Shown: positions 1 through 64,000 of the stretch, in pieces
Layout: the number at the start of each line of letters is the position of its first letter
How positions within the stretch are numbered: position 1 is the first letter of the stretch
Assembly (NCBI GenBank): GCA_029245145.1
Contig: JAQWPY010000005.1
Span: 11,990-75,989, forward strand
DNA length: 64,000 nt
Direction of reading: 5' to 3'
Origin: Pirellulales bacterium
GTDB taxonomy: Bacteria; Planctomycetota; Planctomycetia; Pirellulales; UBA7805
Program-made: the position numbers and the translations under genes
Notes under the pieces: generated by a model
Seen by the model: the letters and a program-made list of their open reading frames with translations, nothing else
What the model was told of the DNA's origin: nothing
Databases searched by the model: none

Positions 1-1023
1 ACCTGCTACAACCTGCAAACCGGGGAGATCCTCTGGTCGCATTCCACCGAGGCCCGCTACCAAAACAAGCTGGGAGGAATCGGTCCACGGAGTACGCCCA
101 CGATTCACGATGGCAGGGTTTACTCACTGGGCGTCACTGGAAAACTGCATTGCCTCGACGGATCGAGTGGGCAGGTACTCTGGCAAAAGGATCTTCCCAA
201 TGCTTTTGGCATCACATCGGCAGAAGATGCGAAAAATGTCGACTACGGGAGATCCAATTCTCCGCTCGTCTTCGGCACTTCGGTGATCGTTCCAGCGGGA
301 GGTTCTCAAAGCGAGGGCGTACATTCTCTTGTCGCATACGATTTGAAGACGGGCGAAGAACGCTGGCGCGGTGGTGATGCTCAAATCAGCTACAGTTCGC
401 CCTCCTTGGTCGAACTCTGCGGGCGAAAGCAAATCCTCATCGTGAATGAAGAAAGCGTTTCGAGCCACGATCCGCTGACAGGAGAAACCCTTTGGTCGCA
501 TCCGTGGCCGGGCAACAATCTGGCCAACTCCAATTCCTCCCAGGCTGTCGCGATTGATGGCGACAAAGTACTGCTCTCCAAAGGCTATGGTACGGGGGCC
601 ATGCTTCTGCAGATCACCAAGAACGACCGTTCGCAGTGGAAGGCTGAAGAAACCTGGAAGAAGCACAACGTTTTGAGGACAAAGTTTGCAAACGTCGTGA
701 TCCGCGGCCCATACACGTTCGGCCTGAGCGATGGAATCTTACAGTGCGTCGAAACGAAAAGCGGTCGCGTCAGGTGGAAAAAAGGCCGCTATGGTCACGG
801 CCAAATCCTTTTGGTGGGAGACAAAATTCTGGTTCTTGCCGAGGATGGTAAGGTTCATCTCGTGGCGGCTGACCCCAAACGGCATGAAGAATTGGGGCGT
901 TTTCAGGCAATCGAAGGAACCTCCTGGAACAATATCTGCCTCTATGGTCCCTACTTACTCGTCCGTAACTCGCAGGAAGCCGCATGCTATCGGTTGCCGA
1001 CGACGGGCGAGAGGGCGGAATAG
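1..1023 (+). CDS. PQQ-like / BamB-like beta-propeller repeat protein (5' partial)
   Basis: Frame 1 is open from base 1 (TCYNLQTGEILWSH...). Track ORF 283..1023 is its 3' part. Blade motifs recur: GEILWS, GQVLWQ, GEERWR, GETLWSH, GRVRWKK. Confidence 0.7.
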   Translation, partial: TCYNLQTGEILWSHSTEARYQNKLGGIGPRSTPTIHDGRVYSLGVTGKLHCLDGSSGQVLWQKDLPNAFGITSAEDAKNVDYGRSNSPLVFGTSVIVPAGGSQSEGVHSLVAYDLKTGEERWRGGDAQISYSSPSLVELCGRKQILIVNEESVSSHDPLTGETLWSHPWPGNNLANSNSSQAVAIDGDKVLLSKGYGTGAMLLQITKNDRSQWKAEETWKKHNVLRTKFANVVIRGPYTFGLSDGILQCVETKSGRVRWKKGRYGHGQILLVGDKILVLAEDGKVHLVAADPKRHEELGRFQAIEGTSWNNICLYGPYLLVRNSQEAACYRLPTTGERAE

Positions 1024-1050
1024 CCCAGCCACTGTCTAATCGGTAATTGT

Positions 1051-1518
1051 CTAACCGGTAATTTCCACCATCGCTTCCAACTCAACCGGTACGCCAAGCG
1101 GCAGACTCGCCACACCCACCGCACTCCGGATGCCGACCCCCTCCTCCTGACCAAAGACATCTCGAAAAAGTTCGCTGCATCCGTTGATCACCGCCGGTTG
1201 CATCGTGAAATCCGGGTCACAATTAACGAAACCGAGCACCTTGACCAACCGCACCACCCGATCGAGCGTGCCCAACTCCTCGCGCAAACTCGTCAAAATA
1301 GCCAATCCCGCTGATCTCGCCGCCGCAAACCCGGCATCGAGATCAAGATCGACGCCAACCTTTCCGACAATTAAGTTGCCACTCTCATCGCTCGGTAGGT
1401 GCCCTGAGGTCGCGACAATATTTCCTGTCACGATCACATTCCGATAGACCCCTTTGGGAATGGCAGGCGGTGGCAACTCGATTCCAAGCGCCTGCAGCCT
1501 TTCTTCGTGTGGCGGCAT
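1051..1518 (-). CDS. RidA/YjgF family reactive-intermediate deaminase
   Basis: ORF 1051..1542. The likely start is the internal MPPHEERLQALGIELPPP. The RidA-like core includes GHLP...G and a C-terminal VELEAMVEI. Its start lies 34 nt downstream of the hisG stop. Confidence 0.8.
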   Translation of the reverse strand: MPPHEERLQALGIELPPPAIPKGVYRNVIVTGNIVATSGHLPSDESGNLIVGKVGVDLDLDAGFAAARSAGLAILTSLREELGTLDRVVRLVKVLGFVNCDPDFTMQPAVINGCSELFRDVFGQEEGVGIRSAVGVASLPLGVPVELEAMVEITG

Positions 1519-1551
1519 CGAGACTACTCTCACAGAATACAAATGGTTAGT

Positions 1552-2436
1552 TCACTCAATCACTTTGTTGAGCGGGTATTCGACAATCCCCTCGGCACCC
1601 ACCGCACTGAGGCGCGGAATTATTTCTCTCACCACCGATTCTTCGACAATCGTAACGACAGAAACCCATTCGGCATCCGCCAAATCGGATACCGTCGGTT
1701 TCTTCATTGCCGGCAACAATAAGAGCACTTCTCCTAAATTCTGCTTGGGAACGTTGAGCATGAGTCCCACGCGATCCTCCGCCTTCATCGCTCCCTGCAG
1801 GAGCAGAGCAATGTCATCGATCTTTGCCCGCTTCCAGTCGTCGCGGTATGTATCGTGATTGGCAATCAAACGCGGCGTACTCTGAAGAACCTCGGCAACG
1901 ATTCGCAAATTATTTGCTCTTAGCGAGCTGCCCGTTTCTGTGACTTCGACAATCGCGTCAGCAAGTTTCGGGGGCTTCACCTCGGTTGCCCCCCAGCTAA
2001 ATTCGACATTCGCTTCCACCCCGTGCTGCTCGAGAAACCGGGTCGTCAGACCGACGGCCTCGGTGGCAATCCGTGCTCCGTTCAGATCTTGTATCGATTG
2101 GACGGGCGAATCGTTCGGCACGCAAATAACCCACCGGACCGGGCGCCGACTCACTTTGGAAAATACAAGCTCGGTCACCTCGTGAACATCGGCACCGGTC
2201 TCCATGATCCAGTCGTGACCGGTTAATCCGGCATCCAACACGCCCGCAGCAACATAGCGAGCCATTTCTTGCGCCCGGATGAGCAAACATTCAATCTCAT
2301 CGTCATCAATCGTCGGCACATAGCTTCGAGATCGAAAAGAAATCTTGTAACCTGCCCGGCGAAAAAGCTCCCCGGTCGCCTCCTGAAGACTTCCCGCAGG
2401 AATCCCTAGTTTCAATATATTTTTTTCATCGCTCAT
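1552..2436 (-). CDS. hisG: ATP phosphoribosyltransferase, long form
   Basis: 294 aa. The N-terminus [23 protein letters not shown] and a C-terminal regulatory-domain length are typical of long-form HisG. Confidence 0.9.
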
Positions 2437-2861
2437 TTGCGATAAACCTCCTTCGGGTCAAACACCCGTTCTCCTACAACCTCAAGACCCTCGGGGGTTT
2501 TTCTCCGGTAGAAGCAACTGCGATAACCGCGGTGACACGCCGCGCCACCGATTTGTCGTACCTTCAACAGAAGCGTATCGCGATCACAGTCGAAATAGAC
2601 TGAATCGACCTCCTGAATATTGCCGCTCTCTTCGCCTTTTCTCCACAGTTTCCCCCGCGATCGACTGAAATAAACGGCCCGACCCACGCGCAGTGTTTCC
2701 TCGTAGCTCTCGCGATTCATGTAGGCGAGCATCAAAACCTCTCCCGTTTCAACATCCTGGGCGATCGCCGGAAGCAGGCCATCCTGCCCCTTGGAAAAAT
2801 CGGGGAAATCTTCTGTTTCGGATGTCTCTGAAGTGCCCATGAGATTCGATCTATCACACAA
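2433..2861 (-). CDS. hisI: phosphoribosyl-AMP cyclohydrolase (monofunctional)
   Basis: Motifs LLPAIAQD...[37 protein letters not shown] and [13 protein letters not shown]. It overlaps the hisG start by 4 nt. Confidence 0.9.
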
Positions 2862-3016
2862 TCGGCAAGGGAGTTAGGCTTTAGTACCTCTCCAGCATAA
2901 CCTCCACGAAAAGCCGAAACTAGGTGGGCTTTTGCCGGTCTGCCCGATCAACACACACGCGACAGAACCGCTGTGACCGCCACGCACCGAAATGGAGTCA
3001 ACCGGGGAACATTGCT

Positions 3017-3784
3017 ATGCAGTTACAAGATCGCTCTTTTCTGATCACAGGCGGAGCTTCAGGCCTCGGGGCCGCTTGCTGTCGGGAACTGGTGACCGCA
3101 GGCGCGCGGGTGACGATTGCCGACGTGGACGAGAATGCGGCCGAAAACCTGCTCGCCGAGTGTCCCACCGGCGTTCGATTTATCCGGACTGACGTCTGCG
3201 ATCCGGAACAGATGAAAGCGGCGGTAGACTCCTGTGTCGAGTGGCACGGCCCCCTGCATGGAGTGATCACCTGCGCCGGTATCCTTCGCGGAGCGCGCGT
3301 GGTCGGACGCCAATCACCCCACGACCTGGAACTTTTTCGGCAAGTTGTCGATGTCAACTTGATCGGAACATTCAACGCAGTACGACTCGGCGCCACGGCA
3401 ATCGCAGATTCACCCACCGAGGAGGAGAGTGAGCGGGGGATCATTTTAATGACCGCCTCCATCGCTGCATGGGAAGGACAGATCGGTCAAGCGGCTTACT
3501 CAGCAGCAAAGGGAGGTGTCGCGAGCATGACGTTGCCCATGGCCCGCGAATTAGGTCAACATGGCATTCGCGTCGTTTCGATCGCACCCGGCATTTTCGA
3601 CACGCCCATGATGCAAGCCGTGAGCCCTGAGCTTCGAAAATCTCTGGAAGCTCAAATCCCCTTTCCCCCGCGGTTTGGGCGACCCGATGAATTTGCACAA
3701 CTGGCAAGGCAAATCATTGAAAACCGGATGATCAATGGCGCCGTACTCCGTCTGGACGCCGGAATCCGGATGCAGGCCAAGTAG
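3017..3784 (+). CDS. SDR family NAD(P)-dependent oxidoreductase (3-hydroxyacyl-CoA dehydrogenase type-2-like)
   Basis: ATG at 3017 gives MQLQDRSFLITGGASGLG (TGxxxGxG Rossmann motif). The catalytic YSAAK motif is present. Track ORF 2924..3784 starts at an upstream GTG. Confidence 0.85.
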   Translation: MQLQDRSFLITGGASGLGAACCRELVTAGARVTIADVDENAAENLLAECPTGVRFIRTDVCDPEQMKAAVDSCVEWHGPLHGVITCAGILRGARVVGRQSPHDLELFRQVVDVNLIGTFNAVRLGATAIADSPTEEESERGIILMTASIAAWEGQIGQAAYSAAKGGVASMTLPMARELGQHGIRVVSIAPGIFDTPMMQAVSPELRKSLEAQIPFPPRFGRPDEFAQLARQIIENRMINGAVLRLDAGIRMQAK

Positions 3785-3815
3785 TCGTGGGGCAGCCGTG
3801 CGACCGGTCGCTGGC

Positions 3816-4862
3816 TCAGAACCACCCTCGCTCTGAATACCAGTCGACCGTTTCCTGGATTCGCTGCTCGAGTGACGCAGCAGGCTTGAAACCAAGTTCT
3901 TGCTTAATGCGATCCGCAGAGCAAATCCAACTTCCCGCTACGCCTTCCCTCACCTTATCGAGAGAAAAGACGCTGGCACGCCCCCGCAAGCGGGCCAACA
4001 CACTCGCCATCCCTCCTGCCGTGCAAGCGATCATATCGGGCACGGGTAACTTGACCACGTGATCTTTGCCCATCGCCTTGCCGATCATATCACCGAGTTG
4101 ACTGTATCTTGGCGTTGCATCGTCGCAGACAAAGTAGCATCCCTGTCGAAAGCTCTCCTCAGTCGCATCGCGCGCATCGACGCGCGTTCCCCGATCGGCG
4201 ACCAGCATAATCGCGTCTGCCAAATCTTTTGCATGGACCAACGACATTTTCCGACGATGCCGCATCCCGGGGACCGGGTGGATACCAAATCGCTTGACAG
4301 GTCGAAACAAGTAAAAGCCGCTGCGGTCGCCGCCACCAAACACAAAGGGTGGTCGCAGAATTGTTGTCGGCACGCGATCAGCAAAAGATGCGGCAGCCAA
4401 CTCCCCAGAACGTTTACTCCGACCGTAGTGGGAAACCGGTCTCACCTCATCCGATTCGCTGCGAGTCTGCCCATCGATTGCCGTCCCTGCAGCCGCAATG
4501 CTTGAGACAAAAATCAAGATCGGGGGCGAGGTGATCTCGGCGCACGCCCTGGCGAGAGACTCGGTCCCTGCACCGTTTATTTCCTCAAACGTTTGACTCG
4601 ACAATGCCGTCATCAAGCCGCCCAGATGAATCACCAAATCTACATTTCGGACGGCATGTCCCAGCGCTTGAGGATCCGATAAATCACCGAGAAATCGCTC
4701 CACCCCGGGTTGCTGCAGCGTTTCACTTCGCTCCAGATCGCGCACAAGGCAGCGAACCTGCATGCCCGCTTGCAACAGATTTTCCAAGACATAGCTGCCG
4801 AGAAAACCGGTGGCTCCGGTCAAGAGTGCTCTCTGCATACGATTCGGCCCCTCCCGGTGCAT
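3816..4862 (-). CDS. NAD-dependent epimerase/dehydratase family protein
   Basis: N-terminal LLTGATGFLGSYV Rossmann motif and a YGRSK catalytic Tyr-x3-Lys. The start could be the second Met at 4838. Confidence 0.8.
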   Translation of the reverse strand: MHREGPNRMQRALLTGATGFLGSYVLENLLQAGMQVRCLVRDLERSETLQQPGVERFLGDLSDPQALGHAVRNVDLVIHLGGLMTALSSQTFEEINGAGTESLARACAEITSPPILIFVSSIAAAGTAIDGQTRSESDEVRPVSHYGRSKRSGELAAASFADRVPTTILRPPFVFGGGDRSGFYLFRPVKRFGIHPVPGMRHRRKMSLVHAKDLADAIMLVADRGTRVDARDATEESFRQGCYFVCDDATPRYSQLGDMIGKAMGKDHVVKLPVPDMIACTAGGMASVLARLRGRASVFSLDKVREGVAGSWICSADRIKQELGFKPAASLEQRIQETVDWYSERGWF

Positions 4863-5078
4863 CCGTTTGGTCGTGCCTTCATCTGCTGAAGGCCACAGTT
4901 GATGAAATCTTAAGATAGCCGCACACCACGAAGATGGCTATCCTTGATGACCGGTGGCAATCCCGATAGGATGCCTGCTTCGTAAACTTCCGAGTGCGCG
5001 ACCGGCCGAGCCCCCGATTGGCCGCTGCAAAAACCCGAGTACCGCGTTCATATCGTTCTGCGACGAAAGTTCCTACAG

Positions 5079-6341
5079 ATGACTCATCGAGAGGTGGTTC
5101 TCACCGGGTTCGGCATCGTCAGTCCGATCGGCATTGGCAAGGAAGCGTGCTGGAATTCCCTCGTGGAGCAACGGAGTGGCGCCGACTGGGTGCAGTCCTT
5201 CGATGCGACCACCGCCCGCTGCAGGATCGCAGCCGAAATTTTTGATTTCGAGCCCAAACAGTACATTCGCCCGCGAAAAAGCATGAAGGTGATGTCGCGC
5301 GACATCCAACTTGCTTTTGCGGCAGCGGAAATGGCGATGAACGATACCGGGTTGACCCCGGAACAAGGCGACCCTGAGAGAAAGGGTGTCATTTTCGGAA
5401 GCGATTTAATCTATACCGAAGTTGAATCGGTCAGTGATGGGTATCGCAGTTGCCTGCGTGAAGGGAATTTTGACTATGCACTCTGGGGGACGGAAGCTCT
5501 GGCCAACATGTCCCCTCTCTGGCTCTTAAAATATCTCCCGAATATGCCCGCCTGCCATATCGGGATTGCTCAAGATGCTCGTGGGGCAAATAATTCGATA
5601 ACCGTCGGCGATACGTCGAGCCTTCAGGCAGTGATCGAAGCTGCCCACGCTATCCAGCGCAATCAGCTTGATGTTGCGATTACGGGAGGAACCGGTTCAC
5701 CCCTTAACCCCACCGTTTATGACTTTCGCGGACGCGGCAGGTTTACCCAAAATGAAACGGATCCGACAAAAGCGTGTCGACCGTTCGACCGTGATCGAGA
5801 TGGCACTTTCCATGGCGAAGGTGCGGCAGCCTTCATCCTGGAGAGTCGGGAGCACGCAGAAAACCGCGGAGCGGACATTTTGGCAACCGTTGGCGGTGGT
5901 TGTAGCAGGTTTGCACCGAATTCAACGAATGACCGCAGCATCGCGATTCGAAACAGCATTGAGGGGGCCCTTCAAGAAGCCGGCCTGAATTCGGAAGAGA
6001 TCGATCACGTGAACGCCCACGGCATCGCGCTGAGGGAAGAAGACCAAGTCGAGGCCGAAGCCATCCACTCGCTTTTGGGCGATGTTCCAGTCATCGCACC
6101 CAAAAGTTATTTTGGCAATATCGGCGCCGGGGGTGGCGCCGTGGAGATGGCAGTGAGTTTACTCGCACTGCAGGAAGGAACGCTTCCGGTCTCCCTCAAC
6201 TACGAAAACCCTGATCCTCTCTGCCCGGTCAACGTGGTGAGCGGTTCGCCACGACCGATCGAAAAAAATGGAGTCCTGCTCCTGAATCAGGGCCGCGATG
6301 GACAGGCAGTCGCGGTTATCCTGCGGGCAAAAGAAAAGTAA
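5079..6341 (+). CDS. beta-ketoacyl-ACP synthase (FabF/KAS II)-like protein with substituted catalytic triad
   Basis: 420 aa with a thiolase-fold KS architecture: VVLTGFGIVSPIG, DVAITGG, VNAHG, GAVE. The position of the active-site Cys reads TVGDTSS (Asp codon GAT at 5610..5612). Confidence 0.85.
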   Translation: MTHREVVLTGFGIVSPIGIGKEACWNSLVEQRSGADWVQSFDATTARCRIAAEIFDFEPKQYIRPRKSMKVMSRDIQLAFAAAEMAMNDTGLTPEQGDPERKGVIFGSDLIYTEVESVSDGYRSCLREGNFDYALWGTEALANMSPLWLLKYLPNMPACHIGIAQDARGANNSITVGDTSSLQAVIEAAHAIQRNQLDVAITGGTGSPLNPTVYDFRGRGRFTQNETDPTKACRPFDRDRDGTFHGEGAAAFILESREHAENRGADILATVGGGCSRFAPNSTNDRSIAIRNSIEGALQEAGLNSEEIDHVNAHGIALREEDQVEAEAIHSLLGDVPVIAPKSYFGNIGAGGGAVEMAVSLLALQEGTLPVSLNYENPDPLCPVNVVSGSPRPIEKNGVLLLNQGRDGQAVAVILRAKEK

Positions 6342-6353
6342 ACGCAGCGCCCG

Positions 6354-9278
6354 TCACTGGTACCGCCGCATGCTCGCGGGGGAATCGCTCGGGCGACTCA
6401 CCTGAGCCGAGTAAGGCGCAGGGATTGCTGGGTTCGGAGTTGCCGAATCGCTTGAGACAGACGTAACGTTAGCTTGCTGATTCTTGACTTTACGATCCAA
6501 ACCGCGCGTAAACAGCTTGCCGAGCGGTCCGGTAAGCAGGGCGGGTAAAAAGATGAGGTCGCCGACCAGAGCAGCGGCCAACAGAAACATCATCAGGTAT
6601 CCAAAACGCTGTGTCGGGGTGAAGGTACTCAGGGCAAAGACGCCCAACCCCAAGCCACCGATCAGGGTGGTTTCAATCATAGCCGTTGCACATCGCTCAT
6701 AAGCCATGCGCACGGCCCCCCGTCGATTCAGTCCGCTGATAATTCCTCGACGGAACCAGGTGAGGAAGTGCACCGTATCGTCTACCGCGACCCCCATTGC
6801 CACGCTTGCCGTCATCATCGTGCCAATATCAATGAGCGACCCGATCCACCCCATGAATCCGAAAATGACGACAATCGGAAAAACATTGGGGATCATGGAA
6901 AGCAGGCCCGCGGTAGGCGATCGCAGGATGGCCATCATCAAGACGCAGATCAGCACGAAAGCCAAAAGAATACTGTTGACCAGTCCCACCAGCAGCGTCC
7001 GCTGGGCTTTGTAAACGAGTGGAACGACGCCCGTGTAGACCGGCCAGATTCCACCGACCTGTTCTTCTTCACGACTCGTCTGGAGCGGATCAAAAGCACG
7101 TGCATCGATGATGTTATTGGTATGTCGCTTGATGAAATCATACGCAACCGCAGGATGATCATCGACAAAGTAGACCAAGTCAAATTTATCGAAGTAATCG
7201 GCCGCTTTCGCATGTTTTTCTTCGGCACCAATGTACCGCTTCGGCGCCTCACCAGCCGCCGCCCGTTTCACCGGCGTTACTCTCACACCGGCCACACGGA
7301 GTAATTCGCTGAGCGTTTGCATCATCTCATCGCGAGGTTGGCGATCGCGTAGAGATGATTCTGTTTCCTCATGGGATGGTTCTGATTTGGAATCGCCGGG
7401 CATTCCCACCAGACAAACGCGTTTGCCTCGTAGCGTTTCCCCTGATTTTGCGATGGAGGAAACAATCCTTTCACGTTCGCGATACGCCGCCAGGAGCGGC
7501 ATCACGGAGCGACGAATTTCTTCAACGAATTGGCCGTAATCGACATCGCTTAAAGCCGGCAGACGGGCGCTGACGCGAAACAGCTCCTCGCTGCCATCCT
7601 CACGGAAATAATCCTCCTCCAAAAATTCCTGTCGATGATTTTGAAGCGCGGCATTGTAGCCGGAACGTTCCGCGAAAACTCCTAAGCTATTTGCCTGCTC
7701 TGGCAGTTCGGGTGCAAACGTGACCATGGAGAGGGCGCGGCCCACATCGGGAAGCTGTTCGATCCGGTGTTGAACTCGTTCCACCATCTCCATCCGCTCG
7801 AGCATTGAAAGTCGATAGTGACCTTCATCCGACAAAATCGGATCAGAACCTTGTCGCATCCTGGAGTGATCCATTCGCAACACCACTTCCATGGGGACGA
7901 GGTTACCCAGGTTCTCCTCGAGCCATGTGTAATTTCGAATGATGTTAGCGCCCGGATCAAAAAGCTTCATCAGCTGAACGGTCGTCTGGGTTTTTGCTAA
8001 TCCCACGCCCAGGACCACCAACATGATGCCGCAAAATATCGAGACCACTGCGTGGCGGTGGATGATCATATCGCCCATGCCAAGGAGCAAGCGAGAAAAG
8101 GGGGTGCTGTGAACCGCGCCCTGGGATGATGTGGTCTTCTTTTTCTTCCGCGGAGGCCACAATTGCAGCAGGGTCGGCAGAAGTACAAACAGCACGACGA
8201 GAGTAAAAAGCACTCCGTACGCCGCGTAAACTCCAAACTTACGGATCGGTATGACTTCGCTGGTAATCAGAGATCCTAAACCGAGCGCCGTGGTGACCGC
8301 CGCCAACGTGCAAGGAAGCCAACCGGCCCGCAGAGCGCGGCCAGGCGCACCCTCGAGACCCGATTCCTCCACCTCATCCTGGTAGTAATTCACTAAGTGA
8401 ATCGCGCCGGAGAGCCCCAGGACATAAACCAGCGAGGGTAACACCAGCAGCACAGCATCCATTAATCCGCCTGTGACATAAACAATCATCAGGCTGCATG
8501 CCGCACCGTAGACGCCACAGAAAAAGACCATGGCGGTCACCCGTTTACTGCGGAAACAGTAGTAGGAGAGACCGAGCCCCACCAACGCCGAAAGCCCGAC
8601 GAGTCGCATGAGCGTAATCTCACCCTCGTCGTCGATCGCCACATTATCGACCGGGGGACCGCCAATCCGCAGTTCCGATTTATCGAGGCCACACGAATCG
8701 GCGGCTATCTTGAACAGAAGCCCGTCTTCGCGACCCATCAAAATCTGTGTCAACGGCCAAGAATTGCCAAGCCCCGCACGTAAGTTATCTTCTGCCTCAT
8801 TGGTGAGCGTTGCCACCAGACAGGTTGTTTCGCCGTCCGGGCCCACCAGCGCACCTTGCATCCTCGCGAGCGCCTCTTTCTTTTTAAGTTTTAAGCTTCC
8901 CTTCGGATCGGTCATTTGCGCGAGTACTTCCGGCCCGGTAATCACGCTCTTGAAGAATTTCCGCTGAGGAAGATTCGCCGTTTCAGGCGTCATGGGAGGG
9001 ACCAGCGCATCGGCCAATTGTGGCACGCGCGGATCATCAAGCGTGCAACCGGGCCAACTGATCACCACAAACTGTTCGCCCAAAAACTGGTCGCGGAACC
9101 AGTCCAGTTCACGCGTCTCTTCAAACCCATCCGGCAGCCATGCCTTCACATCGTTCTTGTTATTCTCCAGTGCGATCCGCGCGCCGCGCATCACGATCGG
9201 CAGTAGAAAGATTGCCGCGAGTAGGAGCAAAAATGCGTTGCGTGTAAAAAATGCGGGTCTCTGCATTACCATACCCAC
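6354..9278 (-). CDS. MMPL/RND superfamily transporter permease
   Basis: 974 aa. It has an N-terminal TM helix, a large extracytoplasmic domain, a TM bundle, a second large loop and a second TM bundle. Alternative starts at 9272 or 9266 overlap the upstream stop (TAATG). Confidence 0.8.
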   Translation of the reverse strand: MGMVMQRPAFFTRNAFLLLLAAIFLLPIVMRGARIALENNKNDVKAWLPDGFEETRELDWFRDQFLGEQFVVISWPGCTLDDPRVPQLADALVPPMTPETANLPQRKFFKSVITGPEVLAQMTDPKGSLKLKKKEALARMQGALVGPDGETTCLVATLTNEAEDNLRAGLGNSWPLTQILMGREDGLLFKIAADSCGLDKSELRIGGPPVDNVAIDDEGEITLMRLVGLSALVGLGLSYYCFRSKRVTAMVFFCGVYGAACSLMIVYVTGGLMDAVLLVLPSLVYVLGLSGAIHLVNYYQDEVEESGLEGAPGRALRAGWLPCTLAAVTTALGLGSLITSEVIPIRKFGVYAAYGVLFTLVVLFVLLPTLLQLWPPRKKKKTTSSQGAVHSTPFSRLLLGMGDMIIHRHAVVSIFCGIMLVVLGVGLAKTQTTVQLMKLFDPGANIIRNYTWLEENLGNLVPMEVVLRMDHSRMRQGSDPILSDEGHYRLSMLERMEMVERVQHRIEQLPDVGRALSMVTFAPELPEQANSLGVFAERSGYNAALQNHRQEFLEEDYFREDGSEELFRVSARLPALSDVDYGQFVEEIRRSVMPLLAAYRERERIVSSIAKSGETLRGKRVCLVGMPGDSKSEPSHEETESSLRDRQPRDEMMQTLSELLRVAGVRVTPVKRAAAGEAPKRYIGAEEKHAKAADYFDKFDLVYFVDDHPAVAYDFIKRHTNNIIDARAFDPLQTSREEEQVGGIWPVYTGVVPLVYKAQRTLLVGLVNSILLAFVLICVLMMAILRSPTAGLLSMIPNVFPIVVIFGFMGWIGSLIDIGTMMTASVAMGVAVDDTVHFLTWFRRGIISGLNRRGAVRMAYERCATAMIETTLIGGLGLGVFALSTFTPTQRFGYLMMFLLAAALVGDLIFLPALLTGPLGKLFTRGLDRKVKNQQANVTSVSSDSATPNPAIPAPYSAQVSRPSDSPASMRRYQ

Positions 9279-10873
9279 TGTCCGGAGACGGACAGCCCTG
9301 TGAAGAAGACGTTACCACCGGCGTTGATTTTTGCGTTCTCAGGCTCGAAGTGCACTTGATAGGGGGCCATGGCCAGTCCGTTGATCCAAAACATATCCCA
9401 CGCCATGCGGAAGCTGAGGTTCGGATTCACGTTGTACTGGGTGAACATTTTTGTCTCTAAAAATACCGAGTAGACGCTGGTCCGCTGGGCACCCGAATAC
9501 CGCCAGGATACCTGATCACCCGACTGACTCCTGCTCGGCAAATTGTCGGCGAATACGTAAGGGTTGACCCCTGGGCCGAAAACTTCCTGATAAATGCTTT
9601 CGGGCAAACTGCCTCCATCGCCTGTTCCAAAAATGTCCCGTCGCATATCGGCAAAATTGACATAGGCGCCCACCTTGCCCATCGCGCCGGCACTCCATGT
9701 CTTGGTAACCCACTTGTAGTCTCCACCAAACTGCAAGCCAAAGAGCGCGTTGTTCGTTTTAACCTGGTAGCGACCCTGGCTATTAGTCCCAGCCCCGCGA
9801 CTCAACCAGAGAAGTCTCTCCTCGAGGCTGATATACCGCATGCCAGCGAAAAATGATGGTACGCCTCCGTCGGTAATCTGTCGAGTCCAAGTTCCATCTG
9901 GCATCGCAACCATGCGATCCCTTCCGGGTCGGTGCGAGAGACGAACATTGAGTTCAAAACTATCGAAATCACTCGAATACGCGAATTCCTGAGTATCGAC
10001 TGCATCGAAACCGGGAATCAAGGTCACGCCGAGTGGAACACTTTGACCACCAAGGGTGATGGGACCCCTGGTGCTTCCACCTGGTCCCGTTTTATTCAAG
10101 GCGGTAAAGAGTTCGCTCTGAAGTGCGCTTGCGAGTGTGAGGTCGGTATCCCAATCAAAGAGACCAAGAAAGCCAAACTCGACGCTCGCATCCCGATTGA
10201 AATAGTCGCGGCCCAGATATCGCCCCATCGTCAGTCCGAGACCGGGCTCAAATCGAAACCCTTTGTGTCGCGTTGTAATCTGATTGATCGGGGTATCGAC
10301 AATGGGAGCCCCGGAGGTACCAGTCGCAAGTCCCGAAAGGTCTAATGCGAGTACTTTAGGCTTTCCGCTCGATCGCCAAATACCAGCTGCCGTGGTATCA
10401 ACGTACCAGTGACCGTTGCGATACCAGTCGCCGCTGCTGAAGACCGGAGCCAGAAAATCGCGTAATTGATATTCCTCCGGCTCGTTATACATCGATTCCT
10501 CAAGCAGCCACTCACCGGATGCGTCACCGTCACTTGAGGAATTAGTGGAAGACGCGGTTGAGCCTGCATCCCCTTTTTCAGTATCCGCCGATTCACCCGA
10601 GTCACTTTTTTCGGAGGTCTGCGGATCGCTCTTCGTGCTACCACCACTCCCTTCCGGGAGGGGCAAGCGATAAGGGGGAACCGACCCCGACTCACCTGCC
10701 GAAGCATCGGGAAAATCGAGGGGCGGAAGATCTTCGATCGCCAAATCCCAGACGTCTTGCGCAATGGCAGGTCGCACCATGAGGCAACAAACCGTTACCA
10801 TCAATAAGGTGAACCAGTTTCTATTCCGGGCAGTGTCTCGAAGCAAAGGTAATCTCCCTTTTGACTTTCTCAT
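9266..10873 (-). CDS. putative outer-membrane beta-barrel protein (BBP7-like)
   Basis: The likely start is MRKSKGRL..., followed by a hydrophobic signal segment ending AIAQD. Next comes an acidic Ser/Asp/Gly-rich linker, then alternating beta-strand-like sequence rich in G/Y/F/W. The C-terminus is ...SVSGQWVW (aromatic terminal residue). Confidence 0.5.
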   Translation of the reverse strand: MRKSKGRLPLLRDTARNRNWFTLLMVTVCCLMVRPAIAQDVWDLAIEDLPPLDFPDASAGESGSVPPYRLPLPEGSGGSTKSDPQTSEKSDSGESADTEKGDAGSTASSTNSSSDGDASGEWLLEESMYNEPEEYQLRDFLAPVFSSGDWYRNGHWYVDTTAAGIWRSSGKPKVLALDLSGLATGTSGAPIVDTPINQITTRHKGFRFEPGLGLTMGRYLGRDYFNRDASVEFGFLGLFDWDTDLTLASALQSELFTALNKTGPGGSTRGPITLGGQSVPLGVTLIPGFDAVDTQEFAYSSDFDSFELNVRLSHRPGRDRMVAMPDGTWTRQITDGGVPSFFAGMRYISLEERLLWLSRGAGTNSQGRYQVKTNNALFGLQFGGDYKWVTKTWSAGAMGKVGAYVNFADMRRDIFGTGDGGSLPESIYQEVFGPGVNPYVFADNLPSRSQSGDQVSWRYSGAQRTSVYSVFLETKMFTQYNVNPNLSFRMAWDMFWINGLAMAPYQVHFEPENAKINAGGNVFFTGLSVSGQWVW

Positions 10874-11169
10874 AGCCGTCGTTGCGCGCACGCGGCATTG
10901 CCACAACTTGATCAGGGGTGCGGCTTCAACGGGGTCATCGACCAAATTCCTTGGCTCTCGCTAGGAATAATCGATAAAATCAGAAAAATCGGCACAGATT
11001 GCCTATTTGTTACAAATCACCGAAAAAAGGGCCTCCCACTTCGCGTAAGGTCCTTCATGCATCAGAGGGTCGCCGGGTATGGTGAGTTGTCGCTCCCCGG
11101 CCCTGGGCCTTATGCTGTCGTTACTTGCATTTTCCTCCTCGATTCTCTCTCCCCTTTGAAAGCGTTGCC

Positions 11170-13323
11170 ATGCCGTTTGATCGCTATATTCCCTGCCCCT
11201 GTGGAAGTGGAAAGAAACTCAAATTCTGCTGCGAGGATTTGCATGTGGAACTCGAGGCGATCCAAAAAATGCTGGAGGGGGAACAGCGACTCGCATGCCT
11301 GGAATACCTTGAAAAGGCACTTGAGTCGCAACCGGATCGTGCTTGTCTGCTGGCAATTAAAGCCCTCCTCCAGTCGGAATTACAGCAAACCGAAGCACTC
11401 GAGGCAACGCTTGCACATTTCGAGGAAACACATCCCGGCAACCCGATCGCAGCGGCCGAGCGGGCGATTCAAATGGCAGAGTCGGGCGATCCGCATCTCG
11501 CGGTGATCAAATTGCAGGAGGCACTCAAAATTGTCGATGCGCAGATGCCGGTTCGAGTCTATGAAGCGATCGGCATTCTCGGGCGATCACTGTTGGCAGT
11601 CGGAAATGTGCTTGCGGCACGAGCACATCTCCTGCTCCAAGCCTCGATCGGCGGTTCAGAGGATCCTCGGGCCATGTCGCTGCTCGCCCCTTTGGTACGC
11701 TCTCCGGAAATTCCCCTGCTTTTGAGAGATGAGCAACCGCTTGTGGAACCCCCCGAGGGGACCGACCATCGCGATGCAATTCAGCAGGCCCTCCGCATCG
11801 CAGCGACCGGCAAGTGGCTTGAGGCGGCCGATCAATTGGAGGAACTCGCGCAGCAGAAACAAAATCCCGCGGTTCTCCGAAATTTGGCCATTCTGCGCGG
11901 TTGGCTCGCCCAAGTCGATGGGGCCACAGACGTCTGGAAAAAATATGCCTGCCTCGAGGACATTCCTTCGGACGATGCGATTGAAGCTGAAGCGCTCACC
12001 CAACTCATCGATCCCAACCTTGCGTTTGATACGGTACCACTCGTCTGTCAAACACTCGAACTTCTTGACGCCGATGGAGTCGCTGCCCTGCTCTCCGCAA
12101 ATCGTCAAACAGAAATTCTCGGAGAACCACAGCCAAGCCCACTGCAACAGGAGGGACAACCCTCACCCCGTCTCGTCTTCTTACTCCTCGACCGAGAGAT
12201 GCCTGCCTCCGGGGCCGGAATCGCCCTTGAGGATCTGCCCTGCGTCCTGGGCCAGGGCTACCTTTTCGGAAGAGAAACCGATCGAAGCGCCCGCGTGGAA
12301 TTCGTTTTTTATCAGGATGCGCAAAGTGATGACGCGCTCAAACAACTCAACCAGGTGACCGATAACTCGCTGCAAAAAAACGATGAGACCACCTTGAGTG
12401 AGGTTCCGGATATCGAGCGAAAAATGGGAAAGCAGACCCGTGTTCCTCCCGACACGCCGGTCGCCGATCGCGAAAGACTTGCAGGGGAAAAGCAGCAGGA
12501 GGCGCTCTTTACAATCTGGCCCGATCTACCACAACCGGTACTCGACGGCAAAACCCCTCGCGAGGTCGCGCAAGCAGAGCATACCAGCTTCGAACTCCAA
12601 GCGGCCATCCTCGTATTGGAAACCTCGAACAATTCGGCTGAGGATACTATCGACTTCAATCAGTTGCGAAACGCCTTGGGTGTCCCGCTCCCTGAGCCGA
12701 TTTCTTCGGAAAGCGTCGATCCGGAGCGTTTACCGATGGTCCGCATGAACCGGGTCGCGGTGGAGGAAATGTCAGATGCGTGGTTACTCCAAGCATATCG
12801 CCGGGCTGCAATGCTTGCCGCCACAAATGTCCTCGGTCGCCTCGCAAGTGAAGTTGTACAACGTGAAAGTCTCGACGGGCAAGTTGACAAAGCGGAAGCT
12901 TGCGGACTGATGGCTGGTGTTTCACCGACAATTCAACAAGCGATCGAATGGTTACACCAGGCGAGGGAATGGGCGGCAAAAGAAAAAACTTCGCCGGCCC
13001 GCTGGTTGCTCGCCGAGTTGGACCTCCATCTACGGGGTGGCGACTCCGCAGCCGCACAAGGCCTACTCCAGGAAATACAGAGCCAATATATTCGTGAACC
13101 GGGCATTGCTCAGGCACTCGTCCAACTCCTGGCGAAATACGGGATTATCGATCCGCGTGCAGCGGTCGCTGGAGGAGTGCCGCCGGGGGCGGCAGCCGCG
13201 AGTGGGCCGGAAAGCGTCTCAGCAGCGCCTTCAGCACAGGAAGAGGAACAAAAAATCTGGACTCCCGACGGCAGCGCCTCTGGACCGCAGAAAAAATCTG
13301 CCATCTGGACTCCGGATGACTAA
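11170..13323 (+). CDS. SEC-C motif-containing protein with helical-repeat body
   Basis: ATG at 11170 gives MPFDRYIPCPCGSGKKLKFCCEDL, the SEC-C metal-binding motif. The body is a long Leu/Ala-rich helical region. The C-terminal tail has two IWTPD repeats. Confidence 0.7.
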   Translation: MPFDRYIPCPCGSGKKLKFCCEDLHVELEAIQKMLEGEQRLACLEYLEKALESQPDRACLLAIKALLQSELQQTEALEATLAHFEETHPGNPIAAAERAIQMAESGDPHLAVIKLQEALKIVDAQMPVRVYEAIGILGRSLLAVGNVLAARAHLLLQASIGGSEDPRAMSLLAPLVRSPEIPLLLRDEQPLVEPPEGTDHRDAIQQALRIAATGKWLEAADQLEELAQQKQNPAVLRNLAILRGWLAQVDGATDVWKKYACLEDIPSDDAIEAEALTQLIDPNLAFDTVPLVCQTLELLDADGVAALLSANRQTEILGEPQPSPLQQEGQPSPRLVFLLLDREMPASGAGIALEDLPCVLGQGYLFGRETDRSARVEFVFYQDAQSDDALKQLNQVTDNSLQKNDETTLSEVPDIERKMGKQTRVPPDTPVADRERLAGEKQQEALFTIWPDLPQPVLDGKTPREVAQAEHTSFELQAAILVLETSNNSAEDTIDFNQLRNALGVPLPEPISSESVDPERLPMVRMNRVAVEEMSDAWLLQAYRRAAMLAATNVLGRLASEVVQRESLDGQVDKAEACGLMAGVSPTIQQAIEWLHQAREWAAKEKTSPARWLLAELDLHLRGGDSAAAQGLLQEIQSQYIREPGIAQALVQLLAKYGIIDPRAAVAGGVPPGAAAASGPESVSAAPSAQEEEQKIWTPDGSASGPQKKSAIWTPDD

Positions 13324-13403
13324 ACTTCGGTCGCGGCAGGGTCACCTCAGACGCTGTCGCATCTCCGCGCAAAATCACAGCAAAATTTCCCTTCGGGGTC
13401 GCG

Positions 13404-14504
13404 ATGACTGATCCACACGACGACTTGCGCTGGATGCAACGTGCTCTGGCACTCGCCCGGCAAGGAGAGGGACGCGTGGAACCGAATCCGATGGTTGGCT
13501 GTGTGATCACACAGGCAAATCGAGTTGTGGGAGAGGGATTCCACACCGCTTTCGGCGCCGATCATGCGGAAATCGAGGCACTGCGTCAGGCCGGTGAGCA
13601 AGCCGCAGGCGGCTGCCTTTACGTCAACCTTGAACCATGTTGTCATCAAGGAAAAACCGGTCCTTGCACCCAGGCAATCATCGAAGCACAAATCGGTCGA
13701 GTCGTCGTTGCGCTCAAAGATCCGTTTCCGCAGGTTGCAGGCAAAGGCCTCTCTGTATTGGAATCCCATGGCATAGAAATTGTGACTGGCGTCGCGAGAG
13801 CTGAAGCAGAGGAATTAAATGCGCCTTATTTACATGCCATCGAGACGGGACGCCCATGGGTCATCGCAAAGTGGGCAATGACACTGGATGGAAAAATTGC
13901 CACCTCTACAGGCGAAAGCCAATGGATTTCGACCGCTACTTCCCGCGCAAAAGTTCACCAACTCCGCGGACGCGTCGATGGGATTGTCATCGGCCGGCAA
14001 ACCGCACAACAAGACGATCCGCTGCTGACAGCGCGACCGCCCGGTCCGCGCACCGCGACACGGATCGTGCTGGATTCAAATGCACAGATCGCCTGCGATT
14101 CGCAACTCGTTCGTTCCGCAAAGGAGGTGCCCCTCCTCGTCGTCACCGGCGAGCATGCACCGGAAGAAGCCACATCGCGGCTCGCAGATGCCGGTTGCGA
14201 AATTTTAAAGATCGACCAGCAATCCCCGAACGAACAGTTGCGCTGTCTCCTCGAAATACTCGGCAAACGCAAAATGACAAATCTTCTTGTGGAAGGGGGA
14301 GGTACCGTCCTGGGCAGCTTACTCGATGCAAGCTTGATCGATGAAGTACATGCGTTTATTGCGCCGCTGATCGTCGGCGGGACGGGCCCTGGTCCAGTCA
14401 TGGGAAACGGAATCAAACAACTCGATATGGCACGGCGTCTCCCGCAACTCAAGGTCGAGCAAATCGACGGGGATCTCTACCTTTGGGGCCGTTTTGCACG
14501 GTAA
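13404..14504 (+). CDS. ribD: bifunctional diaminohydroxyphosphoribosylaminopyrimidine deaminase / 5-amino-6-(5-phosphoribosylamino)uracil reductase
   Basis: Deaminase zinc motifs HAEIEAL and EPCCHQGKTGPC, plus a C-terminal reductase domain (KWAMTLDGKIA, LLVEGGG). Confidence 0.9.
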   Translation: MTDPHDDLRWMQRALALARQGEGRVEPNPMVGCVITQANRVVGEGFHTAFGADHAEIEALRQAGEQAAGGCLYVNLEPCCHQGKTGPCTQAIIEAQIGRVVVALKDPFPQVAGKGLSVLESHGIEIVTGVARAEAEELNAPYLHAIETGRPWVIAKWAMTLDGKIATSTGESQWISTATSRAKVHQLRGRVDGIVIGRQTAQQDDPLLTARPPGPRTATRIVLDSNAQIACDSQLVRSAKEVPLLVVTGEHAPEEATSRLADAGCEILKIDQQSPNEQLRCLLEILGKRKMTNLLVEGGGTVLGSLLDASLIDEVHAFIAPLIVGGTGPGPVMGNGIKQLDMARRLPQLKVEQIDGDLYLWGRFAR

Positions 14505-14594
14505 AACTCCCCCTTAGAAGAATTTCGAACTGCCTAAATCTGTCATTTCCTCACCCGCTTCCTGCTCGGGCTCGATGCTCAACGCGCCTTTTTC

Positions 14595-14623
14595 TTGTCA
14601 TATTTTTTCCCTCTGACTAGAAT
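14595..14623 (+). promoter_or_regulatory. candidate sigma70-type promoter (TTGTCA - 17 nt - TAGAAT)
   Basis: TTGTCA at 14595..14600, a 17-nt spacer, and TAGAAT at 14618..14623, inside a 470-bp intergenic region. Read directly from the sequence. Confidence 0.4.
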
Positions 14624-14635
14624 CGGGTCTATGGA

Positions 14636-14667
14636 GAGTCTCCCAGAGAATTCTCTGAGGGAGACTC
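14636..14667 (+). other. long imperfect hairpin / palindrome
   Basis: GAGTCTCCC (14636..14644) pairs with GGGAGACTC (14659..14667). The inner AGAGAATTCTCT is itself a perfect palindrome, with a 2-nt bulge. It begins about 13 nt after the candidate -10 box. Confidence 0.6.
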
Positions 14668-14911
14668 GTGCTCGAGGTGTTCGTAAGATCACCTATACGG
14701 GCTCCTGTGCAGGGTTGCACGCCAATTTTTACTTTGTTGAACATCCGAAAACCCTTGGCGTGGAACGGTGGCGACGCTCCGAGTGATCTATCGGGACAAA
14801 TAGATCTGCAGTTTCGGTGCGAGCGTTTGAAGAGGCACCCCGTTAAACCAGAGTCAGGCAAGGAATGCCACGCAGCACATCTTCAGATTGTGTTGTGTCT
14901 GGGGTTGGTCT

Positions 14912-14945
14912 ACCTCGTGGAGAAACGAGGTTTCCAATATTTTTG
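14912..14945 (+). terminator. weak terminator-like hairpin
   Basis: ACCTCGT (14912..14918) pairs with ACGAGGT (14925..14931) around a 6-nt loop, followed by TTCCAATATTTTTG. The T tract is interrupted, so the call is weak. Confidence 0.3.
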
Positions 14946-14975
14946 ATAGCCCTCTTTAAACACGGAGCCAGTCTA

Positions 14976-15491
14976 ATGAGCACAGTATCTCCACCGCCCC
15001 GCGACGGCAAATCGCCACCGGTCGAATTGCAAGAGACCGGTAGTCCCACTTCCGAAATCCCGAAGGCTCTTAATTGCATCGCTAAAGTGAGACAACGTCA
15101 GGGAATGACTCTTCGGACCGTTGCCCGACGTTGGAATCTCGACGTGCCCGACGTGCGACGGATGGAGCATCCCACTAATGATATCCGCATCAGCGAGCTG
15201 CATGCATGGCAGCGCTTGCTCGAGGTGCCACTCCACGAACTCCTTGTCGACAGCGAGTTACCCCTCTCGCCGCCTATCTATCAGAGAGCCCAGTTCCTTC
15301 GTTTGATGAAAACGGTGGTTACTCTGCGCGATAAGTCATCGGATGCGGAGGTGAGCTATTTGATCGAACGCTTGCTCCAGCAAATTTTGGAAATCATGCC
15401 CGAGCTTAAGGATGTCGGCCCCTGGCATGAGACCGAAGAACGGGTCGATCGTCGAAGCCCGGTGGTCTACGAAATTCCTGAGAGTTATTGA
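14976..15491 (+). CDS. helix-turn-helix (XRE-like) domain protein
   Basis: ATG at 14976 (MSTVSPPP...). The segment VRQRQGMTLRTVARRWNLDVPDVRRME...ISELHAWQRLLEVPLHELL resembles an XRE/Cro-type HTH. Confidence 0.6.
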   Translation: MSTVSPPPRDGKSPPVELQETGSPTSEIPKALNCIAKVRQRQGMTLRTVARRWNLDVPDVRRMEHPTNDIRISELHAWQRLLEVPLHELLVDSELPLSPPIYQRAQFLRLMKTVVTLRDKSSDAEVSYLIERLLQQILEIMPELKDVGPWHETEERVDRRSPVVYEIPESY

Positions 15492-15523
15492 GGCGCCGCG
15501 AATGGTTCGGCAGAAAAACCAGA

Positions 15524-16561
15524 TCATACCCCGACAAAACGTGCAAACGCGGCTCGAGCCTCCGCAACGTCATCGGTGCCGCCCACGATCGCCCTCCCGT
15601 CTGGAAAAAGCGTAAATTCAAATTTTTCGATGGTAAAACGAAGCAGAAATTTATTCTGCACCACCTCTCCGCGCTCGGCCAGTTTCTTTGCCAGGTGTTT
15701 GAGATCCAGCCTTTGCCCCTCAAGCGACCGGAGTTGCACGGCATTCCGTCCGCAGAGAACCGCCGTTTGGCTACCGCGGTCTCCTTGCAGCCAGGGAGCC
15801 TCGCGACCGCTGCAGGCAGGGCAATCCTCCTGTGATTGAATCGATTGCGTTCCGATCTGACGAAGGCGATTGTCCCAAAGATCGATAATCGTCAATCCGG
15901 CCTGAATCGCATCGGAATTGCCACTAAGAATTTTAATCGCCTCGGCCGCCTGGATACTCGCAACCACGTTCACGATACTGCCGAGGATTCCCGCCGTATC
16001 GCATGTCGGTGTCTCTCCCGGTGCCGGTGGTTCCCGCATGACACACCGCAGGCACGCTGTCTGGTGCGGGATGACTGTCATCGTCTGACCCTCCGCGCCG
16101 ATGCATCCTCCATAGATCCAAGGGATATCTAATCGCAAAGCGGTATCATTCAGAAGCATCCGCGTCTCGAAGTTATCAGTTCCATCGAGGATCACATCGA
16201 CTGAATCTGCGAGTTTCAGGATGTTGCGATGATCGACATCCGCAACCAGCGGTTCAATCTCGATCTCGGAATTGATCCGTGCCAGTTTTGTCGCGGCAGC
16301 AACCGCTTTGGGAAGCCGGGCCGCCACATCCTCCTCGTCAAAAAGAACCTGTCGCTGGAGGTTATTCAACTCCAGAAAATCTCGGTCCACGATGCGGAGG
16401 TAGCCGACTCCCGCTCGTGCGAGCGTGTTGGCAATCACCGAACCAAGGGCCCCACACCCACAAATAAGCGCACGCCCCTCGCCCAGCCGCGCTTGCCCCG
16501 AGCGGCCGAGCGGTTCGTACCTCCACTGCCGAGCATAACGATCTAAGGAATCATCCGACAC
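15524..16561 (-). CDS. ThiF/MoeB/HesA family adenylyltransferase
   Basis: RYARQ...LGEGRALICGCGALGS (nucleotide-binding loop), DRDFLELNNLQRQ, and CxxC pairs CLRC and CPAC. It has a GTG start and about 90 extra C-terminal residues. Confidence 0.85.
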   Translation of the reverse strand: MSDDSLDRYARQWRYEPLGRSGQARLGEGRALICGCGALGSVIANTLARAGVGYLRIVDRDFLELNNLQRQVLFDEEDVAARLPKAVAAATKLARINSEIEIEPLVADVDHRNILKLADSVDVILDGTDNFETRMLLNDTALRLDIPWIYGGCIGAEGQTMTVIPHQTACLRCVMREPPAPGETPTCDTAGILGSIVNVVASIQAAEAIKILSGNSDAIQAGLTIIDLWDNRLRQIGTQSIQSQEDCPACSGREAPWLQGDRGSQTAVLCGRNAVQLRSLEGQRLDLKHLAKKLAERGEVVQNKFLLRFTIEKFEFTLFPDGRAIVGGTDDVAEARAAFARFVGV

Positions 16562-16617
16562 GATTTCGGTAAACCTCTCTGAATCGATTTTTCAAACGGG
16601 TCGCTTACCAAGTCGCT

Positions 16618-17556
16618 TCAATATAACGCGCCGGAAGCTGAGGCGATGTACCCGGCCATTTGCGGATATTCGGTCGTGCGCCGCTGCAGATCATCGCACT
16701 CTCTGCGAGCGTCTCTCGGCGAAGTACCGGAGGGAATCCGGCAAAACACCATGCGTGGGACGCTGCGATCTGCAGACGGATCTTGCAGAAGCAAGGCCTC
16801 CTCGAGAAACAACACTTGCGCCCAGGGAGGTGACTGCGTATCGTGAGCGTCGATCACCACGGCACGGAGCAGGGAGTCGACAGTCGACTCTTGCAGTTCA
16901 GCGGGGTCTAGATCTTTGGAGAAAACAACCATGCCGATCGCCGGCCAGCAGGCAAGTCGAGTGAAGGGAAAGGCCCCCTCTTGCATCAGTTGCCCCTGGC
17001 ATTGCAGGACCAGAAAAACTCCTTTTTGCGAGGCCCTCTCACAAAGTGTTTCTCGAAATCCTCTCAGTAACAGTGCGCTGCCCGTGGTACGGCATGTCTC
17101 GAGCAACGTCTCCTGATCATGCGGACTCTCAAAATCTTGTGGCAGGTCGATGATTCGCATGACATGCCGGCGACCTCCGCACATGATATTCTCGCGTTGG
17201 ACTGCCAGAGAACGAATTCCCAGGTACAACGATTCATTTTTTACCTCTTTCGCTTCCCCGGTCGCCACCTGCACGTCAGCCCGATAAAGATAAGGGCGAT
17301 CCGGAGCCCAAAAACACGGATCGGGCACAATCGCGGTGAGAACCTGCTCACCGGATCGTTCGCAAAGTTGCAACCGCAAGTCGGCAGGCAAGGTCTGGGT
17401 GCCCTCGCAGTAGGGACCAGAGATGGTTCCGGCGAGTAGCGTTGTCCCGGGGGCACAGACCCGCAAGAAAAGTTCTGCCTCGACAGGACTCGTACCGCCC
17501 CAGGAGGCAAGTATGGGGGTGTTTGCGGCGTGTGGCGAAGGCATCGCTTGTGGCAT
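16618..17556 (-). CDS. hypothetical protein with GH2-like beta-sandwich signature (degenerate)
   Basis: 312 aa. The segment FWAPDRPYLYRADVQV...LYLGIRSLAV resembles the GH2 W-x-P-E-x-P-x-LY ... G-[FI]-R motif. Its ATG directly abuts the upstream TAG stop (TAGATG). Confidence 0.5.
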   Translation of the reverse strand: MPQAMPSPHAANTPILASWGGTSPVEAELFLRVCAPGTTLLAGTISGPYCEGTQTLPADLRLQLCERSGEQVLTAIVPDPCFWAPDRPYLYRADVQVATGEAKEVKNESLYLGIRSLAVQRENIMCGGRRHVMRIIDLPQDFESPHDQETLLETCRTTGSALLLRGFRETLCERASQKGVFLVLQCQGQLMQEGAFPFTRLACWPAIGMVVFSKDLDPAELQESTVDSLLRAVVIDAHDTQSPPWAQVLFLEEALLLQDPSADRSVPRMVFCRIPSGTSPRDARRECDDLQRRTTEYPQMAGYIASASGALY

Positions 17557-20424
17557 CTAACTTTCCTGGGAGTGGGGTGAGACTTCTTCGCGGAGCGAAG
17601 CCTCTTTGGCCAAAACTTCAGCGAGGCAGCCACCGGTGGGCTGCCTCGTGTGATGCGCTACCTCTTCTGGAATCCCGCTCGCGACGACGTGCCCGCCGGC
17701 ATCCCCCGCACCCGGCCCCAAGTCGATCACGTAATCTGCCTCTTTGATCAATTGCAGATTGTGGTCGACCACTAAGAGCGAGTGTCCGACATCGAGTAGT
17801 GCGGTAAAACAGTCCTGCAATTGAGTCACGTCCGCAAAATGCAATCCTGCAGTCGGCTCATCGAGAATGTAGAGCGTACGTTTGTGGGCACGACTCGACA
17901 TCGCCGCTGCCATTTTAAGCCGTTGTGCTTCGCCTCCTGAGAGCGTGTTGACACCTTGCCCCAGAGGGAGATACCCCAATCCAACATCCAGCAAGCGTTT
18001 GAGTCGCGCTTGCACTTTGGTCTCGCCACGGAAAAAAACAAATGCCTCCCGAACCGTGAGCCTCAGAACATCCGAAATACTCTTTCCGCGATACAGAATC
18101 TCCAGAACATCCGAAGTATAGCGGGCCCCTCCGCATTCGGGACAATCCATATACACATCCGCGAGAAATTGCATATCGATTTCGATCTGCCCCTCGCCCT
18201 TGCAGCGGGGGCAGCGACCACCATCAACGTTAAAGCTGAAGTGGCTGGCAGTAATATTGCGGGTACGCGCGTCGGTCGACTGTGCAAAAACTCGTCGGAT
18301 TTCATTAAAGGCCTTGATATAGGTCACCGGATTGGATCGTGGGGAACGTCCGAGCGATTGCTGATCGAGCAAAACACAGTCATCAAGTTGATCAGCACCG
18401 TAGATATCCTCATAAGGAAGGCTGGCCACTGCCTGCTTTTTCAACCTGGCACAGAGGGCCGGATACAATGTTTCCTGCACGAGACTACTCTTGCCCGAGC
18501 CACTCACCCCTGTAACGACACAAAGTACGCCGAGCGGGAACTCGACATCTAAATTTTTGAGATTATTTCCTCGCGCTCCCTTGAGTCGAATCCAACCCTG
18601 GTCAGTCGTTCGCCGTTCACAATTTGAACGAAGACCACGACGGAGCATCAAATAGTCTCCCGTAACACTTTCCGCATCCGATTCTATCTCTGCGGGCGTA
18701 CCTTGGAACATAAGCTCGCCACCTTGTTCTCCCGCTCCCGGACCCAACTCCACAATGCGATCTGCAGCACGAATCACGGAAGGCTCATGATCAACTACTA
18801 AGACTGTATTGCTTCGATCGCGAAGATTCACGATGGCCTGTACCAAAGGGCCGACATCGTGGGGATGCAAGCCGATCGAAGGCTCGTCTAGTACATAGAG
18901 CATATTGACCAAATTAGAACCGAGAGCGGTGGTGAGAGCCACGCGCTGTGCCTCGCCAGCCGAGAGAGTGCGCAAGGGACGATCGAGACTGAGATATCCG
19001 AGTCCAACCGATTCGAGGTATCGCAGTCTTGAATCAATCTCAAGGAGCACGCGCTTCGCCACTTGATTCTTCTCTTCTTCCTGAATGACAGTCGCAATCC
19101 ATTCCCTGCATTGCGTTATCTGAAGCTCGCAGATTTGCGCAATGTTACGATTTGCAACGTAAGTTGCCAGCGAGCCTTTCTTTAGCCGAGCACCGTCACA
19201 TTCAAGACACGGTCGGTAGCTTTTCCATCGGCTCAGAAACACGCGAACCGGCATCTTGTACTTCCGCCGTTCGAGCCATGAGAAAAATCCATTGAGCCCA
19301 CCAAATTCACGCTCCGCGACCCCCCGGACAATTCGATCGATATGCTGCGGGCTCAATTCGCGATAGGGAATGTCCACCGGTATTTCATAATCATCTGCCA
19401 GTTCCAACAATTCCTCCAACTCGTGCCGGTAGGCGGGACTGTTCCACGGGGCCACGGCGCCCTCGCGGAGCGTCTTCTCTTTGTCAGGAACCACAAGGTC
19501 CATATCGACCTCTGCGATCGTGCCGAACCCTTCACATGCTTCACAGGCACCGAGGGGACTATTGAAGTTGAAATAACCAGGGTCGATCTGCGGATAACAA
19601 ATGCGGCAATCGGGACATGTCATTTCTTCACTAAATCCGATCCGGCGCATGGGCCGTTCATTGATCATGACAAACTGTTCCGATCCTTCGTGTTCACCCC
19701 CTTCCATCCAAATAAAAGACTCGCCGCTGCCGTGCGTAAAAGCTGTCTCCAGAGAGTCTCTCAGTCTTTCGACTTGGAGCTTCCCTGAGACGAACCGATC
19801 CACGACGATCTCAACAGAGGACGTTTCAGCGTGTTCACCCTCTGACAGGCGGCGCTGAATTTCTTCGAGGGGCAAAATTTCCCCGTCGAAGATACCGCGA
19901 CGAAAACCCTCCTGATGCAACGGCTTGCTCCAGTCTTCCGGAGAAACCTCTTCATCACACGGCGCCGCAAATGTCACTAGCACCCGAGCTTCTTTCGCCT
20001 GCTGCTTGACCCAATCAGCCGCACTCTCGGTCGTATCGGACGTGACCACGCGACCACAGCCATAACATCGAGTGACTCCCACTTTGGAAAAAAGCAGGTG
20101 GAGGTGGGGTGCCACCTCTGTGGCGGTCCCTACCGTTACGCGATTGGACCGACTCGCCTGCCGGGGAGTCACCGCGATCGACGCAGGAATCCCGGTAATT
20201 TTTTCAGCCGCAGGCTGGGGTAATTGTTCTAGAAATTGTCTCGTATAGGGCGAAAAACTTTCAATGTATCTTCGTTGAGACTCCGCGTAGAGCGTATCGA
20301 TCGCCAAGCTCGTTTTACCACTCCCCGAAACGCCGCAAAAAACGATCAGTTCGCGCAGCGGCAAATCGAGATCAATTTTTTTCAGATTGTGAACCTCAAC
20401 GCCCCGCAGCGTGATTGCCTGCAT
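17557..20424 (-). CDS. UvrA-family ABC ATPase (diverged paralogue)
   Basis: 955 aa. Two Walker A motifs ([20 protein letters not shown]), signatures LSAGEAQR and LSGGEAQR, Walker B motifs LYVLDEPS and LYILDEPT, and the zinc-module Cys pairs. N-terminal motif DTLYAESQRRYIESFSPYTRQFL. Confidence 0.9.
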   Translation of the reverse strand: MQAITLRGVEVHNLKKIDLDLPLRELIVFCGVSGSGKTSLAIDTLYAESQRRYIESFSPYTRQFLEQLPQPAAEKITGIPASIAVTPRQASRSNRVTVGTATEVAPHLHLLFSKVGVTRCYGCGRVVTSDTTESAADWVKQQAKEARVLVTFAAPCDEEVSPEDWSKPLHQEGFRRGIFDGEILPLEEIQRRLSEGEHAETSSVEIVVDRFVSGKLQVERLRDSLETAFTHGSGESFIWMEGGEHEGSEQFVMINERPMRRIGFSEEMTCPDCRICYPQIDPGYFNFNSPLGACEACEGFGTIAEVDMDLVVPDKEKTLREGAVAPWNSPAYRHELEELLELADDYEIPVDIPYRELSPQHIDRIVRGVAEREFGGLNGFFSWLERRKYKMPVRVFLSRWKSYRPCLECDGARLKKGSLATYVANRNIAQICELQITQCREWIATVIQEEEKNQVAKRVLLEIDSRLRYLESVGLGYLSLDRPLRTLSAGEAQRVALTTALGSNLVNMLYVLDEPSIGLHPHDVGPLVQAIVNLRDRSNTVLVVDHEPSVIRAADRIVELGPGAGEQGGELMFQGTPAEIESDAESVTGDYLMLRRGLRSNCERRTTDQGWIRLKGARGNNLKNLDVEFPLGVLCVVTGVSGSGKSSLVQETLYPALCARLKKQAVASLPYEDIYGADQLDDCVLLDQQSLGRSPRSNPVTYIKAFNEIRRVFAQSTDARTRNITASHFSFNVDGGRCPRCKGEGQIEIDMQFLADVYMDCPECGGARYTSDVLEILYRGKSISDVLRLTVREAFVFFRGETKVQARLKRLLDVGLGYLPLGQGVNTLSGGEAQRLKMAAAMSSRAHKRTLYILDEPTAGLHFADVTQLQDCFTALLDVGHSLLVVDHNLQLIKEADYVIDLGPGAGDAGGHVVASGIPEEVAHHTRQPTGGCLAEVLAKEASLREEVSPHSQES

Positions 20425-20567
20425 CGATACGGTTGCTCCCTCAGGGCTCTAGGCGAAGAAGTTGAATTCCTTATCCTATCTCGCATCCTGGCGATTTACG
20501 AGAGATGGTCATTGGAGGAAAGGCGGAGGGTCGCCTCCGGCGCTGGCGATTTTGTTATAATCGGTCA

Positions 20568-20900
20568 ATGAAATCAAAAATTAAAAATCCGTTTTATGCC
20601 CTGCTCGTTCTCGTGGGAGTGGCTTTTGTCGTCACTGCATCGGCTTACGGGGTCATGACGGTGCGTGGCACGGATCGCTCGCTGCCAGAGAGTCCGCAAA
20701 CGGGAATCCTTGGGTTCATGGACCGTTACGGAAACTGGGTCCTGACAGTCGAAGTGGTCCTTTTGGGAGTGCTGACGGTGGCTGCCATGGGCACCGACCA
20801 GCTCGAAACTCCGCAGATAAACAGGAATGCAAATGAGGGATCTGAAGAATGTCTGTCGACATCAAAAACGAATCACTCACAAAAAGGAACGGAAACATGA
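20568..20900 (+). CDS. small membrane protein (two predicted TM helices)
   Basis: ATG at 20568 (MKSKIKNPFYALLVLVGVAFVVTASAYGV...) with a second hydrophobic stretch WVLTVEVVLLGVLTVAAMG. I recognise no family. Confidence 0.45.
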   Translation: MKSKIKNPFYALLVLVGVAFVVTASAYGVMTVRGTDRSLPESPQTGILGFMDRYGNWVLTVEVVLLGVLTVAAMGTDQLETPQINRNANEGSEECLSTSKTNHSQKGTET

Positions 20901-21289
20901 AAGTGAATCGATCCGAGCAGATTGAATCGCAGGAAGTCTCGATGGAAGGCGCTACCGGGTGCAGTGTCCGTTGGCTCATCAACCAAACAGACGGCGCACC
21001 CAATTTCGCGATGCGACAATTTGTCGTCAATCCTGCGGGGCACACTCCGAAACACCGTCATCCGTACGAACACGAAGTATACGTACTGGCGGGCAACGGG
21101 GTCGTTCTGGAGGGCGATGAGGAACATCCGATTGCTGCCGGTGATTTTGTATACGTCGGTCCCGATGAAATTCATCAATTTCGAAATACGGGCTCTGCAC
21201 CACTCACATTTCTTTGCCTAGTGCCACACATCCCGGATGGTACTCCGGTCAATACGGTTCCCGAATGCGAACAGACGGCCGACAACTGA
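20897..21289 (+). CDS. cupin domain-containing protein
   Basis: GHTPKHRHPYEHEVYVLAG...GDFVYVGPDEIHQFRN matches the two cupin motifs. The ATG at 20897 overlaps the upstream stop (ATGA). Confidence 0.75.
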   Translation: MKVNRSEQIESQEVSMEGATGCSVRWLINQTDGAPNFAMRQFVVNPAGHTPKHRHPYEHEVYVLAGNGVVLEGDEEHPIAAGDFVYVGPDEIHQFRNTGSAPLTFLCLVPHIPDGTPVNTVPECEQTADN

Positions 21290-21335
21290 TTGCAAATTTT
21301 TTCCGCTGTTTTACAACCTGAAATCCTCTTCGCCT

Positions 21336-23339
21336 ATGGCTCCATCGATCCCACAAGAAGTCGAAGCACTACGCGATGAGATCCGTCATCACGATCGAAA
21401 ATATTTCGTAGAAGCAAATCCGGATATTTCGGATCTCGAATACGATCGGCTAATGGAGCGGTTGAGGAAACTCGAGGCGGCACACCCGGATTTACATTCT
21501 CCCGATAGTCCCACGCAGCGGGTCGGGGAGCGCCCGGTCGAAAATCTCACATCGGTTGAACATGGCGTGCCAATGCTTTCGATCGATAACACCTACAGTG
21601 CTGAGGAGGTCCGCAAATATGCCGACCGCATTGCCAAACTTGTTCCAGGCGAAACCATTCAGTGGGTTGTGGAACTGAAGGTGGATGGAGTGGCCGCCAC
21701 CGTCATTTATCAAAATGGCGGCCTCACGCAGGCGCTCACTCGGGGAAACGGCGTAGTGGGCGATGACATCACTCACAACATTAGAACCGTAAAAGATATC
21801 CCATTGCGACTGACGACCGATCGCGCGCCCGTACAACTGGAGGTACGTGGCGAAATTTATATGACCAACTCCGATCTTGTTGAGCTCAACCGGCGTCAAG
21901 AAAAGCAGGGGGAACCAACCTTTGCCAATACGCGAAATGTGACTGCGGGAAGCATCCGCTTGCTTGACCCTCGCAAATGTGCGCAAAGACCATTACACAT
22001 GTTTTGCCATGGCGTGGGAGAAACGGAAGAATTAAAAGCAGAAACCCACATGGATTTTTTGAAGGAGCTTCGAGAATACGGGTTGCCCACCACTCCCTAC
22101 GTTGAGTGTTTTGATTCGATCGACACCGTACTGGCGCACTGCGAAAGCTTGGTCGAAAGACTCCATACGTTGGACTTCGAAGTGGATGGCTTGGTGATCA
22201 AGGTCAATCACTTTGACCAGCGCAAGCGACTGGGAAGCACGGCAAAGAGTCCCCGCTGGATGATCGCCTATAAAATTGAGAAATATGAGGCGGTGACTCA
22301 ACTCAACGAAATCCGTGTACAGATCGGGAAAACGGGAACTGTGACTCCGGTCGCAGAATTAAAACCGGTTGAATTAGCCGGAACCACCGTCAGTCGTGCC
22401 AGTCTGCACAATGCCGAGGAAATTGAACGCAAGGACATTCGACCCGGTGACACCGTCGTGGTCGAAAAAGCGGGAAAGATCATCCCTCATATTGTGAGGG
22501 TGGAGCTACACAAGAGAAAAGGATCTCCGGCAAAATTTAAGTTCCCGACTTCCTGCCCGGAGTGCGATACACCACTAAAAAAAGACGACGGGGGAGTCTA
22601 CATCCGCTGCCCCAACTTCGACTGCCCTGCACAATTGAAGGAACGAATGCGCTACTTTGCCAGTCGCAATGCGATGCAGATTGAAGGATTAGGCGAGGCG
22701 TTGATCGATCAATTGATCGATCAAGGGCTCGTTACAACCTACGGAGATCTCTATCGACTCCAAAAGAATCAGCTCACAACACTCGAGCGCGTAGGGAGCA
22801 AGTCGGCTGACAATTTGCTATCGCAAATTGATGCCAGTCGAAAACGGGGGCTCGCTCGATTGCTCAACGCCCTTTCCATTCGCCACGTGGGGCGGAATGT
22901 TGCCATCCTGCTGGCAAATAGATTTGGCGCACTCGAAGCAATTCAAAACTGCTCCGTGGAAGAATTGGCAGAGGTCAACGAAATTGGTGAAATCATCGCT
23001 CGCAGCGTCTATGACTTCCTGCACTCGCCTCAGGGAGAAAAAATGGTTGCCGATCTTTCTGCGGTCGGCGTCGAACTCAACGCAACCGAAACGGCGGCGA
23101 CCGACGGGTCACAACTTGAGGGTAAAACATGCGTGGTGACCGGAATTTTAACGGAATACACGCGGGATGAAATTCACGCGTTGATCACACAACACGGGGG
23201 TCGTGCGGCCTCGAGTGTTTCTGCGAAAACGGATTTCCTGATTGCAGGAGAAAAGGCGGGGAGCAAATTAGAGAAGGCAAAAAAACTAGGGGTCCCTGTT
23301 CTCTCCGAATCTGATTTTTCCGGTCTGCTCGCCGAGTAG
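21336..23339 (+). CDS. ligA: NAD-dependent DNA ligase
   Basis: Adenylation motif VELKVDG, a four-Cys zinc finger (CPECDTPL...CPNFDCPAQ), an HhH region and a C-terminal BRCT (GKTCVVTG...). The ATG at 21336 is the likely start. Confidence 0.95.
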   Translation: MAPSIPQEVEALRDEIRHHDRKYFVEANPDISDLEYDRLMERLRKLEAAHPDLHSPDSPTQRVGERPVENLTSVEHGVPMLSIDNTYSAEEVRKYADRIAKLVPGETIQWVVELKVDGVAATVIYQNGGLTQALTRGNGVVGDDITHNIRTVKDIPLRLTTDRAPVQLEVRGEIYMTNSDLVELNRRQEKQGEPTFANTRNVTAGSIRLLDPRKCAQRPLHMFCHGVGETEELKAETHMDFLKELREYGLPTTPYVECFDSIDTVLAHCESLVERLHTLDFEVDGLVIKVNHFDQRKRLGSTAKSPRWMIAYKIEKYEAVTQLNEIRVQIGKTGTVTPVAELKPVELAGTTVSRASLHNAEEIERKDIRPGDTVVVEKAGKIIPHIVRVELHKRKGSPAKFKFPTSCPECDTPLKKDDGGVYIRCPNFDCPAQLKERMRYFASRNAMQIEGLGEALIDQLIDQGLVTTYGDLYRLQKNQLTTLERVGSKSADNLLSQIDASRKRGLARLLNALSIRHVGRNVAILLANRFGALEAIQNCSVEELAEVNEIGEIIARSVYDFLHSPQGEKMVADLSAVGVELNATETAATDGSQLEGKTCVVTGILTEYTRDEIHALITQHGGRAASSVSAKTDFLIAGEKAGSKLEKAKKLGVPVLSESDFSGLLAE

Positions 23340-23456
23340 CCACCGTGGCTATCCAGCGATGCGATCTTTTCTTAGAATCCTCCATCATGAAGGTGACGAT
23401 AAACGCACCTGGCATGAAACCCGAGTAATGGGACCCTCTAGGAAAGGACGGCAAAG

Positions 23457-24011
23457 ATGAGTGAGCGTATTGGCATCCGTGTAGGCGAAGCGTTGGTCCG
23501 TGGTAGCACCAAGCCGACAGCCGCAGAACCTGAACTGGTCATCGGCGAAATGGACGGACCGGTAGGGCAAGCATTCGCCACTCTGTTAGGCGACCAAGTG
23601 AAGGGCCATACGCGGGTACTCGCGCTGCTCAACGGTGATGTTGCGGTCAAGCCGGCCACCCTGATGGTGAGTAAAGTGACCGTTAACAAAAACAAATACA
23701 CAAACATCTTAATGGGAACCGTTCAGGCAGCTGTGGCAAACGGGGTGCTGGATGCGGTACGAGAAGGTATTATTCCGAAAGACAAGGCAAACGACCTTGG
23801 CATCATTGCTGCAATTTGGGTGACTCCCGCCGCGGCCGATGATCCGGAATTGGACCATCAGGATCTCTTCGATACCCACCGAAAGGCGATGTTTGAAGCC
23901 ATCCGCAAGGCAATGCAAGGTGAGCCATCTATCGATTGGCTCCTCGAGAATCAAGACAAAATCGAGCATAAGTACTTTAAGCTCGGTCTTGCAGGAGAAC
24001 TGCCCGGGTAA
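23457..24011 (+). CDS. fae: formaldehyde-activating enzyme (Fae) family protein
   Basis: 184 aa. The pattern VGEALVRG...ELVIGEMDGPVGQAF...LALLNGDVAVKPATLMVSKVTV...GIIPKDKANDL matches my recollection of the Methylobacterium Fae layout. Confidence 0.75.
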   Translation: MSERIGIRVGEALVRGSTKPTAAEPELVIGEMDGPVGQAFATLLGDQVKGHTRVLALLNGDVAVKPATLMVSKVTVNKNKYTNILMGTVQAAVANGVLDAVREGIIPKDKANDLGIIAAIWVTPAAADDPELDHQDLFDTHRKAMFEAIRKAMQGEPSIDWLLENQDKIEHKYFKLGLAGELPG

Positions 24012-24015
24012 CGGG

Positions 24016-25356
24016 CTAGGCATCGGCAATCGATGGATCGATCTTAGCGACATCGCCCCGCCGAGGTGCCGTCTCGGGCAGCATGATGCAAATGATCAGC
24101 GCTACGATGAATAACGCGGGGATCACTGCCATTGCCCAGCGGAAGTCGCTGGCCGTAGCCGTATCGAGCAGATGCGCGGGATCGATCTTCGACTTTGCAT
24201 AGTGGTGAAAAAATCTCACTTCGGTGGTCAAGACCCAACCAATCCAAATCTGCAGCACGGCCGCAATCATCATGGTGATGAAATTGCAGCACGCGGTTGC
24301 CGTTCCACGCAAAGGTTTCGGCGCAACCTCCATGGAGGCGGCAAAACAGATAACCTGCGTGCTCGTAAAAAGCCCACCCACAAACATCATTATCAATAAG
24401 CCGGTGTACCCCAGGTATCCGGGCCAGAGAAGAATGCACATCGCCACACCACCACCAATACTACCGATCATCAGGGGGCGTCGTCGGGATCCCCAGCGGT
24501 CCGAGAGTACGCCCACGAGGGGACTTCCTAAAAGCCATCCAAGGGCTAGCACGATTGTGGCAAAACTTGCCTCCTCCGCTGTGTAACCGCCTGCTTTTTC
24601 CATGAAGGTATTACCCCACATGGCGGCGACAACACTCAGCGGCAAATAGAGAATGGCGCTGATGACACCGAGCCCCCAGATGGGCCAAGAGACCAGAACT
24701 CTCAAAATGCCCCGCAAGATGCTGATCTGCGTTCTGTCCTCCGGGGTAAATCGCTCATGAAACCATGCGGGCCGCTTGGGAATGACCAAAAGCAGGATCA
24801 CCGCATATACAATGCCGGCCCATCCACAGGTCACCACAACATTTCGCCAACCGAAGGCATCGACTGCCTTGACCATGGGAGTCTGCCCAATGACTTCCCC
24901 CAAAATGCCGACCGCCGTTGTAATACCCGCGATCAGCGCCAAGCGGCTCGGGGGAAACCACACGGTGGCAATGTAGACCGCGCCCACAAAGGCAAAGGCT
25001 GACCCTAAACCGGCCATACCCCGCGCAAGGCCGATGGCAGGCAGGCTGTGCCCCCAGGCAAAGATCAAACATCCGGACCCGCAAATGGCTGCCGCACCGA
25101 CAAGTAAAAATTTGGTGCCAAATCGGTCAAAGAGTCCGCCGACCACCAACTGCATTGGTGCATAGACCCACAAGTAGACCGCCAGGGCGGAAGAGAGCGC
25201 CACGGGCGTCGCGTGGAGTTCTGTCGATAAATCATCCATGATGACGCTCGGCATCACCCGGACGAAAAATTCATAAAGAAAAAAAAAGGCGGCAAAGCCC
25301 CAGAAGATCCAACCCGACCAATGTCCGCGCTCGAGCCGCGACCCCAAATCCCGCAT
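24016..25356 (-). CDS. MFS transporter
   Basis: 446 aa with about 12 hydrophobic helices and a loop 2-3 motif GGLFDRFG (the MFS D-R-x-G-R-like signature). Confidence 0.85.
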   Translation of the reverse strand: MRDLGSRLERGHWSGWIFWGFAAFFFLYEFFVRVMPSVIMDDLSTELHATPVALSSALAVYLWVYAPMQLVVGGLFDRFGTKFLLVGAAAICGSGCLIFAWGHSLPAIGLARGMAGLGSAFAFVGAVYIATVWFPPSRLALIAGITTAVGILGEVIGQTPMVKAVDAFGWRNVVVTCGWAGIVYAVILLLVIPKRPAWFHERFTPEDRTQISILRGILRVLVSWPIWGLGVISAILYLPLSVVAAMWGNTFMEKAGGYTAEEASFATIVLALGWLLGSPLVGVLSDRWGSRRRPLMIGSIGGGVAMCILLWPGYLGYTGLLIMMFVGGLFTSTQVICFAASMEVAPKPLRGTATACCNFITMMIAAVLQIWIGWVLTTEVRFFHHYAKSKIDPAHLLDTATASDFRWAMAVIPALFIVALIICIMLPETAPRRGDVAKIDPSIADA

Positions 25357-25503
25357 CGAAGAGCTCCCTTACACCGAACGACCTCAAAAAACATGTCTCA
25401 AACAATGCATGCCGAAGCATTGATGTGTTTTATACCATTTGGAGCGAAGCACGAACAGAGTCCGCTCTCCAATCATAAAAATCAGTAGTCGAGGCGCAAG
25501 TCA

Positions 25504-26529
25504 TCAGGACTGAGAGAGCCCCTGGAGAAAATTGGCGTATCCGGCAACCATATTCACCAGGATGCCGACGATCATCAGGGCGACAAAAATCCAAACGACG
25601 AACCCGGCTAACTTGGTGATTGTCGCCATCGCCGCCTGCGCCCTTTGCTGGTAGAGATCGGCAAGGCGCTGGAGCGATTCGTCCAATCGCCCACTCTGCT
25701 CACCGACCTGAAGGGCACCCAATAAATCATCCGGAAAACTGCCCGTTTGCAGAAGAGCCACATAGAGTTCCTCTCCGGAGGAAAGCGATTCGGAGACGGC
25801 ACCCTGATGCGTTATATAAAATCGATTTCCTGTCGCAGCAAAAGCGAGCGGTACGGCGCGACGAATATCCATGCCGGCCTCCAGTAAAAGCGAGAGGGAC
25901 CAACAAAATCGCATCAAGCAACTCGTTCGAAGCAATGCTCCGATTCCCGGAATCTTGAGTAGGCCGCCTCCGAGAAAATATTCCGAACGGCGACGAAGAA
26001 AAACAAAGAGACTGAATCCCAATGCGAAGATGACACCCCAGAAGATAATATAGATTGCCAAACCGCTACTGCCGACGAGTCCAAGCCCGATGATATCGTA
26101 TTCGGCAGACCCTCTGGATGCAGCAATTGCATCTAAAATCCAAATTAAAAAACCAACGATGAAGATGGCAGCAAAAAACTGGATGGCAGGCCACGTCATC
26201 CCCGCAACAAGCGCTCGCTGCATGCGCACACGGTGCTCGTAATGAAGCGTGAGGCGACGAAGTACGGTCGGTAATTTTCCGGTCGTCTCGCCGATGTCAA
26301 TCAACTGGACGAAGAGGGGTGGAAAATAGTCTCCGTTCCGAGCAACGACATCAGCAAGGGCTTCCCCCTGCTCTAGCGCAGCCGCCACATGGCGAAGAGG
26401 TGGGGCGATGCGTCCTCGTGCCCTATCTGCCTCGCGGCGCCAGACAACACGCTGTTCAATACCCGATTCGAGCGCGGTGGCCACACGGCCACAGAGGGCG
26501 GCAAGCTGTGAAATTGGTATTTTGGACAT
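25504..26529 (-). CDS. type II secretion / type IV pilus platform protein (GspF/PilC family)
   Basis: Two repeated T2SS-F-like modules (GEALADV...LIDIGETTGKL and GEELYVAL...ALQVGEQSGRL), each followed by TM helices. The likely start is MSKIPISQ at 26529. Confidence 0.75.
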   Translation of the reverse strand: MSKIPISQLAALCGRVATALESGIEQRVVWRREADRARGRIAPPLRHVAAALEQGEALADVVARNGDYFPPLFVQLIDIGETTGKLPTVLRRLTLHYEHRVRMQRALVAGMTWPAIQFFAAIFIVGFLIWILDAIAASRGSAEYDIIGLGLVGSSGLAIYIIFWGVIFALGFSLFVFLRRRSEYFLGGGLLKIPGIGALLRTSCLMRFCWSLSLLLEAGMDIRRAVPLAFAATGNRFYITHQGAVSESLSSGEELYVALLQTGSFPDDLLGALQVGEQSGRLDESLQRLADLYQQRAQAAMATITKLAGFVVWIFVALMIVGILVNMVAGYANFLQGLSQS

Positions 26530-26618
26530 CACATCTGGTGGTCGCTGCAGATACGGTAAACCCTCGATGAATATGGTAGCATGCTCAGCTGAGAATCGCT
26601 GCACGCAAGGTTTCTAGT

Positions 26619-27470
26619 ATGCCCGCAAAGCCTTTGATTGATAAAGTAGCCCTTATCGGAGTGGGATTTATCGGTGGGTCGATCGGTCTCGCCCTCCGCA
26701 AGCGGCAACTTGCCGAGCGTGTGATTGGAATCGATCCGAATCCACATAATCTGCAAATTGCCCGTAAAAGAAAAGCGATCTTCTCCGGGACCAGGGATCT
26801 GCAACGCGGCATTCAGAATGTCTCGCTGGCCGTAATTTCCGCACCCGTCCAGGAGATACCGCAACTGATCGCCCAAGTGGCCGAGGCAACCGGTGGCGAT
26901 TGCCTGATCACGGATACCGGCAGCGTGAAAGAGCAAATTGTCGCTCAGGTTAAGCGTGGGACGCGTTACATCGGAAGTCATCCTATGGCGGGCAGCGAGC
27001 AGCAGGGCCCCCGGGCAGCTCACGCTGATCTTCTCGAAGACCGCATGGTGATCCTCACGCCATCCGGCAAGATCGCCAGCAATGATTTAAAGCAATTGAA
27101 GCAGTTTTGGGGTGGTTTGGGGGCTCACACCGTACAGATGTCGCCCCTCAAGCACGACCGCATTGTTGCTTCCGTAAGTCATATGCCCCACCTTGCCGCT
27201 GCCGGTCTCGTCGCAGCAACACCTCGCCAAGATATTCCGCACGTTGCCTCCGGTTGGCTCGATACGACCCGAATTGCGTCCAGCGATGCCGACCTTTGGG
27301 TCGATATTTTATGCAACAATCGCGACCACGTCTTGAAGTCTGCCCAGCGGTTTGGCAAGGTATGGGCTCTGCTATGTGAGGCCTTGCAGCAGAATGATCG
27401 TAAGGCGTTAAAAAAAATTCTGCGCGATGCCAACGCGCAGCGCGAGATCGCTGAAAAGGCTTGGAAATAG
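26619..27470 (+). CDS. tyrA: prephenate/arogenate dehydrogenase
   Basis: N-terminal VALIGVGFIGGS Rossmann motif and GSHPMAGSE, the catalytic His motif of TyrA enzymes. Confidence 0.85.
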   Translation: MPAKPLIDKVALIGVGFIGGSIGLALRKRQLAERVIGIDPNPHNLQIARKRKAIFSGTRDLQRGIQNVSLAVISAPVQEIPQLIAQVAEATGGDCLITDTGSVKEQIVAQVKRGTRYIGSHPMAGSEQQGPRAAHADLLEDRMVILTPSGKIASNDLKQLKQFWGGLGAHTVQMSPLKHDRIVASVSHMPHLAAAGLVAATPRQDIPHVASGWLDTTRIASSDADLWVDILCNNRDHVLKSAQRFGKVWALLCEALQQNDRKALKKILRDANAQREIAEKAWK

Positions 27471-27505
27471 ACCGGCCTCCTCCGACAGGATGGAGCCCTT
27501 CATGA

Positions 27506-30457
27506 TTGAGTGACGAGACGATGCTCTGGGAAGTCGATATCTATCCTGCGTCCGGGCAGGCTGACCGAGAAGCGAGTGAGGTGGTTGCCGATGCGGCCGA
27601 TCTCGGATTTTCCGGTTTAGAAATCGCGACGAGCCGTGGCTATCTTTTGGAGGGCGATCTTCATCCCGAAGACGTTCGCAGGATTGCCGATCAACTGCTG
27701 GTCGATCCGGTCGTGGAACGCACAGTCGTTGCCCCAGTGGGGTCAGCCGAACTGAATCAACCACCACGAAAAGATTTGCATCCGCTTCACGTTCTCCCTA
27801 AACCGGGTGTGATGGATCCCGTCGCCCAAAGCGCGATGAGTGCGATTGCCGATTTACAGATCGATGTCAGCGCAATTCGAACCCTCAAGAAGTACTGGCT
27901 CCCCGAGTTGGAAGATCGGGCAATCGAAAGGCTGGCGAGGAAAATTTTGGCGAACGATGCAATCGAACAAGTGGTATCGGGCCCACTTCATTTCAAACAA
28001 CTTCAACTGGGAACTTCGTACGATTTTGATCTGAAAACGGTCTCGATTCGCGACCTCGATACGGCTCAACTGGATCAACTCAGCCGTAGCGGCCAACTCT
28101 ACTTGCAGACGGCAGAGATGAAAACGATCCGCGATTACTACCGCAGCATTGATCGCGATCCGACCGACATCGAATTGGAAACCCTGGCCCAAACGTGGAG
28201 CGAACACTGCAGTCATAAGACGCTCGCCGGACGAATCGCCTATGAGGGACCGATCGATCGAAAAGGATCTCACGGTCAGCGGCAGTTTGAGAATATGCTC
28301 AAAGAAACAATCTTTGCAGCCACCGTCGCCATTCGTAACAAACTCCAAAATGAAGACTGGTGCGTCAGCGTTTTTGAGGACAATGCAGGGATCGTTCGCT
28401 TCGATGATGACCACAACGTGGTATTCAAAGTAGAGACCCACAATCATCCCTCCGCTCTGGAGCCCTATGGGGGTGCCAATACTGGAATCGGTGGCGTCAT
28501 CCGCGATCCTCTCGGCACGGGACTCGGAGCACGTCCGGTCTGCAACACGGACGTCTTTTGTTTTGCGCGACCTGACTATCCTGCAGACTCGCTTCCCCAG
28601 GGCGTACTCCACCCGCGCCGCGTGATGAAAGGGGTTGTTTCGGGCGTCAGAGATTATGGTAACCGCATGGGTATCCCCACCGTGAACGGAGCGCTCTATT
28701 TCGATGATCGTTATTTGGGCAATCCACTTGTCTACTGTGGGACCGTGGGAATTTTGCCCCGGGACAAATCGTTTGGATCACCCCAGCCGGGCGACCATAT
28801 TGTGGCGATCGGTGGTCGCACCGGAAGAGACGGGATCCACGGTGCGACCTTCAGTTCGGCAGAACTCACCGAAGAAAGCGAATCACTCTCCGGCGGGGCC
28901 GTTCAAATCGGTAACGCGATCACAGAAAAAATGGTGCTCGATGTCGTGCTGGTCGCGCGGGATCGCGGCCTTTACAGCGCAATTACCGATTGCGGTGCCG
29001 GAGGATTCTCCAGTGCCGTCGGCGAAATGGGTGAAAAGATCGGAGCCGAGGTCTATTTGGAAAGGGCGCCCGTCAAATACGAAGGGCTCTCCTACACGGA
29101 AATTTGGATTTCCGAAGCGCAGGAGCGAATGGTTCTTTCGGTTCCCGATAAGCACTGGGCGGCCCTCCACGACCTCTGTCGCTCTGAGGATGTCGAGGCC
29201 ACCATTATCGGTAAGTTTGTGCCGACCGGAAAACTCTCGCTCCATTACCACGATTCGGTGGTGGGTGAGTTACCGATGGATTTTCTGCACGATGGCCGCC
29301 CGCCAGTGATCCGCCAGGCCCAATACCAACCGCCAGTTGAGCAGCCCTTAACGCCTTCCGGAAATCAGCTGGACTGTGGTGAATCGCTTCTTGCCATTCT
29401 TAGCTCACTGAATGTTGCAAGCAAAGAATGGGTCATCCGTCAGTACGACCATGAAGTTCAGGCGGGCAGTGCGGTCAAACCGCTTGTGGGAGTCGCCAAT
29501 GACGGGCCATCCGATGCGGCCGTCGTGCGCCCACTCCTTTCTTCGCGACGGGGAATTGTCGTCGCCTGTGGCATGAACCCCCATTACGGCGACCTTGATA
29601 CGTACCACATGGCTGCCAGTGGAATTGACGAGGCCGTGAGAAATTGTGTGGCCGTGGGTGCAGATCCGTCGCAAATCGCAATCCTCGATAACTTTTGTTG
29701 GGGCGATTGCGAGAAGGCCGAAACACTCGGTGCATTGGTCCGTGCCGCACTCGCCTGCTACGACATGGCCGTAGCGCTCGATACGCCGTTCATCAGCGGC
29801 AAAGACAGTTTGAATAATGAGTTCAGTTTCATGATGGATGGCGAAAAACGATCGATTGCCATTCCCTCCACCCTGTTGATCAGTGCGATGGGGCAAGTCG
29901 AATCGGTAGATCAATGCGTGACCATGGACTTCAAGAGCCCCGGAAACCGAATCTACCAAGTGGGGGTGACCCGGAATGAATTGGGGGGATCACACTTTGC
30001 TCTCGTCAACCAACTCTCCGGCGGTCGCGTTCCACAGGTCGACCCCAAAATGGCGAAGACCACGTTTCACGCCCTCCACCAGGCAATTCGTCAAGGTATG
30101 GTTCGCAGTTGCCACGACCTGAGCGAAGGTGGGCTCGCGGTCGCGATTGCGGAGATGGCCTTCGCCGGCGACTGGGGTGCTGAGGTTGAACTGGCAGGCG
30201 AACAACACGAAATCGACACCGAAATCGAAGCACTGTTCAGTGAGTCGAACAGCCGATTTCTCTGCGAAGTACCCGATAACGTTGCCCCCCGATTCGAAGC
30301 ACTGTTTGAAAACTCAGAACCGACGATCACGTTCGCACATATCGGCACGGTGACGGAGGGCAAGAATTTGGTAATTCGAGGCGAGAACGACAGACCGCTC
30401 GTCGATCTTTCGCTGCGGCAGTTAAAAGAAGCTTGGAAGAAACCGCTCGATTGGTAG
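27506..30457 (+). CDS. purL: phosphoribosylformylglycinamidine synthase subunit PurL with N-terminal PurS-like modules
   Basis: [15 protein letters not shown] and the duplicated AIR-synthase-like fold. Two PurS-like segments of about 170 aa in total precede the PurL core. The track start is TTG, and an ATG at 27521 is more likely. Confidence 0.9.
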
Positions 30458-30506
30458 ACCAACACACGAACAACAAAGACCACATTCATCTTCGAGGAAA
30501 TGGGCC

Positions 30507-31298
30507 ATGAGCCGCCCCCACGCGTTAATCCTAAGAGCGCCCGGAACGAACTGTGACCGGGAGACAGCCTTTGCCTTGCAAACGGCTGGTGCCGAAACTC
30601 GGATCCTTCACGTCAATCGCGTACTCGAAAACCAAAAGGATTTAGACGAGTTCCAAATCCTTTGTCTTCCCGGCGGCTTCAGCTATGGCGACGACGTGGC
30701 GGCAGGTCGCATCCTCGGCAATCAAATCCGCCATCACCTTGCCGAAGCAATGTATAAGTTCCGTGATGCCGGAAAATTAATTCTGGGCATTTGCAACGGG
30801 TTTCAAGTACTCATTAAATCGGGATTACTCATCGGGTCACAGGATGTTTCCGAGTCCAATAATATGGCAGGAACGCTGACCTGGAACGATTCAGGAAAAT
30901 TCGAAGACCGTTGGGTCCACCTGGAAACCTGCGGTAACAAATCTCCCTTTCTTGAGGGAATTGAAAAGATGTATTTGCCCGTGGCCCATGCGGAGGGCAA
31001 ATTTGTCGTCAAGTCACCCGACCGACTCGATGCCCTTGCCACCGAGGGGCAGCTCGTGCTTCGCTATTGCGATCCATTTAAAAGCTCCGAGGCGCCGGTA
31101 ACATTTCCGGAGAACCCGAATGGCTCGGTCGAAGCGACAGCCGGTATTTGCGATCACACGGGTCGTGTCCTCGGCTTGATGCCACATCCGGAGCGCTATA
31201 TCGACCGCACGCAGCACCCGCGATGGACCCGCGGGGAGGGGGGCGCGGAGGGTGATGGCTTGGCAATGTTCAAGAATGCCGTCTCTTACTTCAGCTAA
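30507..31298 (+). CDS. purQ: phosphoribosylformylglycinamidine synthase glutaminase subunit
   Basis: Class I glutamine amidotransferase: LPGGFSYGD, nucleophile GICNGFQ, and MPHPER with the catalytic His. Confidence 0.9.
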
Positions 31299-31792
31299 AG
31301 AATCCCCTTCCCAAAACCTCGCTCCTCCGTCTGGGGCATCATCCGGTGATTCGTATCAAAGTGGGGTTCCGGTGGATCGAGATCGATATCGTCGTAGCGG
31401 GAAATATATCCCGGCAACTTGGATTTTTCGATTTCACGATGAAACTCTTCAACCACTCGCGACTGAATCATTTCCCGACATACCGAATTGATCGGATGCG
31501 CGATGTCTGCATGCAACTTCGCACGGCCCTCCTCGTCACGATCGATCCGATCTCGATCTAACTCGCTGCCGCATTGATTGCAGAATCCTGCCCGAAGATG
31601 ATTTTTATTTCGACACGTCGGGCAATGCGAAGTCAGTTTTCGACTCGGCATGGCGACAAACGGACCTCGGGTCCCTTCAATAATTTTCAAGTCCCGTATC
31701 ACAAAACAGTGATCAAAAGTAATTGAGCAAAAGGCTTTAAGCCGATCGCTCCCTTCCTCGATAAGTTTAATGCGAACTTCGGTTACTTCCAC
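31295..31792 (-). CDS. spoVG: SpoVG family protein with inserted zinc-ribbon
   Basis: [10 protein letters not shown]...[30 protein letters not shown] and DIAHPINS match SpoVG. About 45 aa are inserted between them, containing CPTC...CNQC. Confidence 0.8.
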
Positions 31793-31827
31793 GATCTACC
31801 CCCTGTGGACCCTAGCTATCTATTTCC

Positions 31828-32745
31828 TTATCCAACGTTGTTTACTGCAAACACCTGGCCAATATTTCTCGCACGTAAACGAGCGGCAATACGATGCGCC
31901 TCCGCCCTATGACGCGTCAGCCCGAAACATCCCGTCCCACTACCGGTCATCTGGTGGAGTTGGCAGCCGGCGGCATCCATCGCAGAGCGAACCCGATCGA
32001 TCCACGGAGAGAGTGTTCGGGCCGTATCCTCCAATCGATTGTGCAACCCTTCCTTCCAATCTCTCAGTGAACCGGTTTGCAGCGCGTTCACCGCAGAACG
32101 AACTCCTTTGGGATCGGCAGGCACGTTAGCCGCTCTGTAGACGGCAGCCGTTGAAAGCCCTTGCGGAGGAACCACCACCACCGCGCAAATTTGCCCAGCA
32201 GCCGGTAGTGGCTCGAGTTGCTCCCCACGACCTCTACCGATTGCGGCACCCCGCGAGAGAAAAAAAGGAACGTCACTACCGAGTTCGGCAGCCAACTCCA
32301 TTAACTGCTTTCTGGACCACCCCAGCCCCCAACCGCGATTCGCTAATTTCAACGCGACCGCAGCGTCACTCGATCCACCACCGAGGCCGGCCTCCGCCGG
32401 AATTCGCTTGCACAGCGTAACCTGTGCCTTCTGTTCGGTACCACTTCGCTGCCGCAAAAGTTCAAGTGCCCGGACGACGAGGTTCTGACGATCGGAGGGA
32501 ATGTCTTGCTGACTCGAGTCGCTCCTCGGATAAAACTGCTGCAAGTGGAAGTCGATACCACACTCTTCCGGAACAGCCAACGCATTACCCGCAAACGGAT
32601 GGAAAGTCACCGTATCGTAGAGCGATATGGGAACCATCAACGTTTCCACGTCGTGGTATCCATCATCCCGCCGAGCGATGAGTTCAAAGTAGAGGTTCAG
32701 CTTGGCGGGCGCGTGGCACACCAACCCCTCCGCGGTCGCTAACAT
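31828..32745 (-). CDS. ispE: 4-(cytidine 5'-diphospho)-2-C-methyl-D-erythritol kinase
   Basis: APAKLNLYFELIARRDDGYHDVETL and the GHMP kinase loop PAEAGLGGGSSDAA. Confidence 0.9.
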   Translation of the reverse strand: MLATAEGLVCHAPAKLNLYFELIARRDDGYHDVETLMVPISLYDTVTFHPFAGNALAVPEECGIDFHLQQFYPRSDSSQQDIPSDRQNLVVRALELLRQRSGTEQKAQVTLCKRIPAEAGLGGGSSDAAVALKLANRGWGLGWSRKQLMELAAELGSDVPFFLSRGAAIGRGRGEQLEPLPAAGQICAVVVVPPQGLSTAAVYRAANVPADPKGVRSAVNALQTGSLRDWKEGLHNRLEDTARTLSPWIDRVRSAMDAAGCQLHQMTGSGTGCFGLTRHRAEAHRIAARLRARNIGQVFAVNNVG

Positions 32746-33047
32746 CGAGTCGTTTCCCTGCTTCGTTGCTAAAAGCGTGTGAACGTTCGGACTGCAAACG
32801 AAAAGCTGACTCCGATAAATTCCTCACAATCCCTCTTCAATGGGAATCCGTACCCAGGGACTCCGGGTCAGGCCGCATTTTACCCCTTAAAAAGCAATAA
32901 TCAAGTTTTTCCCCCTATCCCCTGACTGCGTCGCTAGTTAAATAGGATCGCGCGGATGGTAAATTTCATTCGTTCCCCGCACCGCGGGTACGATTCGCAC
33001 AAGCGCGGCGCCAGCAGCCAATCGATTCGCTGAAAGGGTACCCTCCA

Positions 33048-33980
33048 ATGAAGAAAACCGATGCTGCCCATTTCCTTCGGGGCCTGATGATGGGAACCGC
33101 CAACATTATCCCGGGGGCTTCGGGCGGAACCGTGGCATTAATCCTCGGTATCTATCGGCGGCTCATTGCGGCAATCAGTCACTTTGACCGTCAGTGGATA
33201 GGCTTGGTCTTCGGCGGCCGATGGCACACTGCCGCGCAACACGTTGACTTGCGATTCCTGATATCGCTCGGATTTGGAGTGGTGTCGGGCACCCTGATTT
33301 TTGGCAGGCTGATTCATGGCCTGCTCACCGGATATGATGCCGGAGAATACCAGGGAGGAACCTTTGCTGTTTTCTTCGGCTTCATTGCAGCCTCCACACT
33401 CCTCGTCGCCCGGCGCGTTTCCCATTGGAATATTGCGGGCTGTCTGCTGGCGATTATCAGTGGCGTAGTTGCCTATGCAATTGCCGCTTCATCCCCCGGC
33501 GCAAGCGATAAACCGGCAAGCTTCATCTACCTGCTTTGTTGCGGCGCGGTGGCGATCTCTGCCATGATCTTGCCCGGAATCAGCGGTGCGCTGCTGCTGA
33601 AAATGATGGGCGTCTACACCCAGGTCACCGGCTATTTGTCAGAGTTTTCGAAAGCACGATTCACCGCCGATAATTTGCTGGGGGTCTTTGTGTTTGTCGT
33701 CGGTTGTGGAGTTGGACTTCTCCTTTTCACGAAACTGCTTCGTGTACTCTTAAGCCGTTACTACGACTTGACCCTGTCTGCACTCTGTGGATTTATGGCT
33801 GGTTCGCTGCGCAGTTTATGGCCATGGGATACACAACAACCGTTGGTCACATCGCTTTGGCAGCAAATCGCTTTGTTCGTCTCCCTCGCAATCGCCGGAG
33901 CAATCAGTATCTTGCTCCTGGAGAAATCGGCCATCGTCGAAAAAGACCCAGAAGAGTCGACGGATCTCGCAGCGGAATAG
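33048..33980 (+). CDS. DUF368 family membrane protein (undecaprenyl-phosphate translocase family)
   Basis: Polytopic membrane protein with two IIPG[AI]SGG-type motifs (NIIPGASGGTVALILGIY, ILPGISGALLL). Confidence 0.8.
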   Translation: MKKTDAAHFLRGLMMGTANIIPGASGGTVALILGIYRRLIAAISHFDRQWIGLVFGGRWHTAAQHVDLRFLISLGFGVVSGTLIFGRLIHGLLTGYDAGEYQGGTFAVFFGFIAASTLLVARRVSHWNIAGCLLAIISGVVAYAIAASSPGASDKPASFIYLLCCGAVAISAMILPGISGALLLKMMGVYTQVTGYLSEFSKARFTADNLLGVFVFVVGCGVGLLLFTKLLRVLLSRYYDLTLSALCGFMAGSLRSLWPWDTQQPLVTSLWQQIALFVSLAIAGAISILLLEKSAIVEKDPEESTDLAAE

Positions 33981-33988
33981 CAGCGGAT

Positions 33989-34846
33989 CTAGGCCCTGGC
34001 CAGTCGATGGAACTTTTCGATCAAATCGCGAGTGATCGGACCGGGAGTGCCGTCACCGATCGATCGACTATCGACTTCAATCACTGGAATCACCTCGGCT
34101 GCGGTCCCAGTCAAGAAACATTCGTCTGCAATGAAGACGTCGTGGCGCGTGAGAGGAATTTCATGAACCGCCAACCCCGATTCGATTGCCAACTCAATCA
34201 CTGCCTGCCTCGTCACGCCATCGAGAATACCCGCTTCACGCGGCGGGGTGAGGAGTTCGCCGTGGCGGACTAGAAAGATATTATCGCCCGTACACTCGGC
34301 GACTTCACCCTTATGATTCAGCATCAGGGCTTCTATGCATCCGGCCTGCTTGCCTTCAATTTTCGCCAAAATGTTATTGAGATAATTCAGTGACTTGATT
34401 CGAGGACTCAGCGCAGCAGGATGATTGCGAACCGTGCTGACGGTCACGATTTTAAGTCCATTCGCATAAAACTCTTCCGGATAGAGTGTGATTCGATCGG
34501 CAATAATTATTACCTGGGGATCGCTCGTCTGGGCGGGGTCAAGCCCGAGAGTCCCGACGCCACGGGTCACGACTAATCGGGCGTAACCATCATCGATCCC
34601 ATTGACTTGGAGCGACTCATTCACTGCGTCGGTCATCTCCTGGTGGCTGATCGGAATTTCGAGGTGGATTGCCTTTGCCGATTCCCAGAGTCGATCAAGG
34701 TGCTCACGGAGGCGAAAAACTTTTCCCCCATAACTTCGCAGGCCCTCGAAGACACCGTCACCATATAACAGGCCGTGATCGAATACGCTGATTCGCGCAT
34801 CCTCTTGTTCATAAAACGTGCCGTTAATGTAGACTTTTGCTGCCAC
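33989..34846 (-). CDS. ilvE: branched-chain amino acid aminotransferase (class IV fold)
   Basis: 285 aa. GLLYGDGVFEGLR, the catalytic-Lys region RIKSLNYLNNILAK, and LTGTAAEV. A D-amino-acid aminotransferase cannot be excluded by eye. Confidence 0.75.
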   Translation of the reverse strand: MAAKVYINGTFYEQEDARISVFDHGLLYGDGVFEGLRSYGGKVFRLREHLDRLWESAKAIHLEIPISHQEMTDAVNESLQVNGIDDGYARLVVTRGVGTLGLDPAQTSDPQVIIIADRITLYPEEFYANGLKIVTVSTVRNHPAALSPRIKSLNYLNNILAKIEGKQAGCIEALMLNHKGEVAECTGDNIFLVRHGELLTPPREAGILDGVTRQAVIELAIESGLAVHEIPLTRHDVFIADECFLTGTAAEVIPVIEVDSRSIGDGTPGPITRDLIEKFHRLARA

Positions 34847-34910
34847 AGGAATCTCTACTTTCGATATCTGAATGATCGGCTCCGAACGGCAGGAGCATCA
34901 TCGACCTCAC

Positions 34911-35723
34911 TCACTCGATCCGCCCCTCCACCAGCCTCACCGTGCGGTCTGCCTGTTCTGCGAGTTTTTCGTCGTGTGTGACCATGACTATAGTGAGATT
35001 TTCTGTTGCGTTCAAGTTTCGCAAAATCTCGAAAATCTCCTGGCCTGCGGCGCGATCGAGATTTCCCGTCGGCTCGTCTGCCAAAAGTACCTGCGGGCCA
35101 TTCACTAGTGCACGGGCGATGGCGACCCGTTGCATTTCACCACCCGAAAGCTCTCTCGGCTTGTGCTTACGGCGGTGACTCAAATGAACCTTCTCTAGAA
35201 GTTCGGCAGCCCGCCGACGGAAAGCCCACCGCTTGCTGAGATATCCAAAAAATCCCTGGCCGATCATGAGCGGCAACAGGACATTCCCCTCGGCATTCAG
35301 TTCGGGCAACAGATGGTAAAACTGAAAAATGAGGCCGAACGTGTTGTTTCGCAAGCGGTCTCTTTTGCGAGCCGCCAGATTATCGATCCTCTGATCGGAA
35401 AAAACAATCTCGCCCGCGTCAGGTTGGTCGAGCGTACCGAGAATATGTAAAAGCGTACTCTTTCCGCAGCCGCTTTGACCCACAATCGCTACAAATTCAC
35501 CTTCGCGAATATCGAGATCAACGCCACGCAGTACGGGGATGACATTGGAGCCCCTCTGATAATTCTTCTTCAAACCGCGAACCGATATCTGAACGGGTGT
35601 GTTGCTTTTCGGTTCGTGGTCGTACCCAGCAGAGCAAGAGAGGTCAGGCCGATTTTGCGAAAGCACTGCGCCCGTCGCGGAAGCTGTTCTTTCGTGAGAT
35701 GCATGGCTGGTAATATCACTCAT
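34911..35723 (-). CDS. lolD: ABC transporter ATP-binding protein (LolD/MacB-type)
   Basis: Walker A GQSGCGKST, signature LSGGEMQR, Walker B LLADEPTGNLD. The ATG at 35723 overlaps the upstream stop by 8 nt (ATGAGTGA). Confidence 0.85.
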   Translation of the reverse strand: MSDITSHASHERTASATGAVLSQNRPDLSCSAGYDHEPKSNTPVQISVRGLKKNYQRGSNVIPVLRGVDLDIREGEFVAIVGQSGCGKSTLLHILGTLDQPDAGEIVFSDQRIDNLAARKRDRLRNNTFGLIFQFYHLLPELNAEGNVLLPLMIGQGFFGYLSKRWAFRRRAAELLEKVHLSHRRKHKPRELSGGEMQRVAIARALVNGPQVLLADEPTGNLDRAAGQEIFEILRNLNATENLTIVMVTHDEKLAEQADRTVRLVEGRIE

Positions 35724-37296
35724 AGCGCAGGGCCTCCACTGGATGCAGACGGGCTGCCCGAAGTGCGGGAAGCACACTTGCAATGACCGCGATCGCCATC
35801 GCACCCATAATGACCCAGACAATCATCTGTGGATCGACCAGGGTCGGAATTTCCTGAAAATAATAGATCGATGGATCGAAGACCGGCTGACCACTGATCC
35901 ATTCCACACTGCGTCTCACGTGATCGATGTTGTTAACAAACAGCAATCCCAACACAAGGCCGGCACCCGACCCGACACTGCCGAGAAGAAGACCGTAGGA
36001 AAGGAAGATTGCCATCACGCCTCCACCCGACGCACCGAGCGACTTGAGAATGCCGATATCTTTTGTCTTCTCCACCACAATCATGAAAAAGATGGCCAGA
36101 ATTCCGAAGCCCGCGACAGCAATAATCAAAAACAGCAGAATGTTCAAAATGGCCGTTTCCATCTGAACGGCCGCAAGCAGAGGACCTTGCTTGTCTCGCC
36201 AGGTCGAAATGGCGTACAACTCCGGCGGGAAGGCGGCTCGCAATTTATCGCGCACCGCTTCAATATCCGCACCTTCGCGCAGCTTCACCTGTATCGAATT
36301 GACATTGGCGACACCGGTCGACGGATTAATCATGCCCCGCATTTCTTGAAGCTTCTCAATCGGCGCGAATACGAATGCCGAGTCGTATTCGCTCATTTTA
36401 CTCTGGTAAAAATCGACCACCGTAAAACTCCCGCTGACCGCCTTGGGTGGCGTACCCGCTGTGGGAAAGGTGAGTTTAACGTCGTCACCTGGGAGTACCA
36501 AAAAGTAATGATCTCCCTCGCGGCCCAACACTTGTGCAAGTGCATAGCCGATGATGACCCCCGTCTCTTGTTGAGTTGCCTTGTCATAAACTTGGTCTTC
36601 ACTCACCGGCCCCCACTGCTGCACCACACCTGCCTCGCTTTCCGCAGCTCGCAAAGGGGTTGCAATACCCGAGAATGGATCTGCACGACCGACGCGCTCG
36701 GGCACCGCAAGTTGGGGATTATTTTTCTTTTGGGCAGCGACCCATGCTTTCTCTTCCGCCCCGATTCTTCGACGATGGGGCCACCCGGCCATCTCCATGC
36801 CATGTCGATACGGTGACTCTTCGCCCAATTCGCGATCTTGTACGTCGTACCCCCCATCCCGAAGCTGAAAGCTCGGTGCATCGCGATTTTTGGGGTGCTG
36901 TAAGTAGTCAGCGCAATCACTCACCAGAGAATAGGTTGCCGGATCGATGCCAATAAAATTGACTTGGCGATGTACCCACCGCTGACCAACGCGATAATTG
37001 AGCATAGCCGGCACGTGGACCGTGGGAGTCATTGCCTGAATGTCATCGCCCGCAATCTGTCGAATGCGCTGCATATGCCACTGGCTATCGGCAAAACCTT
37101 CGAGACCATGCCCATCAAACACGATATCAGAGAGAATGCCATGAATACGAAATTGCATTTCGTGCGTAAAACCGCTCATCACACTGTTCACGACAATCAG
37201 CGTCGCGACACCGAGCGTGACACTGATGACCGAGGCGAGCGCAATATACCGCGTCTGCAGGTATCGCCAACAGAGAACAAGCTTGTACATGGCCAA
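35716..37296 (-). CDS. ABC transporter permease, LolC/E (FtsX/MacB) family with enlarged periplasmic domain
   Basis: N-terminal TM helix, a periplasmic domain of about 330 aa, and a C-terminal three-helix FtsX-like bundle (DIGILKSLGA). It ends in ALRYE. Confidence 0.8.
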   Translation of the reverse strand: MAMYKLVLCWRYLQTRYIALASVISVTLGVATLIVVNSVMSGFTHEMQFRIHGILSDIVFDGHGLEGFADSQWHMQRIRQIAGDDIQAMTPTVHVPAMLNYRVGQRWVHRQVNFIGIDPATYSLVSDCADYLQHPKNRDAPSFQLRDGGYDVQDRELGEESPYRHGMEMAGWPHRRRIGAEEKAWVAAQKKNNPQLAVPERVGRADPFSGIATPLRAAESEAGVVQQWGPVSEDQVYDKATQQETGVIIGYALAQVLGREGDHYFLVLPGDDVKLTFPTAGTPPKAVSGSFTVVDFYQSKMSEYDSAFVFAPIEKLQEMRGMINPSTGVANVNSIQVKLREGADIEAVRDKLRAAFPPELYAISTWRDKQGPLLAAVQMETAILNILLFLIIAVAGFGILAIFFMIVVEKTKDIGILKSLGASGGGVMAIFLSYGLLLGSVGSGAGLVLGLLFVNNIDHVRRSVEWISGQPVFDPSIYYFQEIPTLVDPQMIVWVIMGAMAIAVIASVLPALRAARLHPVEALRYE

Positions 37297-37347
37297 TCCT
37301 TTGGCAAAGACAAGGTTTCAAGGGATTTTCAAATCAGTAACAAATAA

Positions 37348-38916
37348 CTAAGCATCCTGCTCCGGGCGAAGCAGCGGGAACAGAATCACATCCCGAATCG
37401 ATGGGCTTCCGGTCAACAGCATCACAAGGCGATCGATACCGATCCCCAAACCTCCGGCCGGGGGCATGCCGTGCCTCAATGCCCTCACAAAATCGTGATC
37501 CATCTTTGCCATCGAGTCTTCTTCCTTCTGACCTTCCAATTGCGTGCGGAATAACTCCTCTTGCAAATCGGGATCGTTCAGTTCGGTGTAAGCGTTCGCT
37601 ACTTCCATACCCTGAACGAACAGCTCAAATCTCTCCGCAATCTGCGGATCGTCTGCTTTACGCTTCGTCAACGGACAAATGCTTGCCGGATAATCGATGA
37701 CAAACACGGGGCCCACCAAAGCATCTTCAACCTTCGCCTCGAACACCTCGTTCTTGATTACATCGGGATGTTTACCAGCAGTTTCAAAACCGATGGATTC
37801 AGCCAAGGCGGCCACTTCGGTCGAATTTCCAGGATCGACTCCCGTATGTTCGGCGAAGAGATCGTCGTACGTTCGCCGCGCGAAAGGCGCAGAAAAATCA
37901 ATCTGCCCCTCACCCCAGCCGACCTGAGGGCCGCGATCACACGCGGCCAACGCGTCGATGATAATTTTTTCGGTCAAATCCATCATCGTTTCGTAATTGC
38001 CGTACGCCTGATAAACCTCGAGCATCGTAAATTCGGGATTGTGCTTCGGACTGATACCTTCATTGCGATAGACGCGGCCCAGTTCATAAACGCGTTCAAA
38101 CCCACCAACGAGAAGCCGCTTGAGGTGCAACTCTAGTGCGATCCGCATGAAGAGGGGTATGTCGAGCGCGTTGTGATGGGTCTTGAAGGGTCGGGCCGCG
38201 GCACCGCCCGCAATCGAATGGAGAGTCGGACCCTCGATTTCGGCAAAATCCTGTGCATCCAAGGTGCGGCGAATCGAACGCACGATCCGCGTCCGATCCA
38301 AAAACCGGTCACTCACGCCCTCGGTGTGTACCAGATCGAGATATCGCATCCGCTGGCGCAATTCGGGATCGGTCATCCCGTGGTGTTTTTCCGGTGGCGG
38401 CAGGAGCGATTTGGTGAGAAAGTGCAACCTTTCAACGAAGATCGTCAACTCTCCGGTCCGAGTTCGCTTGAGCTCCCCATCGGCCCCCACGATATCGCTG
38501 AGATCCAAAAGCTGCGCGAGCTCCCAATTGCTGTCGCCCACCTGATTCTTGCCGATAAAAAGCTGTATTTTTCCAGTCCAATCTTGCAAGTCGGCAAAGA
38601 TGAGTTTGCCCTTGCGCCGCTGAAGAACAATCCGCCCGGCCACCCGGACCTGTGGACCGTGCTGCTCCGCCTTGCCGTCCGCATTCTCAGGATCGGTGCG
38701 GATTTCATCCTCGCGGGACCGGACACTGCCGATGGGTTGATGAGCGTCGAACCGCGTGCCCCAGGGATCGAAACCGAGAGCGCGAATCTTCTCTAATTTC
38801 TCTCGGCGCGCTGCTTCATGCATGCCGACGTCGCGCTGCTCTGGATTTTCTTCCGCCATTTTTTTTTCGGGTACCGTTTGTTGCTTCGGCACCTCAGTCA
38901 AGGATGAGTCCATCAA
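37348..38916 (-). CDS. lysS: lysine--tRNA ligase (class II)
   Basis: OB-fold anticodon domain (VRVAGRIVLQRRKGKLIFADLQD), class II motifs (RVYELGRVYRNEG, GLGIGIDRLVML). The start may be an internal Met. Confidence 0.95.
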   Translation of the reverse strand: MMDSSLTEVPKQQTVPEKKMAEENPEQRDVGMHEAARREKLEKIRALGFDPWGTRFDAHQPIGSVRSREDEIRTDPENADGKAEQHGPQVRVAGRIVLQRRKGKLIFADLQDWTGKIQLFIGKNQVGDSNWELAQLLDLSDIVGADGELKRTRTGELTIFVERLHFLTKSLLPPPEKHHGMTDPELRQRMRYLDLVHTEGVSDRFLDRTRIVRSIRRTLDAQDFAEIEGPTLHSIAGGAAARPFKTHHNALDIPLFMRIALELHLKRLLVGGFERVYELGRVYRNEGISPKHNPEFTMLEVYQAYGNYETMMDLTEKIIIDALAACDRGPQVGWGEGQIDFSAPFARRTYDDLFAEHTGVDPGNSTEVAALAESIGFETAGKHPDVIKNEVFEAKVEDALVGPVFVIDYPASICPLTKRKADDPQIAERFELFVQGMEVANAYTELNDPDLQEELFRTQLEGQKEEDSMAKMDHDFVRALRHGMPPAGGLGIGIDRLVMLLTGSPSIRDVILFPLLRPEQDA

Positions 38917-39017
38917 ATCGCGCGCAGGGGTTCCGAAGCGAGTCGCGAGCTACGTGGCTTGCCTGTGTTAAAATAAGCAGTTGCGTCATTCTAGTGAAAC
39001 CCCGGGAGGCGTCAATG

Positions 39018-39911
39018 TCAGACGCCCCTGTCGCTAGCGTTGCCATCGCCCGGCGCAATCCGGTAGAAGTCGGCGGCCGTCTTCCCAAAAATCTGGTCCT
39101 TTTCAGCAGCCGACAGGGGTTCAATCAAAGTCCGCAGCGCGTCGATTACATCAGCATAACTTGCCGCCAGTTCGCACACCGGCCAGTCGGATCCAAACAT
39201 CAATCGATCGGGGCCAAAACACTCGAGGGCATAATCGACGAATGGCCGCAGGTCAGCGACGGTCCATTTCTTCCAGTCGGCTTCGGTGACCATCCCCGAT
39301 AACTTGCAGTAGATATTGGGATGCTCGGAGGCCGCCAGGAAGTCGTCTCTCCAGTATTCCATGCGACCGGCGGCAATCTCCGGCTTTGCCAGATGGTCGA
39401 TGACCATGGGTAAATCGGGCAATGTCTCGGCGAGGGTGCTCGCATGCCGAAGATGTTTAACGAAAAAAAGCAGATCGAAAGGGACTTGGTGCTTCTCGAG
39501 TAGCCGCAATCCACGAAGAACATCATCCCTCACAATAAAATCGTCCTCCACCTCATCCTGCGTGATGTGTCGTACGCCCACAAACTTCGCATGCTCTTTC
39601 AGCGCGAGCAGTTGAGATTCACAGTCGGTACTCGTCAAATCGACCCAACCGACGATTCCCGCAATAAACGGATGCTCGGCTGCCAACTTCAGCACCCAGT
39701 CGTTCTCCACCAGGTTATGCTGGGTCTGAACAAAGATGGTGCGGTCAACGCCTGCCGCTTCCAACTGCGGCCTGAGATCCTCCGGCAAATAGGTGCGGTG
39801 AATTGCCGTTTTGTCTGCTGCGGTGAGCCAGCGATAATCAAACGTATCTCGGAGGGCAAGATCCCAAAAATGCTGGTGGGCATCGATCGTGACTCTCATC
39901 ATTCCCCCCAT
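39018..39911 (-). CDS. amidohydrolase-2 family protein (lactonase-like, e.g. L-fuconolactonase type)
   Basis: IDAHQHFW metal-binding start and a C-terminal FGSDWP motif. The start is chosen among Met codons at 39911, 39902 and 39899, downstream of the preceding stop at 39926. Confidence 0.7.
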   Translation of the reverse strand: MGGMMRVTIDAHQHFWDLALRDTFDYRWLTAADKTAIHRTYLPEDLRPQLEAAGVDRTIFVQTQHNLVENDWVLKLAAEHPFIAGIVGWVDLTSTDCESQLLALKEHAKFVGVRHITQDEVEDDFIVRDDVLRGLRLLEKHQVPFDLLFFVKHLRHASTLAETLPDLPMVIDHLAKPEIAAGRMEYWRDDFLAASEHPNIYCKLSGMVTEADWKKWTVADLRPFVDYALECFGPDRLMFGSDWPVCELAASYADVIDALRTLIEPLSAAEKDQIFGKTAADFYRIAPGDGNASDRGV

Positions 39912-39925
39912 CCTGGCATCGCCAA

Positions 39926-40948
39926 CTAACTGACTTGGATCATCGCCTTGATGGTGCGGGCGGCAGGACGAATGATCTGTGGAAATTGATCGGCAACCTC
40001 CGCAAACGGGATGCGGTGTGTAATCCACGGTTCCGTATCGATGCGACCCGACTCAATCCACCTAATGATCTGACGAAAATCATTCGGCAGCGCATTGCGA
40101 GAGCAGAGGAGCGTCCCCTCGGGACGATGAAAGACCGGGTGACGGAAAACGACCTCGCCGGTCGTGAGCCCCACAAACACCAAGCGGCCCTTCGGCGCGA
40201 TGAGCGAAAAACTTTTCGACATCGATATTTCGCTTCCGGTCGCATCGATCACCACATCGGGAAGATGGCCCTCACAACATGCCTTGAGTTGTTCGACCAA
40301 ATCGTCATTCGGTGCGAGTGCGTGCTCGATTCCCAACCGGTCGCGGCAAAAGGCAAGACGCTGCTCATCCAGATCGAGTACCACCGGTCGGGCGCCGCGA
40401 AGTTGCACAAACTCGAGCGTCGCCAAACCGATAGGTCCTGCCCCGATCACCAGACAGGCCTCTCCCTCACGCACACCACCGCGATCGACCGCGTGACACC
40501 CGATGGCCAAAGTCTCGACGAGTGCCAATTGTTCGAATGAAAGTTTTGCGGATGGATGCAACTTATCGGCCCTTATGATAAATTCGCCCCGCAATCCTCC
40601 ATCGATCATCACTCCGATCACCTGTAGTCGCTCACAGCAATTGATCGCACCCTGCCCGCAGGCATAACAGTCACCGCAGTGCATGTACGGTTCGACACTA
40701 CAGCGGTCGCCGACCGCAACGTGCGTTACACCTTCACCGACCGCCACCACCTCCACGCCCAATTCGTGTCCCGGGATCCGCGGATATTCAAAAAAGGGCA
40801 TCTTCCCCAAATAGCCGCTGATATCCGTCCCGCAGATACCACACTGATGCGAACGCACGAGAACTTCACCGGGACCCGGAGGGGAGGCCTCGGGGATTTC
40901 GATTGTGCGGAACTTTTCGGGCTCTACAAGTTGGATTGCCTGCATCAC
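39926..40948 (-). CDS. zinc-binding medium-chain alcohol/polyol dehydrogenase
   Basis: CGICGTD...GHE catalytic zinc motif, a structural-zinc cluster CGDCYACGQGAINCC, and GAGPIG Rossmann motif. The ATG at 40945 overlaps the upstream TGA (TGATG). Confidence 0.85.
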   Translation of the reverse strand: MMQAIQLVEPEKFRTIEIPEASPPGPGEVLVRSHQCGICGTDISGYLGKMPFFEYPRIPGHELGVEVVAVGEGVTHVAVGDRCSVEPYMHCGDCYACGQGAINCCERLQVIGVMIDGGLRGEFIIRADKLHPSAKLSFEQLALVETLAIGCHAVDRGGVREGEACLVIGAGPIGLATLEFVQLRGARPVVLDLDEQRLAFCRDRLGIEHALAPNDDLVEQLKACCEGHLPDVVIDATGSEISMSKSFSLIAPKGRLVFVGLTTGEVVFRHPVFHRPEGTLLCSRNALPNDFRQIIRWIESGRIDTEPWITHRIPFAEVADQFPQIIRPAARTIKAMIQVS

Positions 40949-41961
40949 TGCGCTTCGCCCGGGGCGACTCCTGTCGGCAGGTAACGTGCGGGAAGCGGAT
41001 CGTTGTTTTCGGGCCGTCCCTCAACATAGAACCAGTTATGGATCGGTTCGAGCAAGTCGAGCGTCTCTTTAAGTAATTGCTCATCGATCGGCTCCTCTGC
41101 CCAGCGGCACCACTCGCGCACGCGATCCGGATTCGCCGAACCGGTCACGCACGTCGTCAAGGCTTCGGGGACTAGTGCATACTGCAGTGCCAAGCGAGCG
41201 ATATCCGAACCCTGATCCGCCACATGTTTGGCAGCACGGGCCGCCACCTCGCGGACCCAATCGGGTGCTTTGTGCCAAGCGGGAAGCGGAGCGTTACTCA
41301 GCAACCGGGCGCTAAAGGGCGCCGCGTTCATCACCCCGACCCCGTGCCGCTCACATTCAGCGACCAATTCCATCAGCATATTATTTTGGAGCGTGTAATG
41401 GTTATAGGAGAGGATAACGTCGAGGTCGGCACGTTCCAAAAAGTAGCGGAACATCTTCATCGGATAACCCGACACTCCGATGAATCGCACCTTTCCCTGC
41501 GTGCGGATTTTCTCGAGTGCAGGAAGAGTCTCCTGCAGAATTTGGTCCAATTCCATGAACTCCACGTCGTGACAAAGAATCACATCGAGATAATCGACCT
41601 TCATCCGTTCGAGACTCAGGTCCACGCTCTCCACAACGCGACGGGCGGAAAAATCAAAATGCGTCGGCGCGTAGCGACCCAACTTACTTCCCAGAAAGTA
41701 GCTCTCTCTCGGCACCTGGGGTAAGACTTGCCCCAACAGCACCTCGCTCATCCCACGACCGTAGTAGGGCGAGGTATCAATAAAGTTCATTCCGCAGTCG
41801 AGCGCCACACGAACCGAACTCAAGGCCTCCGAAATATCGATATTTCGGAATTCAGCCCCCAACGAAGAAGCGCCGAAGCTGAGGGTCGATATTTCGAGTC
41901 CCGTTTCACCCAACAAGCGATACTGCACATCAACCTCGAATTGTGAATCCCAGAATCGCAA
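40945..41961 (-). CDS. aldo/keto reductase (aldose 1-dehydrogenase-like)
   Basis: YRLLGETGLEISTLSFGASSLG and IDTSPYYG are AKR motifs. The track start is TTG at 41961, and an in-frame GTG at 41928 (giving MQYRLLG) is a plausible true start. Confidence 0.85.
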   Translation of the reverse strand: MRFWDSQFEVDVQYRLLGETGLEISTLSFGASSLGAEFRNIDISEALSSVRVALDCGMNFIDTSPYYGRGMSEVLLGQVLPQVPRESYFLGSKLGRYAPTHFDFSARRVVESVDLSLERMKVDYLDVILCHDVEFMELDQILQETLPALEKIRTQGKVRFIGVSGYPMKMFRYFLERADLDVILSYNHYTLQNNMLMELVAECERHGVGVMNAAPFSARLLSNAPLPAWHKAPDWVREVAARAAKHVADQGSDIARLALQYALVPEALTTCVTGSANPDRVREWCRWAEEPIDEQLLKETLDLLEPIHNWFYVEGRPENNDPLPARYLPTGVAPGEAQ

Positions 41962-42033
41962 ACCGCCGCCCGCTTGACGGCGTATCGCGTGGCGTCATTA
42001 TAAGATGCTCACGCGAGCTATGCACTACGCCAG

Positions 42034-43320
42034 ATGACAACACCTGAGGGCCACATCGTGAATTCACCCGTGTGTCTCGGATTGAAGGGGAGCTTTGGCT
42101 TCGGTGATCGCATTGGATTAGCCACTCCCGGCCATATTGAGGCGATGCGCCGCGCAGGAGGCGACATTGCCCCGATCTATGCTCAGCAATCGATCCGCGA
42201 GATGACGCGTACCGGTCGCTCGCCGCAGCAGGTGATGCAAGATGCGCTTTCGGGAATGGCCGACTCCGGCGAGACGGGAATCACCGGGGCCGACGCCGAT
42301 CATCTCAAAACCGATGAGGATGTCGCTCGTACCGTTGCTGCAGGATTCTGTTTTTTCACAATCGATCCCTCCGATGCGGTCGATCAGCAGGCCGACGATT
42401 ATTCGGAAGCGGAGTTGAGAGAAAAACGTGCAATGGCACCTGAGCAGGCTCCCTGGTTCGACCAGTACTGCGGGAAGACTCGCTCCTTCGGCAAGGTGGT
42501 CGTTGAATTTACAGAGGAGGTCTGCCTTCGTGCCGCCGTCAAATACGGCCCTGCCATTCAGAAGGCGATCTCGCTGGCAAAAGTCATTCGCGAACGTAAC
42601 GAGGCTGTGGGCAGAGAGTACGAAATTGAGCTCTCCGTCGATGAGACGCCTCAGCCAACGACCCTTGCAGAACATGCGATCATTGCGAGCGAGTGCCTTG
42701 CAAGTGAAATGCCGTTGGTGAGCCTTGCGCCACGATTTATCGGTGAGTTGGAAAAGGGGGTGGATTACAAGGGCAATCTGACGGACCTCGAAACGTCGCT
42801 TGATGCCCATGCGGCGATCGCGGCCGCGTTGGGCCCGTACAAGCTCAGCCTCCACTCCGGTTCGGATAAACTCTCGATGTATGAAGCGCTCGCCCGAGCG
42901 ACGGAAGGACGGTTTCACGTAAAAACGGCCGGCACATCGTATCTCGAGGCGCTGCGGGTTGCTGCCCGCTGCGACGAAAACTTATTCCGGCGGATTATTA
43001 CCTTCTCCCGCTCCCGCTATGAGGAGGACCGAGCCACCTACCACGTTTCGGCCACGCTCGAGAATGCGCCCTCCGCCGATTCGCAGCAGACTGCCGAACA
43101 ATTGGAGGACGCGTATCTCGAGTTGTGGAAAGACGTCCCTCAGGGCAAGGGTTTCACGCGGCCGGGAAGGCAAATTTTGCACTGCACTTTTGGTTCGGTT
43201 CTCACCGATGCGCTGGGCACGGAACTGGTCGAACTTCTTTCGGCAGAACAGGCAACTTACACGGAACTGCTCGGCGAGCATTTTGCTCGTCACCTCGAGG
43301 CCCTCCAAAGCGGCATGTGA
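42034..43320 (+). CDS. tagaturonate/fructuronate epimerase (UxaE)-like protein
   Basis: 428 aa. SFGFGDRIGLATPGHI, YAQQSIREM..TGRSP and GADADHLK resemble my recollection of the UxaE family. By-eye call only. Confidence 0.45.
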   Translation: MTTPEGHIVNSPVCLGLKGSFGFGDRIGLATPGHIEAMRRAGGDIAPIYAQQSIREMTRTGRSPQQVMQDALSGMADSGETGITGADADHLKTDEDVARTVAAGFCFFTIDPSDAVDQQADDYSEAELREKRAMAPEQAPWFDQYCGKTRSFGKVVVEFTEEVCLRAAVKYGPAIQKAISLAKVIRERNEAVGREYEIELSVDETPQPTTLAEHAIIASECLASEMPLVSLAPRFIGELEKGVDYKGNLTDLETSLDAHAAIAAALGPYKLSLHSGSDKLSMYEALARATEGRFHVKTAGTSYLEALRVAARCDENLFRRIITFSRSRYEEDRATYHVSATLENAPSADSQQTAEQLEDAYLELWKDVPQGKGFTRPGRQILHCTFGSVLTDALGTELVELLSAEQATYTELLGEHFARHLEALQSGM

Positions 43321-43337
43321 AATTTACGCAGGGCGGT

Positions 43338-44147
43338 TCAGACGAAGAATTGCTCGATCGCCCGCATCGTCGCCGCGGCAGCCTCCCCTGAGGTCGGCAG
43401 CGGAAACACTTCGGCCGAAAGATATCCATCGTAGCAATTGAGCGACTCGGCGATCGGCCTATAGTCGATATGGCCTAGCCCGGCAGCGCGCCGGTTGGAG
43501 TCGGCCAGATGCACGTGCCCGATACGATCGACAAACCGGGCAAGCGAATCGGCAAGACTCACTTCCTCGATATTCATATGAAAAAGATCGGCAAGCAAGC
43601 GCACATTTTCGGCACCTGCATCGGTGAGCAACTGATCGGCTTCTTCCAATCGATGGACCAGATTCGTCTCGTAGCGATTGAGCGGCTCATACAGCAGCGG
43701 CAGACCATGGCTTGCTGCGTGGCTACCGAGCCTCGCTAGCGACTCGCCCAGGTGGCCCAGCGCGGTGCGACGGTCCACTCCATCTTCCGCAGACCCTTGC
43801 ATAGAACCGACGATGGCCATTGCCCCGTGGCGGGCACCCGCATCGATCATCCGCCGGACATAATCCTCTGCAGCCATCCGTTCGTCCGCAGATGCGCTGC
43901 TGAGCGACAAGCGGTGCAATACCCAGCCCCCGCCGGTCCCCACGGCCGCGAGACGGAGTTGTTCTTCGGCAAGCACTTGATCGAGCGTAGTTTGCTCGAG
44001 GACTTCGGGAGAGGGGGCAAATATTTCCACCGCATCAAAACCGAGCCGCTTCGCTTCTCTGCACGCGGCGATCGGGTCATCCCAAAAAACGAAGGGGCCA
44101 CCCCGGGCCTGTTCCACCAGACTGATCGTGACGCAAGATTTCTTCAT
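43338..44147 (-). CDS. sugar phosphate isomerase/epimerase (xylose isomerase-like TIM barrel)
   Basis: The likely start is MKKSCVTISL at 44147. FDAVEIF, LLYEPLNRYE and GHVHLADSNR are typical AP-endonuclease-2/xylose-isomerase-like motifs. Confidence 0.75.
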   Translation of the reverse strand: MKKSCVTISLVEQARGGPFVFWDDPIAACREAKRLGFDAVEIFAPSPEVLEQTTLDQVLAEEQLRLAAVGTGGGWVLHRLSLSSASADERMAAEDYVRRMIDAGARHGAMAIVGSMQGSAEDGVDRRTALGHLGESLARLGSHAASHGLPLLYEPLNRYETNLVHRLEEADQLLTDAGAENVRLLADLFHMNIEEVSLADSLARFVDRIGHVHLADSNRRAAGLGHIDYRPIAESLNCYDGYLSAEVFPLPTSGEAAAATMRAIEQFFV

Positions 44148-44155
44148 CGGCAACC

Positions 44156-44602
44156 TTAGTCCATGCGGATGCCGATGGTCAGCAACAAATTTGCAAACCG
44201 CTGCTGATCGGCCGTTTGGATCGTAAGGGCCAGATCCGGCGTGTTGACCGCCGGATAGAAATCCCATTTATCGATCGGTTTCAGTTCGATCGATAGTCCT
44301 GCCCGGTCAAATACCGAACGGTACTCCTGCCACACCGGAGGGTCGGCATCGAGAGCGTAAGGGCCGGTCGTTTCGTACATCATCGTTTCCGCCTTCTCGA
44401 CTGGAATCACGCCGACCAGCGCCTCGAGAACCTGCGTTACCGTCACCACGCCGGGTGCAAGATTCAAACTGACCAGTCTGGCGTTGGGCCCCAGCGTAGT
44501 CGAGGCCGGATAATTACCATCCGCAATCAACACCTTGGAGTGATGTCCGGCGGTGGCGAGCACCGCATTGATTTCGGGGTGCAGCAGGGGAGTGAGCAGC
44601 AT
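44156..44602 (-). CDS. RbsD/FucU family sugar mutarotase
   Basis: The internal start MLLTPLLHPEINAVLATAGHHSKVLIADGNYP parallels the FucU/RbsD N-terminal H-x-x-L...GH...D motif. Confidence 0.7.
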   Translation of the reverse strand: MLLTPLLHPEINAVLATAGHHSKVLIADGNYPASTTLGPNARLVSLNLAPGVVTVTQVLEALVGVIPVEKAETMMYETTGPYALDADPPVWQEYRSVFDRAGLSIELKPIDKWDFYPAVNTPDLALTIQTADQQRFANLLLTIGIRMD

Positions 44603-44678
44603 GGAAAAACCCGGTTCGGTGTTGATCTGTATTGCGCCCGTTATATCACGCACTGTAAACCGACCACAGACCCGAGAC

Positions 44679-45212
44679 TCAGACGGCAGGCGCCAGCTCG
44701 TTTCGTATTAAGTGCCAGAGCCTTCGCAACAGATAGAAAAATGTAACCACCACGACCGCCAAAAAAATGCCTGCCACATTGGCCAGGTAATCGTTCCAGT
44801 CAAAGTGCCTTCCAAAAAAAGGCTGGGTCACCTCATCCAGCCAACCCCAGACTAACAGACCGGTGATCGTCATTCCGCTACCGTTCATCCCGCGACGACT
44901 TTCGGCAGTTGCTCGAAGGTGATGAACGGAGGCGGCCCAAAAGGCGAGCAAACCGAGGACCCCGAAAGCGACCAGATGAAACCACTTATCGGGTCGATCG
45001 AGTCGCAACGAGTGACCGAAGCGGACCAGACCCCACAAGAGTCCGTCCCACCAGTGCATCCGGTCAGCACTTTCGGCGTGGATCAGCGGATTATGCGTCG
45101 CAAAAAAAAGTGCCGTCGCATAGAGAAACAGTACCGCACGACGGACAGGAAAAGACCGATGGTGAGTCGCCCCCTCACTCACCATCGGTCCTGTCGCTCG
45201 GGATTCTGGCAT
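44679..45212 (-). CDS. VanZ-like family membrane protein
   Basis: DKWFHLVAFGVLG and LDEVTQPFFGRHFDWNDYLANVAG match VanZ motifs, with four hydrophobic helices. It overlaps the upstream gene end by 11 to 38 nt depending on the start. Confidence 0.65.
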   Translation of the reverse strand: MPESRATGPMVSEGATHHRSFPVRRAVLFLYATALFFATHNPLIHAESADRMHWWDGLLWGLVRFGHSLRLDRPDKWFHLVAFGVLGLLAFWAASVHHLRATAESRRGMNGSGMTITGLLVWGWLDEVTQPFFGRHFDWNDYLANVAGIFLAVVVVTFFYLLRRLWHLIRNELAPAV

Positions 45213-47472
45213 TTCCGCTTTCCTTTTTCAGTAAGGTTGCCTTCATCTCTCGTTGGATCGCGCGGACCAATTCGCCGGTTGCAGGAACGCCCGGCACAAG
45301 AGCCTCGAGTCGCCGAGCCTGATTTAAACTCTTTTCCAGTGCGCCGCTCTCTAGGTAAAGTATGGCCAGTGCATAGTGATAGTCAAAGTTTTTTGGCTCC
45401 CTTTCTATCGCTTGAAGGAGGGATTGTTCCGCCTCGGTAAACTTTTTCATGCGTCCCAAAATCAGGCCCAAGCGATAACGGGGCAGGCCCGCAGACGGAT
45501 CCTGTGCTACCAGAGTCCGAAAAGCGGCCTCTGCCTCCTCGTCCTTTCCAGTCCGGCTGTAAAGCATGCCCAGGTTAAAGCGAGCCGGAAAAAAAGAGGG
45601 GTCGAGTTTGAGGGCGTGCAGATACTCTGTCTCGGCTTGTCCGATTTTCTCTGCATCGAGGGAAAAATTGGCAAGGTTGTAATGTGAACCCGCGAGATCG
45701 GCATCAGCACGTTGGCCCTCGGTAAACTCAACCGCCGCACGATCAAAGGCAATCCGCATTTCCGGCGCGAGTAACTGTCGATGCGGTGCTAGCACGCCCA
45801 CAGCACTACTACGTACCATCCGCACCGGATCGGTCAGGTAGGGGCCCACCGCCTCCACTAAATCTTTTCCGCTGTATCCTCGTTGATGGAGATTTCGGAT
45901 GGACACCCCACGCACCAGCGGGTCGGGATGCCCGATCTGGCCGATCACCGCAGCGCGACTAGACGGGGTATTGAGTTCGGAGAGGTAATCTATCGCCGTC
46001 GCCCACACGATGCCCGGCAGATCTTTTTGATTTAACAAACCCACAAGTTGCTCTTCAGCCCCCATTTTCCGCTTGCGGGCTGCATCGAAGGCATAGGCAA
46101 AGTGAGGATGCTTTTCTTCGGGCTCACCATACCACTTTTCAGTTGCCGCCAGCATTTGTCGATCGATGCGGTTAATGATCTTTTTTACGGCCACATCACC
46201 AGCGTTCGCAGCAGCCAACAGATCGGCATAGGGCTCACCTTCGCCGCGGTTTTCGATTTCCAGATGACATTGCGTGCAAGCGTTGGGCACGCCGAGTTCA
46301 ACCGAAAGATCAGGCCGCGGGTTGCGAATGCTGTGGTCGCGTCTCGGATCGACGATCATGTAGTTCGTTTCGGGCATATGGCAGGCAACGCACTGGGCAC
46401 CCGATGAACCGGGGAGGTGATGGTGGTGTGCCGGCACATCGTATTTGCCACTCGGGTGCTGATGGCACGAAGTGCAAAGTTGGTTGCCCTGATATTTCAA
46501 TCGCGTTGTATGGGGATCGTGACAATCGGTACAGCGAATTCCCTTGGCGTGCATTTTGCTCTGCAGAAACGATCCGTAAACGTAGACTTCGTCCTGGATC
46601 TGACCATCGGCATGATAGAGCCCTTCGCGGAGCAGAGCGGGCTCGAAATAATCGAGCAGTTCCCCACCGGGACGAAAGTCACCGGCTACGCGGTGCCTTC
46701 TTGAATGGCACGGAGCGCACGACTCGATCTCGATTTTTGCATTTTTACTCTTCAGGTCCGGCAATCCATATCCGTGGTATCGATCCCAAAACAGACTCGG
46801 GGCATCAGCAAGCTGAACGTGTAGACTTCCCGGGCCGTGGCAGGTTTCACAACTGACGTCGATTTCGGCGAACGTGGTCTGGTAGCACACACTTTGAAGG
46901 TCGAAATTCTTCTGCAGATTGGTCGAGTGACACTCGGCACACATCTGCTGCCAATTCGACATCCGCCCGGTCCAGTGTAACGGGTCGTCGGGGGCGAGCT
47001 TCTCGTCGCGCACGTCGGGCGGATAGTGGTAAAACCACTCTTCTTTGTTTGTATCCCAACTTACGCGAAGCACCTGTACCCGCCCGTCGGGAAACTCGAC
47101 CATATATTGCTGCAGTGGATCGAAGCCGAAGACATATTTGACTTCGAAATCATCCATCTCTCCATCCGGCCCTTCGGTATGAATCATGTAGCGATCGCCC
47201 TCGCGAAACATCTGCGAGGTCACGCCCTGATAGGTGAGCTTGGCACTGTCAAAATCACCGAGTACCGTCTCACTGCTTGCCAGATCCATCGCCCGATCGT
47301 GCGGAGATCCGTGCCAGCGATCAAACTCTGACTGATGACATTCGGCACATTTGCCGCTGCCGACGTAGGAGGCCTGCGTGTCACGAGGCACACCACGCAG
47401 GTAATCCACGAGGATGCCAACCCCCACTAGGAGCGCGATCAGAAGGAAAGTAAGCGGAATACGTTTTTTCAT
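45175..47472 (-). CDS. octaheme c-type cytochrome fused to C-terminal TPR repeats
   Basis: ATG at 47472 (MKKRIPLTFLLIALLVG, a signal/anchor). Eight CxxCH motifs: CAECH, CAECH, CETCH, CAPCH, CTDCH, CTSCH, CVACH, CTQCH. The C-terminal region of about 250 aa has TPR-like repeats. Confidence 0.85.
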   Translation of the reverse strand: MKKRIPLTFLLIALLVGVGILVDYLRGVPRDTQASYVGSGKCAECHQSEFDRWHGSPHDRAMDLASSETVLGDFDSAKLTYQGVTSQMFREGDRYMIHTEGPDGEMDDFEVKYVFGFDPLQQYMVEFPDGRVQVLRVSWDTNKEEWFYHYPPDVRDEKLAPDDPLHWTGRMSNWQQMCAECHSTNLQKNFDLQSVCYQTTFAEIDVSCETCHGPGSLHVQLADAPSLFWDRYHGYGLPDLKSKNAKIEIESCAPCHSRRHRVAGDFRPGGELLDYFEPALLREGLYHADGQIQDEVYVYGSFLQSKMHAKGIRCTDCHDPHTTRLKYQGNQLCTSCHQHPSGKYDVPAHHHHLPGSSGAQCVACHMPETNYMIVDPRRDHSIRNPRPDLSVELGVPNACTQCHLEIENRGEGEPYADLLAAANAGDVAVKKIINRIDRQMLAATEKWYGEPEEKHPHFAYAFDAARKRKMGAEEQLVGLLNQKDLPGIVWATAIDYLSELNTPSSRAAVIGQIGHPDPLVRGVSIRNLHQRGYSGKDLVEAVGPYLTDPVRMVRSSAVGVLAPHRQLLAPEMRIAFDRAAVEFTEGQRADADLAGSHYNLANFSLDAEKIGQAETEYLHALKLDPSFFPARFNLGMLYSRTGKDEEAEAAFRTLVAQDPSAGLPRYRLGLILGRMKKFTEAEQSLLQAIEREPKNFDYHYALAILYLESGALEKSLNQARRLEALVPGVPATGELVRAIQREMKATLLKKESGNARIPSDRTDGE

Positions 47473-47612
47473 TGTCGTCCAAAACCACGAGAGTATGACT
47501 TCCCCCATTGTATCGCCTCATTCTCACCAGGGGACAACTCGGTAATGCCCCGTTTGACAGGCCAAGGAAGGGGGCGTTAGAGTCAGGTTCGACGGGCTAA
47601 CGGAGCCCGCCA

Positions 47613-47699
47613 GGATGGGTGGCCGAGTGGACTAAGGCGGCAGTCTTGAAAACTGCTGTACGGGCAACCGTACCGGGGGTTCGAATCCCTCCCCATCCG
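47613..47699 (+). tRNA. tRNA-Ser (anticodon UGA), type II with long variable arm
   Basis: Acceptor GGATGGG/CCCATCC, anticodon stem GCAGT/ACTGC with loop CTTGAAA, variable arm GTACGGGCAACCGTAC, and T-arm GGGGG-TTCGAAT-CCCTC. CCA is not encoded. Confidence 0.9.
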
Positions 47700-47726
47700 C
47701 TGAATCAGGTTCGGCTCAAGAAACGA

Positions 47727-49250
47727 CTACAGTTTCTCAATCTCGCCCGGTCGCCATGACTTGTCGAACCACGGTTTGAGTGGCCCGTAAAGCCGAAGGC
47801 AAAGAAACCAGCCTTTGCCCGGCACCGTCTGAATCCAATTTGATTCTTTGCCCGCCGGCGGCTTAGGACCGAAATAGATATCCACTGAACCATCCTCGTT
47901 GACCTGCATCTGATCCCGGCGACTATTGCGACTCGGAAACGGCTGCGCGGTCTGCAGTTCCGAACGGGTCTGCGGATCGTAGACGACGATGGACCAAAAA
48001 TCTTTGGCTGGCACGTCCTTGGGAATATTGAGCTTGTAGCTCTGGCTACCATCGAGGTACGCACCCTCCGTATCGAGTGCATTGAGTGCATACTGTGATC
48101 CGACACCGATCATCTCTTTAACCATCGCCGGAGTGTTCACGGTGGCGATATAGAAAAAGAAGGCACGGGCATCAAGATTGCGCCCGCCCTTGCCGTCGTC
48201 GATCAGCCAACGATAGTCACCCCCATCGAAGGCGGTGTACCAACTGCCCTCATCGTAAATGTAGACCGTGTCCGATCGCGGCTTGAAGCTGAGTGCCCGT
48301 GCGGTGGCATTGCCGACGGCAACCGCCTCGGTGAGAATCTTCTGCATGCGTGCATCCGGCTGAAATGGTTTTCCCTTTTGCATCCCCAGACTGGCAAGCA
48401 AACCACGCAACTCCGGGTCGATAAAATCGATTGGCTCCTTCTGGATCACATTGTTGATTTCTTCGAAGAATTTGTAGTTGTTCGCGTGGATGGTATTGAA
48501 GGGAACCTCGGATGCCTCCATGAATTCCATCTTCGGTGGATTCTCTTTCGCCTTGAGCGGATAAACCTTCAGGCCTTCACGAAAGTTCTTGGAAGCAGCG
48601 TCCGGCTTCCCATCTTTCAGCATGCCGCGGAGGATCAACCAATTCACCGCCGAAGGGGAACTCGCCACAAAATAACCTTCCGGCACATCGCCCTCAAAGC
48701 CTTCTGGGAGGATCAGGTATTTCCCGCCCTTGCCGCGGTCCGGGCCGGGTGCGCCCATATCGGTAACGAACCGGAAAAAAGCATCGTTCACGGTACCCGG
48801 TCCACAACCGGGCGGAATTTCGATCACCGTCGGGCCATCACGCTCAAGGTCCAGGAAGCTCATCGCATAGACCGTGTCGGTATTGCCGGTGAGAAACAGC
48901 GGATTCGAATCGAGCAGTCGATCCATAATCACGACCTGGTTCGGAAGCTTGCTGCCGAGCTGAGCGGCACCCTCTCGCAACGCCTCGAGTGACGCGGCCG
49001 GGATGAACTGTAAAAATGCCTCGGTGCCCCGCAGAAAATCAAGATTGTCATAGATCGTTTCAACGGTCGCGTCATCCGGTAAACCATCGAAAAATTTCAG
49101 CGTGCCGATCCGCGTATCGACCGTCTCGGGCGTCAATACCTCCGCCGGGATGTGCTGGTTGTAGCCAGGTGTTGGCGGCGTTCCGTAAGCGGCAGCGGTA
49201 ACCAGAAACCAAAACAGAGAAGCGAGGATGATCGAACGGGTCCGTTGCAT
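47727..49250 (-). CDS. DUF1254/DUF1214 domain-containing secreted protein
   Basis: Signal peptide (IILASLFWFLVTAAAYG), then sequence typical of the DUF1254 plus DUF1214 two-domain family (GTLKFFDGLPD..., ...WIQTVPGKGWFLCLRLYGP). Confidence 0.7.
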   Translation of the reverse strand: MQRTRSIILASLFWFLVTAAAYGTPPTPGYNQHIPAEVLTPETVDTRIGTLKFFDGLPDDATVETIYDNLDFLRGTEAFLQFIPAASLEALREGAAQLGSKLPNQVVIMDRLLDSNPLFLTGNTDTVYAMSFLDLERDGPTVIEIPPGCGPGTVNDAFFRFVTDMGAPGPDRGKGGKYLILPEGFEGDVPEGYFVASSPSAVNWLILRGMLKDGKPDAASKNFREGLKVYPLKAKENPPKMEFMEASEVPFNTIHANNYKFFEEINNVIQKEPIDFIDPELRGLLASLGMQKGKPFQPDARMQKILTEAVAVGNATARALSFKPRSDTVYIYDEGSWYTAFDGGDYRWLIDDGKGGRNLDARAFFFYIATVNTPAMVKEMIGVGSQYALNALDTEGAYLDGSQSYKLNIPKDVPAKDFWSIVVYDPQTRSELQTAQPFPSRNSRRDQMQVNEDGSVDIYFGPKPPAGKESNWIQTVPGKGWFLCLRLYGPLKPWFDKSWRPGEIEKL

Positions 49251-49387
49251 GATAAGGAACTCACTTTCGGTACATGATCAGCAGATTGTGCGAAGGTTCA
49301 GCCTAACGCATCGGCTGACGGGAGAAAACGGGCACACGCGGAGTTGATCCCGAGCGCTATCGAGGAGAGGACTGCCCGAACGACCGC

Positions 49388-50743
49388 CTAACGGCCTTCT
49401 CCCTGACACTTGCGACAGGCGGCCAGTTTTGCCCGCAATTCGTTTTTTAGCGCCAAGGGCAGCGACTCAGAAAGGTTCTGCTGCTCGTGCGGATCTCGCG
49501 AGAGATCGTAAAATTCTTCGCGCGGTCGATTCTCATAAGCCGCCACGAGCCGCTCCGCAGACCGATCGTCTACAGCGGCCGCGAGCCAACTTTCCCAGTA
49601 GTCGCGGCCGTCACGGGCTACGCCCCGTGAGATGTGCGTCTCATACTTTCTCTCGGGATGCAAATTGAGAATGTATTTGTAGCGATCCGTACGCACCGCA
49701 CGCATGGGCGACCGATTGATCCGGCTGTCTCCTGTATGGGTGGTAAAAATAGCTTCGCGATGCGCGTCGGTTTCACCGGCCAGCAGAGCCGCAAGACTTT
49801 GGCCGTCTATTTCCCCCGGTGGTTTCCCACCCGCAATTTCGATGAAGGTCGGAAGGAGATCGGTCAGACTGACCATGGCTGCGGTCGTTCGGCCCGCCCC
49901 GACGTGCCCCGGCCAACGGACAATCAGAGGGACCCTCGTACCGGCTTCGTACAAATTCCACTTGGAAAATGGCCATTGCGCACCGTGATCGGACGCGTAA
50001 ACGAAGACCAGATTGTCCGAAAATCCATGTCGCTCGAGTGCGGTGAGGCAGCATCCCAAACGAGCATCCAACTGGGTGACGTCACTATAGTATCGCGCGC
50101 GTGCTTTGCGCGATTCGTGCGTATCGACCGAACGCGGGGGTAAGCCGATCTGCGCCGGATCGTAGCCGTCGTTCTCCGGCCAGGGAATGTGCGGGCTCCA
50201 ACTGTTGACGATGAGGCAGAGTGGTACGTTCGGATCGTGTGCCGCAAGCAATTGTTCCAACGCGTCGGTATCAAGCGAACTCCCTTGATCGGGTCCTGCC
50301 GGAGCAATTCGACCTTCAACATATTCGAAAGGGAACGCAGAGCGTGGTGAGACGTGATTTTTTCCAAAGAGAACCGTGCGGTAGCCCAGGGGCCCAAAAT
50401 AGTGCGGGAGCGATCGGGTGCCCTCGCGCACAGACGAGTGGTTAGGATGCGCGCCGTTGCGAGCGGGCATCAGACCGGTAAATAAGGCCGATCGTGAAGG
50501 CGTACAACTTGGCGACGCACAGTAAGCTCGCTCGAATCGCAACCCTTCCTCGGCAAGTCGATCGAGATGGGGTGTCCGTACATCGGGATTGCCGTAGCAA
50601 CCGGCGTCCGCCGCACCGTGATCGTCAGACAGGAAAAGCACCAGATGCGGAAGAGCATTGGTTGATTCTGCAGGGAGTAAACTAGCAACCAACCATATGA
50701 AAACTCCCGCTCCAATACTGACTCCGAAACTTCGTGCTGACAT
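49388..50743 (-). CDS. sulfatase (formylglycine-dependent)
   Basis: Signal peptide, LVLFLSDDHG, and the sulfatase signature SCTPSRSALFTG (C-x-P-x-R). Confidence 0.9.
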   Translation of the reverse strand: MSARSFGVSIGAGVFIWLVASLLPAESTNALPHLVLFLSDDHGAADAGCYGNPDVRTPHLDRLAEEGLRFERAYCASPSCTPSRSALFTGLMPARNGAHPNHSSVREGTRSLPHYFGPLGYRTVLFGKNHVSPRSAFPFEYVEGRIAPAGPDQGSSLDTDALEQLLAAHDPNVPLCLIVNSWSPHIPWPENDGYDPAQIGLPPRSVDTHESRKARARYYSDVTQLDARLGCCLTALERHGFSDNLVFVYASDHGAQWPFSKWNLYEAGTRVPLIVRWPGHVGAGRTTAAMVSLTDLLPTFIEIAGGKPPGEIDGQSLAALLAGETDAHREAIFTTHTGDSRINRSPMRAVRTDRYKYILNLHPERKYETHISRGVARDGRDYWESWLAAAVDDRSAERLVAAYENRPREEFYDLSRDPHEQQNLSESLPLALKNELRAKLAACRKCQGEGR

Positions 50744-50913
50744 ACGATCCGCTCTACCAAAAAAACATTAGATCATCGCAATCTCAAGCTCTTATCATAA
50801 CCGATTCGTAATTCTTCGCTGCACAGCGGCGTGGACCCTCTTCAAGCCAGATGCTACCATGTGGCACTTTCAATTTTTTCTATCGTTTTTGTCCCTCGAA
50901 AAGTTGCCTCGCG

Positions 50914-51711
50914 ATGCGCACGTTACTCATCTGCCACGATCAACATCCGCTCGATCGCGACGGCCTGTCTCGCTGGTTGGCATCTTTTTCGGAACTGGCA
51001 GGGGTGGTAGTGCTTCAGGAACACGCATCGAGAAAACGCAAGCGAATACGTCGCGAGATCCAACGGGTCGGAATTTTGCGGTTCCTCGATGTGATTGCAT
51101 TCCGATTTTACGACCGATTTGTCTGGGGACGAAAAGATCAGCAGTGGGAAGCAGCCAAGTTGGCGGAGTTAAAAGCGGAATATCCCGAGTTGCCCGACGT
51201 TCCTCGACTGATCACCCACAGCCCTAACACCGCAGAGGCCGAGGAGTTTATTCAAGCAGCCAACTGCGACATCATGATCGCCCGTTGCAAAACACTTCTG
51301 GCGGAAAGAATTTTTTCCCTGCCGCGGGCAGCCACGCTCGTGATGCACCCCGGAATTTGCCCCGAATATCGCAACGCTTACGGCTGCTTTTGGGCTCTGG
51401 CGGAGGACGATCTGGAGCGGGTCGGTATGACTCTTCTGAAAGTCGATGCGGGAATCGATACCGGAGGTGTATACGGCTACTACACGTATGACTACGACGA
51501 GGTCAATGAATCGCAAAACATGATCCACAATCGGGTTACTTTTGACAACCTTTTACCGCTTGCCGAAACAATTTCTGAAATCCATGCGGGCACCGCAGAG
51601 TCGATTGACACTTCCTCACGAAAATCTGCCACCTGGGGACAGCCATGGTTGAGCCGCTATTTGCGATGGAAAAAAAATGCCCGTCGGCGACTGCGGGAGC
51701 AATCGCAATGA
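50914..51711 (+). CDS. formyltransferase family protein
   Basis: ATG at 50914 (MRTLLICHD). LVMHPGICPEYRNAYGCFWAL...GMTLLKVDAGIDTGGV parallels the Fmt/PurN/ArnA-type HPS-LP-xRG...D-G-D motifs. Confidence 0.65.
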   Translation: MRTLLICHDQHPLDRDGLSRWLASFSELAGVVVLQEHASRKRKRIRREIQRVGILRFLDVIAFRFYDRFVWGRKDQQWEAAKLAELKAEYPELPDVPRLITHSPNTAEAEEFIQAANCDIMIARCKTLLAERIFSLPRAATLVMHPGICPEYRNAYGCFWALAEDDLERVGMTLLKVDAGIDTGGVYGYYTYDYDEVNESQNMIHNRVTFDNLLPLAETISEIHAGTAESIDTSSRKSATWGQPWLSRYLRWKKNARRRLREQSQ

Positions 51712-52514
51712 AACAGATTACGCTCCTCTACCACGATGTGCTCGAAGAGGGTGCGCATCAGCAAAGCGGCTTCCCCGACCCGGCAGCCGCCCGATATAAA
51801 CTCGGTCGCGCAGCGTTTGTCGAACACTTGCAGGCCATCAATACCGTCTTGCAATCACAACCGATTACAATTGAACAACTACCCCAGGTCACTCAACAAC
51901 CCATCCCCTTCACAATCGGATTTGACGATGGGGGTGTTAGTAGTGCAACCATCATTGCCGAAGAATTGGGGCAATTCGACTGGAAAGGGCATTTTTTTAT
52001 AACGACCGATTGGATCGGCAAGCCTGGCTTCGTTAACGAGAACCAAATTCGCGAGTTGGATGCTGCCGGCCATCGCATCGGCTCACACACCTGCTCGCAT
52101 CCCAACCCGATGTCTCAATGCTCACAGTCACAACTTGTCGGAGAGTGGACACAAAGCATCGCGAGGCTGAGCGACATCCTGGGGCATTCGGTCGAAGTTG
52201 CCTCGATCCCGGGCGGCGCTTACGGAAAAAATGTTGCGCGTGCCGCAGCAACAGCAGGAATCCGCTGGCTCTTCACATCCGAACCGGTTCGTGCAAGTTG
52301 GCAGATCAACGGCTGCACGATGCTTGGCCGATACGGGATCGAATGTGAGGATGCTCCACGCAAGGCAGCCGCTTTTGTAGCCGAGGATTGGACGGTCCTC
52401 ACCAGGGAATGGATGGCCTGGAACGCAAAAAAAACCATTAAACGCGTGGGCGGAACACTCTATTATAAATTGCGCCGCTGGCAACAAAACCTTCGGCACG
52501 ACGACAAACAGTAA
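51708..52514 (+). CDS. polysaccharide deacetylase (carbohydrate esterase 4-like) family protein
   Basis: ATG at 51708 overlaps the upstream stop (ATGA). FTIGFDDG and GSHTCSHP are CE4 NodB-type motifs. Confidence 0.7.
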   Translation: MKQITLLYHDVLEEGAHQQSGFPDPAAARYKLGRAAFVEHLQAINTVLQSQPITIEQLPQVTQQPIPFTIGFDDGGVSSATIIAEELGQFDWKGHFFITTDWIGKPGFVNENQIRELDAAGHRIGSHTCSHPNPMSQCSQSQLVGEWTQSIARLSDILGHSVEVASIPGGAYGKNVARAAATAGIRWLFTSEPVRASWQINGCTMLGRYGIECEDAPRKAAAFVAEDWTVLTREWMAWNAKKTIKRVGGTLYYKLRRWQQNLRHDDKQ

Positions 52515-52521
52515 TTATCGT

Positions 52522-53376
52522 TCAATTGCCAAACTTTTCTCGAAGAAATGCAAAGCCGGTGCTGACAAATGAATCTGCATCGGGGCAGACATTGTGGAAC
52601 ATCCCACGGCGAAAGGCAAAATCATCGATCGACGAATTGTAGCCCTCCAGTAGCACCGGCCCGTTGAAGTCGATCTGGCGGAGGCCGTCGGCAATCCGCG
52701 ACCAGGGAATCAGCCCGCCCCCCGGCACGCCTCGGTCATTCTCGCAAGCGTGTACACCCCAAAGTTTTGATCCCATTGATAAAATCGCCGCCTGATAATC
52801 GCGGACTTCGGTTATCAGATGATACGTGTCAAAGAGCACGCGAAGATTCGGATGATCGCAGCGGTCGAGCAGGGCCACGGCCTGGTCAGGCGTATTGATC
52901 AGATGGGTGCGGAAGTGGCTCATCGGTTCAATTGCCAGAAGCACATTACGCTCGGCTGCAAATTCAGCAAGCTGCTGTAAACCCTCAACCATCCGTTGGT
53001 ATTCGTCATTCGGCGGCAGCCGCTTTTGAACAACGCCCGTGTGTCCATAGAGGGCACCGGTATACGCAATCGCCTCGAGCTCTGCTGCAAGTTCAATCTG
53101 CTGCTGGTGCCAGGCGAGTCCCCGTTGGCGGTCCGCCGGATCGTCGGCCGAGATGTCGCATGGAACTGGCCATTGTCCACCGGGACTCACGATCAATTGC
53201 ATTCTGAGTTTGTTCGCTTCGACCCGCGTATCAGCAATTGAAAAATGCACATCGTCACCGATTGCAATTTCCAGAACTTCCCCGCCGAGAGCACGCAAAC
53301 GCTCTAGGATCGGGAGACTGGCGTCGCTCCAGTGATCGGTGAACAGATAACAGTGTGCGCCAAGTTGAATCTTCAT
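52522..53376 (-). CDS. sugar phosphate isomerase/epimerase (xylose isomerase-like TIM barrel)
   Basis: The likely start is MKIQLGAHCYLF at 53376, 16 nt after the upstream stop. LAIEPMSHF and WGVHACENDRG are family-typical motifs. Confidence 0.75.
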   Translation of the reverse strand: MKIQLGAHCYLFTDHWSDASLPILERLRALGGEVLEIAIGDDVHFSIADTRVEANKLRMQLIVSPGGQWPVPCDISADDPADRQRGLAWHQQQIELAAELEAIAYTGALYGHTGVVQKRLPPNDEYQRMVEGLQQLAEFAAERNVLLAIEPMSHFRTHLINTPDQAVALLDRCDHPNLRVLFDTYHLITEVRDYQAAILSMGSKLWGVHACENDRGVPGGGLIPWSRIADGLRQIDFNGPVLLEGYNSSIDDFAFRRGMFHNVCPDADSFVSTGFAFLREKFGN

Positions 53377-53392
53377 CGCATGCCACCGGGTC

Positions 53393-54817
53393 CTACGCCA
53401 GAATGTCGTGAATAACCCGACCATGGACATCCGTCAAACGGAAATCGCGACCCGCATGACGATAAATCAGTTTCTCGTGGTCCAAACCCAATTGGTGCAG
53501 CACCGTCGCGTGGAGATCGTGCACATCAATCGGATTCTCGACCGCCTTGTACCCAAAATCGTCCGTTGCCCCGTAGGAAATCCCCGCGCGGATTCCGCCT
53601 CCCGCCAAAAGTGCCGAGAAACCGTAAGAGTTGTGGTCGCGTCCCTTGCCGGAGGTGCCATCGTCGTTCATCTGTACGGTGGGCGTGCGACCGAATTCTC
53701 CCGAAACAATGACAAGTGTCTCATCCAAAAGACCACGCTGCTTGAGATCGAGAATTAAGGCCGCAATCGGTCGGTCACACTCCGGAGCGAGGCGGCGAAT
53801 TTTTGGAAAAATATCATTATGGTGATCCCACGGTTGAAATGGACCGTGCCACACCTGAATAAACCTCACGCCACGTTCGGCCAAACGCCGAGCGATGATC
53901 ATTTGTCTCGCTTGATCCGAATCGCCGTACATGCGGTGGATGTGTGCCGGTTCATCCTTCACATCGAAGGCACCGCGGGCGGCAACTTGCATGCGATAGG
54001 CCAATTCATATGAAGCAATCCGTCCTTCGAGCGCATCGTCCTGACCTCGCTGGATCGCATGCTGGCGATTGAGTTGTTGCACCAAATCCAACTGGCGTCT
54101 CTGCTGCTGCGGTCCCGCCAGTTGGCTGCGAACATTTTCAACGAGGCGATCGACACGACGATAAGCCGTGTCGACTAACATTCCCTGATGCACCGATGGC
54201 AAAAATGCGCTCCGCCAGTTGTCGGCACCTTTCACCGGCACGCGTCCTTTCCCCGGACAGAGAACAACAAACGCGGGCAGATTTTCATTCTCTGAGCCAA
54301 GACCATAGCTGAGCCAAGATCCCACACTCGGGGTGAGTTGTGAAAGTGAACCGCAGTTCATCAGCATCAGAGCGGACTCATGAATCGGTGAGGAGGTTGT
54401 CATGGAACGAACCAAACACAACTCATCAACGATCGATCCGATGTGAGGAAACAATTCGCTCACCTCAGTACCACATGCGCCATGGGATCGAAATCGAAAA
54501 GGGGACGCCATGGCATGTCCCGTCATGAAGGGAGTGAAGGGATGCCGATACGGAAGCGGCTTGCCGTGGTTTTTGGTAAGGATGGGCTTGGGATCAAACG
54601 AATCAACTTGAGAGAGTCCCCCATTGAGAAAAACGTGGATGACTCGCTTTGCACGGGGGCGCACCTGCGGTAATGCATCGGCAGGTGCTGCCAAGAGTTG
54701 CTCTTGATGCAGCAAACCTGCAAGGCCGAGCGCACCGAACCCCATGCCACATCGCTTGAGCAGCGTGCGTCTTGAAAGTGGGTGTAGAGCGAGGCTCTCT
54801 CGACTTGGGAGGTTCAT
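53393..54817 (-). CDS. DUF1501 domain-containing protein (sulfatase/alkaline-phosphatase-like, Tat-type signal)
   Basis: SRRTLLKRCGMGFGALGLAGLL N-terminus, HVFLNGGLSQVDSFDPKP, and C-terminal HAGRDFRLTDVHGRVI. The start overlaps the upstream stop by 4 nt. Confidence 0.85.
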   Translation of the reverse strand: MNLPSRESLALHPLSRRTLLKRCGMGFGALGLAGLLHQEQLLAAPADALPQVRPRAKRVIHVFLNGGLSQVDSFDPKPILTKNHGKPLPYRHPFTPFMTGHAMASPFRFRSHGACGTEVSELFPHIGSIVDELCLVRSMTTSSPIHESALMLMNCGSLSQLTPSVGSWLSYGLGSENENLPAFVVLCPGKGRVPVKGADNWRSAFLPSVHQGMLVDTAYRRVDRLVENVRSQLAGPQQQRRQLDLVQQLNRQHAIQRGQDDALEGRIASYELAYRMQVAARGAFDVKDEPAHIHRMYGDSDQARQMIIARRLAERGVRFIQVWHGPFQPWDHHNDIFPKIRRLAPECDRPIAALILDLKQRGLLDETLVIVSGEFGRTPTVQMNDDGTSGKGRDHNSYGFSALLAGGGIRAGISYGATDDFGYKAVENPIDVHDLHATVLHQLGLDHEKLIYRHAGRDFRLTDVHGRVIHDILA

Positions 54818-56229
54818 GTCAAAACCTCCCTGATGACGCGACCGTGCACATCGGTCAGACGAAAATCTCGGCCTGCATGCCGATGGGTGAATCGCTCGTG
54901 GTCGATACCCAGTTGGTGCAAAATGGTTGCATGCAAGTCGTGCACGTGAACCCGATTTTCAATTGCGCGATAGCCAAAGGGATCGGTCTTTCCATAGATC
55001 GATCCCTGACGGAAGCCTCCTCCGGCAAGACAGCAGGTAAACGCATAAGGATTGTGGTCCCTGCCGAGCAACGATTTCCCTTGCGAACTCAACTCCGTCG
55101 TCGGCGTCCTGCCGAATTCACCGCAGAAGAAGACGATCGTCTCGTCGAGCAAACCTCGCTGGTCGAGGTCGGCAATCAAGGCACCGATTCCGCGATCACA
55201 TTCTTTTGCGCGAAATCGATGTTCTTTTTCGAGTTTGCTATGATTGTCCCAAGGCTGATTTTGTCCGTGCCAACACTGTACGAACCGCACACCTCGTTCG
55301 ACGAGTCGCCGGGCAATCAGCAACTGCCTCCCCTGGGCAGAATCGCCGTACATTTTCTGGATGTATTCGGGCTCACGGTGGATATCAAAAGCATCACTGG
55401 CCGCAGCCTGCATCCGATAGGCGAGTTCGTAAGATTCAATCCGTGCGTCGAGTGCATCGTCTTCTCCAGTCCGCTGACGATGGGCCATATTCAGTTTTTG
55501 CAACAAGTCGAGTTGAAGCCGTTGCTGGGTGAGGCCAATTTTTTGGTTGCGTACATCCGCGACAAGTCGCTCGACTTCGGTATTAATGGTATCGACGAGT
55601 GTCCCTTGGTAGACCGAGGGCAGAAACGCACTCCGCCAATTATTTGGCCCGGCAATCGGCAGCCCCCCAGGACAAAGAACTACAAAGCCGGGCAAACTTC
55701 GATTTTCCGTACCCAGGCCATAGGTAACCCAGGACCCCATCGCCGGAGTCGTCTGCGTTAAAGTCCCACTGTTCATCATCATCAGCGAGGGAGTATGCGT
55801 CACCGAGTCGGTATGCATCGAGCGAATCAAGCACATCTTGTCAACGACTTGACCGATGTGAGGGAAAAGTTCGCTTACCTCAATCCCGCTTTCACCGTAA
55901 GGCTTGAACTTGAAGGGCGAAGCAAAAGCACCGCCAGTCATATTTTCCGTCTCGGGACTTCTCCCGGGAAGTGGCTTTCCGTGGTATTGCTTCAGAAGCG
56001 GCTTGGGATCGAAAGAGTCCATCTGCGACAGACCGCCGTTGAAGAAAATGTGAATCACATGCTTGGCCTGCGGAGCGTGATGAGGCAAGTCACGCTTTTC
56101 CGGGTCCGCAGATACCTCTCCCTCCAACAGGCTCCCCAACCCGAGAGCACCGAACCCCAAACCGGCACGCTGCAACCATTGACGGCGATCGAGTGGAGAA
56201 GGATTCATCGAGTCATCCAGTGGTGCCAC
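54814..56229 (-). CDS. DUF1501 domain-containing protein (tandem paralogue)
   Basis: DRRQWLQRAGLGFGALGLGSLL, HIFFNGGLSQMDSFDPKP, and HAGRDFRLTDVHGRVI. It is collinear with its neighbour along the full length. Confidence 0.85.
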   Translation of the reverse strand: MAPLDDSMNPSPLDRRQWLQRAGLGFGALGLGSLLEGEVSADPEKRDLPHHAPQAKHVIHIFFNGGLSQMDSFDPKPLLKQYHGKPLPGRSPETENMTGGAFASPFKFKPYGESGIEVSELFPHIGQVVDKMCLIRSMHTDSVTHTPSLMMMNSGTLTQTTPAMGSWVTYGLGTENRSLPGFVVLCPGGLPIAGPNNWRSAFLPSVYQGTLVDTINTEVERLVADVRNQKIGLTQQRLQLDLLQKLNMAHRQRTGEDDALDARIESYELAYRMQAAASDAFDIHREPEYIQKMYGDSAQGRQLLIARRLVERGVRFVQCWHGQNQPWDNHSKLEKEHRFRAKECDRGIGALIADLDQRGLLDETIVFFCGEFGRTPTTELSSQGKSLLGRDHNPYAFTCCLAGGGFRQGSIYGKTDPFGYRAIENRVHVHDLHATILHQLGIDHERFTHRHAGRDFRLTDVHGRVIREVLT

Positions 56230-59200
56230 TTAGTCCACAAACATAAATTCGTTCGAAATGAGCAACGCGTGCGCGTACTGCTCCCACGGAGTTTGCAACC
56301 CCGTCCAACGGGGCACCGAGGCAGAGAAAGCCGCCTCGCTCGGCCATGAGTTGAGTCCGTTGAGTTCACCATTTTCCATGACCGACACCTTCCAAACTTC
56401 AATCGGCCAGGTGTAGTCATCGAACCGACTGTGTTCGTTTGCCGAAATGACGAAATCAATTTGCTCACCCTTTTCGACCTCAATTTTTTCAATGCGTATT
56501 CTCTCTTCTTTTTCCTTGGCTCGATAACGCCCCAGTTCACCTTGTCGCGAAGAGACAATGCGAATCGAGATACCATCTCCCCGAACCGCTTCCGGCATTA
56601 AATTGACACGGCCCTTAAAAAGATAGAGCCCTTCTTCAGGTGCCGTAAATCGGCGAACGACCGCATGGTCGTCGCTGGGGCAGCCACCCTTTGCACTCAG
56701 GTACGGCGGGCCCGTAATCTTTTCTTCTTCCCGCCATTTTTTTCCGTCGAAATACTCAAAAGGCCTGAAAACCAATTCTCCCGAATCCGAATCAATCTTC
56801 CCGGTCCCATACTCCCACGCCATCTGCTTCCCATCCACCGCCAGGCTCTGCGGCGCATCGGCCAAAGGTACGCTGAGGAAAGCTTCGGCGAGCGATTGTT
56901 CATATTCGCTCGGCTGACGACCGTAAACCCAATCGTAAAGCTGTTCGACACGACCGGCGAAGCTCTGCGGTGCGATTGATTCAGCGAAAACTCGGTCGAG
57001 TCGTGCAATGAGTTGCCGGGCGCGATCAGCCAGAAATCGGTTGTTCATCAGGTAGAGAGCTTGTTGAGGCACGGTCGTCTTGTTTCGCATCGGCAAGGTA
57101 GCGTCAGGAACACTCACATCGAAAGTCGCTAGAACCCCCGGCATTTGCTGACGATTGACCAGAAGGTAAATACTCCTTCGTCCGCTGCCGAAGTCTTCCG
57201 TAGGCAACCCGCCCACATCCGTATTCAGTTCACCCGATACCGCCAGCAGTGCGTCGCGCATTGCCTCGAACTCGAGGCGACGACGATTCATCCGCCAATA
57301 AAAATGATTGTTCGGATCGACCGCGCGTTTCCCTGCATCGTCTGCACTCGCCTGTTGGTAGGTTGCCGAATGCGTGATCAGACGGTGCAGCGCCTTGAGC
57401 GACCAATTATGTTCTATGAGGTAAGCGGCCAAATAATCGAGTAATTCTCGCTGAACCGGTTCGGAGGACCTGACACCAAAATCGCTGGGAGTTGCAACCA
57501 AACCTTCACCAAAATGCCAGTGCCAAATGCGGTTGGCAATCACGCGGGCCGTGAGAGGATTGTGAGGGCTCGCAATCGCTTCTGCCAACTGCAACCGACC
57601 ACTGCCTTCCATGTAGGGCTCACCGGAATCGACCGCTTCGAAGGGTGCGCCGGAGAGCAGTTGGAGAAATCTCCGAGACGTGGTCGACCCCTTTCTCCGC
57701 CAATCCCCACGAATGTGGATTGCGGCATCCCTGGGAAGATCCCTGTCGACAAGCGTCATCGCGCGGGCCGGCACGGTATCAATGAATTGCACCAGCGTAT
57801 TCTGTGCCTCTTGCTGGAGAGACCTGAGATTATTTTTCTCGCTGATGTGATAGAGATTATATGCCTGTTCATCATTATCGACGACCGCGGGAGACCCGTC
57901 GCCGTAAAGTACTAATCGCAACTGCTCGTCCACTTGATTTTCAAATCCCTCGTCGCCCGGGTCGACCTCCAACACTTTTTGCCACTCGGCATGCACCGCT
58001 TCGAGTACTTCCCCGTATACCTGTGCTGCGTCGATCATGGTCGACGGGGCCGCCTGCTCCAGCGCCGTACGCAGACGCGGATTCGTTTGATCCGCAGACG
58101 CGATCAACTCACCGGCCTCTGCAGAAAAAGCGACCGGGTCGAGTCGGGCAAGTCGATGCCAAAGACCGAATATCGGGTCGTTTTCGCGAGCAGAAATATA
58201 CCGCGTCCAGAGAACCACACCTCCATCGGCAACAAGATTGTGTCGCCGCAACAAGGTGCGCTCTGTTTTGTAGTTGAGGTCTGTTTTTGTGCGGTGTGCA
58301 GGCATCGTTTCGTGGACCACGAACTCAAGATAATCACCAACGTACGATCGCATTTCCTGGCGAATTTTCTGCCTTAAACCGACACGCTGTTCATGGTATT
58401 TGGTGATCCGCTTATCAAAAACGTTTTTGAAATTTGCATACTGCGTATCTTCTATGGGGGGTTCTTCGGTCAGCAGGGGTTTCTGATCGTAAGAAGGCTC
58501 TATCGAACTATCGAAAATTCCATACAGCGCGTAATAGTCGTCCATACCAATCGGATCAAATTTGTGATCGTGGCAGCGGGCGCACATGAGTGTCAGCCCT
58601 TGAAATCCACGCATGGTGACGTCAATCTGATCCCCTACGATCCGATGGCGCTTATGGATAAAGCGATTACCCAGGGTCAAAAAACCCATTGCTGCCAGCT
58701 TCCACTGCTCTTCCTCTTCGAGGTCGAGAAGATCAGCGGCAAGTTGATGGCGAATGAAATCGTCAAAAGGCACATCTTCATTTAGCGCACGTACGACGTA
58801 GTCGCGATACGTCCAACCATACGCATATCGCTCTTCCCGTTTTCCGACGCCGATGTATCCTTTTGTATCTGCGTAGCGGGCCACATCTAACCAGTGCCGC
58901 GCCCATCTCTGGCCGTATTCGGGTCGATCAAGCAGGTGATCGACAAAGCTGCCCCAGTCGATTTCGCCGTCGCTGTCAAAAAAACGATCTCGTTCCTCAG
59001 CAGTAGGCGGCAACCCGAGCATGTCAAAGCTGGCGCGACGCAGCAACTGTCGGGAGGAAGCACGCGGTGATGGGCTCAACCCGTTGGCTTCCTGTTGGGC
59101 AAGAATAAAACAATCTATCCCGTTGTTGGGCCATGCCGTGTTTTGCACCTTAGGGATTTCAGGCTGCCTGATCGGTTGCAGCGCCCAATGTGAATTTTGG

Positions 59201-59781
59201 ATTTCATCAATCCTCTCAATGGGAGACGCTCCCCCCTGTTCCTCCGGATCGACCGGCCAAGGAGCACCCATTTCAATCCATTGCCTTACCAAGGCAAGTG
59301 CCTCGGGGGGTAGAGGGTCGTCGGGCGGCATTTGCAAATCCTCGTTCTTGTAGCTTATCGCTTCAAAAAGGAGACCCTCTTCATCCGTTTCATTTGAAAG
59401 AACGGGGCCCGAGTCGCTGCCTGCAAAAAAGGCTTCTCGGCGATCCAAACGCAAACCACTTTCCTGCTTTTCAGCGCCGTGACATTCCGTGCAATAGGTA
59501 TGAAATATGGGGCGGATATGCTGCTCGAAAAAATCGGTCTCTTCCGAGGTCGCAGCCCACATTGCGGACGGACCGGTTGCGGCAAACAGCAGCACAGAGG
59601 CACTGGCCCGAATCGAGAGCGGACGAGCCAGTGAGGGTACCACGGTGAGAAATTTAGCAACCGAAAAAAGAATCAACATCATCCACCGGCCGAGAATTCC
59701 GGCAGTTGCGGGGGATGCAGTGCAAGTTGTACCCCTGAACTGAATCCCTGTTGGAGGGGGGGTTAGACGGTTCGGCCGCAA
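56230..59781 (-). CDS. PSCyt (planctomycete cytochrome c) / DUF1549 / DUF1553 (PSD1) multidomain protein
   Basis: FFEQHIRPIFHTYCTECHGAEKQESGLRLD (PSCyt-type CxxCH), a central CARCHDHKFDPI motif, and a C-terminal LLISNEFMFVD. The true start may be MMLILFS near 59682. Its stop directly abuts the DUF1501 start. Confidence 0.85.
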   Translation of the reverse strand: MRPNRLTPPPTGIQFRGTTCTASPATAGILGRWMMLILFSVAKFLTVVPSLARPLSIRASASVLLFAATGPSAMWAATSEETDFFEQHIRPIFHTYCTECHGAEKQESGLRLDRREAFFAGSDSGPVLSNETDEEGLLFEAISYKNEDLQMPPDDPLPPEALALVRQWIEMGAPWPVDPEEQGGASPIERIDEIQNSHWALQPIRQPEIPKVQNTAWPNNGIDCFILAQQEANGLSPSPRASSRQLLRRASFDMLGLPPTAEERDRFFDSDGEIDWGSFVDHLLDRPEYGQRWARHWLDVARYADTKGYIGVGKREERYAYGWTYRDYVVRALNEDVPFDDFIRHQLAADLLDLEEEEQWKLAAMGFLTLGNRFIHKRHRIVGDQIDVTMRGFQGLTLMCARCHDHKFDPIGMDDYYALYGIFDSSIEPSYDQKPLLTEEPPIEDTQYANFKNVFDKRITKYHEQRVGLRQKIRQEMRSYVGDYLEFVVHETMPAHRTKTDLNYKTERTLLRRHNLVADGGVVLWTRYISARENDPIFGLWHRLARLDPVAFSAEAGELIASADQTNPRLRTALEQAAPSTMIDAAQVYGEVLEAVHAEWQKVLEVDPGDEGFENQVDEQLRLVLYGDGSPAVVDNDEQAYNLYHISEKNNLRSLQQEAQNTLVQFIDTVPARAMTLVDRDLPRDAAIHIRGDWRRKGSTTSRRFLQLLSGAPFEAVDSGEPYMEGSGRLQLAEAIASPHNPLTARVIANRIWHWHFGEGLVATPSDFGVRSSEPVQRELLDYLAAYLIEHNWSLKALHRLITHSATYQQASADDAGKRAVDPNNHFYWRMNRRRLEFEAMRDALLAVSGELNTDVGGLPTEDFGSGRRSIYLLVNRQQMPGVLATFDVSVPDATLPMRNKTTVPQQALYLMNNRFLADRARQLIARLDRVFAESIAPQSFAGRVEQLYDWVYGRQPSEYEQSLAEAFLSVPLADAPQSLAVDGKQMAWEYGTGKIDSDSGELVFRPFEYFDGKKWREEEKITGPPYLSAKGGCPSDDHAVVRRFTAPEEGLYLFKGRVNLMPEAVRGDGISIRIVSSRQGELGRYRAKEKEERIRIEKIEVEKGEQIDFVISANEHSRFDDYTWPIEVWKVSVMENGELNGLNSWPSEAAFSASVPRWTGLQTPWEQYAHALLISNEFMFVD

Positions 59782-60012
59782 CCGCTTGTGTCGTTACTCA
59801 ATATAATCGGTTTGGCTCCTCCGGTCAACGAAAGGCTTAAGGTAAAAAGAGCGAGCAAAATGCATATTGCGACTCGTTCGATTTCTTTCCGTCATTTGGG
59901 AATTGATCCATTGCCGAGGACGATTACAATTCGGTCTTCGCACCTGCCTGACACCGAAATGTGATGGTCGTCCTTATCGTCTCTCCGCGACCCTCGCTAG
60001 GCTCCAGAATTT

Positions 60013-63000
60013 ATGCCCGCCTCCGATCTACAAATAAAAGGTGCCCGCGAACATAACCTTCGCTCCGTCAATGTCACACTTCCGCGCAACCATTTAATCT
60101 GCCTGACTGGTGTGAGTGGGAGCGGCAAAAGTTCCCTCGCGTTCGATACCGTATTTGCGGAGGGGCAGCGAAGGTACGTCGAAAGTCTCTCGAGCTTTGC
60201 ACGACAATTTCTGGGGCAAATGCCAAAACCGGACGTTGACTCCATCGAGGGACTGAGTCCCACAATCTCAATCTCACAAAAAACGTCGGGCCGCAACCCT
60301 CGGTCAACTGTCGGAACCATTACCGAAATTTACGATTTTCTGCGCGTACTCTATGCGAGGGTAGGGCAGGGGCACTGCCCGCAGTGCGGCCTGCCAGTGA
60401 CCGCGCAAACGCGTGAGCAGATCATCGCGCAGATCATCGGCCTGAGCGACGGGACACCGATCGCCGTCCTGGCACCATTGATTCGAGGCCAGAAGGGAGA
60501 ATTCCGCGATCTGTTCACCGATCTTCTCAAACAGGGATTTTCGCGAGCACGTATCGATGGCCGGATCGCAAGCCTCAGCGAAGATCAGAGTCTCGATCGG
60601 CAAATGCGCCACAATATTGAAGTGGTGGTCGATCGCTTGAAAATCAATCGTCGCAATCGCACACGACTCGCCGAGGCGGTCGAACTTGCGCTTTCCGTCG
60701 GCAAAGGAAACTTGATTGTCGCAATCGACCCGACGACCGATGGCAAAGCCGCGGAAAGTTCGAAGCCAAAGCAGCAACTGACGGGAGGTGAGTTGCAACT
60801 TTCATCTGAGTTCGCATGCACTCACTGCCAGGTCAGCTTCGCACCTCTCTCGCCACAGCTGTTTAGTTTTAACAGTCCCCAAGGCATGTGCGAGACATGC
60901 GATGGTTTGGGTGAATTTTTTAGCTTCGATCCAATCCTGCTCGTTCCACGGCCCGATCGCTCTGTCCAACAGGGTGCCATCGAACTGCTCGGCAAACTCA
61001 AAGCGATGGGGCGATGGAACCGGCACATTTACAAAGGTGTTGCCGAAACTGTCGAGCGTCTGCACGATCTACCACCCGGCACGATGCTCGAAACGGCCTG
61101 GGAAGAACTCGGTGAGGAACTTCAAAATCTCTGGCTCTGGGGAACGGGCGTTGAACATATCACCTACACCTGGCGCGGTGGCCAGCGCGGAATGAAGCAC
61201 GGGGGCACTTTTGAGGGGATCATCCCGGAATTACTTTCAAAATACCGCAACAGCCGGAGTACTCCCCAAATCCGCAAATTGGAAAAATACATGAACACCA
61301 TTCGTTGTCCCGACTGTGAAGGACAGCGATTAAATCCGCAATCGCGGGCGGTGCGAATTGCATCGGGAGATCCCTACTTTGCGGAACAGCCCTCGCGAAC
61401 GCTTCCCGAATTGTGCGACTTGCCGGTCGCCGATGCGGGGCGATTTTTCAGCAAGCTGCTCTTGACCGAAACACAACAGACCATTGCGGAAGAGCTGACC
61501 AAAGAAATCCGTGGGCGGTTAGGGTTTTTAGAAAACGTAGGGCTCGAATATCTGAGCCTCAATCGTACCGCACCGACCCTTTCGGGTGGTGAATCACAGC
61601 GCATTCGTCTCGCTGGTCAAATTGGATGTGGACTTGTTGGTGTCCTTTACATCCTCGATGAGCCCTCGATCGGCTTGCACACGAGAGACAACCAACGATT
61701 GCTCGATACGCTGCAAAGTCTACGCGACTTGGGGAACACGGTTGTCGTTGTCGAGCACGATGAAGATACAATGCGCGCCGCAGATCGGGTGATCGACTTC
61801 GGCCCCGGTCCCGGAGTGCGGGGAGGAGAAGTCGTTGCCGAAGGCGACTGGAAGGAGATCGCGAAAGAAAAGCGAAGCGTTACGGGACAATATCTTGCGG
61901 GCACCGAGGAAATAGAAATCCCTTCCAAGCGGCGGCTGAGCGAAGAAAAAAAACTCCGCATCCTCGGGGCAACACATAACAACCTGAAAAACATTGACGT
62001 CGAAATTCCGTTGGGGATGTTGGTTTGTGTGACCGGCGTTTCCGGCTCGGGGAAAAGTTCACTGGTAAGTGACATCCTGGTCGAATCACTTCGCCGGGAT
62101 TTAAATTTGGGCAAAGGCGAACCGGGGGCACACGCTGCGATCGAGGGCCTTGCCCACCTTGATAAGCTGATCGCTATCGATCAATCACCTATCGGCCGGA
62201 CACCTCGATCCAATCCGGCAACCTACATTAAAGTTTTCGACGAGATCCGAAAACTCTACTCGCAACTTCCCGATGCGAAACGCTGTGGTTACTCTGCAGG
62301 CCGCTTCAGCTTTAATGTTCGGGGAGGTCGTTGCGAGGCATGCGAAGGGTGTGGCGCGAATAAATTGGAGATGGATTTTCTCGCGGCCATCTGGGTACCG
62401 TGCCCGATCTGTGGTGCACGACGATTCAATCGGGAAACTTTAGAGATTCGCTACAAGGGAAAATCTATTGCCGATGTATTGGAGATGGATATCCAGCAAG
62501 CGCTCGAACACTTTGAAAACATCCCCAAAATCCACGACAAGCTACAAACGCTGCACGACGTGGGGCTCGATTACATCAAACTGGGACAGCCCTCGCCCAC
62601 GCTTTCCGGGGGTGAGGCACAGCGGATCAAGCTTGCCCGCGAGTTGGTGAAACGGAGCACTGGAAAGACACTCTACCTGCTCGATGAGCCGACGACGGGG
62701 CTGCACTTTGCCGACATCAAAATGCTGCTTTCGGTACTCAATAATTTTGTCGAGGCAGGCAACACTGTTTTGGTGGTCGAGCACAATTTAGATGTCATCA
62801 AGACGGCCGACTGGGTCATTGACCTGGGACCCGAGGGGGGCGCAGCAGGCGGGCACATCGTCGCCACCGGAACGCCCGAACAAATCGCTAGTCATGCCAA
62901 ATCCTACACCGGTCGTTCACTGAAGCACTTTTTCTCGCAGGGAGACGCTTCGACATCAGCCAAACCTCCACCAAAAAAACAGCGGGAGCCCACTCGCGAA

Positions 63001-64000
63001 ATCGTGGTACGGGGTGCCAGGCAGCACAACCTCAAGGATGTCGACGTAAAAATCCCTCGCGACGCAATGACGGTCTGTTGTGGAGTGAGCGGCAGTGGCA
63101 AGACGTCACTAGCCATGGATACGATTTATGCGGAAGGTCAGCGAAGATACGTCGAGAGCCTCAGCAGCTACGCTCGACAGTTCGTCGCGCAAATGCAAAA
63201 ACCGCTGGTCGAACAGATTGAGGGACTCTCTCCCTCGGTCGCGATCGAACAGCGGCACATGGGGCACACGCCGCGATCGACCGTGGGAACCGTAACTGAA
63301 ATCTACGACTATCTACGGATTCTTATTGCTCGTATCGGCACGCCACACTGCCCCGAGTGCGACTCTGAGATCGGTACACAAACCGTAGATGAAATTATCG
63401 AACGAATATTTGCGCATCCGAGCGGAACCCAACTCTACCTGCTTGCTCCCCTGACTGTTTCATCCGGAGATAAGTACGAGTCGCTCTGGGATCAGGTACG
63501 TGGGCGAGGCTACGTAAGAGTGCGAATTGATGGAAAAACATATTCGGTCGATAGCACACCTGAAATTGATCGCCGCCGGAAGCACGACGTGGAAGTGGTG
63601 GTCGATCGCGTGAAAATCGATAAAAAGTCGCGCGGTCGCATCGCCGAGAGTGTCGAGGCGGCCCTCGGACTGGGCGAGGGCACGATGCGCGTGGCAATCG
63701 TCGACTCGCAGCGGGAAGAGACGGCGTGGAAAGTCGAAGTTCATAGCCAACACTTCGCCTGCGATCAATGCGGACTCAGCTTTGAACCGCTCGGACCGCA
63801 CCATTTTTCCTTCAATAGTCCTCTCGGCTGGTGCGAATCGTGCGAGGGACTGGGAACTGAAACCGGAACCAATCTTTCGGCGCTCTTGCGCGACAGTAAA
63901 CTCTCGCTCCGGGAGGGCGCGGTTGCCATTTGGCCCTCTGTCGACCAGCAGATTTCTCAGTGGATGCTGGACGCAATGTCCGAACAGTTGCGGGTACCGG
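60013..64000 (+). CDS. uvrA: tandem-duplicated UvrA (two UvrA units in one reading frame; 3' partial)
   Basis: ATG at 60013 ([16 protein letters not shown]...[35 protein letters not shown]). My spot translations of several segments found no stop, and the track lists no ORF in this frame, consistent with it staying open to base 64000. Hand translation of 62881..63180 shows the end of unit 1, a linker, then a second UvrA N-terminus ([11 protein letters not shown]...[34 protein letters not shown]). Confidence 0.9.

Follow-up and report, generated by a model that had tools for sequence, protein, structure and literature searches.

A FabF-like protein with an Asp-His-Asn active site belongs to a conserved planctomycete family and may act as a non-condensing ketosynthase subunit

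KSx, a ketosynthase (KS)-like gene, lies in a 64-kb window (the whole stretch of Pirellulales DNA that was analysed) between a divergent reductase gene and a convergent transporter gene, the latter separated from it by a gap of 12 bp. The main features of the locus are as follows.

2924-3784, plus strand: FabG-like short-chain dehydrogenase (SDR)
3816-4862, minus strand: NAD-dependent epimerase/3-beta-HSD-type reductase
4863-5078, intergenic: 216 bp between the divergent epimerase and KSx genes, presumed promoter region
5079-6341, plus strand: KSx, 420 amino acids from an ATG start, FabF fold with Asp178/His314/Asn347 replacing Cys/His/His
6354-9278, minus strand: MMPL/RND (HAE3, HpnN-like) transporter
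9266-10945, minus strand: putative outer-membrane beta-barrel

The barrel gene overlaps the start of the MMPL gene by 13 bp, and the two are therefore probably co-transcribed. An earlier, sequence-only reading of this DNA had named the same neighbours (epimerase, SDR, MMPL and barrel), and the naming is correct, although the barrel match is weak (BBP7, E 1.6e-4, below the Pfam cut-off).

KSx and FabF/KAS II are of the same length and share about 30% identity and a common fold (TM about 0.9). The Pfam matches of KSx cover both halves of the ketosynthase domain (ketoacyl-synt N, 3e-34; C, 8e-17) and place it among thiolase-fold proteins; the AF2 monomer model has a pLDDT of 93, and its top Foldseek matches are FabF structures with TM scores of 0.89-0.92. 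The score against the FabF/KAS II model TIGR03150 is 271.2 bits, below the curated equivalog cut-off of 493.75. KSx reaches 162-185 bits with KS-alpha and FabF, as against 131 bits with the chain-length factor (CLF). The motifs and flanking blocks on which the sequence-only reading had anchored its alignment are all present in the translation (SITVGDTSS, VNAHGIAL, KSYFGNIGAGGG, DVAITGG and GAVE).

The Cys163-His303-His340 triad of FabF is absent from KSx, where Asp178-His314-Asn347 is found instead. HMMER alignments with the FabF proteins of B. subtilis (4ls5) and T. thermophilus (1j3n) pair Asp178 with the nucleophilic Cys, His314 with His1 and Asn347 with His2. Aligning KSx with E. coli FabF in MAFFT leads to the same assignment, the numbering of the E. 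coli sequence being consistent (C163, H303, K335, H340, F400). The same triad, with its GAT and AAT codons, had been proposed from the DNA alone together with the view that it was no alignment artefact, and both are upheld by the codon read-out and the independent alignments. The change from Cys to Asp does require two base changes (TGY to GAY), as had been remarked. The positions discussed below are these.

5514-5558, plus strand: segment P146-H160 (PLWLLKYLPNMPACH; PLWxLKYLPNMxACH), aligned with FabF 131-145
5610-5612, plus strand: codon GAT of Asp178, opposite the nucleophilic Cys163 of FabF
6018-6020, plus strand: codon CAC of His314, at the His303 (His1) position, where KSx keeps His
6102-6104, plus strand: codon of Lys342, at the Lys335 position, an invariant structural lysine
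6117-6119, plus strand: codon AAT of Asn347, at the His340 (His2) position
6291-6311, plus strand: residues 405-411 (GRDGQAV), replacing the FabF gating loop FGFGGTN

Besides the triad, KSx lacks the GFGG gate with the gating/oxyanion residue Phe400 (the corresponding residues are GRDGQ) and Thr305, all of which FabF/KAS II possesses. The two proteins share a buried Lys/Asp/Glu network, formed by Lys342, Asp322, Glu325 and Glu356 in KSx and by Lys335, Asp311, Glu314 and Glu349 in FabF. Among the ACP-docking positions in the alignment with homologues, K65 and R68 are kept as invariant Lys, and K69, R127, K128 and R206 are lost. The loss of the catalytic Cys makes chain elongation by KSx almost certainly impossible, and on the strength of its residues we are confident in predicting that KSx does not condense. 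Two candidates for a substitute function were rejected. Cys125 and Cys159, invariant in the family, could suggest another nucleophile or a Cys/His metal site; in the wider Asp/Glu clade they are replaced by Ser or Ala, so no alternative nucleophile is hidden there. Gln409 is not a family-specific catalytic residue, since catalytic relatives share this Gln within GFGGQN.

The substitutions are not confined to this copy. They are the hallmark of an extensive planctomycete family, whose members carry Glu at the Cys site more often than Asp. Relatives of KSx occur at no fewer than 503 genome loci (at least 503), and 80/80 among the matches listed are from Planctomycetota; thousands of homologues carry the same substitutions. 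In a set of 120 homologues the Cys site is Glu in 82 and Asp in 36 (Glu/Asp 118/120), with neither Cys nor Gln in any of them, and the two acidic residues interchange among proteins that are 50-95% identical. A second set, of 120 full-length representatives of 50%-identity clusters, contains 89 with Asp or Glu. The remaining catalytic positions are less constant: in the 120 homologues His1 is His in 81, Asn in 18 and Asp in 16, His2 is Asn in 96, Asp in 6 and His in 5, with Tyr and Ser also occurring, and the Phe400 position varies between Thr, Met, Val, Ile and Asp. By contrast, the Lys335 position is Lys in 119/120 and its partners Asp322, Glu325 and Glu356 (D311, E314 and E349 in FabF) are conserved in 120/120. 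Variation at the Cys, His1, His2 and F400 positions, next to the near-invariance of K335, D311, E314 and E349, points to a structural rather than a catalytic site.

The most conserved stretch of the family is the segment P146-H160, where 13 of 15 positions reach 95% conservation or more and W148 occurs in 120/120; it adjoins the helix-loop-helix motif that in KS dimers contributes to the lining of the partner's acyl tunnel. KSx is under strong purifying selection, with a dN/dS of 0.067 against its closest orthologue (L087, 95% identical). This value was obtained from ungapped codon alignments, and the pairs with L088 and L002, which run out of register at indels, were left out. The orthologues thus show a conserved variant and not a decaying copy, which had been among the checks proposed.

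In a rough neighbour-joining (NJ) tree the Asp/Glu clade sits inside a radiation of degenerate KS-like proteins. In some fusion proteins an N-terminal Cys-His-His KS is followed by a degenerate KS, and P0171, an Asp-type protein 39% identical to KSx, is encoded directly upstream of a Cys-His-Lys-His KS, beside ACP and dehydratase genes. The nearest catalytic relatives of KSx, P0201 and P0238, are both on contigs too short to give an informative gene context.

KSx itself is an orphan. With KSx as the tblastn query, neither a second KS in the 64-kb window nor a KS gene within ±10 kb at 81 related loci came to light, in agreement with the earlier statement that a catalytic KS next door is missing. 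No ACP gene was seen next to KSx; tblastn with E. coli AcpP gave two weak matches across the 81 loci, and neither a KS nor an ACP was among the 73 upstream and the 73 downstream neighbours scanned with Pfam. There is also no fab operon context. The genes of known CLF-type subunits nearly always adjoin that of the KS they serve, and the isolation of KSx therefore counts against a CLF-like role. Planctomycete pathway genes, on the other hand, are reportedly scattered and not gathered in clusters (PMC12479983), which counts in favour of a partner KS elsewhere in the genome.

The sequence-only reading was right about the neighbouring genes and underrated their importance, as the epimerase and MMPL genes are part of a recurring group, with a tandem-GNAT acyltransferase and a fatty-acid desaturase among its other members. 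KSx is most often accompanied by the tandem-GNAT gene, which at 33/84 loci lies no more than 1.7 kb away and on the same strand. The epimerase-type reductase lies at most 4 kb upstream in 19/84, a fatty-acid desaturase (membrane desaturase or hydroxylase) is near KSx in 14/84, and the SDR is nearby in 9/84; the MMPL gene is immediately downstream in 9/84, the distant locus L082 among them, and is followed by the barrel gene in 8/84. GNAT, desaturase, epimerase and MMPL are found all four together at L082, and trios of GNAT, desaturase and KSx genes are present in lineages in which the KSx homologue is only 40-43% identical. No GNAT gene is nearby at the locus in the window or in its closest relatives; the window retains the reductase, SDR, MMPL and barrel of the set. 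Foldseek matches of the tandem-GNAT structure are moderate (TM 0.55-0.67), mostly to acetyl-CoA users, and reflect a generic tandem-GNAT fold; against PDB sequences the sole match was the CurA GNAT, which is not significant (E = 0.47).

Taken from gene content, these recurrent neighbours suggest an uncharacterised lipid module, and since the neighbourhood is kept in just 10-40% of loci the link is suggestive rather than proven. Matches of the epimerase-type reductase to HpnA, OleD and thioester reductases all fall short of the curated cut-offs, and OleABCD or hopanoid (HpnA/HpnN) identities for the epimerase and MMPL were not adopted, their scores being far below those cut-offs. A bacterial ceramide pathway, which combines a GNAT ceramide synthase with an epimerase-type reductase, is an unsupported analogy: the neighbour scans contained no serine palmitoyltransferase gene, and the literature gave no usable support. 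Stieleriacine (N-acyl tyrosine) biosynthesis was set aside as well, the published clusters holding NAS, ThiF and nitroreductase genes and not the neighbours of KSx.

The substitution is not new. Two R. baltica proteins with an acidic residue at position 163 were already listed by Rattray et al. 2009 (PMC2649909, Table 2): RB4527 with Glu163/His298/Lys328/Asn333/Glu342, and RB3714 with Asp163 and the pattern Asp/His/Ile/His. The function of RB4527 was left unassigned there and its neighbourhood was not described. RB4527 (NP_866153) has the pattern of KSx with Glu in place of Asp (Asp178/His314/Lys342/Asn347/Glu356 in KSx), and both come from non-anammox planctomycetes; their orthology is proposed from residue pattern and taxonomy only. 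RB3714 (NP_865682) fits a DHIH/DHMH subgroup among the KSx homologues (P0194, P0179). A literature search on RB4527, Cys-to-Asp ketosynthases and orphan CLFs in Planctomycetota yielded nothing further. Judged by its sequence, KSx is a FabF-derived planctomycete protein that has kept the ketosynthase fold and whose active-site pattern matches the published RB4527.

Inactive KS paralogues have so far been known as partners whose genes adjoin that of a catalytic KS, for example the CLFs of type II PKS systems and, since 2026, amxFabFmut of anammox bacteria. The latter has no activity by itself and pairs with amxFabF2 in a KS/CLF-like heterodimer (Granatino et al. 2026, bioRxiv 10.64898/2026.05.19.726425; PDB 9s5h), in which helix-loop-helix residues of amxFabFmut line the acyl tunnel of the partner; on its own, amxFabFmut crystallises as a homodimer. 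The heterodimer decarboxylates malonyl-ACP, with the activity on the intact-triad subunit (same preprint). Like KSx, amxFabFmut is a FabF paralogue from planctomycetes whose triad is dead, and it retains a lysine (Lys328) and a FabF-like fold (closest to B. subtilis FabF). It differs in carrying Val or Thr at the Cys site, where the KSx family has Asp or Glu, and in its gene position, directly upstream of amxFabF2 in an ACP/FabZ/radical-SAM cluster. KSx has no such context, and among its relatives a KS-adjacent position is found only at the more distant P0171. In sequence, amxFabFmut is less similar to KSx (E about 1e-38) than ordinary FabF is (E about 1e-53). The type II PKS CLF (KS-beta; actinorhodin CLF 1TQY_B, ishigamide Iga12) likewise has a KS fold without the nucleophilic Cys and acts within a dimer with KS. 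Classical CLFs, however, have a conserved Gln at the Cys site, and their genes lie beside KS-alpha and are translationally coupled to it. The KSx family is set apart by being orphan, by its spread through Pirellulales and relatives under strong purifying selection, and by the conserved acidic residue at the nucleophile site.

The interchange of Asp and Glu, the variable His1, the lost His2 and Phe, and the invariant Lys, Asp and Glu favour a non-condensing pseudo-enzyme over a new catalyst or a decarboxylase. A non-catalytic role of some kind is likely. That KSx is specifically a non-condensing, CLF-like structural subunit is the best explanation we can offer, and to this statement as a whole we give an even chance. 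It is supported by the precedent of amxFabFmut in the same phylum, by the position of P0171 beside a catalytic KS, the fusions of KS with degenerate KS and the NJ placement of the Asp/Glu clade, and by purifying selection combined with the highest conservation in a segment associated with the partner tunnel. The acidic residue, unlike the Gln of CLFs or the Val/Thr of amxFabFmut, counts against it and may indicate a function of its own. As a non-catalytic subunit resembling a chain-length factor or amxFabFmut, KSx would dimerise through the invariant PLWxLKYLPNMxACH segment. Its likeliest partner would be a catalytic KS whose gene lies in another part of the genome; such heterodimerisation is quite possible, though we rate it somewhat below an even chance. 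The dimer could adapt the acyl tunnel to a specialised acyl chain by shaping or gating it and, to go by the neighbourhood, this chain may feed the module of tandem-GNAT, desaturase/hydroxylase, reductase, MMPL and barrel. If KSx does pair with a distant KS, acyl-chain control of the KS/CLF type would operate without gene clustering, in core lipid metabolism throughout the phylum. The suggestion in the sequence-only reading of a non-condensing partner or a decarboxylase thus stands in its first part, CLF-like subunits being the closest functional analogues, and is disfavoured in its second.

Alternatively, KSx may stand alone as a non-catalytic protein unpaired with any KS, as a homodimer or in a complex with the tandem-GNAT. 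It would then bind acyl-ACP, or else a lipid, or present it to the GNAT, the desaturase and the reductase before export by MMPL. The absence of a nearby KS at every locus checked would be explained, as would the GNAT being the commonest neighbour and the GNAT-desaturase-KSx trios of divergent lineages; the invariant Lys at K65 and R68 and the homodimer formed by amxFabFmut are also consistent with it. We know of no KS-fold protein that serves a GNAT enzyme, however, and this lack of precedent weighs against the proposal together with the loss of the four other ACP-docking residues, the missing GNAT gene in the window and closest relatives, and the moderate structural matches of the GNAT to what are mostly acetyl-CoA users. 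We consider it unlikely, without dismissing it; if KSx indeed has no KS partner, it would represent a new use of the KS fold.

Less probable still is an active KSx with new chemistry, in which the Asp/Glu carboxylate would serve, for example, as a general base in acyl-ACP thioester hydrolysis or acyl transfer, or in a non-canonical Claisen-type reaction. An acidic residue in 118/120 homologues, the invariant Lys342 and its network, and an active-site region strongly conserved overall under strongly purifying selection are what such an enzyme might show. Asp and Glu, however, differ by one methylene yet readily replace each other in close orthologues, neither His1 nor His2 is constant, and the oxyanion/gating Phe loop is not conserved; a carboxylate at the helix N-terminus could replace the thiolate charge in a purely structural way.

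A broader proposal is that KSx is no chain-length factor and founds a class of orphan pseudo-ketosynthases detached from KS, acting as acyl-ACP binders or presenters or as carboxylate-based acyl-transfer/hydrolase enzymes in a tandem-GNAT/desaturase/reductase/MMPL-barrel pathway that builds and exports an envelope lipid common to Pirellulales; we regard this as speculative and rather unlikely. Whether or not KSx pairs with a KS, its association with tandem GNAT, desaturase, reductase, MMPL and barrel marks a candidate planctomycete membrane-lipid pathway, and several members of the group are culturable and genetically manipulable, so that function is directly testable.

That KSx decarboxylates malonyl-ACP in the manner of KSQ or CLF proteins, to prime fatty-acid or polyketide synthesis, is very improbable, even though ketosynthases without Cys often decarboxylate and the anammox heterodimer does so on malonyl-ACP. 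Witkowski et al. reportedly found in 1999 that decarboxylation by KS needs both His residues and is favoured when the Cys site holds a neutral Gln; KSQ-type enzymes have this Gln and both His. KSx has Asp178, a negative charge where the malonyl group would bind, and Asn in place of His340; His303 varies across the family, neither Thr305 nor Phe400 is kept, and the anammox activity resides on the intact-triad subunit. Finally, the lost triad is all that could suggest a pseudogene in decay or a faulty alignment, and both are refuted by the intact open reading frame, the low dN/dS, the thousands of similar homologues, the agreeing alignments and the confidently predicted AF2 model.

The FabF-like gene, here called KSx, is an intact open reading frame (5079..6341, + strand) with an ATG start; its 420-aa product contains both ketoacyl-synthase domains (Pfam) and scores 271 bits against the NCBIfam FabF equivalog, far under the 494-bit cut-off. 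The AlphaFold2 model, with 66 family sequences as input, has a mean pLDDT of 93, and its top structural matches are FabFs (TM 0.89–0.92). HMMER alignments with the solved FabFs 4ls5 and 1j3n place Asp178 at the nucleophilic Cys, His314 at the first His (His1) and Asn347 at the second (His2). A MAFFT alignment with what we take to be the E. coli FabF sequence, whose numbering reproduces the known C163, H303, K335, H340 and F400, agrees. The Asp-His-Asn replacement proposed in the sequence-only reading therefore stands, and the motifs and two codons quoted there are all present in KSx as claimed.

5610-5612, + strand: GAT codon, Asp178
6018-6020, + strand: CAC codon, His314 (retained His)
6117-6119, + strand: AAT codon, Asn347

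Searching 5.8 billion proteins gave 7,214 homologues. The top 120 are 50–95% identical to KSx and belong to Pirellulales, Thermoguttaceae and other Planctomycetota. Among these, 118 keep Asp or Glu and none has Cys, which answers the question of orthologues raised with the first reading.

Residues at the former catalytic positions, best 120 homologues
Cys163 position: Glu 82, Asp 36, Ser 1, Gly 1, Cys 0
His303 (His1) position: His 81, Asn 18, Asp 16
His340 (His2) position: Asn 96, Asp 6, His 5

When 1.84 billion cluster representatives were searched exhaustively with HMMER, Asp or Glu occupied the Cys site in 89 of the 120 full-length sequences among the best 150 matches, and Cys returned only at scores of about 265 bits or lower. 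At least 503 related loci were found by scanning one genome per GTDB species; the 80 listed belong to Planctomycetota, save one MAG labelled Nealsonbacteria. Decay into a pseudogene is excluded by the dN/dS of 0.067 against a 95%-identical orthologue (locus L087).

The side chains of Asp and Glu differ in reach, yet the two exchange freely at the Cys163 position, even between close orthologues, and both former His positions drift. A structurally tolerated site behaves in this way, a catalytic one does not; a carboxylate at the helix N-terminus could substitute for the charge of the thiolate. The family-specific Cys125 and Cys159 were rejected as a hidden substitute nucleophile, since Ser or Ala takes their place in the wider Asp/Glu clade. 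The Thr305 position is hydrophobic in the family, and a variable loop replaces the GFGG gate, including Phe400. Of the ACP-docking positions of E. coli FabF, those of K65 and R68 always hold Lys, and K69, R127, K128 and R206 are not kept. The buried K335/D311/E314/E349 network is invariant (119–120 of 120 homologues). Conservation is highest in P146-H160 (PLWLLKYLPNMPACH), which aligns to FabF 131-145; 13 of the 15 residues are conserved at 95% or more, and W148 never varies.

As the sequence-only reading had stated, no catalytic KS lies next door: tblastn detects no other KS in the 64-kb window and none within ±10 kb of KSx at 81 related loci. Pfam scans of the genes closest to KSx on either side, at 73 loci, find no KS or ACP. 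Pathway genes are reported to be typically dispersed in Planctomycetota (PMC12479983).

Recurrent neighbours of KSx in 84 non-redundant loci
GNAT protein, ~375 aa: same strand, ≤1.7 kb upstream, 33/84 (L001:8581-9705, L082:7428-8567, L085:7388-8521; protein P0306)
Epimerase/3-beta-HSD-type reductase: ≤4 kb upstream, 19/84
MMR_HSR1 GTPase, ~617 aa: directly downstream, same strand, 18/84 (L001:11482-13335 and 17 other loci)
FA_desaturase-family membrane protein: nearby, 14/84
MMPL transporter: directly downstream, convergent, 9/84
FabG-like SDR: nearby, 9/84
BBP7-like barrel: after the MMPL gene, 8/84

The distant locus L082 (KSx 40% identical to the query, Asp/His/Met/His pattern) has the order epimerase(-), GNAT(+), desaturase(+), KSx(+), MMPL(-), and L085 (43%) has GNAT(+), desaturase(+), KSx(+); since these share it, the association with lipid-type genes extends over the entire Asp/Glu clade. 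The genes named in the first reading (epimerase, SDR, MMPL and barrel) are found in the window and kept in its closest relatives (L002-L004); GNAT and GTPase genes are absent from all four. A desaturase lies 5.8 kb upstream in L003 and L004, a position that here would be just past the window's left edge. The epimerase weakly resembles HpnA/OleD and the MMPL protein HpnN, both well under curated cut-offs. The genes for the MMPL protein and the putative outer-membrane barrel (weak BBP7 match; 6354-10945, - strand) overlap by 13 bp and co-occur in 8 loci, suggesting that the two form a dedicated pair for lipid export from the inner to the outer membrane.

The GNAT protein is very highly conserved (66–73% identical across the best 120 of 7,984 matches), and its predicted structure is that of a tandem GNAT (Foldseek TM 0.55–0.67 to MAB_4324, the clavulanate tandem GNAT, glucosamine N-acetyltransferase and MshD). 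Its gene is present in tandem copies in L018, the search matches include proteins of 602–646 aa (P0307-P0311), and upstream ORFs of ~770–900 aa occur in L016, L025, L030, L033 and L035. The GTPase, found mainly in Thermoguttaceae-like genomes, has a hydrophobic, Gly/Ala-rich C-terminal region, and its gene lies 15–300 bp downstream of KSx in most of its loci.

Some relatives are paired with a catalytic KS. The Asp-type protein P0171 (39% identical to KSx) is encoded directly upstream of a Cys-His-Lys-His KS in the following cluster.

7102-13577, locus L086 (JGI metagenome 3300033141): dead and catalytic KS pair

The gene order is FabA/ApeI-like dehydratase, B12-radical-SAM enzyme, ACP, second FabA-like dehydratase, P0171, catalytic KS, alpha/beta-hydrolase, GH3 adenylating enzyme and methyltransferases, resembling the anammox 'cluster I' or Desulfotalea-type KS pair cluster. 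In four database proteins (812–878 aa) a Cys-His-His KS is fused to a degenerate one. In a rough neighbour-joining tree, a distance tree with long branches that is indicative only, the Asp/Glu clade including KSx nests in a radiation of degenerate KS-like proteins, with P0171-like forms more basal and canonical KS at the base. The catalytic Cys-His-Lys-His KS P0201 (L089:2018-3307, GCA_038231495.1), among the closest to KSx (37% identity), also has W148; it lies alone beside clpS on a 4.9-kb contig, outside any fab operon, and is a candidate member of an 'unusual but active' class of paralogues that might pair with KSx.

KSx thus has a FabF fold that lacks the residues required for acyl acceptance or malonyl-ACP decarboxylation, and is strongly conserved, orphan and recurrently tied to lipid-type genes. 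It is probably a non-catalytic KS-fold subunit, and the likeliest of the models is a heterodimer, like that of a chain-length factor (CLF), with a catalytic KS encoded elsewhere in the genome. In such a heterodimer KSx would shape the acyl tunnel to suit a specialised chain, which the neighbouring enzymes would modify and the MMPL/barrel pair export. The main rival is a subunit that stands alone, binds acyl-ACP or a lipid and serves the GNAT enzyme, which is the commonest neighbour of KSx and is absent from the 64-kb window. A new carboxylate-based activity at the interchangeable Asp/Glu is less likely, and a KSQ-type decarboxylase is disfavoured by the missing decarboxylation residues.

The heterodimer model has a precedent in the anammox paralogue amxFabFmut, which carries Val or Thr in place of the Cys, keeps the Lys and is inactive alone; with amxFabF2, encoded by the adjacent gene, it forms a KS/CLF-like heterodimer that decarboxylates malonyl-ACP, its Phe135, Thr138 and Val139 lining the acyl tunnel of the catalytic subunit (Granatino et al. 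2026, bioRxiv 10.64898/2026.05.19.726425). P146-H160 of KSx is the equivalent segment. That dead FabF paralogues of planctomycetes can act like CLFs is therefore not new, although it was demonstrated in a different subfamily, and neither is the acidic substitution. Rhodopirellula baltica has two paralogues without Cys163, RB3714 with Asp and RB4527 with Glu plus His298, Lys328, Asn333 and Glu342, for which no function was put forward (Rattray et al. 2009, PMC2649909, Table 2). KSx has the RB4527 pattern with Asp for Glu (Asp178, His314, Lys342, Asn347, Glu356); our literature search found no later work on 'RB4527'. New here are the extent and conservation of the Asp/Glu clade, the orphan status of KSx, the conserved interface segment against drifting 'catalytic' residues, and the recurrent neighbourhood of GNAT, desaturase, reductase and MMPL genes.

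The remaining genes of the window are housekeeping (hisG, hisI, ribD, thiF, uvrA, ligA, tyrA, purL, purQ, GHMP kinase). A 732-aa protein (11125-13323, + strand) has an N-terminal SEC-C motif and is otherwise without a Pfam match; at 9 loci a homologue lies no more than 10 kb from KSx, a recurrence that may simply mirror conserved synteny, like that of ribD (13404-14504). PurL (27506-30457, + strand; 983 aa), followed by purQ (30507-31298), contains a stretch (residues 95-156) that weakly matches PurS, which suggests a PurS-PurL fusion.

Follow-up and report, generated by a model that had tools for sequence, protein, structure and literature searches.

A marine planctomycete operon that extends the PSCyt-PSD1/DUF1501 module with a second DUF1501 gene and an epimerase-like TIM barrel, and its possible link to sulfated carbohydrates

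The window analyzed here, a stretch of 64,000 nucleotides from a Pirellulales bacterium, carries on its minus strand four tightly packed genes in the order PSCyt1/PSCyt2/PSD1, DUF1501-A, DUF1501-B and TIM barrel. A sequence-only reading of the same DNA had already described these as a four-gene operon, and both the open reading frames and the unambiguous Pfam assignments bear out this tight same-strand unit. The neighbours it had named, a sulfatase, a DUF1254/DUF1214 protein and a deacetylase, are likewise all present (Pfam). The features are, from the upstream boundary onward:

60010..64000, plus strand: giant UvrA-like gene, divergent, running past the window edge, syntenic in relatives; upstream boundary of the cluster
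59800..59828, minus strand: promoter-like site TTGACC-17-TATATT (10/12 positions), within the 330 nt that separate the operon from the divergent UvrA-like gene
56230..59682, minus strand: PSCyt1/PSCyt2(DUF1549)/PSD1(DUF1553) protein (Pfam), 1150 aa; alternative starts GTG 59643 and TTG 59781
54814..56208, minus strand: DUF1501-A, 464 aa from ATG 56208 (471 aa if from GTG 56229), twin-arginine motif DRRQWLQ
53393..54817, minus strand: DUF1501-B, 474 aa, twin-arginine motif SRRTLLK; its start overlaps the DUF1501-A stop
52522..53376, minus strand: xylose-isomerase-like TIM barrel, 284 aa, ketose-3-epimerase-like (AP_endonuc_2, Pfam E 2.3e-34)
51645..52514, plus strand: polysaccharide-deacetylase family gene, outside the operon
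50851..51711, plus strand: formyltransferase-like gene, outside the operon
49388..50743, minus strand: S1-type formylglycine sulfatase with signal peptide and the motifs DDHG, CTPSR and SDHG
47727..49250, minus strand: DUF1254/DUF1214 protein (Pfam) with signal peptide, related to VPA0735

Near the cluster, and likewise syntenic in relatives, lies an octahaem cytochrome-TPR gene.

The first junction can be read in two ways. The earlier claim that the PSD1 stop directly adjoins the start of DUF1501 (56229/56230) holds only for the longest-ORF reading (GTG 56229, 0-nt gap), whereas a start at ATG 56208 leaves a gap of 21 nt. Because the DUF1501-A orthologues start with an ATG located 21-45 nt past the PSD1 stop, and ATG 56208 is its counterpart in the window, the 21-nt gap appears the likelier. 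The 4-nt overlap of the two DUF1501 genes was seen as described, in the form of an ATGA at 54814..54817, with a Shine-Dalgarno-like GGGAGG motif 5' of it. The same holds for the 16-nt gap between the DUF1501-B stop (53393) and the ATG of the TIM gene (53376), a spacing of 16-17 nt in the window and in 6/6 orthologous loci reaching the junction. A promoter of its own for the TIM gene had been named as evidence that would speak against a common unit; a sequence scan 5' of the gene found no promoter-like site. The site preceding the first gene is only suggestive as the operon promoter, since the divergent region has no more sites of this kind than shuffling would lead one to expect. Judged from this layout, the four genes are probably co-transcribed as one unit.

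All three domains of the large protein score above the Pfam cut-offs (PSCyt1 5.9e-15, PSCyt2/DUF1549 3.2e-67, PSD1/DUF1553 3.5e-78). Its N-terminus carries a Sec-type signal peptide, the length of which in homologues is matched by a start at ATG 59682 or GTG 59643; TTG 59781 is an unlikely start. There are two CxxCH motifs, C64/C67/H68 (with M118-P-P) and C367/C370/H371, both invariant among 35 homologues, and the M-P-P is invariant as well. The structure model consists of an alpha-helical body, a beta-sandwich (residues 956-1114) and C-terminal helices, and has low confidence in the haem-motif regions. No solved structure matched the helical body. The beta-sandwich, a jelly-roll without a Pfam model that sits between PSD1 and the C-terminal helices, structurally matched only sugar-binding jelly-rolls (PA14 and CBM domains), all weakly (E ~0.01). 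With ~40% identity the PSCyt-PSD1 proteins are more variable than the DUF1501 paralogues, which are highly conserved (57-61% identity, ~100 invariant positions).

The Pfam E-values of the two DUF1501 paralogues are 7.9e-145 and 7.3e-146. DUF1501-B is 61% identical to DUF1501-A, the orthologues of the latter share 74-98% identity, and R16 of the twin-arginine motif is invariant across 40 homologues. The pair stems from an old duplication, with the conserved residues of the family retained in both copies. The sulfatase fold proposed for them earlier holds up only at the level of the superfamily. Foldseek searches with the structure model (pLDDT 77, pTM 0.80) returned sulfatases, sulfamidase and LtaS as top matches (E 1e-6 to 1e-4, with TM only 0.3-0.4), and 16/16 weak matches of the DUF1501 profile to solved structures were members of the alkaline-phosphatase superfamily, aligned at one common motif of a helix, a beta-strand and G-[DE]-x-G. 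The conserved sulfatase catalytic residues, in contrast, were not found. The formylglycine motif C/SxPxR is absent from both paralogues, the GDHG of sulfatases and LtaS aligns with an invariant GEFG, which places EF at the position of the DH metal dyad family-wide, the first strand has NGG at its end in place of DD, and there is a long helical insertion (residues ~236-314). DUF1501 is therefore not a sulfatase of the formylglycine type, and is predicted instead to be a divergent alkaline-phosphatase-superfamily fold with a remodelled active site. The same observations weigh on the proposal that DUF1501-A and -B are sulfatases or phosphatases redundant with the S1 sulfatase, with PSCyt-PSD1 merely a scaffold. 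The top fold matches and the presence of the S1 sulfatase gene in the same cluster speak for it, but next to the altered residues stand a profile match to the window's own sulfatase of less than 1% probability and a single-sequence search of the PDB that gave no relatives up to E 10; we consider this proposal very unlikely.

A redox reading of the module was proposed earlier by Kamneva et al. (PMC3542564). Applied to this operon, the PSCyt-PSD1 protein would be a dihaem protein that exchanges electrons with, or oxidatively matures, the Tat-exported DUF1501 proteins, the activity being electron transport or oxidation and not hydrolysis. The invariant CxxCH motifs and M-P-P, the Tat signals and the syntenic octahaem cytochrome-TPR gene nearby are all in line with such a role. 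Yet domain searches detected no redox-cofactor domain in DUF1501, the haem-motif regions are modelled with low confidence, and the predicted fold points elsewhere: to our knowledge, the known members of the alkaline-phosphatase superfamily are hydrolases, transferases or mutases. A redox machine is accordingly improbable in our judgement.

Export signals (a Tat motif or a signal peptide) are found on 5/6 proteins of the extended cluster, which includes the sulfatase and DUF1254/DUF1214. The TIM barrel alone has none, and is cytoplasmic. Alignment to 2HK0 placed its tetrad E150/D183/H209/E244, all four residues being invariant in 21 homologues. Against NF051856, the NCBIfam model of D-psicose 3-epimerase, it scores 122.7 bits, under the 300-bit cut-off, and its best match to the known ketose 3-epimerases and YcjR is distant (E 7e-29). 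The family is very conserved, with 55-64% identity between phyla (Chloroflexota and others), and 74/80 of its genome loci are without DUF1501 linkage, the neighbours usually being unrelated.

All six related contigs from marine planctomycetes that extend as far as the TIM gene keep the order PSCyt-A-B-TIM; a seventh, truncated locus has PSCyt-A-B. In two of the relatives (L001 and L002) the four genes run directly into the sulfatase and DUF1254/DUF1214, and the ancestral cluster therefore comprised six genes, of which DUF1254/DUF1214, syntenic in L001, L002 and L006, was the last. The deacetylase, of which the stop lies 7 nt from that of the convergent TIM gene, had been counted as glycan-processing context. 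Together with the formyltransferase-like gene (50851..52514) it is present only in the window and L006 and absent in L001, L002 and L090, so that the pair is a later opposite-strand insertion and the deacetylase is no evidence for glycan breakdown. The link to the sulfatase, on the other hand, became stronger. Besides its contiguity with the operon in L001, L002 and L090, the gene accompanies PSCyt-A-B in every relative extending far enough, including the sister lineage L090, which lacks the TIM gene, and the nearest outgroup PSCyt/DUF1501 pairs have non-orthologous SGSH-type sulfatases directly upstream. The closest solved relatives of the window sulfatase are S1_8A and SGSH.

The module of PSCyt1/PSCyt2/PSD1 plus DUF1501 has been described in Planctomycetes, Verrucomicrobia and Lentisphaerae (Kamneva et al. 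2012, PMC3542564; He et al. 2017, PMC5615132), and the recurrence of the pair was apparent from our survey, in which a PSCyt/PSD1 gene adjoined DUF1501 at 25/31 unrelated loci. The second DUF1501 and the TIM barrel were rightly seen as unusual additions: a tandem DUF1501 occurred in 0/31 of these loci and a TIM-like gene in 1/31. The extras are thus specific to the clade. A carbohydrate context did not emerge from the generic pairs either, as their neighbours (129 ORFs, 29/31 pairs) yielded 171 Pfam families, each present in 4 ORFs at most and not one of them specific to carbohydrates.

All relatives with the conserved order belong to a single shallow clade whose members also share over 20 kb of syntenic flanks, and conservation by itself therefore tells little about functional coupling. 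Indeed, the adjacency could simply be inherited. PSCyt-PSD1/DUF1501(A,B) would then be self-contained with a generic periplasmic role, and TIM (perhaps with DUF1254/DUF1214) would serve the nearby cytoplasmic sugar catabolism, as part of the one transcription unit but without a common substrate. The synteny of the entire region, the lack of recurrent neighbours at generic pairs and the TIM family's conservation across phyla amid unrelated neighbours fit this well. So does L090, which keeps PSCyt-A-B-sulfatase but is without TIM, DUF1254/DUF1214, FucU, a second TIM barrel, UxaE, an aldo-keto reductase, Zn-ADH and Amidohydro_2, all together. In that lineage TIM is dispensable and is absent along with a downstream island of sugar-catabolic genes. 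TIM is hence weaker as a carbohydrate-context partner than first supposed. Against mere adjacency speak the constant B-to-TIM spacing across the six diverged orthologous loci and the window, the lack of a promoter-like site 5' of TIM, and L077, an unrelated planctomycete in which a PSCyt-PSD1/DUF1501 pair is joined by a beta-helix (GH141-like) protein, a PfkB sugar kinase and the same TIM family, an independent association of pair, PfkB and TIM in one operon. Inherited adjacency is a serious possibility, if a somewhat doubtful one.

The best explanation of the whole, which we favour tentatively and with rather less than even confidence, is a periplasmic PSCyt-PSD1/DUF1501 complex that works with the S1 sulfatase and the TIM epimerase on an anionic sugar. 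In this complex PSCyt-PSD1 would be the substrate-recognition and haem subunit, and the two DUF1501 proteins, perhaps joined in a heterodimer, would be the conserved metal-dependent catalytic subunits. The substrate may be a sugar or oligosaccharide that is anionic and probably sulfated, and on which the S1 sulfatase would act alongside; the freed sugar would be imported, epimerised by the TIM enzyme and passed to the nearby sugar-catabolic genes. A sulfated-carbohydrate role of the cluster stays plausible, and the new clue to the role of the module, the persistent sulfatase link, is a modest one. It is a considerably bolder and rather unlikely generalization that PSCyt-PSD1/DUF1501 forms a PVC-wide modular periplasmic machine, with the DUF1501 metalloenzyme, of alkaline-phosphatase fold, as a near-constant catalytic subunit and the large haem-bearing PSCyt-PSD1 protein as an interchangeable specificity subunit equipped with lectin-like modules, directed at sulfated or anionic glycans. 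If true, this operon, in which a pair of catalytic paralogues is combined with an S1 sulfatase and a sugar epimerase, would reveal the substrate class, and in bacteria without SusCD the module would correspond in function to polysaccharide-utilisation loci.

Several known systems share features with the operon. In periplasmic enzymes such as the SorAB sulfite dehydrogenase, the catalytic subunit is exported by Tat and the c-type cytochrome subunit by Sec. The window has the same export logic, with a Tat partner encoded beside a Sec partner containing CxxCH. However, its Tat partner has a predicted fold of the hydrolase/transferase type and no recognisable redox cofactor domain, and its cytochrome-like partner exceeds 1100 aa and has a mostly helical body without a match in solved structures. 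The best fold matches of the DUF1501 model are the sulfamidase 4MIV, the steroid sulfatase 1P49 and LtaS 2W5Q (TM only 0.3-0.4), from which DUF1501 differs in the missing C/SxPxR, the EF for DH, the NGG for DD and the helical insertion. The TIM protein has the AP_endonuc_2 barrel in common with the Agrobacterium D-psicose 3-epimerase 2HK0, the D-tagatose 3-epimerases and YcjR (6WN6, a 3-keto-D-glucoside 4-epimerase), and with ketose 3-epimerases also the Glu-Asp-His-Glu metal/catalytic tetrad and the cytoplasmic location; it differs as a distant match that belongs to a conserved family of its own. The closest known system is the PSCyt/DUF1501 module itself. The two share the large protein's domain architecture, its CxxCH motifs and a same-strand adjoining DUF1501 gene with a twin-arginine motif. 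What distinguishes the window is the second, tandem DUF1501, the TIM gene within the unit, the ancestral downstream S1 sulfatase and DUF1254/DUF1214, and the extra beta-sandwich in the large protein. The operon is a lineage-specific version of the known PSCyt-PSD1/DUF1501 gene pair, with extras that are specific to its clade.

The four-gene cluster that the sequence-only reading had delineated on the minus strand is real, rightly described and conserved. Its genes encode PSCyt-PSD1 (one protein with PSCyt1, PSCyt2 and PSD1 domains), two DUF1501 proteins (DUF1501-A and DUF1501-B) and a TIM barrel. Pfam upholds each of these assignments and also recovers the three neighbours that had been named. 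The features are listed below, with longest-ORF limits for ORFs 1 to 4 and Pfam E-values in brackets.

56230..59781, minus strand: ORF 1, PSCyt-PSD1 (PSCyt1 5.9e-15, PSCyt2/DUF1549 3.2e-67, PSD1/DUF1553 3.5e-78)
54814..56229, minus strand: ORF 2, DUF1501-A (DUF1501 7.9e-145)
53393..54817, minus strand: ORF 3, DUF1501-B (DUF1501 7.3e-146)
52522..53430, minus strand: ORF 4, TIM barrel (AP_endonuc_2, xylose-isomerase-like, 2.3e-34)
51645..52514, plus strand: deacetylase (Pfam)
49388..50743, minus strand: sulfatase (Pfam)
47727..49250, minus strand: DUF1254/DUF1214 protein (Pfam)

The four reading frames lie where they had been placed, but two starts need correction, including that of DUF1501-A, which had been set directly against the PSD1 stop. 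The DUF1501-A orthologues begin at an ATG 21-45 nt past that stop, matched in the window by ATG 56208, and the abutting GTG is therefore probably not used. For PSCyt-PSD1, ATG 59682 or GTG 59643 is a more likely start than TTG 59781, judged by how long the signal region is in homologues and by the promoter-like site found at 59828..59800. The 4-nt overlap of the DUF1501 genes and the 16-nt gap before the TIM gene are both seen in the sequence: the overlap is an ATGA with GGGAGG upstream, and the gap precedes ATG 53376 (TIM gene 52522..53376). In fact, this last spacer measures 16-17 nt in the window and in all 6 orthologous loci that reach the junction, while its sequence is not conserved. Scans for promoters (7 sites vs 4.9 in shuffled sequence) and terminators (10 vs 10.3) gave counts not above chance, so that transcript ends are not definable from them. 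In the operon leader, an Rfam search detected neither a riboswitch nor another RNA; its sole match in the window is a tRNA-Ser(TGA) at 47613..47700 (+), which directly follows the DUF1254/DUF1214 gene on the opposite strand and bounds the cluster downstream. Elsewhere in the window, three ORFs were without a Pfam match at E <= 1e-5: 9266..10945 (-, 559 aa), 11125..13323 (+, 732 aa) and 16618..17556 (-, 312 aa).

The cluster was compared with related marine planctomycetes. The order of a divergent UvrA-like gene followed by PSCyt-PSD1, DUF1501-A, DUF1501-B and TIM is found in six contigs: L001, L002, L006 (TMED10), L007 (UBA7805), L008 and L012 (DS_MAG18). Another locus, L091 (95-98% identity to the window), has PSCyt-A-B and is then truncated. 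The UvrA-like gene itself is a giant (60010..64000, +) that runs past the window end; at least 1330 aa are encoded in the window, the versions of the relatives measure 2325-2327 aa, and the UvrA interaction and DNA-binding domains are duplicated. A second UvrA-like paralogue of 955 aa lies at 17557..20424 (-).

In L001 and L002 the cluster continues on the same strand directly into the sulfatase gene, at a gap of 17 nt after TIM in L002, and then into DUF1254/DUF1214. By this contiguity the ancestral unit comprised six genes. Two mutually overlapping opposite-strand genes, formyltransferase-like and of the polysaccharide-deacetylase family, are inserted between TIM and sulfatase (50851..52514, +) in the window and L006; the pair is found in neither L001 and L002 nor L090, a sister locus to L001. 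The stop codons of deacetylase and TIM converge at a distance of 7 nt, which leaves no room for a terminator. The deacetylase had been taken to support a carbohydrate role. Since it is an inserted gene whose pairing resembles that of ArnA-formyltransferase and ArnD, it is not evidence for glycan breakdown.

Both DUF1501 proteins carry a twin-arginine motif (DRRQWLQ in DUF1501-A, SRRTLLK in DUF1501-B). As a single sequence, DUF1501-B has no relative among PDB chains at E up to 10. The best matches of its model (pLDDT 76.8, pTM 0.80) are sulfatases, sulfamidase and LtaS, at a weak level (E 1e-6 to 1e-4, TM 0.3-0.4). A DUF1501 profile search of the PDB gave 16 weak matches (E 0.04-2.2), all of them to the alkaline-phosphatase superfamily and all at one motif, where 'LVIVgGEFGRT' of DUF1501 is aligned with the sulfatase 'IVFIFGDHGRA' and the LtaS 'GDH'. 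Because the weak fold matches and all 16 profile matches fall within this superfamily, the assignment of DUF1501 to it probably holds, with a remodelled site. An hhalign comparison of the DUF1501 profile with the sulfatase of the window recovered a 32-column motif only (probability <1%), with the same residues aligned. Where the canonical metal dyad is Asp-His, DUF1501 has Glu-Phe; its first strand closes with NGG and not with DD, and the C/SxPxR motif is absent from both DUF1501-A and DUF1501-B. DUF1501 is therefore not a formylglycine sulfatase. The sulfatase fold claimed for it earlier would survive at the superfamily level only, without C/SxPxR and the Asp-His dyad, and these same motifs speak against DUF1501 being itself a sulfatase, a reading that we disfavour as quite improbable. 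The family has some 100 invariant positions (40 sequences), which include H61, D72, D75, H146, C187, H324, D331, H333, E374, R377, D394 and H395; invariant His, Asp, Cys and Arg in such number suggest a different, predicted metal site.

The two copies are 61% identical, about the level found between either of them and DUF1501 proteins of other phyla (57-60%). Each retains about 157 of the 167 positions conserved at >=90% in other DUF1501 proteins, and DUF1501-B can thus be rejected as a decayed copy. Separate A and B orthologue groups are present in all related loci. In the neighbour-joining tree, B on the one hand and A plus P0127 on the other each have 100% bootstrap, and the sister relation of A and B has 68%. 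The good support for each group and the deep split between them speak against a recent tandem duplication; the tree indicates an old one within the lineage of the cluster.

The PSCyt-PSD1 protein (1150 aa, with an N-terminal signal sequence) has two CxxCH motifs, both invariant in 35 homologues: C64-x-x-C67-H68, with an invariant M118-P-P, and C367-A-R-C370-H371-D-H-K. Kamneva et al. (PMC3542564) proposed that the haem motifs serve a redox role, which we regard as unlikely to be the explanation here. The AlphaFold2 model (pLDDT 81.5, pTM 0.77) consists of a long alpha-helical body, a beta-sandwich (956-1114) and C-terminal helices. Foldseek gave no PDB match to the whole model at E <= 1e-3 and none to the helical body. 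The only matches, at E 0.006-0.03, were weak jelly-rolls, all to the beta-sandwich: PA14 sugar-binding, CBM61/4/35/36, a porphyran-binding CBM and TNF/C1q. The modelled helical body is thus without solved relative, and the sandwich only loosely resembles lectin-like modules. With the PSCyt-PSD1 sequence as query, PDB chains gave no hit at E up to 10, and Pfam no family at E <= 1 in the C-terminal 203 residues, sandwich included. Yet 533 representative proteins match the sandwich module (residues 948-1125, window 56308..56841, -) at E <= 1e-3, among them giant DUF1581/DUF1583/Laminin_G_3/HEAT proteins, in which its position varies, and a PDZ protein. Its varying position in different proteins marks it as a mobile, undescribed PVC domain without Pfam model. 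In NCBIfam, DUF1501, PSCyt-PSD1 and DUF1254/DUF1214 are all without a model.

The downstream sulfatase is a canonical S1 enzyme (motifs DDHG, CTPSR and SDHG), predicted to be exported and closest to S1_8A and SGSH. The DUF1254/DUF1214 protein, also predicted to be exported, resembles the uncharacterised VPA0735. The TIM protein has no signal peptide. With export signals on all the others, five of the six cluster proteins are predicted to be exported and the TIM barrel alone to be cytoplasmic. These comparisons establish the cluster anatomy, the export signals that its proteins are predicted to carry, how old the duplication is, and an ancestral six-gene cluster with later insertions and deletions. 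From there, we tentatively propose a periplasmic complex made up of PSCyt-PSD1 and the DUF1501 proteins. In it, PSCyt-PSD1 would be the variable haem and recognition subunit and the DUF1501 proteins the conserved metalloenzyme subunits. Together with the S1 sulfatase, the complex would have an anionic or sulfated sugar as its substrate; the product, once imported, would be processed by the TIM epimerase in the cytoplasm.

The last step is where a rival arises, in which the module works on its own and the TIM gene, linked to it by location alone, belongs to an adjoining sugar-catabolism set. This is a serious possibility, if also short of an even chance. The set concerned is the following sugar/sugar-acid catabolism island.

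39018..44653: RbsD/FucU mutarotase, second AP_endonuc_2 TIM barrel, UxaE tagaturonate-epimerase-like protein, aldo-keto reductase, Zn-ADH and Amidohydro_2

The L090 locus reads UvrA (divergent), PSCyt-PSD1, A, B, sulfatase, cytochrome-TPR and VanZ, directly followed by LysRS. It lacks TIM, DUF1254/DUF1214 and the whole island, so that the TIM gene is gone together with cytoplasmic sugar-catabolism genes, which favours the rival. Its gene content identifies PSCyt-A-B-sulfatase as the persistent core. The octahaem cytochrome-TPR gene (45175..47508, -; 777 aa, eight CxxCH and C-terminal TPR repeats) is syntenic in every relative that reaches that far, L090 included.

The TIM family, too, is usually independent of DUF1501: in 74 of 80 genome loci neither a DUF1501 nor a PSCyt gene is nearby, and the neighbours are variable. 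Among solved structures, the TIM protein is closest to ketose 3-epimerases (2HK0, E 7e-29) and, farther off, to 3-keto-D-glucoside 4-epimerase. The tetrad Glu150/Asp183/His209/Glu244, aligned with that of 2HK0, does not vary among 21 homologues; the score of 122.7 bits is far below the NCBIfam equivalog cut-off of 300. At 55-64% identity in Planctomycetota, Chloroflexota, Bacteroidota, Ignavibacteriota and others, the family is unusually conserved for an AP_endonuc_2 protein, and it is unnamed, with neither an equivalog model nor a stable gene neighbourhood. Chloroflexota loci were searched for a shared, substrate-revealing context; their neighbours (PALP, 2-hydroxyacid dehydrogenase, aminotransferase, DUF1015, zinc-ribbon) vary, each being present in 11 loci at most. 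Against independence stand the conserved B-to-TIM spacing and an apparent operon in an unrelated planctomycete (L077, Planctomycetales HKST-UBA24, 2356..10858, +). This tight same-strand run of five genes encodes PSCyt-PSD1 (35% identical), DUF1501 (~43%), a right-handed beta-helix/GH141-like protein, a PfkB sugar kinase and a TIM-family member (58%). It links the pair, the TIM family and carbohydrate enzymes independently, and may offer a better functional handle than the cluster in the window.

The nearest outgroup PSCyt-PSD1 proteins (42-47% identical, 4 loci) have a single DUF1501 each; a non-orthologous SGSH-type sulfatase-TPR gene lies directly upstream in 2/4, and a different AP_endonuc_2 gene is divergently placed in 1/4. 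Among 31 unrelated metagenomic DUF1501 loci with adequate flanks, 25 have an adjacent same-strand PSCyt/PSD1 gene and one a TIM-like gene; none has a tandem DUF1501 or a sulfatase. The 129 flanking ORFs of 29 of these loci (ORFs above ~900 aa left out) gave 171 Pfam families, none in more than 4 ORFs and none enriched. By this survey, the generic pair is a unit of two genes that stands alone, and what is added to it here is specific to the clade.

Few uncharacterised families of Planctomycetes and Verrucomicrobia are as large as DUF1501 and PSCyt/PSD1; in R. baltica alone, the PSD1 and PSCyt2 domains number 41 copies each (PMC2754498). Within the searchable literature, no function is assigned to these proteins and no paper treats DUF1501 together with DUF1553. 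A pair fixed beside enzymes of recognisable chemistry shortens the list of substrates worth testing; the gain is limited by the restriction of the cluster to one uncultured marine clade and by generic pairs that lack such context. The pair was described as a conserved function-unknown module by Kamneva et al. 2012 (PMC3542564), and PSCyt genes were discussed in a carbohydrate and sulfatase context in Verrucomicrobia by He et al. 2017 (PMC5615132), echoed in a 2022 preprint (10.1101/2022.05.18.492586). The earlier interpretation essentially carried this existing speculation to a new locus. Compared with that module, the cluster is a lineage-specific variant, which yields no mechanism and a somewhat sharper hypothesis: neither the TIM barrel nor the deacetylase but the S1 sulfatase is the constant partner, and DUF1501 is best treated as a remodelled enzyme of the alkaline-phosphatase superfamily and not as a sulfatase.

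What the first reader, a model, noticed from the sequence alone, without database searches (positions are those of the whole stretch)
60013..64000. Two complete UvrA units fused in one ORF that is missing from the supplied ORF track
The plus-strand frame starting at ATG 60013 is open to the end of the window, so the ATG-to-stop track never lists it. Unit 1 (about 60013..62940) has all UvrA landmarks: both Walker A loops, LSGGESQR and LSGGEAQR signatures, and zinc-module Cys pairs. After ...[24 protein letters not shown] comes a short Pro/Lys-rich linker ([20 protein letters not shown], about 62941..63000). A second UvrA N-terminus then restarts in the same frame ([20 protein letters not shown]...[35 protein letters not shown]...CPECDSEIG...). 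UvrA functions as a dimer, so a covalent head-to-tail pseudo-dimer would fix the stoichiometry and allow the halves to specialise. I recall very long UvrA proteins of about twice normal size in Chlamydiae, which belong to the same PVC superphylum, but I cannot verify that here.
Basis: partly seen in the sequence, partly recalled or inferred. Interest (0 to 1): 0.65.

Follow-up and report, generated by a model that had tools for sequence, protein, structure and literature searches.

The report
Planctomycete double UvrA repair protein
The window ends with the first 57% of a ~2,320-residue DNA-repair protein made of two complete UvrA damage sensors joined in one chain; this gene fusion is real but already published for Planctomycetes, and the only apparently undescribed part is an extra ~345-residue tail beyond the window's end.

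Summary
From ATG 60013 the + frame runs 1,329 codons to the window edge without a stop. It encodes a complete UvrA (aa 1-976), an 18-aa Pro/Lys-rich linker, and the start of a second UvrA. A 99%-identical independent metagenome contig supplies the rest. Unit 2 is complete and is followed by a ~345-aa C-terminal domain, giving about 2,324 aa in total.

The architecture is conserved. It appears in 97 of the top 120 homologs (2,200-2,330 aa) and in at least 586 species genomes of Planctomycetota. All four Walker A, signature and Walker B motifs and all 24 zinc cysteines are invariant in 98/98 sequences. Each unit alone passes NCBI's UvrA equivalog cutoff and keeps the UvrB-binding and insertion domains. 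The units are only 47% identical, so this is not an assembly artefact.

The fusion is not new. Mahajan et al. [quoted passage not shown] It is not a member of the 1,809-position double-length UvrA family NF001885.

What seems undescribed is the tail. It has no Pfam, NCBIfam or PDB match. It is an internal duplication of an α/β module with only weak secretion-chaperone/YbjN-like topology. Overall this is a known kind of protein and of low interest.

The parts
60013..62940 (+). UvrA unit 1 (aa 1-976): a complete class I UvrA
   Evidence: NF001503 1,355 bits against a cutoff of 1,147, aligned to positions 4-941 of 943. It scores 1,045-1,108 bits against solved UvrAs 9gxk, 3zqj and 2r6f.
60109..60132 (+). 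Unit 1 NBD-I Walker A, GVSGSGKS (aa 33-40)
   Evidence: Motif scan. Invariant in 98/98 homologs.
60406..60726 (+). Unit 1 UvrB-interaction domain (aa 132-238)
   Evidence: Pfam PF17760, 123.7 bits, model positions 1-107 of 109.
60928..61284 (+). Unit 1 insertion / DNA-binding domain (aa 306-424)
   Evidence: Pfam PF17755, 62.3 bits.
61579..61602 (+). Unit 1 signature I, LSGGESQR (aa 523-530)
62035..62058 (+). Unit 1 NBD-II Walker A, GVSGSGKS (aa 675-682)
62602..62625 (+). Unit 1 signature [10 protein letters not shown] (aa 864-871)
62941..62994 (+). Inter-unit linker (aa 977-994, [18 protein letters not shown]); variable, basic and predicted to be flexible
   Evidence: Family-wide, the spacer between the conserved YTG of unit 1 and the GAR of unit 2 is 32-57 aa (median 37). 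It is rich in A/R/K, has a median net charge of +8 and low conservation. There is no stop and no conserved Met in 98 sequences.
62995..63999 (+). UvrA unit 2, N-terminal third (aa 995-1329), cut by the window end. The rest of unit 2 (to about aa 1979) and the C-terminal domain (about aa 1980-2324) lie beyond base 64000.
   Evidence: NF001503 415 bits, aligned to positions 6-332 of 943. The continuation comes from P0049/L001, which has 5 mismatches in the 903-aa overlap. Complete unit 2 scores 1,283 bits on NF001503.
63082..63105 (+). Unit 2 NBD-I Walker A, GVSGSGKT (aa 1024-1031)
63379..63702 (+). Unit 2 UvrB-interaction domain (aa 1123-1230)
   Evidence: Pfam PF17760, 122.4 bits. Two stretches were already reported for the window ORF.
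17557..20424 (-). Separate, more divergent single-length UvrA paralogue (955 aa). It is context for the finding and not part of the fused gene.
   Evidence: NF001503 983 bits, below the cutoff of 1,147. TIGR00630 978 bits, above its cutoff of 729.8. The UvrB-interaction domain scores only 37.7 bits. It is 37% identical to either unit. Single-length orthologs are widespread in the same lineages.

Best explanation
The window's 3' end carries the first 1,329 codons of the planctomycete-type fused uvrA gene. It encodes one ~2,324-aa polypeptide with this layout: complete class I UvrA, basic flexible linker, second complete class I UvrA, then a ~345-aa C-terminal domain made of two duplicated α/β modules.

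Shown here. Both units retain every element a UvrA protomer needs. Each has two ABC ATPase sites with Walker A, Walker B and signature motifs, three zinc modules, a UvrB-binding domain and an insertion domain. All of these are under strong purifying selection across the family.

Inferred. The two units fold against each other into an intramolecular equivalent of the canonical UvrA2 dimer. One chain would then supply the four ATPase sites and two UvrB-docking sites that normally come from two chains. It would scan DNA, verify damage and load UvrB as in ordinary UvrABC nucleotide excision repair. Covalent linkage would make formation of the active species independent of concentration and would allow mild asymmetry between the halves. 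Consistent with that, unit 2 evolves slightly faster, mainly in its UvrB-binding and insertion domains, and has a longer basic spacer between its NBDs.

Speculative. The basic linkers add non-specific DNA affinity, and the C-terminal pseudo-dimeric module is a partner-binding or regulatory appendage.
For: - Open frame and motifs.
- Each unit independently passes the UvrA equivalog cutoff (1,355 and 1,283 bits against 1,147).
- Both units have UvrB-interaction domains (124 and 122 bits) and insertion domains (62 and 57 bits).
- Each unit resembles solved class I UvrAs (1,033-1,108 bits) more than class II UvrA2 (2vf7, about 620 bits) or Ecm16 (7sh1, about 436 bits).
- Independent contig continuous through the junction.
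- 97 of the top 120 homologs are 2,200-2,330 aa with 100% query coverage and are named UvrA from Pirellulales, Aeoliella, Lignipirellula and Mariniblastus.
- About 42 of 50 GTDB loci with enough flank have one stop-free ORF of 2,314-2,556 codons with four Walker A motifs, four signatures and the tail.
- All four Walker A, signature and Walker B motifs and all 24 zinc cysteines are invariant in 98/98.
- Mean pairwise identity is 0.709 for unit 1, 0.678 for unit 2 and 0.508 for the tail.
- Published statement of the fusion, plus LC-MS/MS detection of UvrABCD in Tuwongella immobilis: PMC8567305.
Against: - No structural test of the intramolecular pseudo-dimer was possible. The 1,200-aa limit prevents modelling both units together, and no coordinates were available to measure whether a spacer as short as 32 aa spans the distance from the C-terminus of one UvrA protomer to the N-terminus of the other.
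- The same genomes also carry a separate single-length UvrA-like gene, so the division of labour is unknown.
- The window itself contains only a third of unit 2. Completeness for this exact genome is inferred from a 99%-identical contig, not read directly.
- The tail's function is unknown and its fold assignment is weak (E ≥ 0.012, TM ≤ 0.41).
- A natural split of the gene within unit 2 in some lineages shows that covalent continuity is not strictly required everywhere.
Confidence: 0.85

Rival explanations
1. The two units do not pair with each other. Instead, each pairs with its counterpart in a second chain (U1:U1' and U2:U2'), or the chains form higher-order assemblies. The active species would then contain four or more UvrA units.
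For: Nothing here fixes the pairing geometry. Both units keep all canonical features, so either could in principle form homotypic dimers. The units are as diverged from each other (937 bits) as from the UvrAs of other phyla, so heterotypic interface compatibility is not guaranteed.
Against: The fusion is strictly conserved with a short spacer (median 37 aa) in hundreds of genomes. This is most simply explained if the linked units are the interacting partners. The C-terminal tail is itself a tandem pseudo-dimer, matching a 1:1 intramolecular arrangement.
Confidence: 0.12
2. One unit has been functionally re-purposed, as in class II UvrA proteins such as UvrA2, DrrC and Ecm16. It would act in drug or intercalator removal or as a regulator rather than in UvrB loading, so the protein would be a bifunctional fusion rather than a pseudo-dimer.
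For: Unit 2 evolves faster, especially in its UvrB-binding domain (0.537 against 0.629) and insertion domain (0.512 against 0.588). In 56% of homologs its first signature is LSNGE. It has an expanded basic inter-NBD spacer. An uncharacterised tail follows unit 2.
Against: The defining class II trait is loss of the UvrB-binding domain, and that domain is present here in both units (122-124 bits). Both units pass the class I equivalog cutoff. Both score far higher against class I structures than against 2vf7 or 7sh1. All catalytic and zinc residues are invariant in both units.
Confidence: 0.06
3. Artefact: two adjacent uvrA genes were joined by a sequencing or assembly error, or a duplicated uvrA was collapsed or mis-joined.
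For: The window ends inside the gene, so its 3' part is not directly seen. Some MAG loci show a broken ORF (L003, L007, L011, L030, L043, L047 and L070).
Against: An independent 99%-identical contig is continuous through the junction. There are 97 full-length homologs from NCBI, JGI, ENA and Logan, including complete genomes. About 42 GTDB loci carry an intact ORF of about 2,300-2,550 codons. No linker contains a stop in 98 sequences. The DNA of the two units shares at most 18 exact bases. The fusion has been described in the literature.
Confidence: 0.01

Closest known systems
Planctomycete fused UvrA, as described by Mahajan et al. 2021 (Front Microbiol 12:643045, PMC8567305, Fig. 13)
   Same: Two uvrA genes are fused in one ORF in Planctomycetes. 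The window protein's homologs are all Planctomycetota UvrAs with the same layout.
   Different: The paper's text calls the protein 'twice as long' as E. coli UvrA and assigns domains with Pfam only. The ~345-aa Pfam-less C-terminal domain, which makes the Pirellulales proteins about 2.4 times as long, is not mentioned in the text. Whether the Tuwongella protein carries it was not tested here.
Canonical class I UvrA (NF001503 / TIGR00630; solved structures 2r6f, 3pih, 3zqj, 3uwx, 9gxk)
   Same: Each unit has the full class I domain set and passes the equivalog cutoff on its own.
   Different: Canonical UvrA is a ~940-aa protein that forms a non-covalent homodimer. Here two diverged copies (47% identical) are linked covalently and carry an extra C-terminal domain.
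Double-length 'excinuclease ABC subunit A' family NF001885 (PRK00635, 1,809 model positions). Its chlamydial origin is from my memory, not from a tool.
   Same: A roughly double-length UvrA-type protein in a related superphylum.
   Different: The score is far below the family cutoff: 894 bits for the window ORF and 1,383 bits for full-length P0001, against 3,054. Both planctomycete units align to the first half of the model. The two halves therefore do not correspond one-to-one, and the model's second half is more divergent from canonical UvrA. The model has no room for the ~345-aa tail. Whether the two fusions share ancestry was not testable.
Class II UvrA paralogues (D. radiodurans UvrA2, 2vf7; Ecm16, 7sh1; DrrC)
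   Same: They are extra UvrA-family copies in a genome and have the same ABC and zinc-module core.
   Different: Class II proteins lack the UvrB-binding domain, whereas both units here have it. Scores against 2vf7 and 7sh1 are much lower than against class I structures.
Secretion-chaperone / YbjN-like α-β3-α-β2-α fold (SycE, SycH, SycN-YscB, ShcF, YbjN, DR_1245, PA14_16140). This comparison applies to the C-terminal tail only.
   Same: Each tail module has the same order of secondary-structure elements. Thirteen of the top 23 PDB Foldseek hits for module 1 belong to this class. Those proteins work as dimers, and the tail is a tandem pseudo-dimer.
   Different: No hit is significant (E ≥ 0.012, TM ≤ 0.41, rmsd 8-11 Å). 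There is no sequence similarity. Each module also has an extra N-terminal P-W-x3-G-x2-W-H segment.

Membership tests
Class I UvrA (NF001503 / TIGR00630) | Score above the curated equivalog cutoff over the full model length | tested here: met
   Unit 1 scores 1,355 bits and unit 2 scores 1,283 bits, against a cutoff of 1,147.
Class I UvrA (NF001503 / TIGR00630) | Two ABC ATPase modules per protomer with intact Walker A, Walker B and signature motifs | tested here: met
   Four of each are present in the reconstructed protein. They are invariant in 98/98 homologs.
Class I UvrA (NF001503 / TIGR00630) | Three zinc modules (four Cys each) per protomer | tested here: met
   There are 12 CxxC pairs. 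All 24 cysteines are invariant.
Class I UvrA (NF001503 / TIGR00630) | UvrB-binding domain and insertion (DNA-binding) domain inserted in signature domain I | tested here: met
   PF17760 scores 123.7 and 122.4 bits. PF17755 scores 62.3 and 57.4 bits, for units 1 and 2 respectively.
Class I UvrA (NF001503 / TIGR00630) | Damage-dependent DNA binding, ATPase activity and UvrB loading | not testable with these tools
   This is biochemistry. The only indirect support is proteomic detection of UvrABCD in T. immobilis (PMC8567305).
Planctomycete fused UvrA (Mahajan et al. 2021) | Two uvrA units in a single ORF, in Planctomycetes | tested here: met
   The frame is continuous. An independent contig agrees. 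Homologs come from Pirellulales, Planctomycetota and Phycisphaerae.
Planctomycete fused UvrA (Mahajan et al. 2021) | The two units form an intramolecular UvrA2-like pseudo-dimer | not testable with these tools
   The structure tool is limited to 1,200 aa and both units total about 1,980 aa. No coordinates were available for measuring distances.
Double-length UvrA NF001885 (PRK00635) | Score of at least 3,054 bits, with the two halves aligned to the two halves of the 1,809-position model | tested here: not met
   The window ORF scores 894 bits and full-length P0001 scores 1,383 bits. Units 1 and 2 each align to model positions of about 4-920.
Class II UvrA (UvrA2 / DrrC / Ecm16) | Absence of the UvrB-binding domain | tested here: not met
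   Both units have a strong PF17760 match. Similarity to 2vf7 and 7sh1 is much lower than to class I structures.
Secretion-chaperone / YbjN-like fold (C-terminal tail only) | Significant structural superposition on a member (for example TM > 0.5 or E < 1e-3) | tested here: inconclusive
HTH_32 (PF13565) homeodomain-like DNA-binding domain (C-terminal tail only) | Score above Pfam's gathering threshold of 33.7 bits | tested here: not met
   The best score is 27.6 bits. Eleven of 25 tails give sub-threshold hits at the start of either module. The AF2 model shows no three-helix HTH there.

The most novel reading that the evidence does not exclude
The ~345-aa C-terminal domain that follows the second UvrA unit is a previously undescribed functional module. 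It lies just outside this window and is conserved from Pirellulales to Phycisphaerae. It is always attached to UvrA, has no Pfam, NCBIfam or PDB relative, and is itself a tandem pseudo-dimer of a Trp-rich α/β module. It could act as a partner- or DNA-binding platform that tethers or regulates the covalent UvrA pseudo-dimer. That might relate to the unusual SDS-fraction behaviour of UvrABCD reported for Tuwongella. If so, planctomycete nucleotide excision repair would have a component with no counterpart in the E. coli paradigm.
Probability: 0.25. Interest if true: 0.5.

Novelty: already known. Interest (0 to 1): 0.25.

Why it matters
The fusion is a natural experiment on UvrA. It fixes the 2:2 UvrA:UvrB stoichiometry in one chain and lets the two 'protomers' diverge. 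That could help dissect the separate roles of the four ATPase sites and of the two UvrB-docking sites, which are hard to distinguish in a symmetric homodimer. This has been evident since the fusion was reported in 2021 and annotated in hundreds of genomes, so the window adds only another member.

The modest added value is the conserved C-terminal double module, which is attached only to UvrA and is unannotated. It is a concrete candidate for a lineage-specific accessory function in nucleotide excision repair.

Tried and rejected
- **Assembly artefact or collapsed repeat.** Rejected.
- **Internal translation start producing a separate unit 2.** No conserved Met in the linker; only 31 of 98 sequences have any Met there, and it is not positionally conserved.
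- **Membership of NF001885.** Tested and failed.
- **Class II UvrA identity for either unit.** Rejected because both have the UvrB-binding domain.
- **Family assignment for the tail.** Pfam, NCBIfam and PDB sequence searches were all empty. A Pfam scan of 25 members gave only sub-threshold HTH_32 hits.
- **Fold assignment for the tail.** Foldseek against PDB with the whole tail and with module 1, and against BFVD, gave only weak secretion-chaperone/YbjN and MotA-CTD-like hits.
- **Standalone or other-context occurrences of the tail.** The exhaustive representative search found 491 clusters. Every hit whose N-terminus is visible continues from a UvrA C-terminus, and the apparent 340-360-aa 'standalone' hits are fragments.
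- **Finding the source genome.** The best genome contigs match to the tail is only 55% identical, so the species is not among the GTDB representatives retrieved.
- **Obtaining a double-length UvrA sequence from outside Planctomycetota (chlamydial, if my memory of NF001885 is right) for a half-by-half phylogeny.** Not possible with the capped searches.
- **Literature.** Five searches found nothing on tandem UvrA before the sixth found PMC8567305.
Full report
**Observation.** Translating window 60013-64000 on the + strand gives 1,329 codons with no stop. From the local base composition the chance of this is about 1e-24. The ATG at 60013 is the true start, because homologs begin with the same residues, MPASD(L/I)[10 protein letters not shown].

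Residues 1-976 form a complete UvrA. They contain Walker A at aa 33 and 675, signatures LSGGESQR at aa 523 and LSGGEAQR at aa 864, Walker B at aa 545 and 887, and six CxxC pairs. This unit scores 1,355 bits on the NCBIfam UvrA equivalog NF001503 (cutoff 1,147), aligned end to end. An 18-residue Pro/Lys-rich linker follows at nt 62941-62994. A second UvrA N-terminus then starts in the same frame. It is 45% identical to unit 1 over 336 residues and matches model positions 6-332 of NF001503.

Two details need correcting. The paralogue at 17557..20424 is on the minus strand. The ORF is missing from an ATG-to-stop list only because it runs off the window.

**What lies beyond the window.** A database search with the 1,329-aa fragment returned more than 100 proteins covering 100% of the query at 63-72% identity. 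Their lengths cluster at 2,280-2,330 aa, not at the ~1,900 aa expected for two UvrAs. They are named 'excinuclease ABC subunit UvrA' from Pirellulales, Aeoliella, Lignipirellula cremea, Mariniblastus and other Planctomycetota.

One hit, P0049, is 99% identical to the window protein from residue 427 onward, with 5 mismatches in 903 residues, and it continues for another 995 residues. Its contig, L001, is an independent ENA metagenome assembly. It is 99.09% identical to window 55001-64000 at DNA level and is continuous through the unit 1/unit 2 junction.

Joining the two sequences gives a 2,324-aa protein:

| Part | Residues |
|---|---|
| Unit 1 | 1-976 |
| Linker | 977-994 |
| Unit 2 | 995 to about 1979 |
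| C-terminal domain | about 1980-2324 |

The reconstructed protein has four Walker A motifs, four signatures, four Walker B motifs and twelve CxxC pairs. Unit 2 alone scores 1,283 bits on NF001503, above the cutoff.

**Artefact controls.** The two units are 46.7% identical as protein. At DNA level the best match is 68% over 238 nt and the longest shared exact word is 18 nt. A collapsed or mis-joined repeat is therefore not credible.

Each unit is more similar to solved class I UvrAs from distant phyla (1,033-1,108 bits) than to the other unit (937 bits). The pairing is ancient.

The best 80 are all Planctomycetota. In about 42 of the ~50 loci with a full upstream flank, a single stop-free ORF of 2,314-2,556 codons carries four Walker A motifs, four signatures and the tail. 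The exceptions look like frameshifted MAG assemblies.

No linker contains a stop in 98 aligned sequences, and no Met is conserved there. This argues against a separately initiated unit 2.

**Constraint on the two units.** Across 98 sequences, all four Walker A, signature and Walker B motifs and all 24 zinc-ligand cysteines are invariant. Both units carry a strong UvrB-interaction domain (PF17760: 123.7 and 122.4 bits) and an insertion/DNA-binding domain (PF17755: 62.3 and 57.4 bits). Neither unit is a class II, UvrA2-like copy.

Unit 2 evolves slightly faster than unit 1, with mean pairwise identity 0.678 against 0.709. The difference is concentrated in the UvrB-binding domain (0.537 against 0.629) and the insertion domain (0.512 against 0.588). 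In 56% of homologs the first signature of unit 2 reads LSNGE. Its inter-NBD spacer is longer and more basic, with a median of 39 aa against 23 aa.

The inter-unit spacer, measured from the conserved YTG to the conserved GAR, is 32-57 aa with a median of 37. It is rich in Ala, Arg and Lys and has a median net charge of +8.

**Mechanism.**
- *Shown:* one chain holds everything that a canonical UvrA2 dimer holds, namely four ATPase sites, six zinc modules, two UvrB-docking domains and two insertion domains. All of it is under purifying selection.
- *Inferred:* the two units pack against each other as an intramolecular pseudo-dimer that performs damage search and UvrB loading as in standard UvrABC repair. 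Covalent linkage would make assembly independent of concentration and would permit mild asymmetry.
- *Not testable here:* both units together exceed the 1,200-aa limit of the structure tool, and no coordinates were available to check whether a 32-aa spacer can bridge the termini.

The main rival is inter-chain pairing or a higher-order assembly (about 0.12). Re-purposing of one unit is unlikely given the intact UvrB-binding domains (about 0.06). An artefact is effectively excluded (about 0.01).

**The C-terminal domain.** This domain lies outside the window but is part of the same gene. It has no match in Pfam, NCBIfam or PDB sequences.

It is an internal duplication of a ~150-170-aa module (hhalign probability 96.8%, E = 3e-10 over 139 columns). 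Each module opens with an invariant P-W-x3-G-x2-W-H motif and contains several invariant Trp residues.

AlphaFold2 models are confident, with pLDDT 90.7 for the whole tail and 90.1 (pTM 0.86) for module 1. They show an α-β3-α-β2-α arrangement in each module.

An exhaustive search of 1.84 billion representatives found 491 clusters containing the tail. Wherever the upstream sequence is visible, it continues from a UvrA C-terminus. The tail also occurs in Phycisphaerae, again after a double UvrA. It is therefore a UvrA-specific appendage that is old within the phylum. Its function is unknown. A partner-binding role is my guess, based only on the fold class.

**Comparison with what is known.** The fusion itself is published. 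Mahajan et al. [quoted passage not shown] They detected all UvrABCD subunits by LC-MS/MS in Tuwongella immobilis, in the SDS fraction. The proteins are also routinely annotated as UvrA by NCBI and JGI. The paper's text does not mention the C-terminal domain. Its figure used Pfam, which has no model for that domain.

NCBIfam holds a separate 1,809-position double-length UvrA family, NF001885. The planctomycete protein fails that family's cutoff by a wide margin: 894 bits for the window ORF and 1,383 bits for full-length P0001, against 3,054. Both of its units align to the first half of the model. It is therefore not a member of that family. Whether the two fusions share an origin could not be tested.

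**Verdict.** The feature is an already known kind of protein. The window adds one more member, truncated by the window edge. The only apparently undescribed element is the conserved C-terminal double module. Interest is low (0.25). The most novel reading not excluded is that this tail is a new accessory module of planctomycete nucleotide excision repair (probability about 0.25, interest if true about 0.5).

Noticed in passing
window 17557-20424 (-), with neighbours 16618-17556 (-), 15524-16561 (-) and 21237-23339 (+): A third, more divergent single-length UvrA-like gene of 955 aa. It scores 983 bits on NF001503 (below the cutoff), its UvrB-interaction domain scores only 37.7 bits, and its first signature is LSAGEAQR. 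Single-length orthologs are widespread in the same planctomycete lineages. It abuts a 312-aa ORF of unknown function with no intergenic gap, followed by a ThiF-family gene. Its divergent neighbour is NAD-dependent DNA ligase LigA. These genomes therefore carry three UvrA units in two genes, and the division of labour between them is unknown.
   Followed up: partly
L082:1-5807 (ENA ERZ14210016 NODE_2996); proteins P0143 and P0161: An apparent natural gene fission of the fused uvrA. The upstream ORF ends '...PINRRIIV*' exactly at unit 2's inter-NBD spacer. After a 125-bp AT-rich gap, a new Met-initiated ORF encodes a ~270-aa disordered Lys/Ser-rich head, unit 2's NBD-II and the tail. A second cluster (P0161) appears to have the same architecture. 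Contig coverage is only about 4x, so a sequencing error is not excluded.
   Followed up: partly
P0129 (WP_075091369.1, Planctomyces sp. SH-PL14, complete genome): In this complete genome the annotated 'UvrA' is only 1,096 aa. It starts inside unit 2 and continues through the tail. This suggests a frameshift, a pseudogene or an annotation problem at that locus.
   Followed up: no
window 54814-59781 (-): Immediately upstream of the fused uvrA, on the other strand, lies the typical planctomycete gene pair. One gene is 1,183 aa with PSCyt1, PSCyt2 (DUF1549) and PSD1 (DUF1553) domains. The other is 471 aa and is DUF1501. This is consistent with a Pirellulales-like origin for the window. In the low-coverage contig L001 the same genes are fragmented into several calls.
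   Followed up: no
beyond the window: reconstructed protein aa 1591-1642, and aa 968-1000 = window 62914-63012: Both flexible spacers are strongly basic across the family: the unit 1/unit 2 linker and unit 2's inter-NBD spacer have median net charges of +8 and +5. The folded parts are near neutral. Unit 2's spacer varies from 24 to 74 aa, against a nearly fixed 23 aa in unit 1. A possible role in non-specific DNA contact is untested.
   Followed up: no
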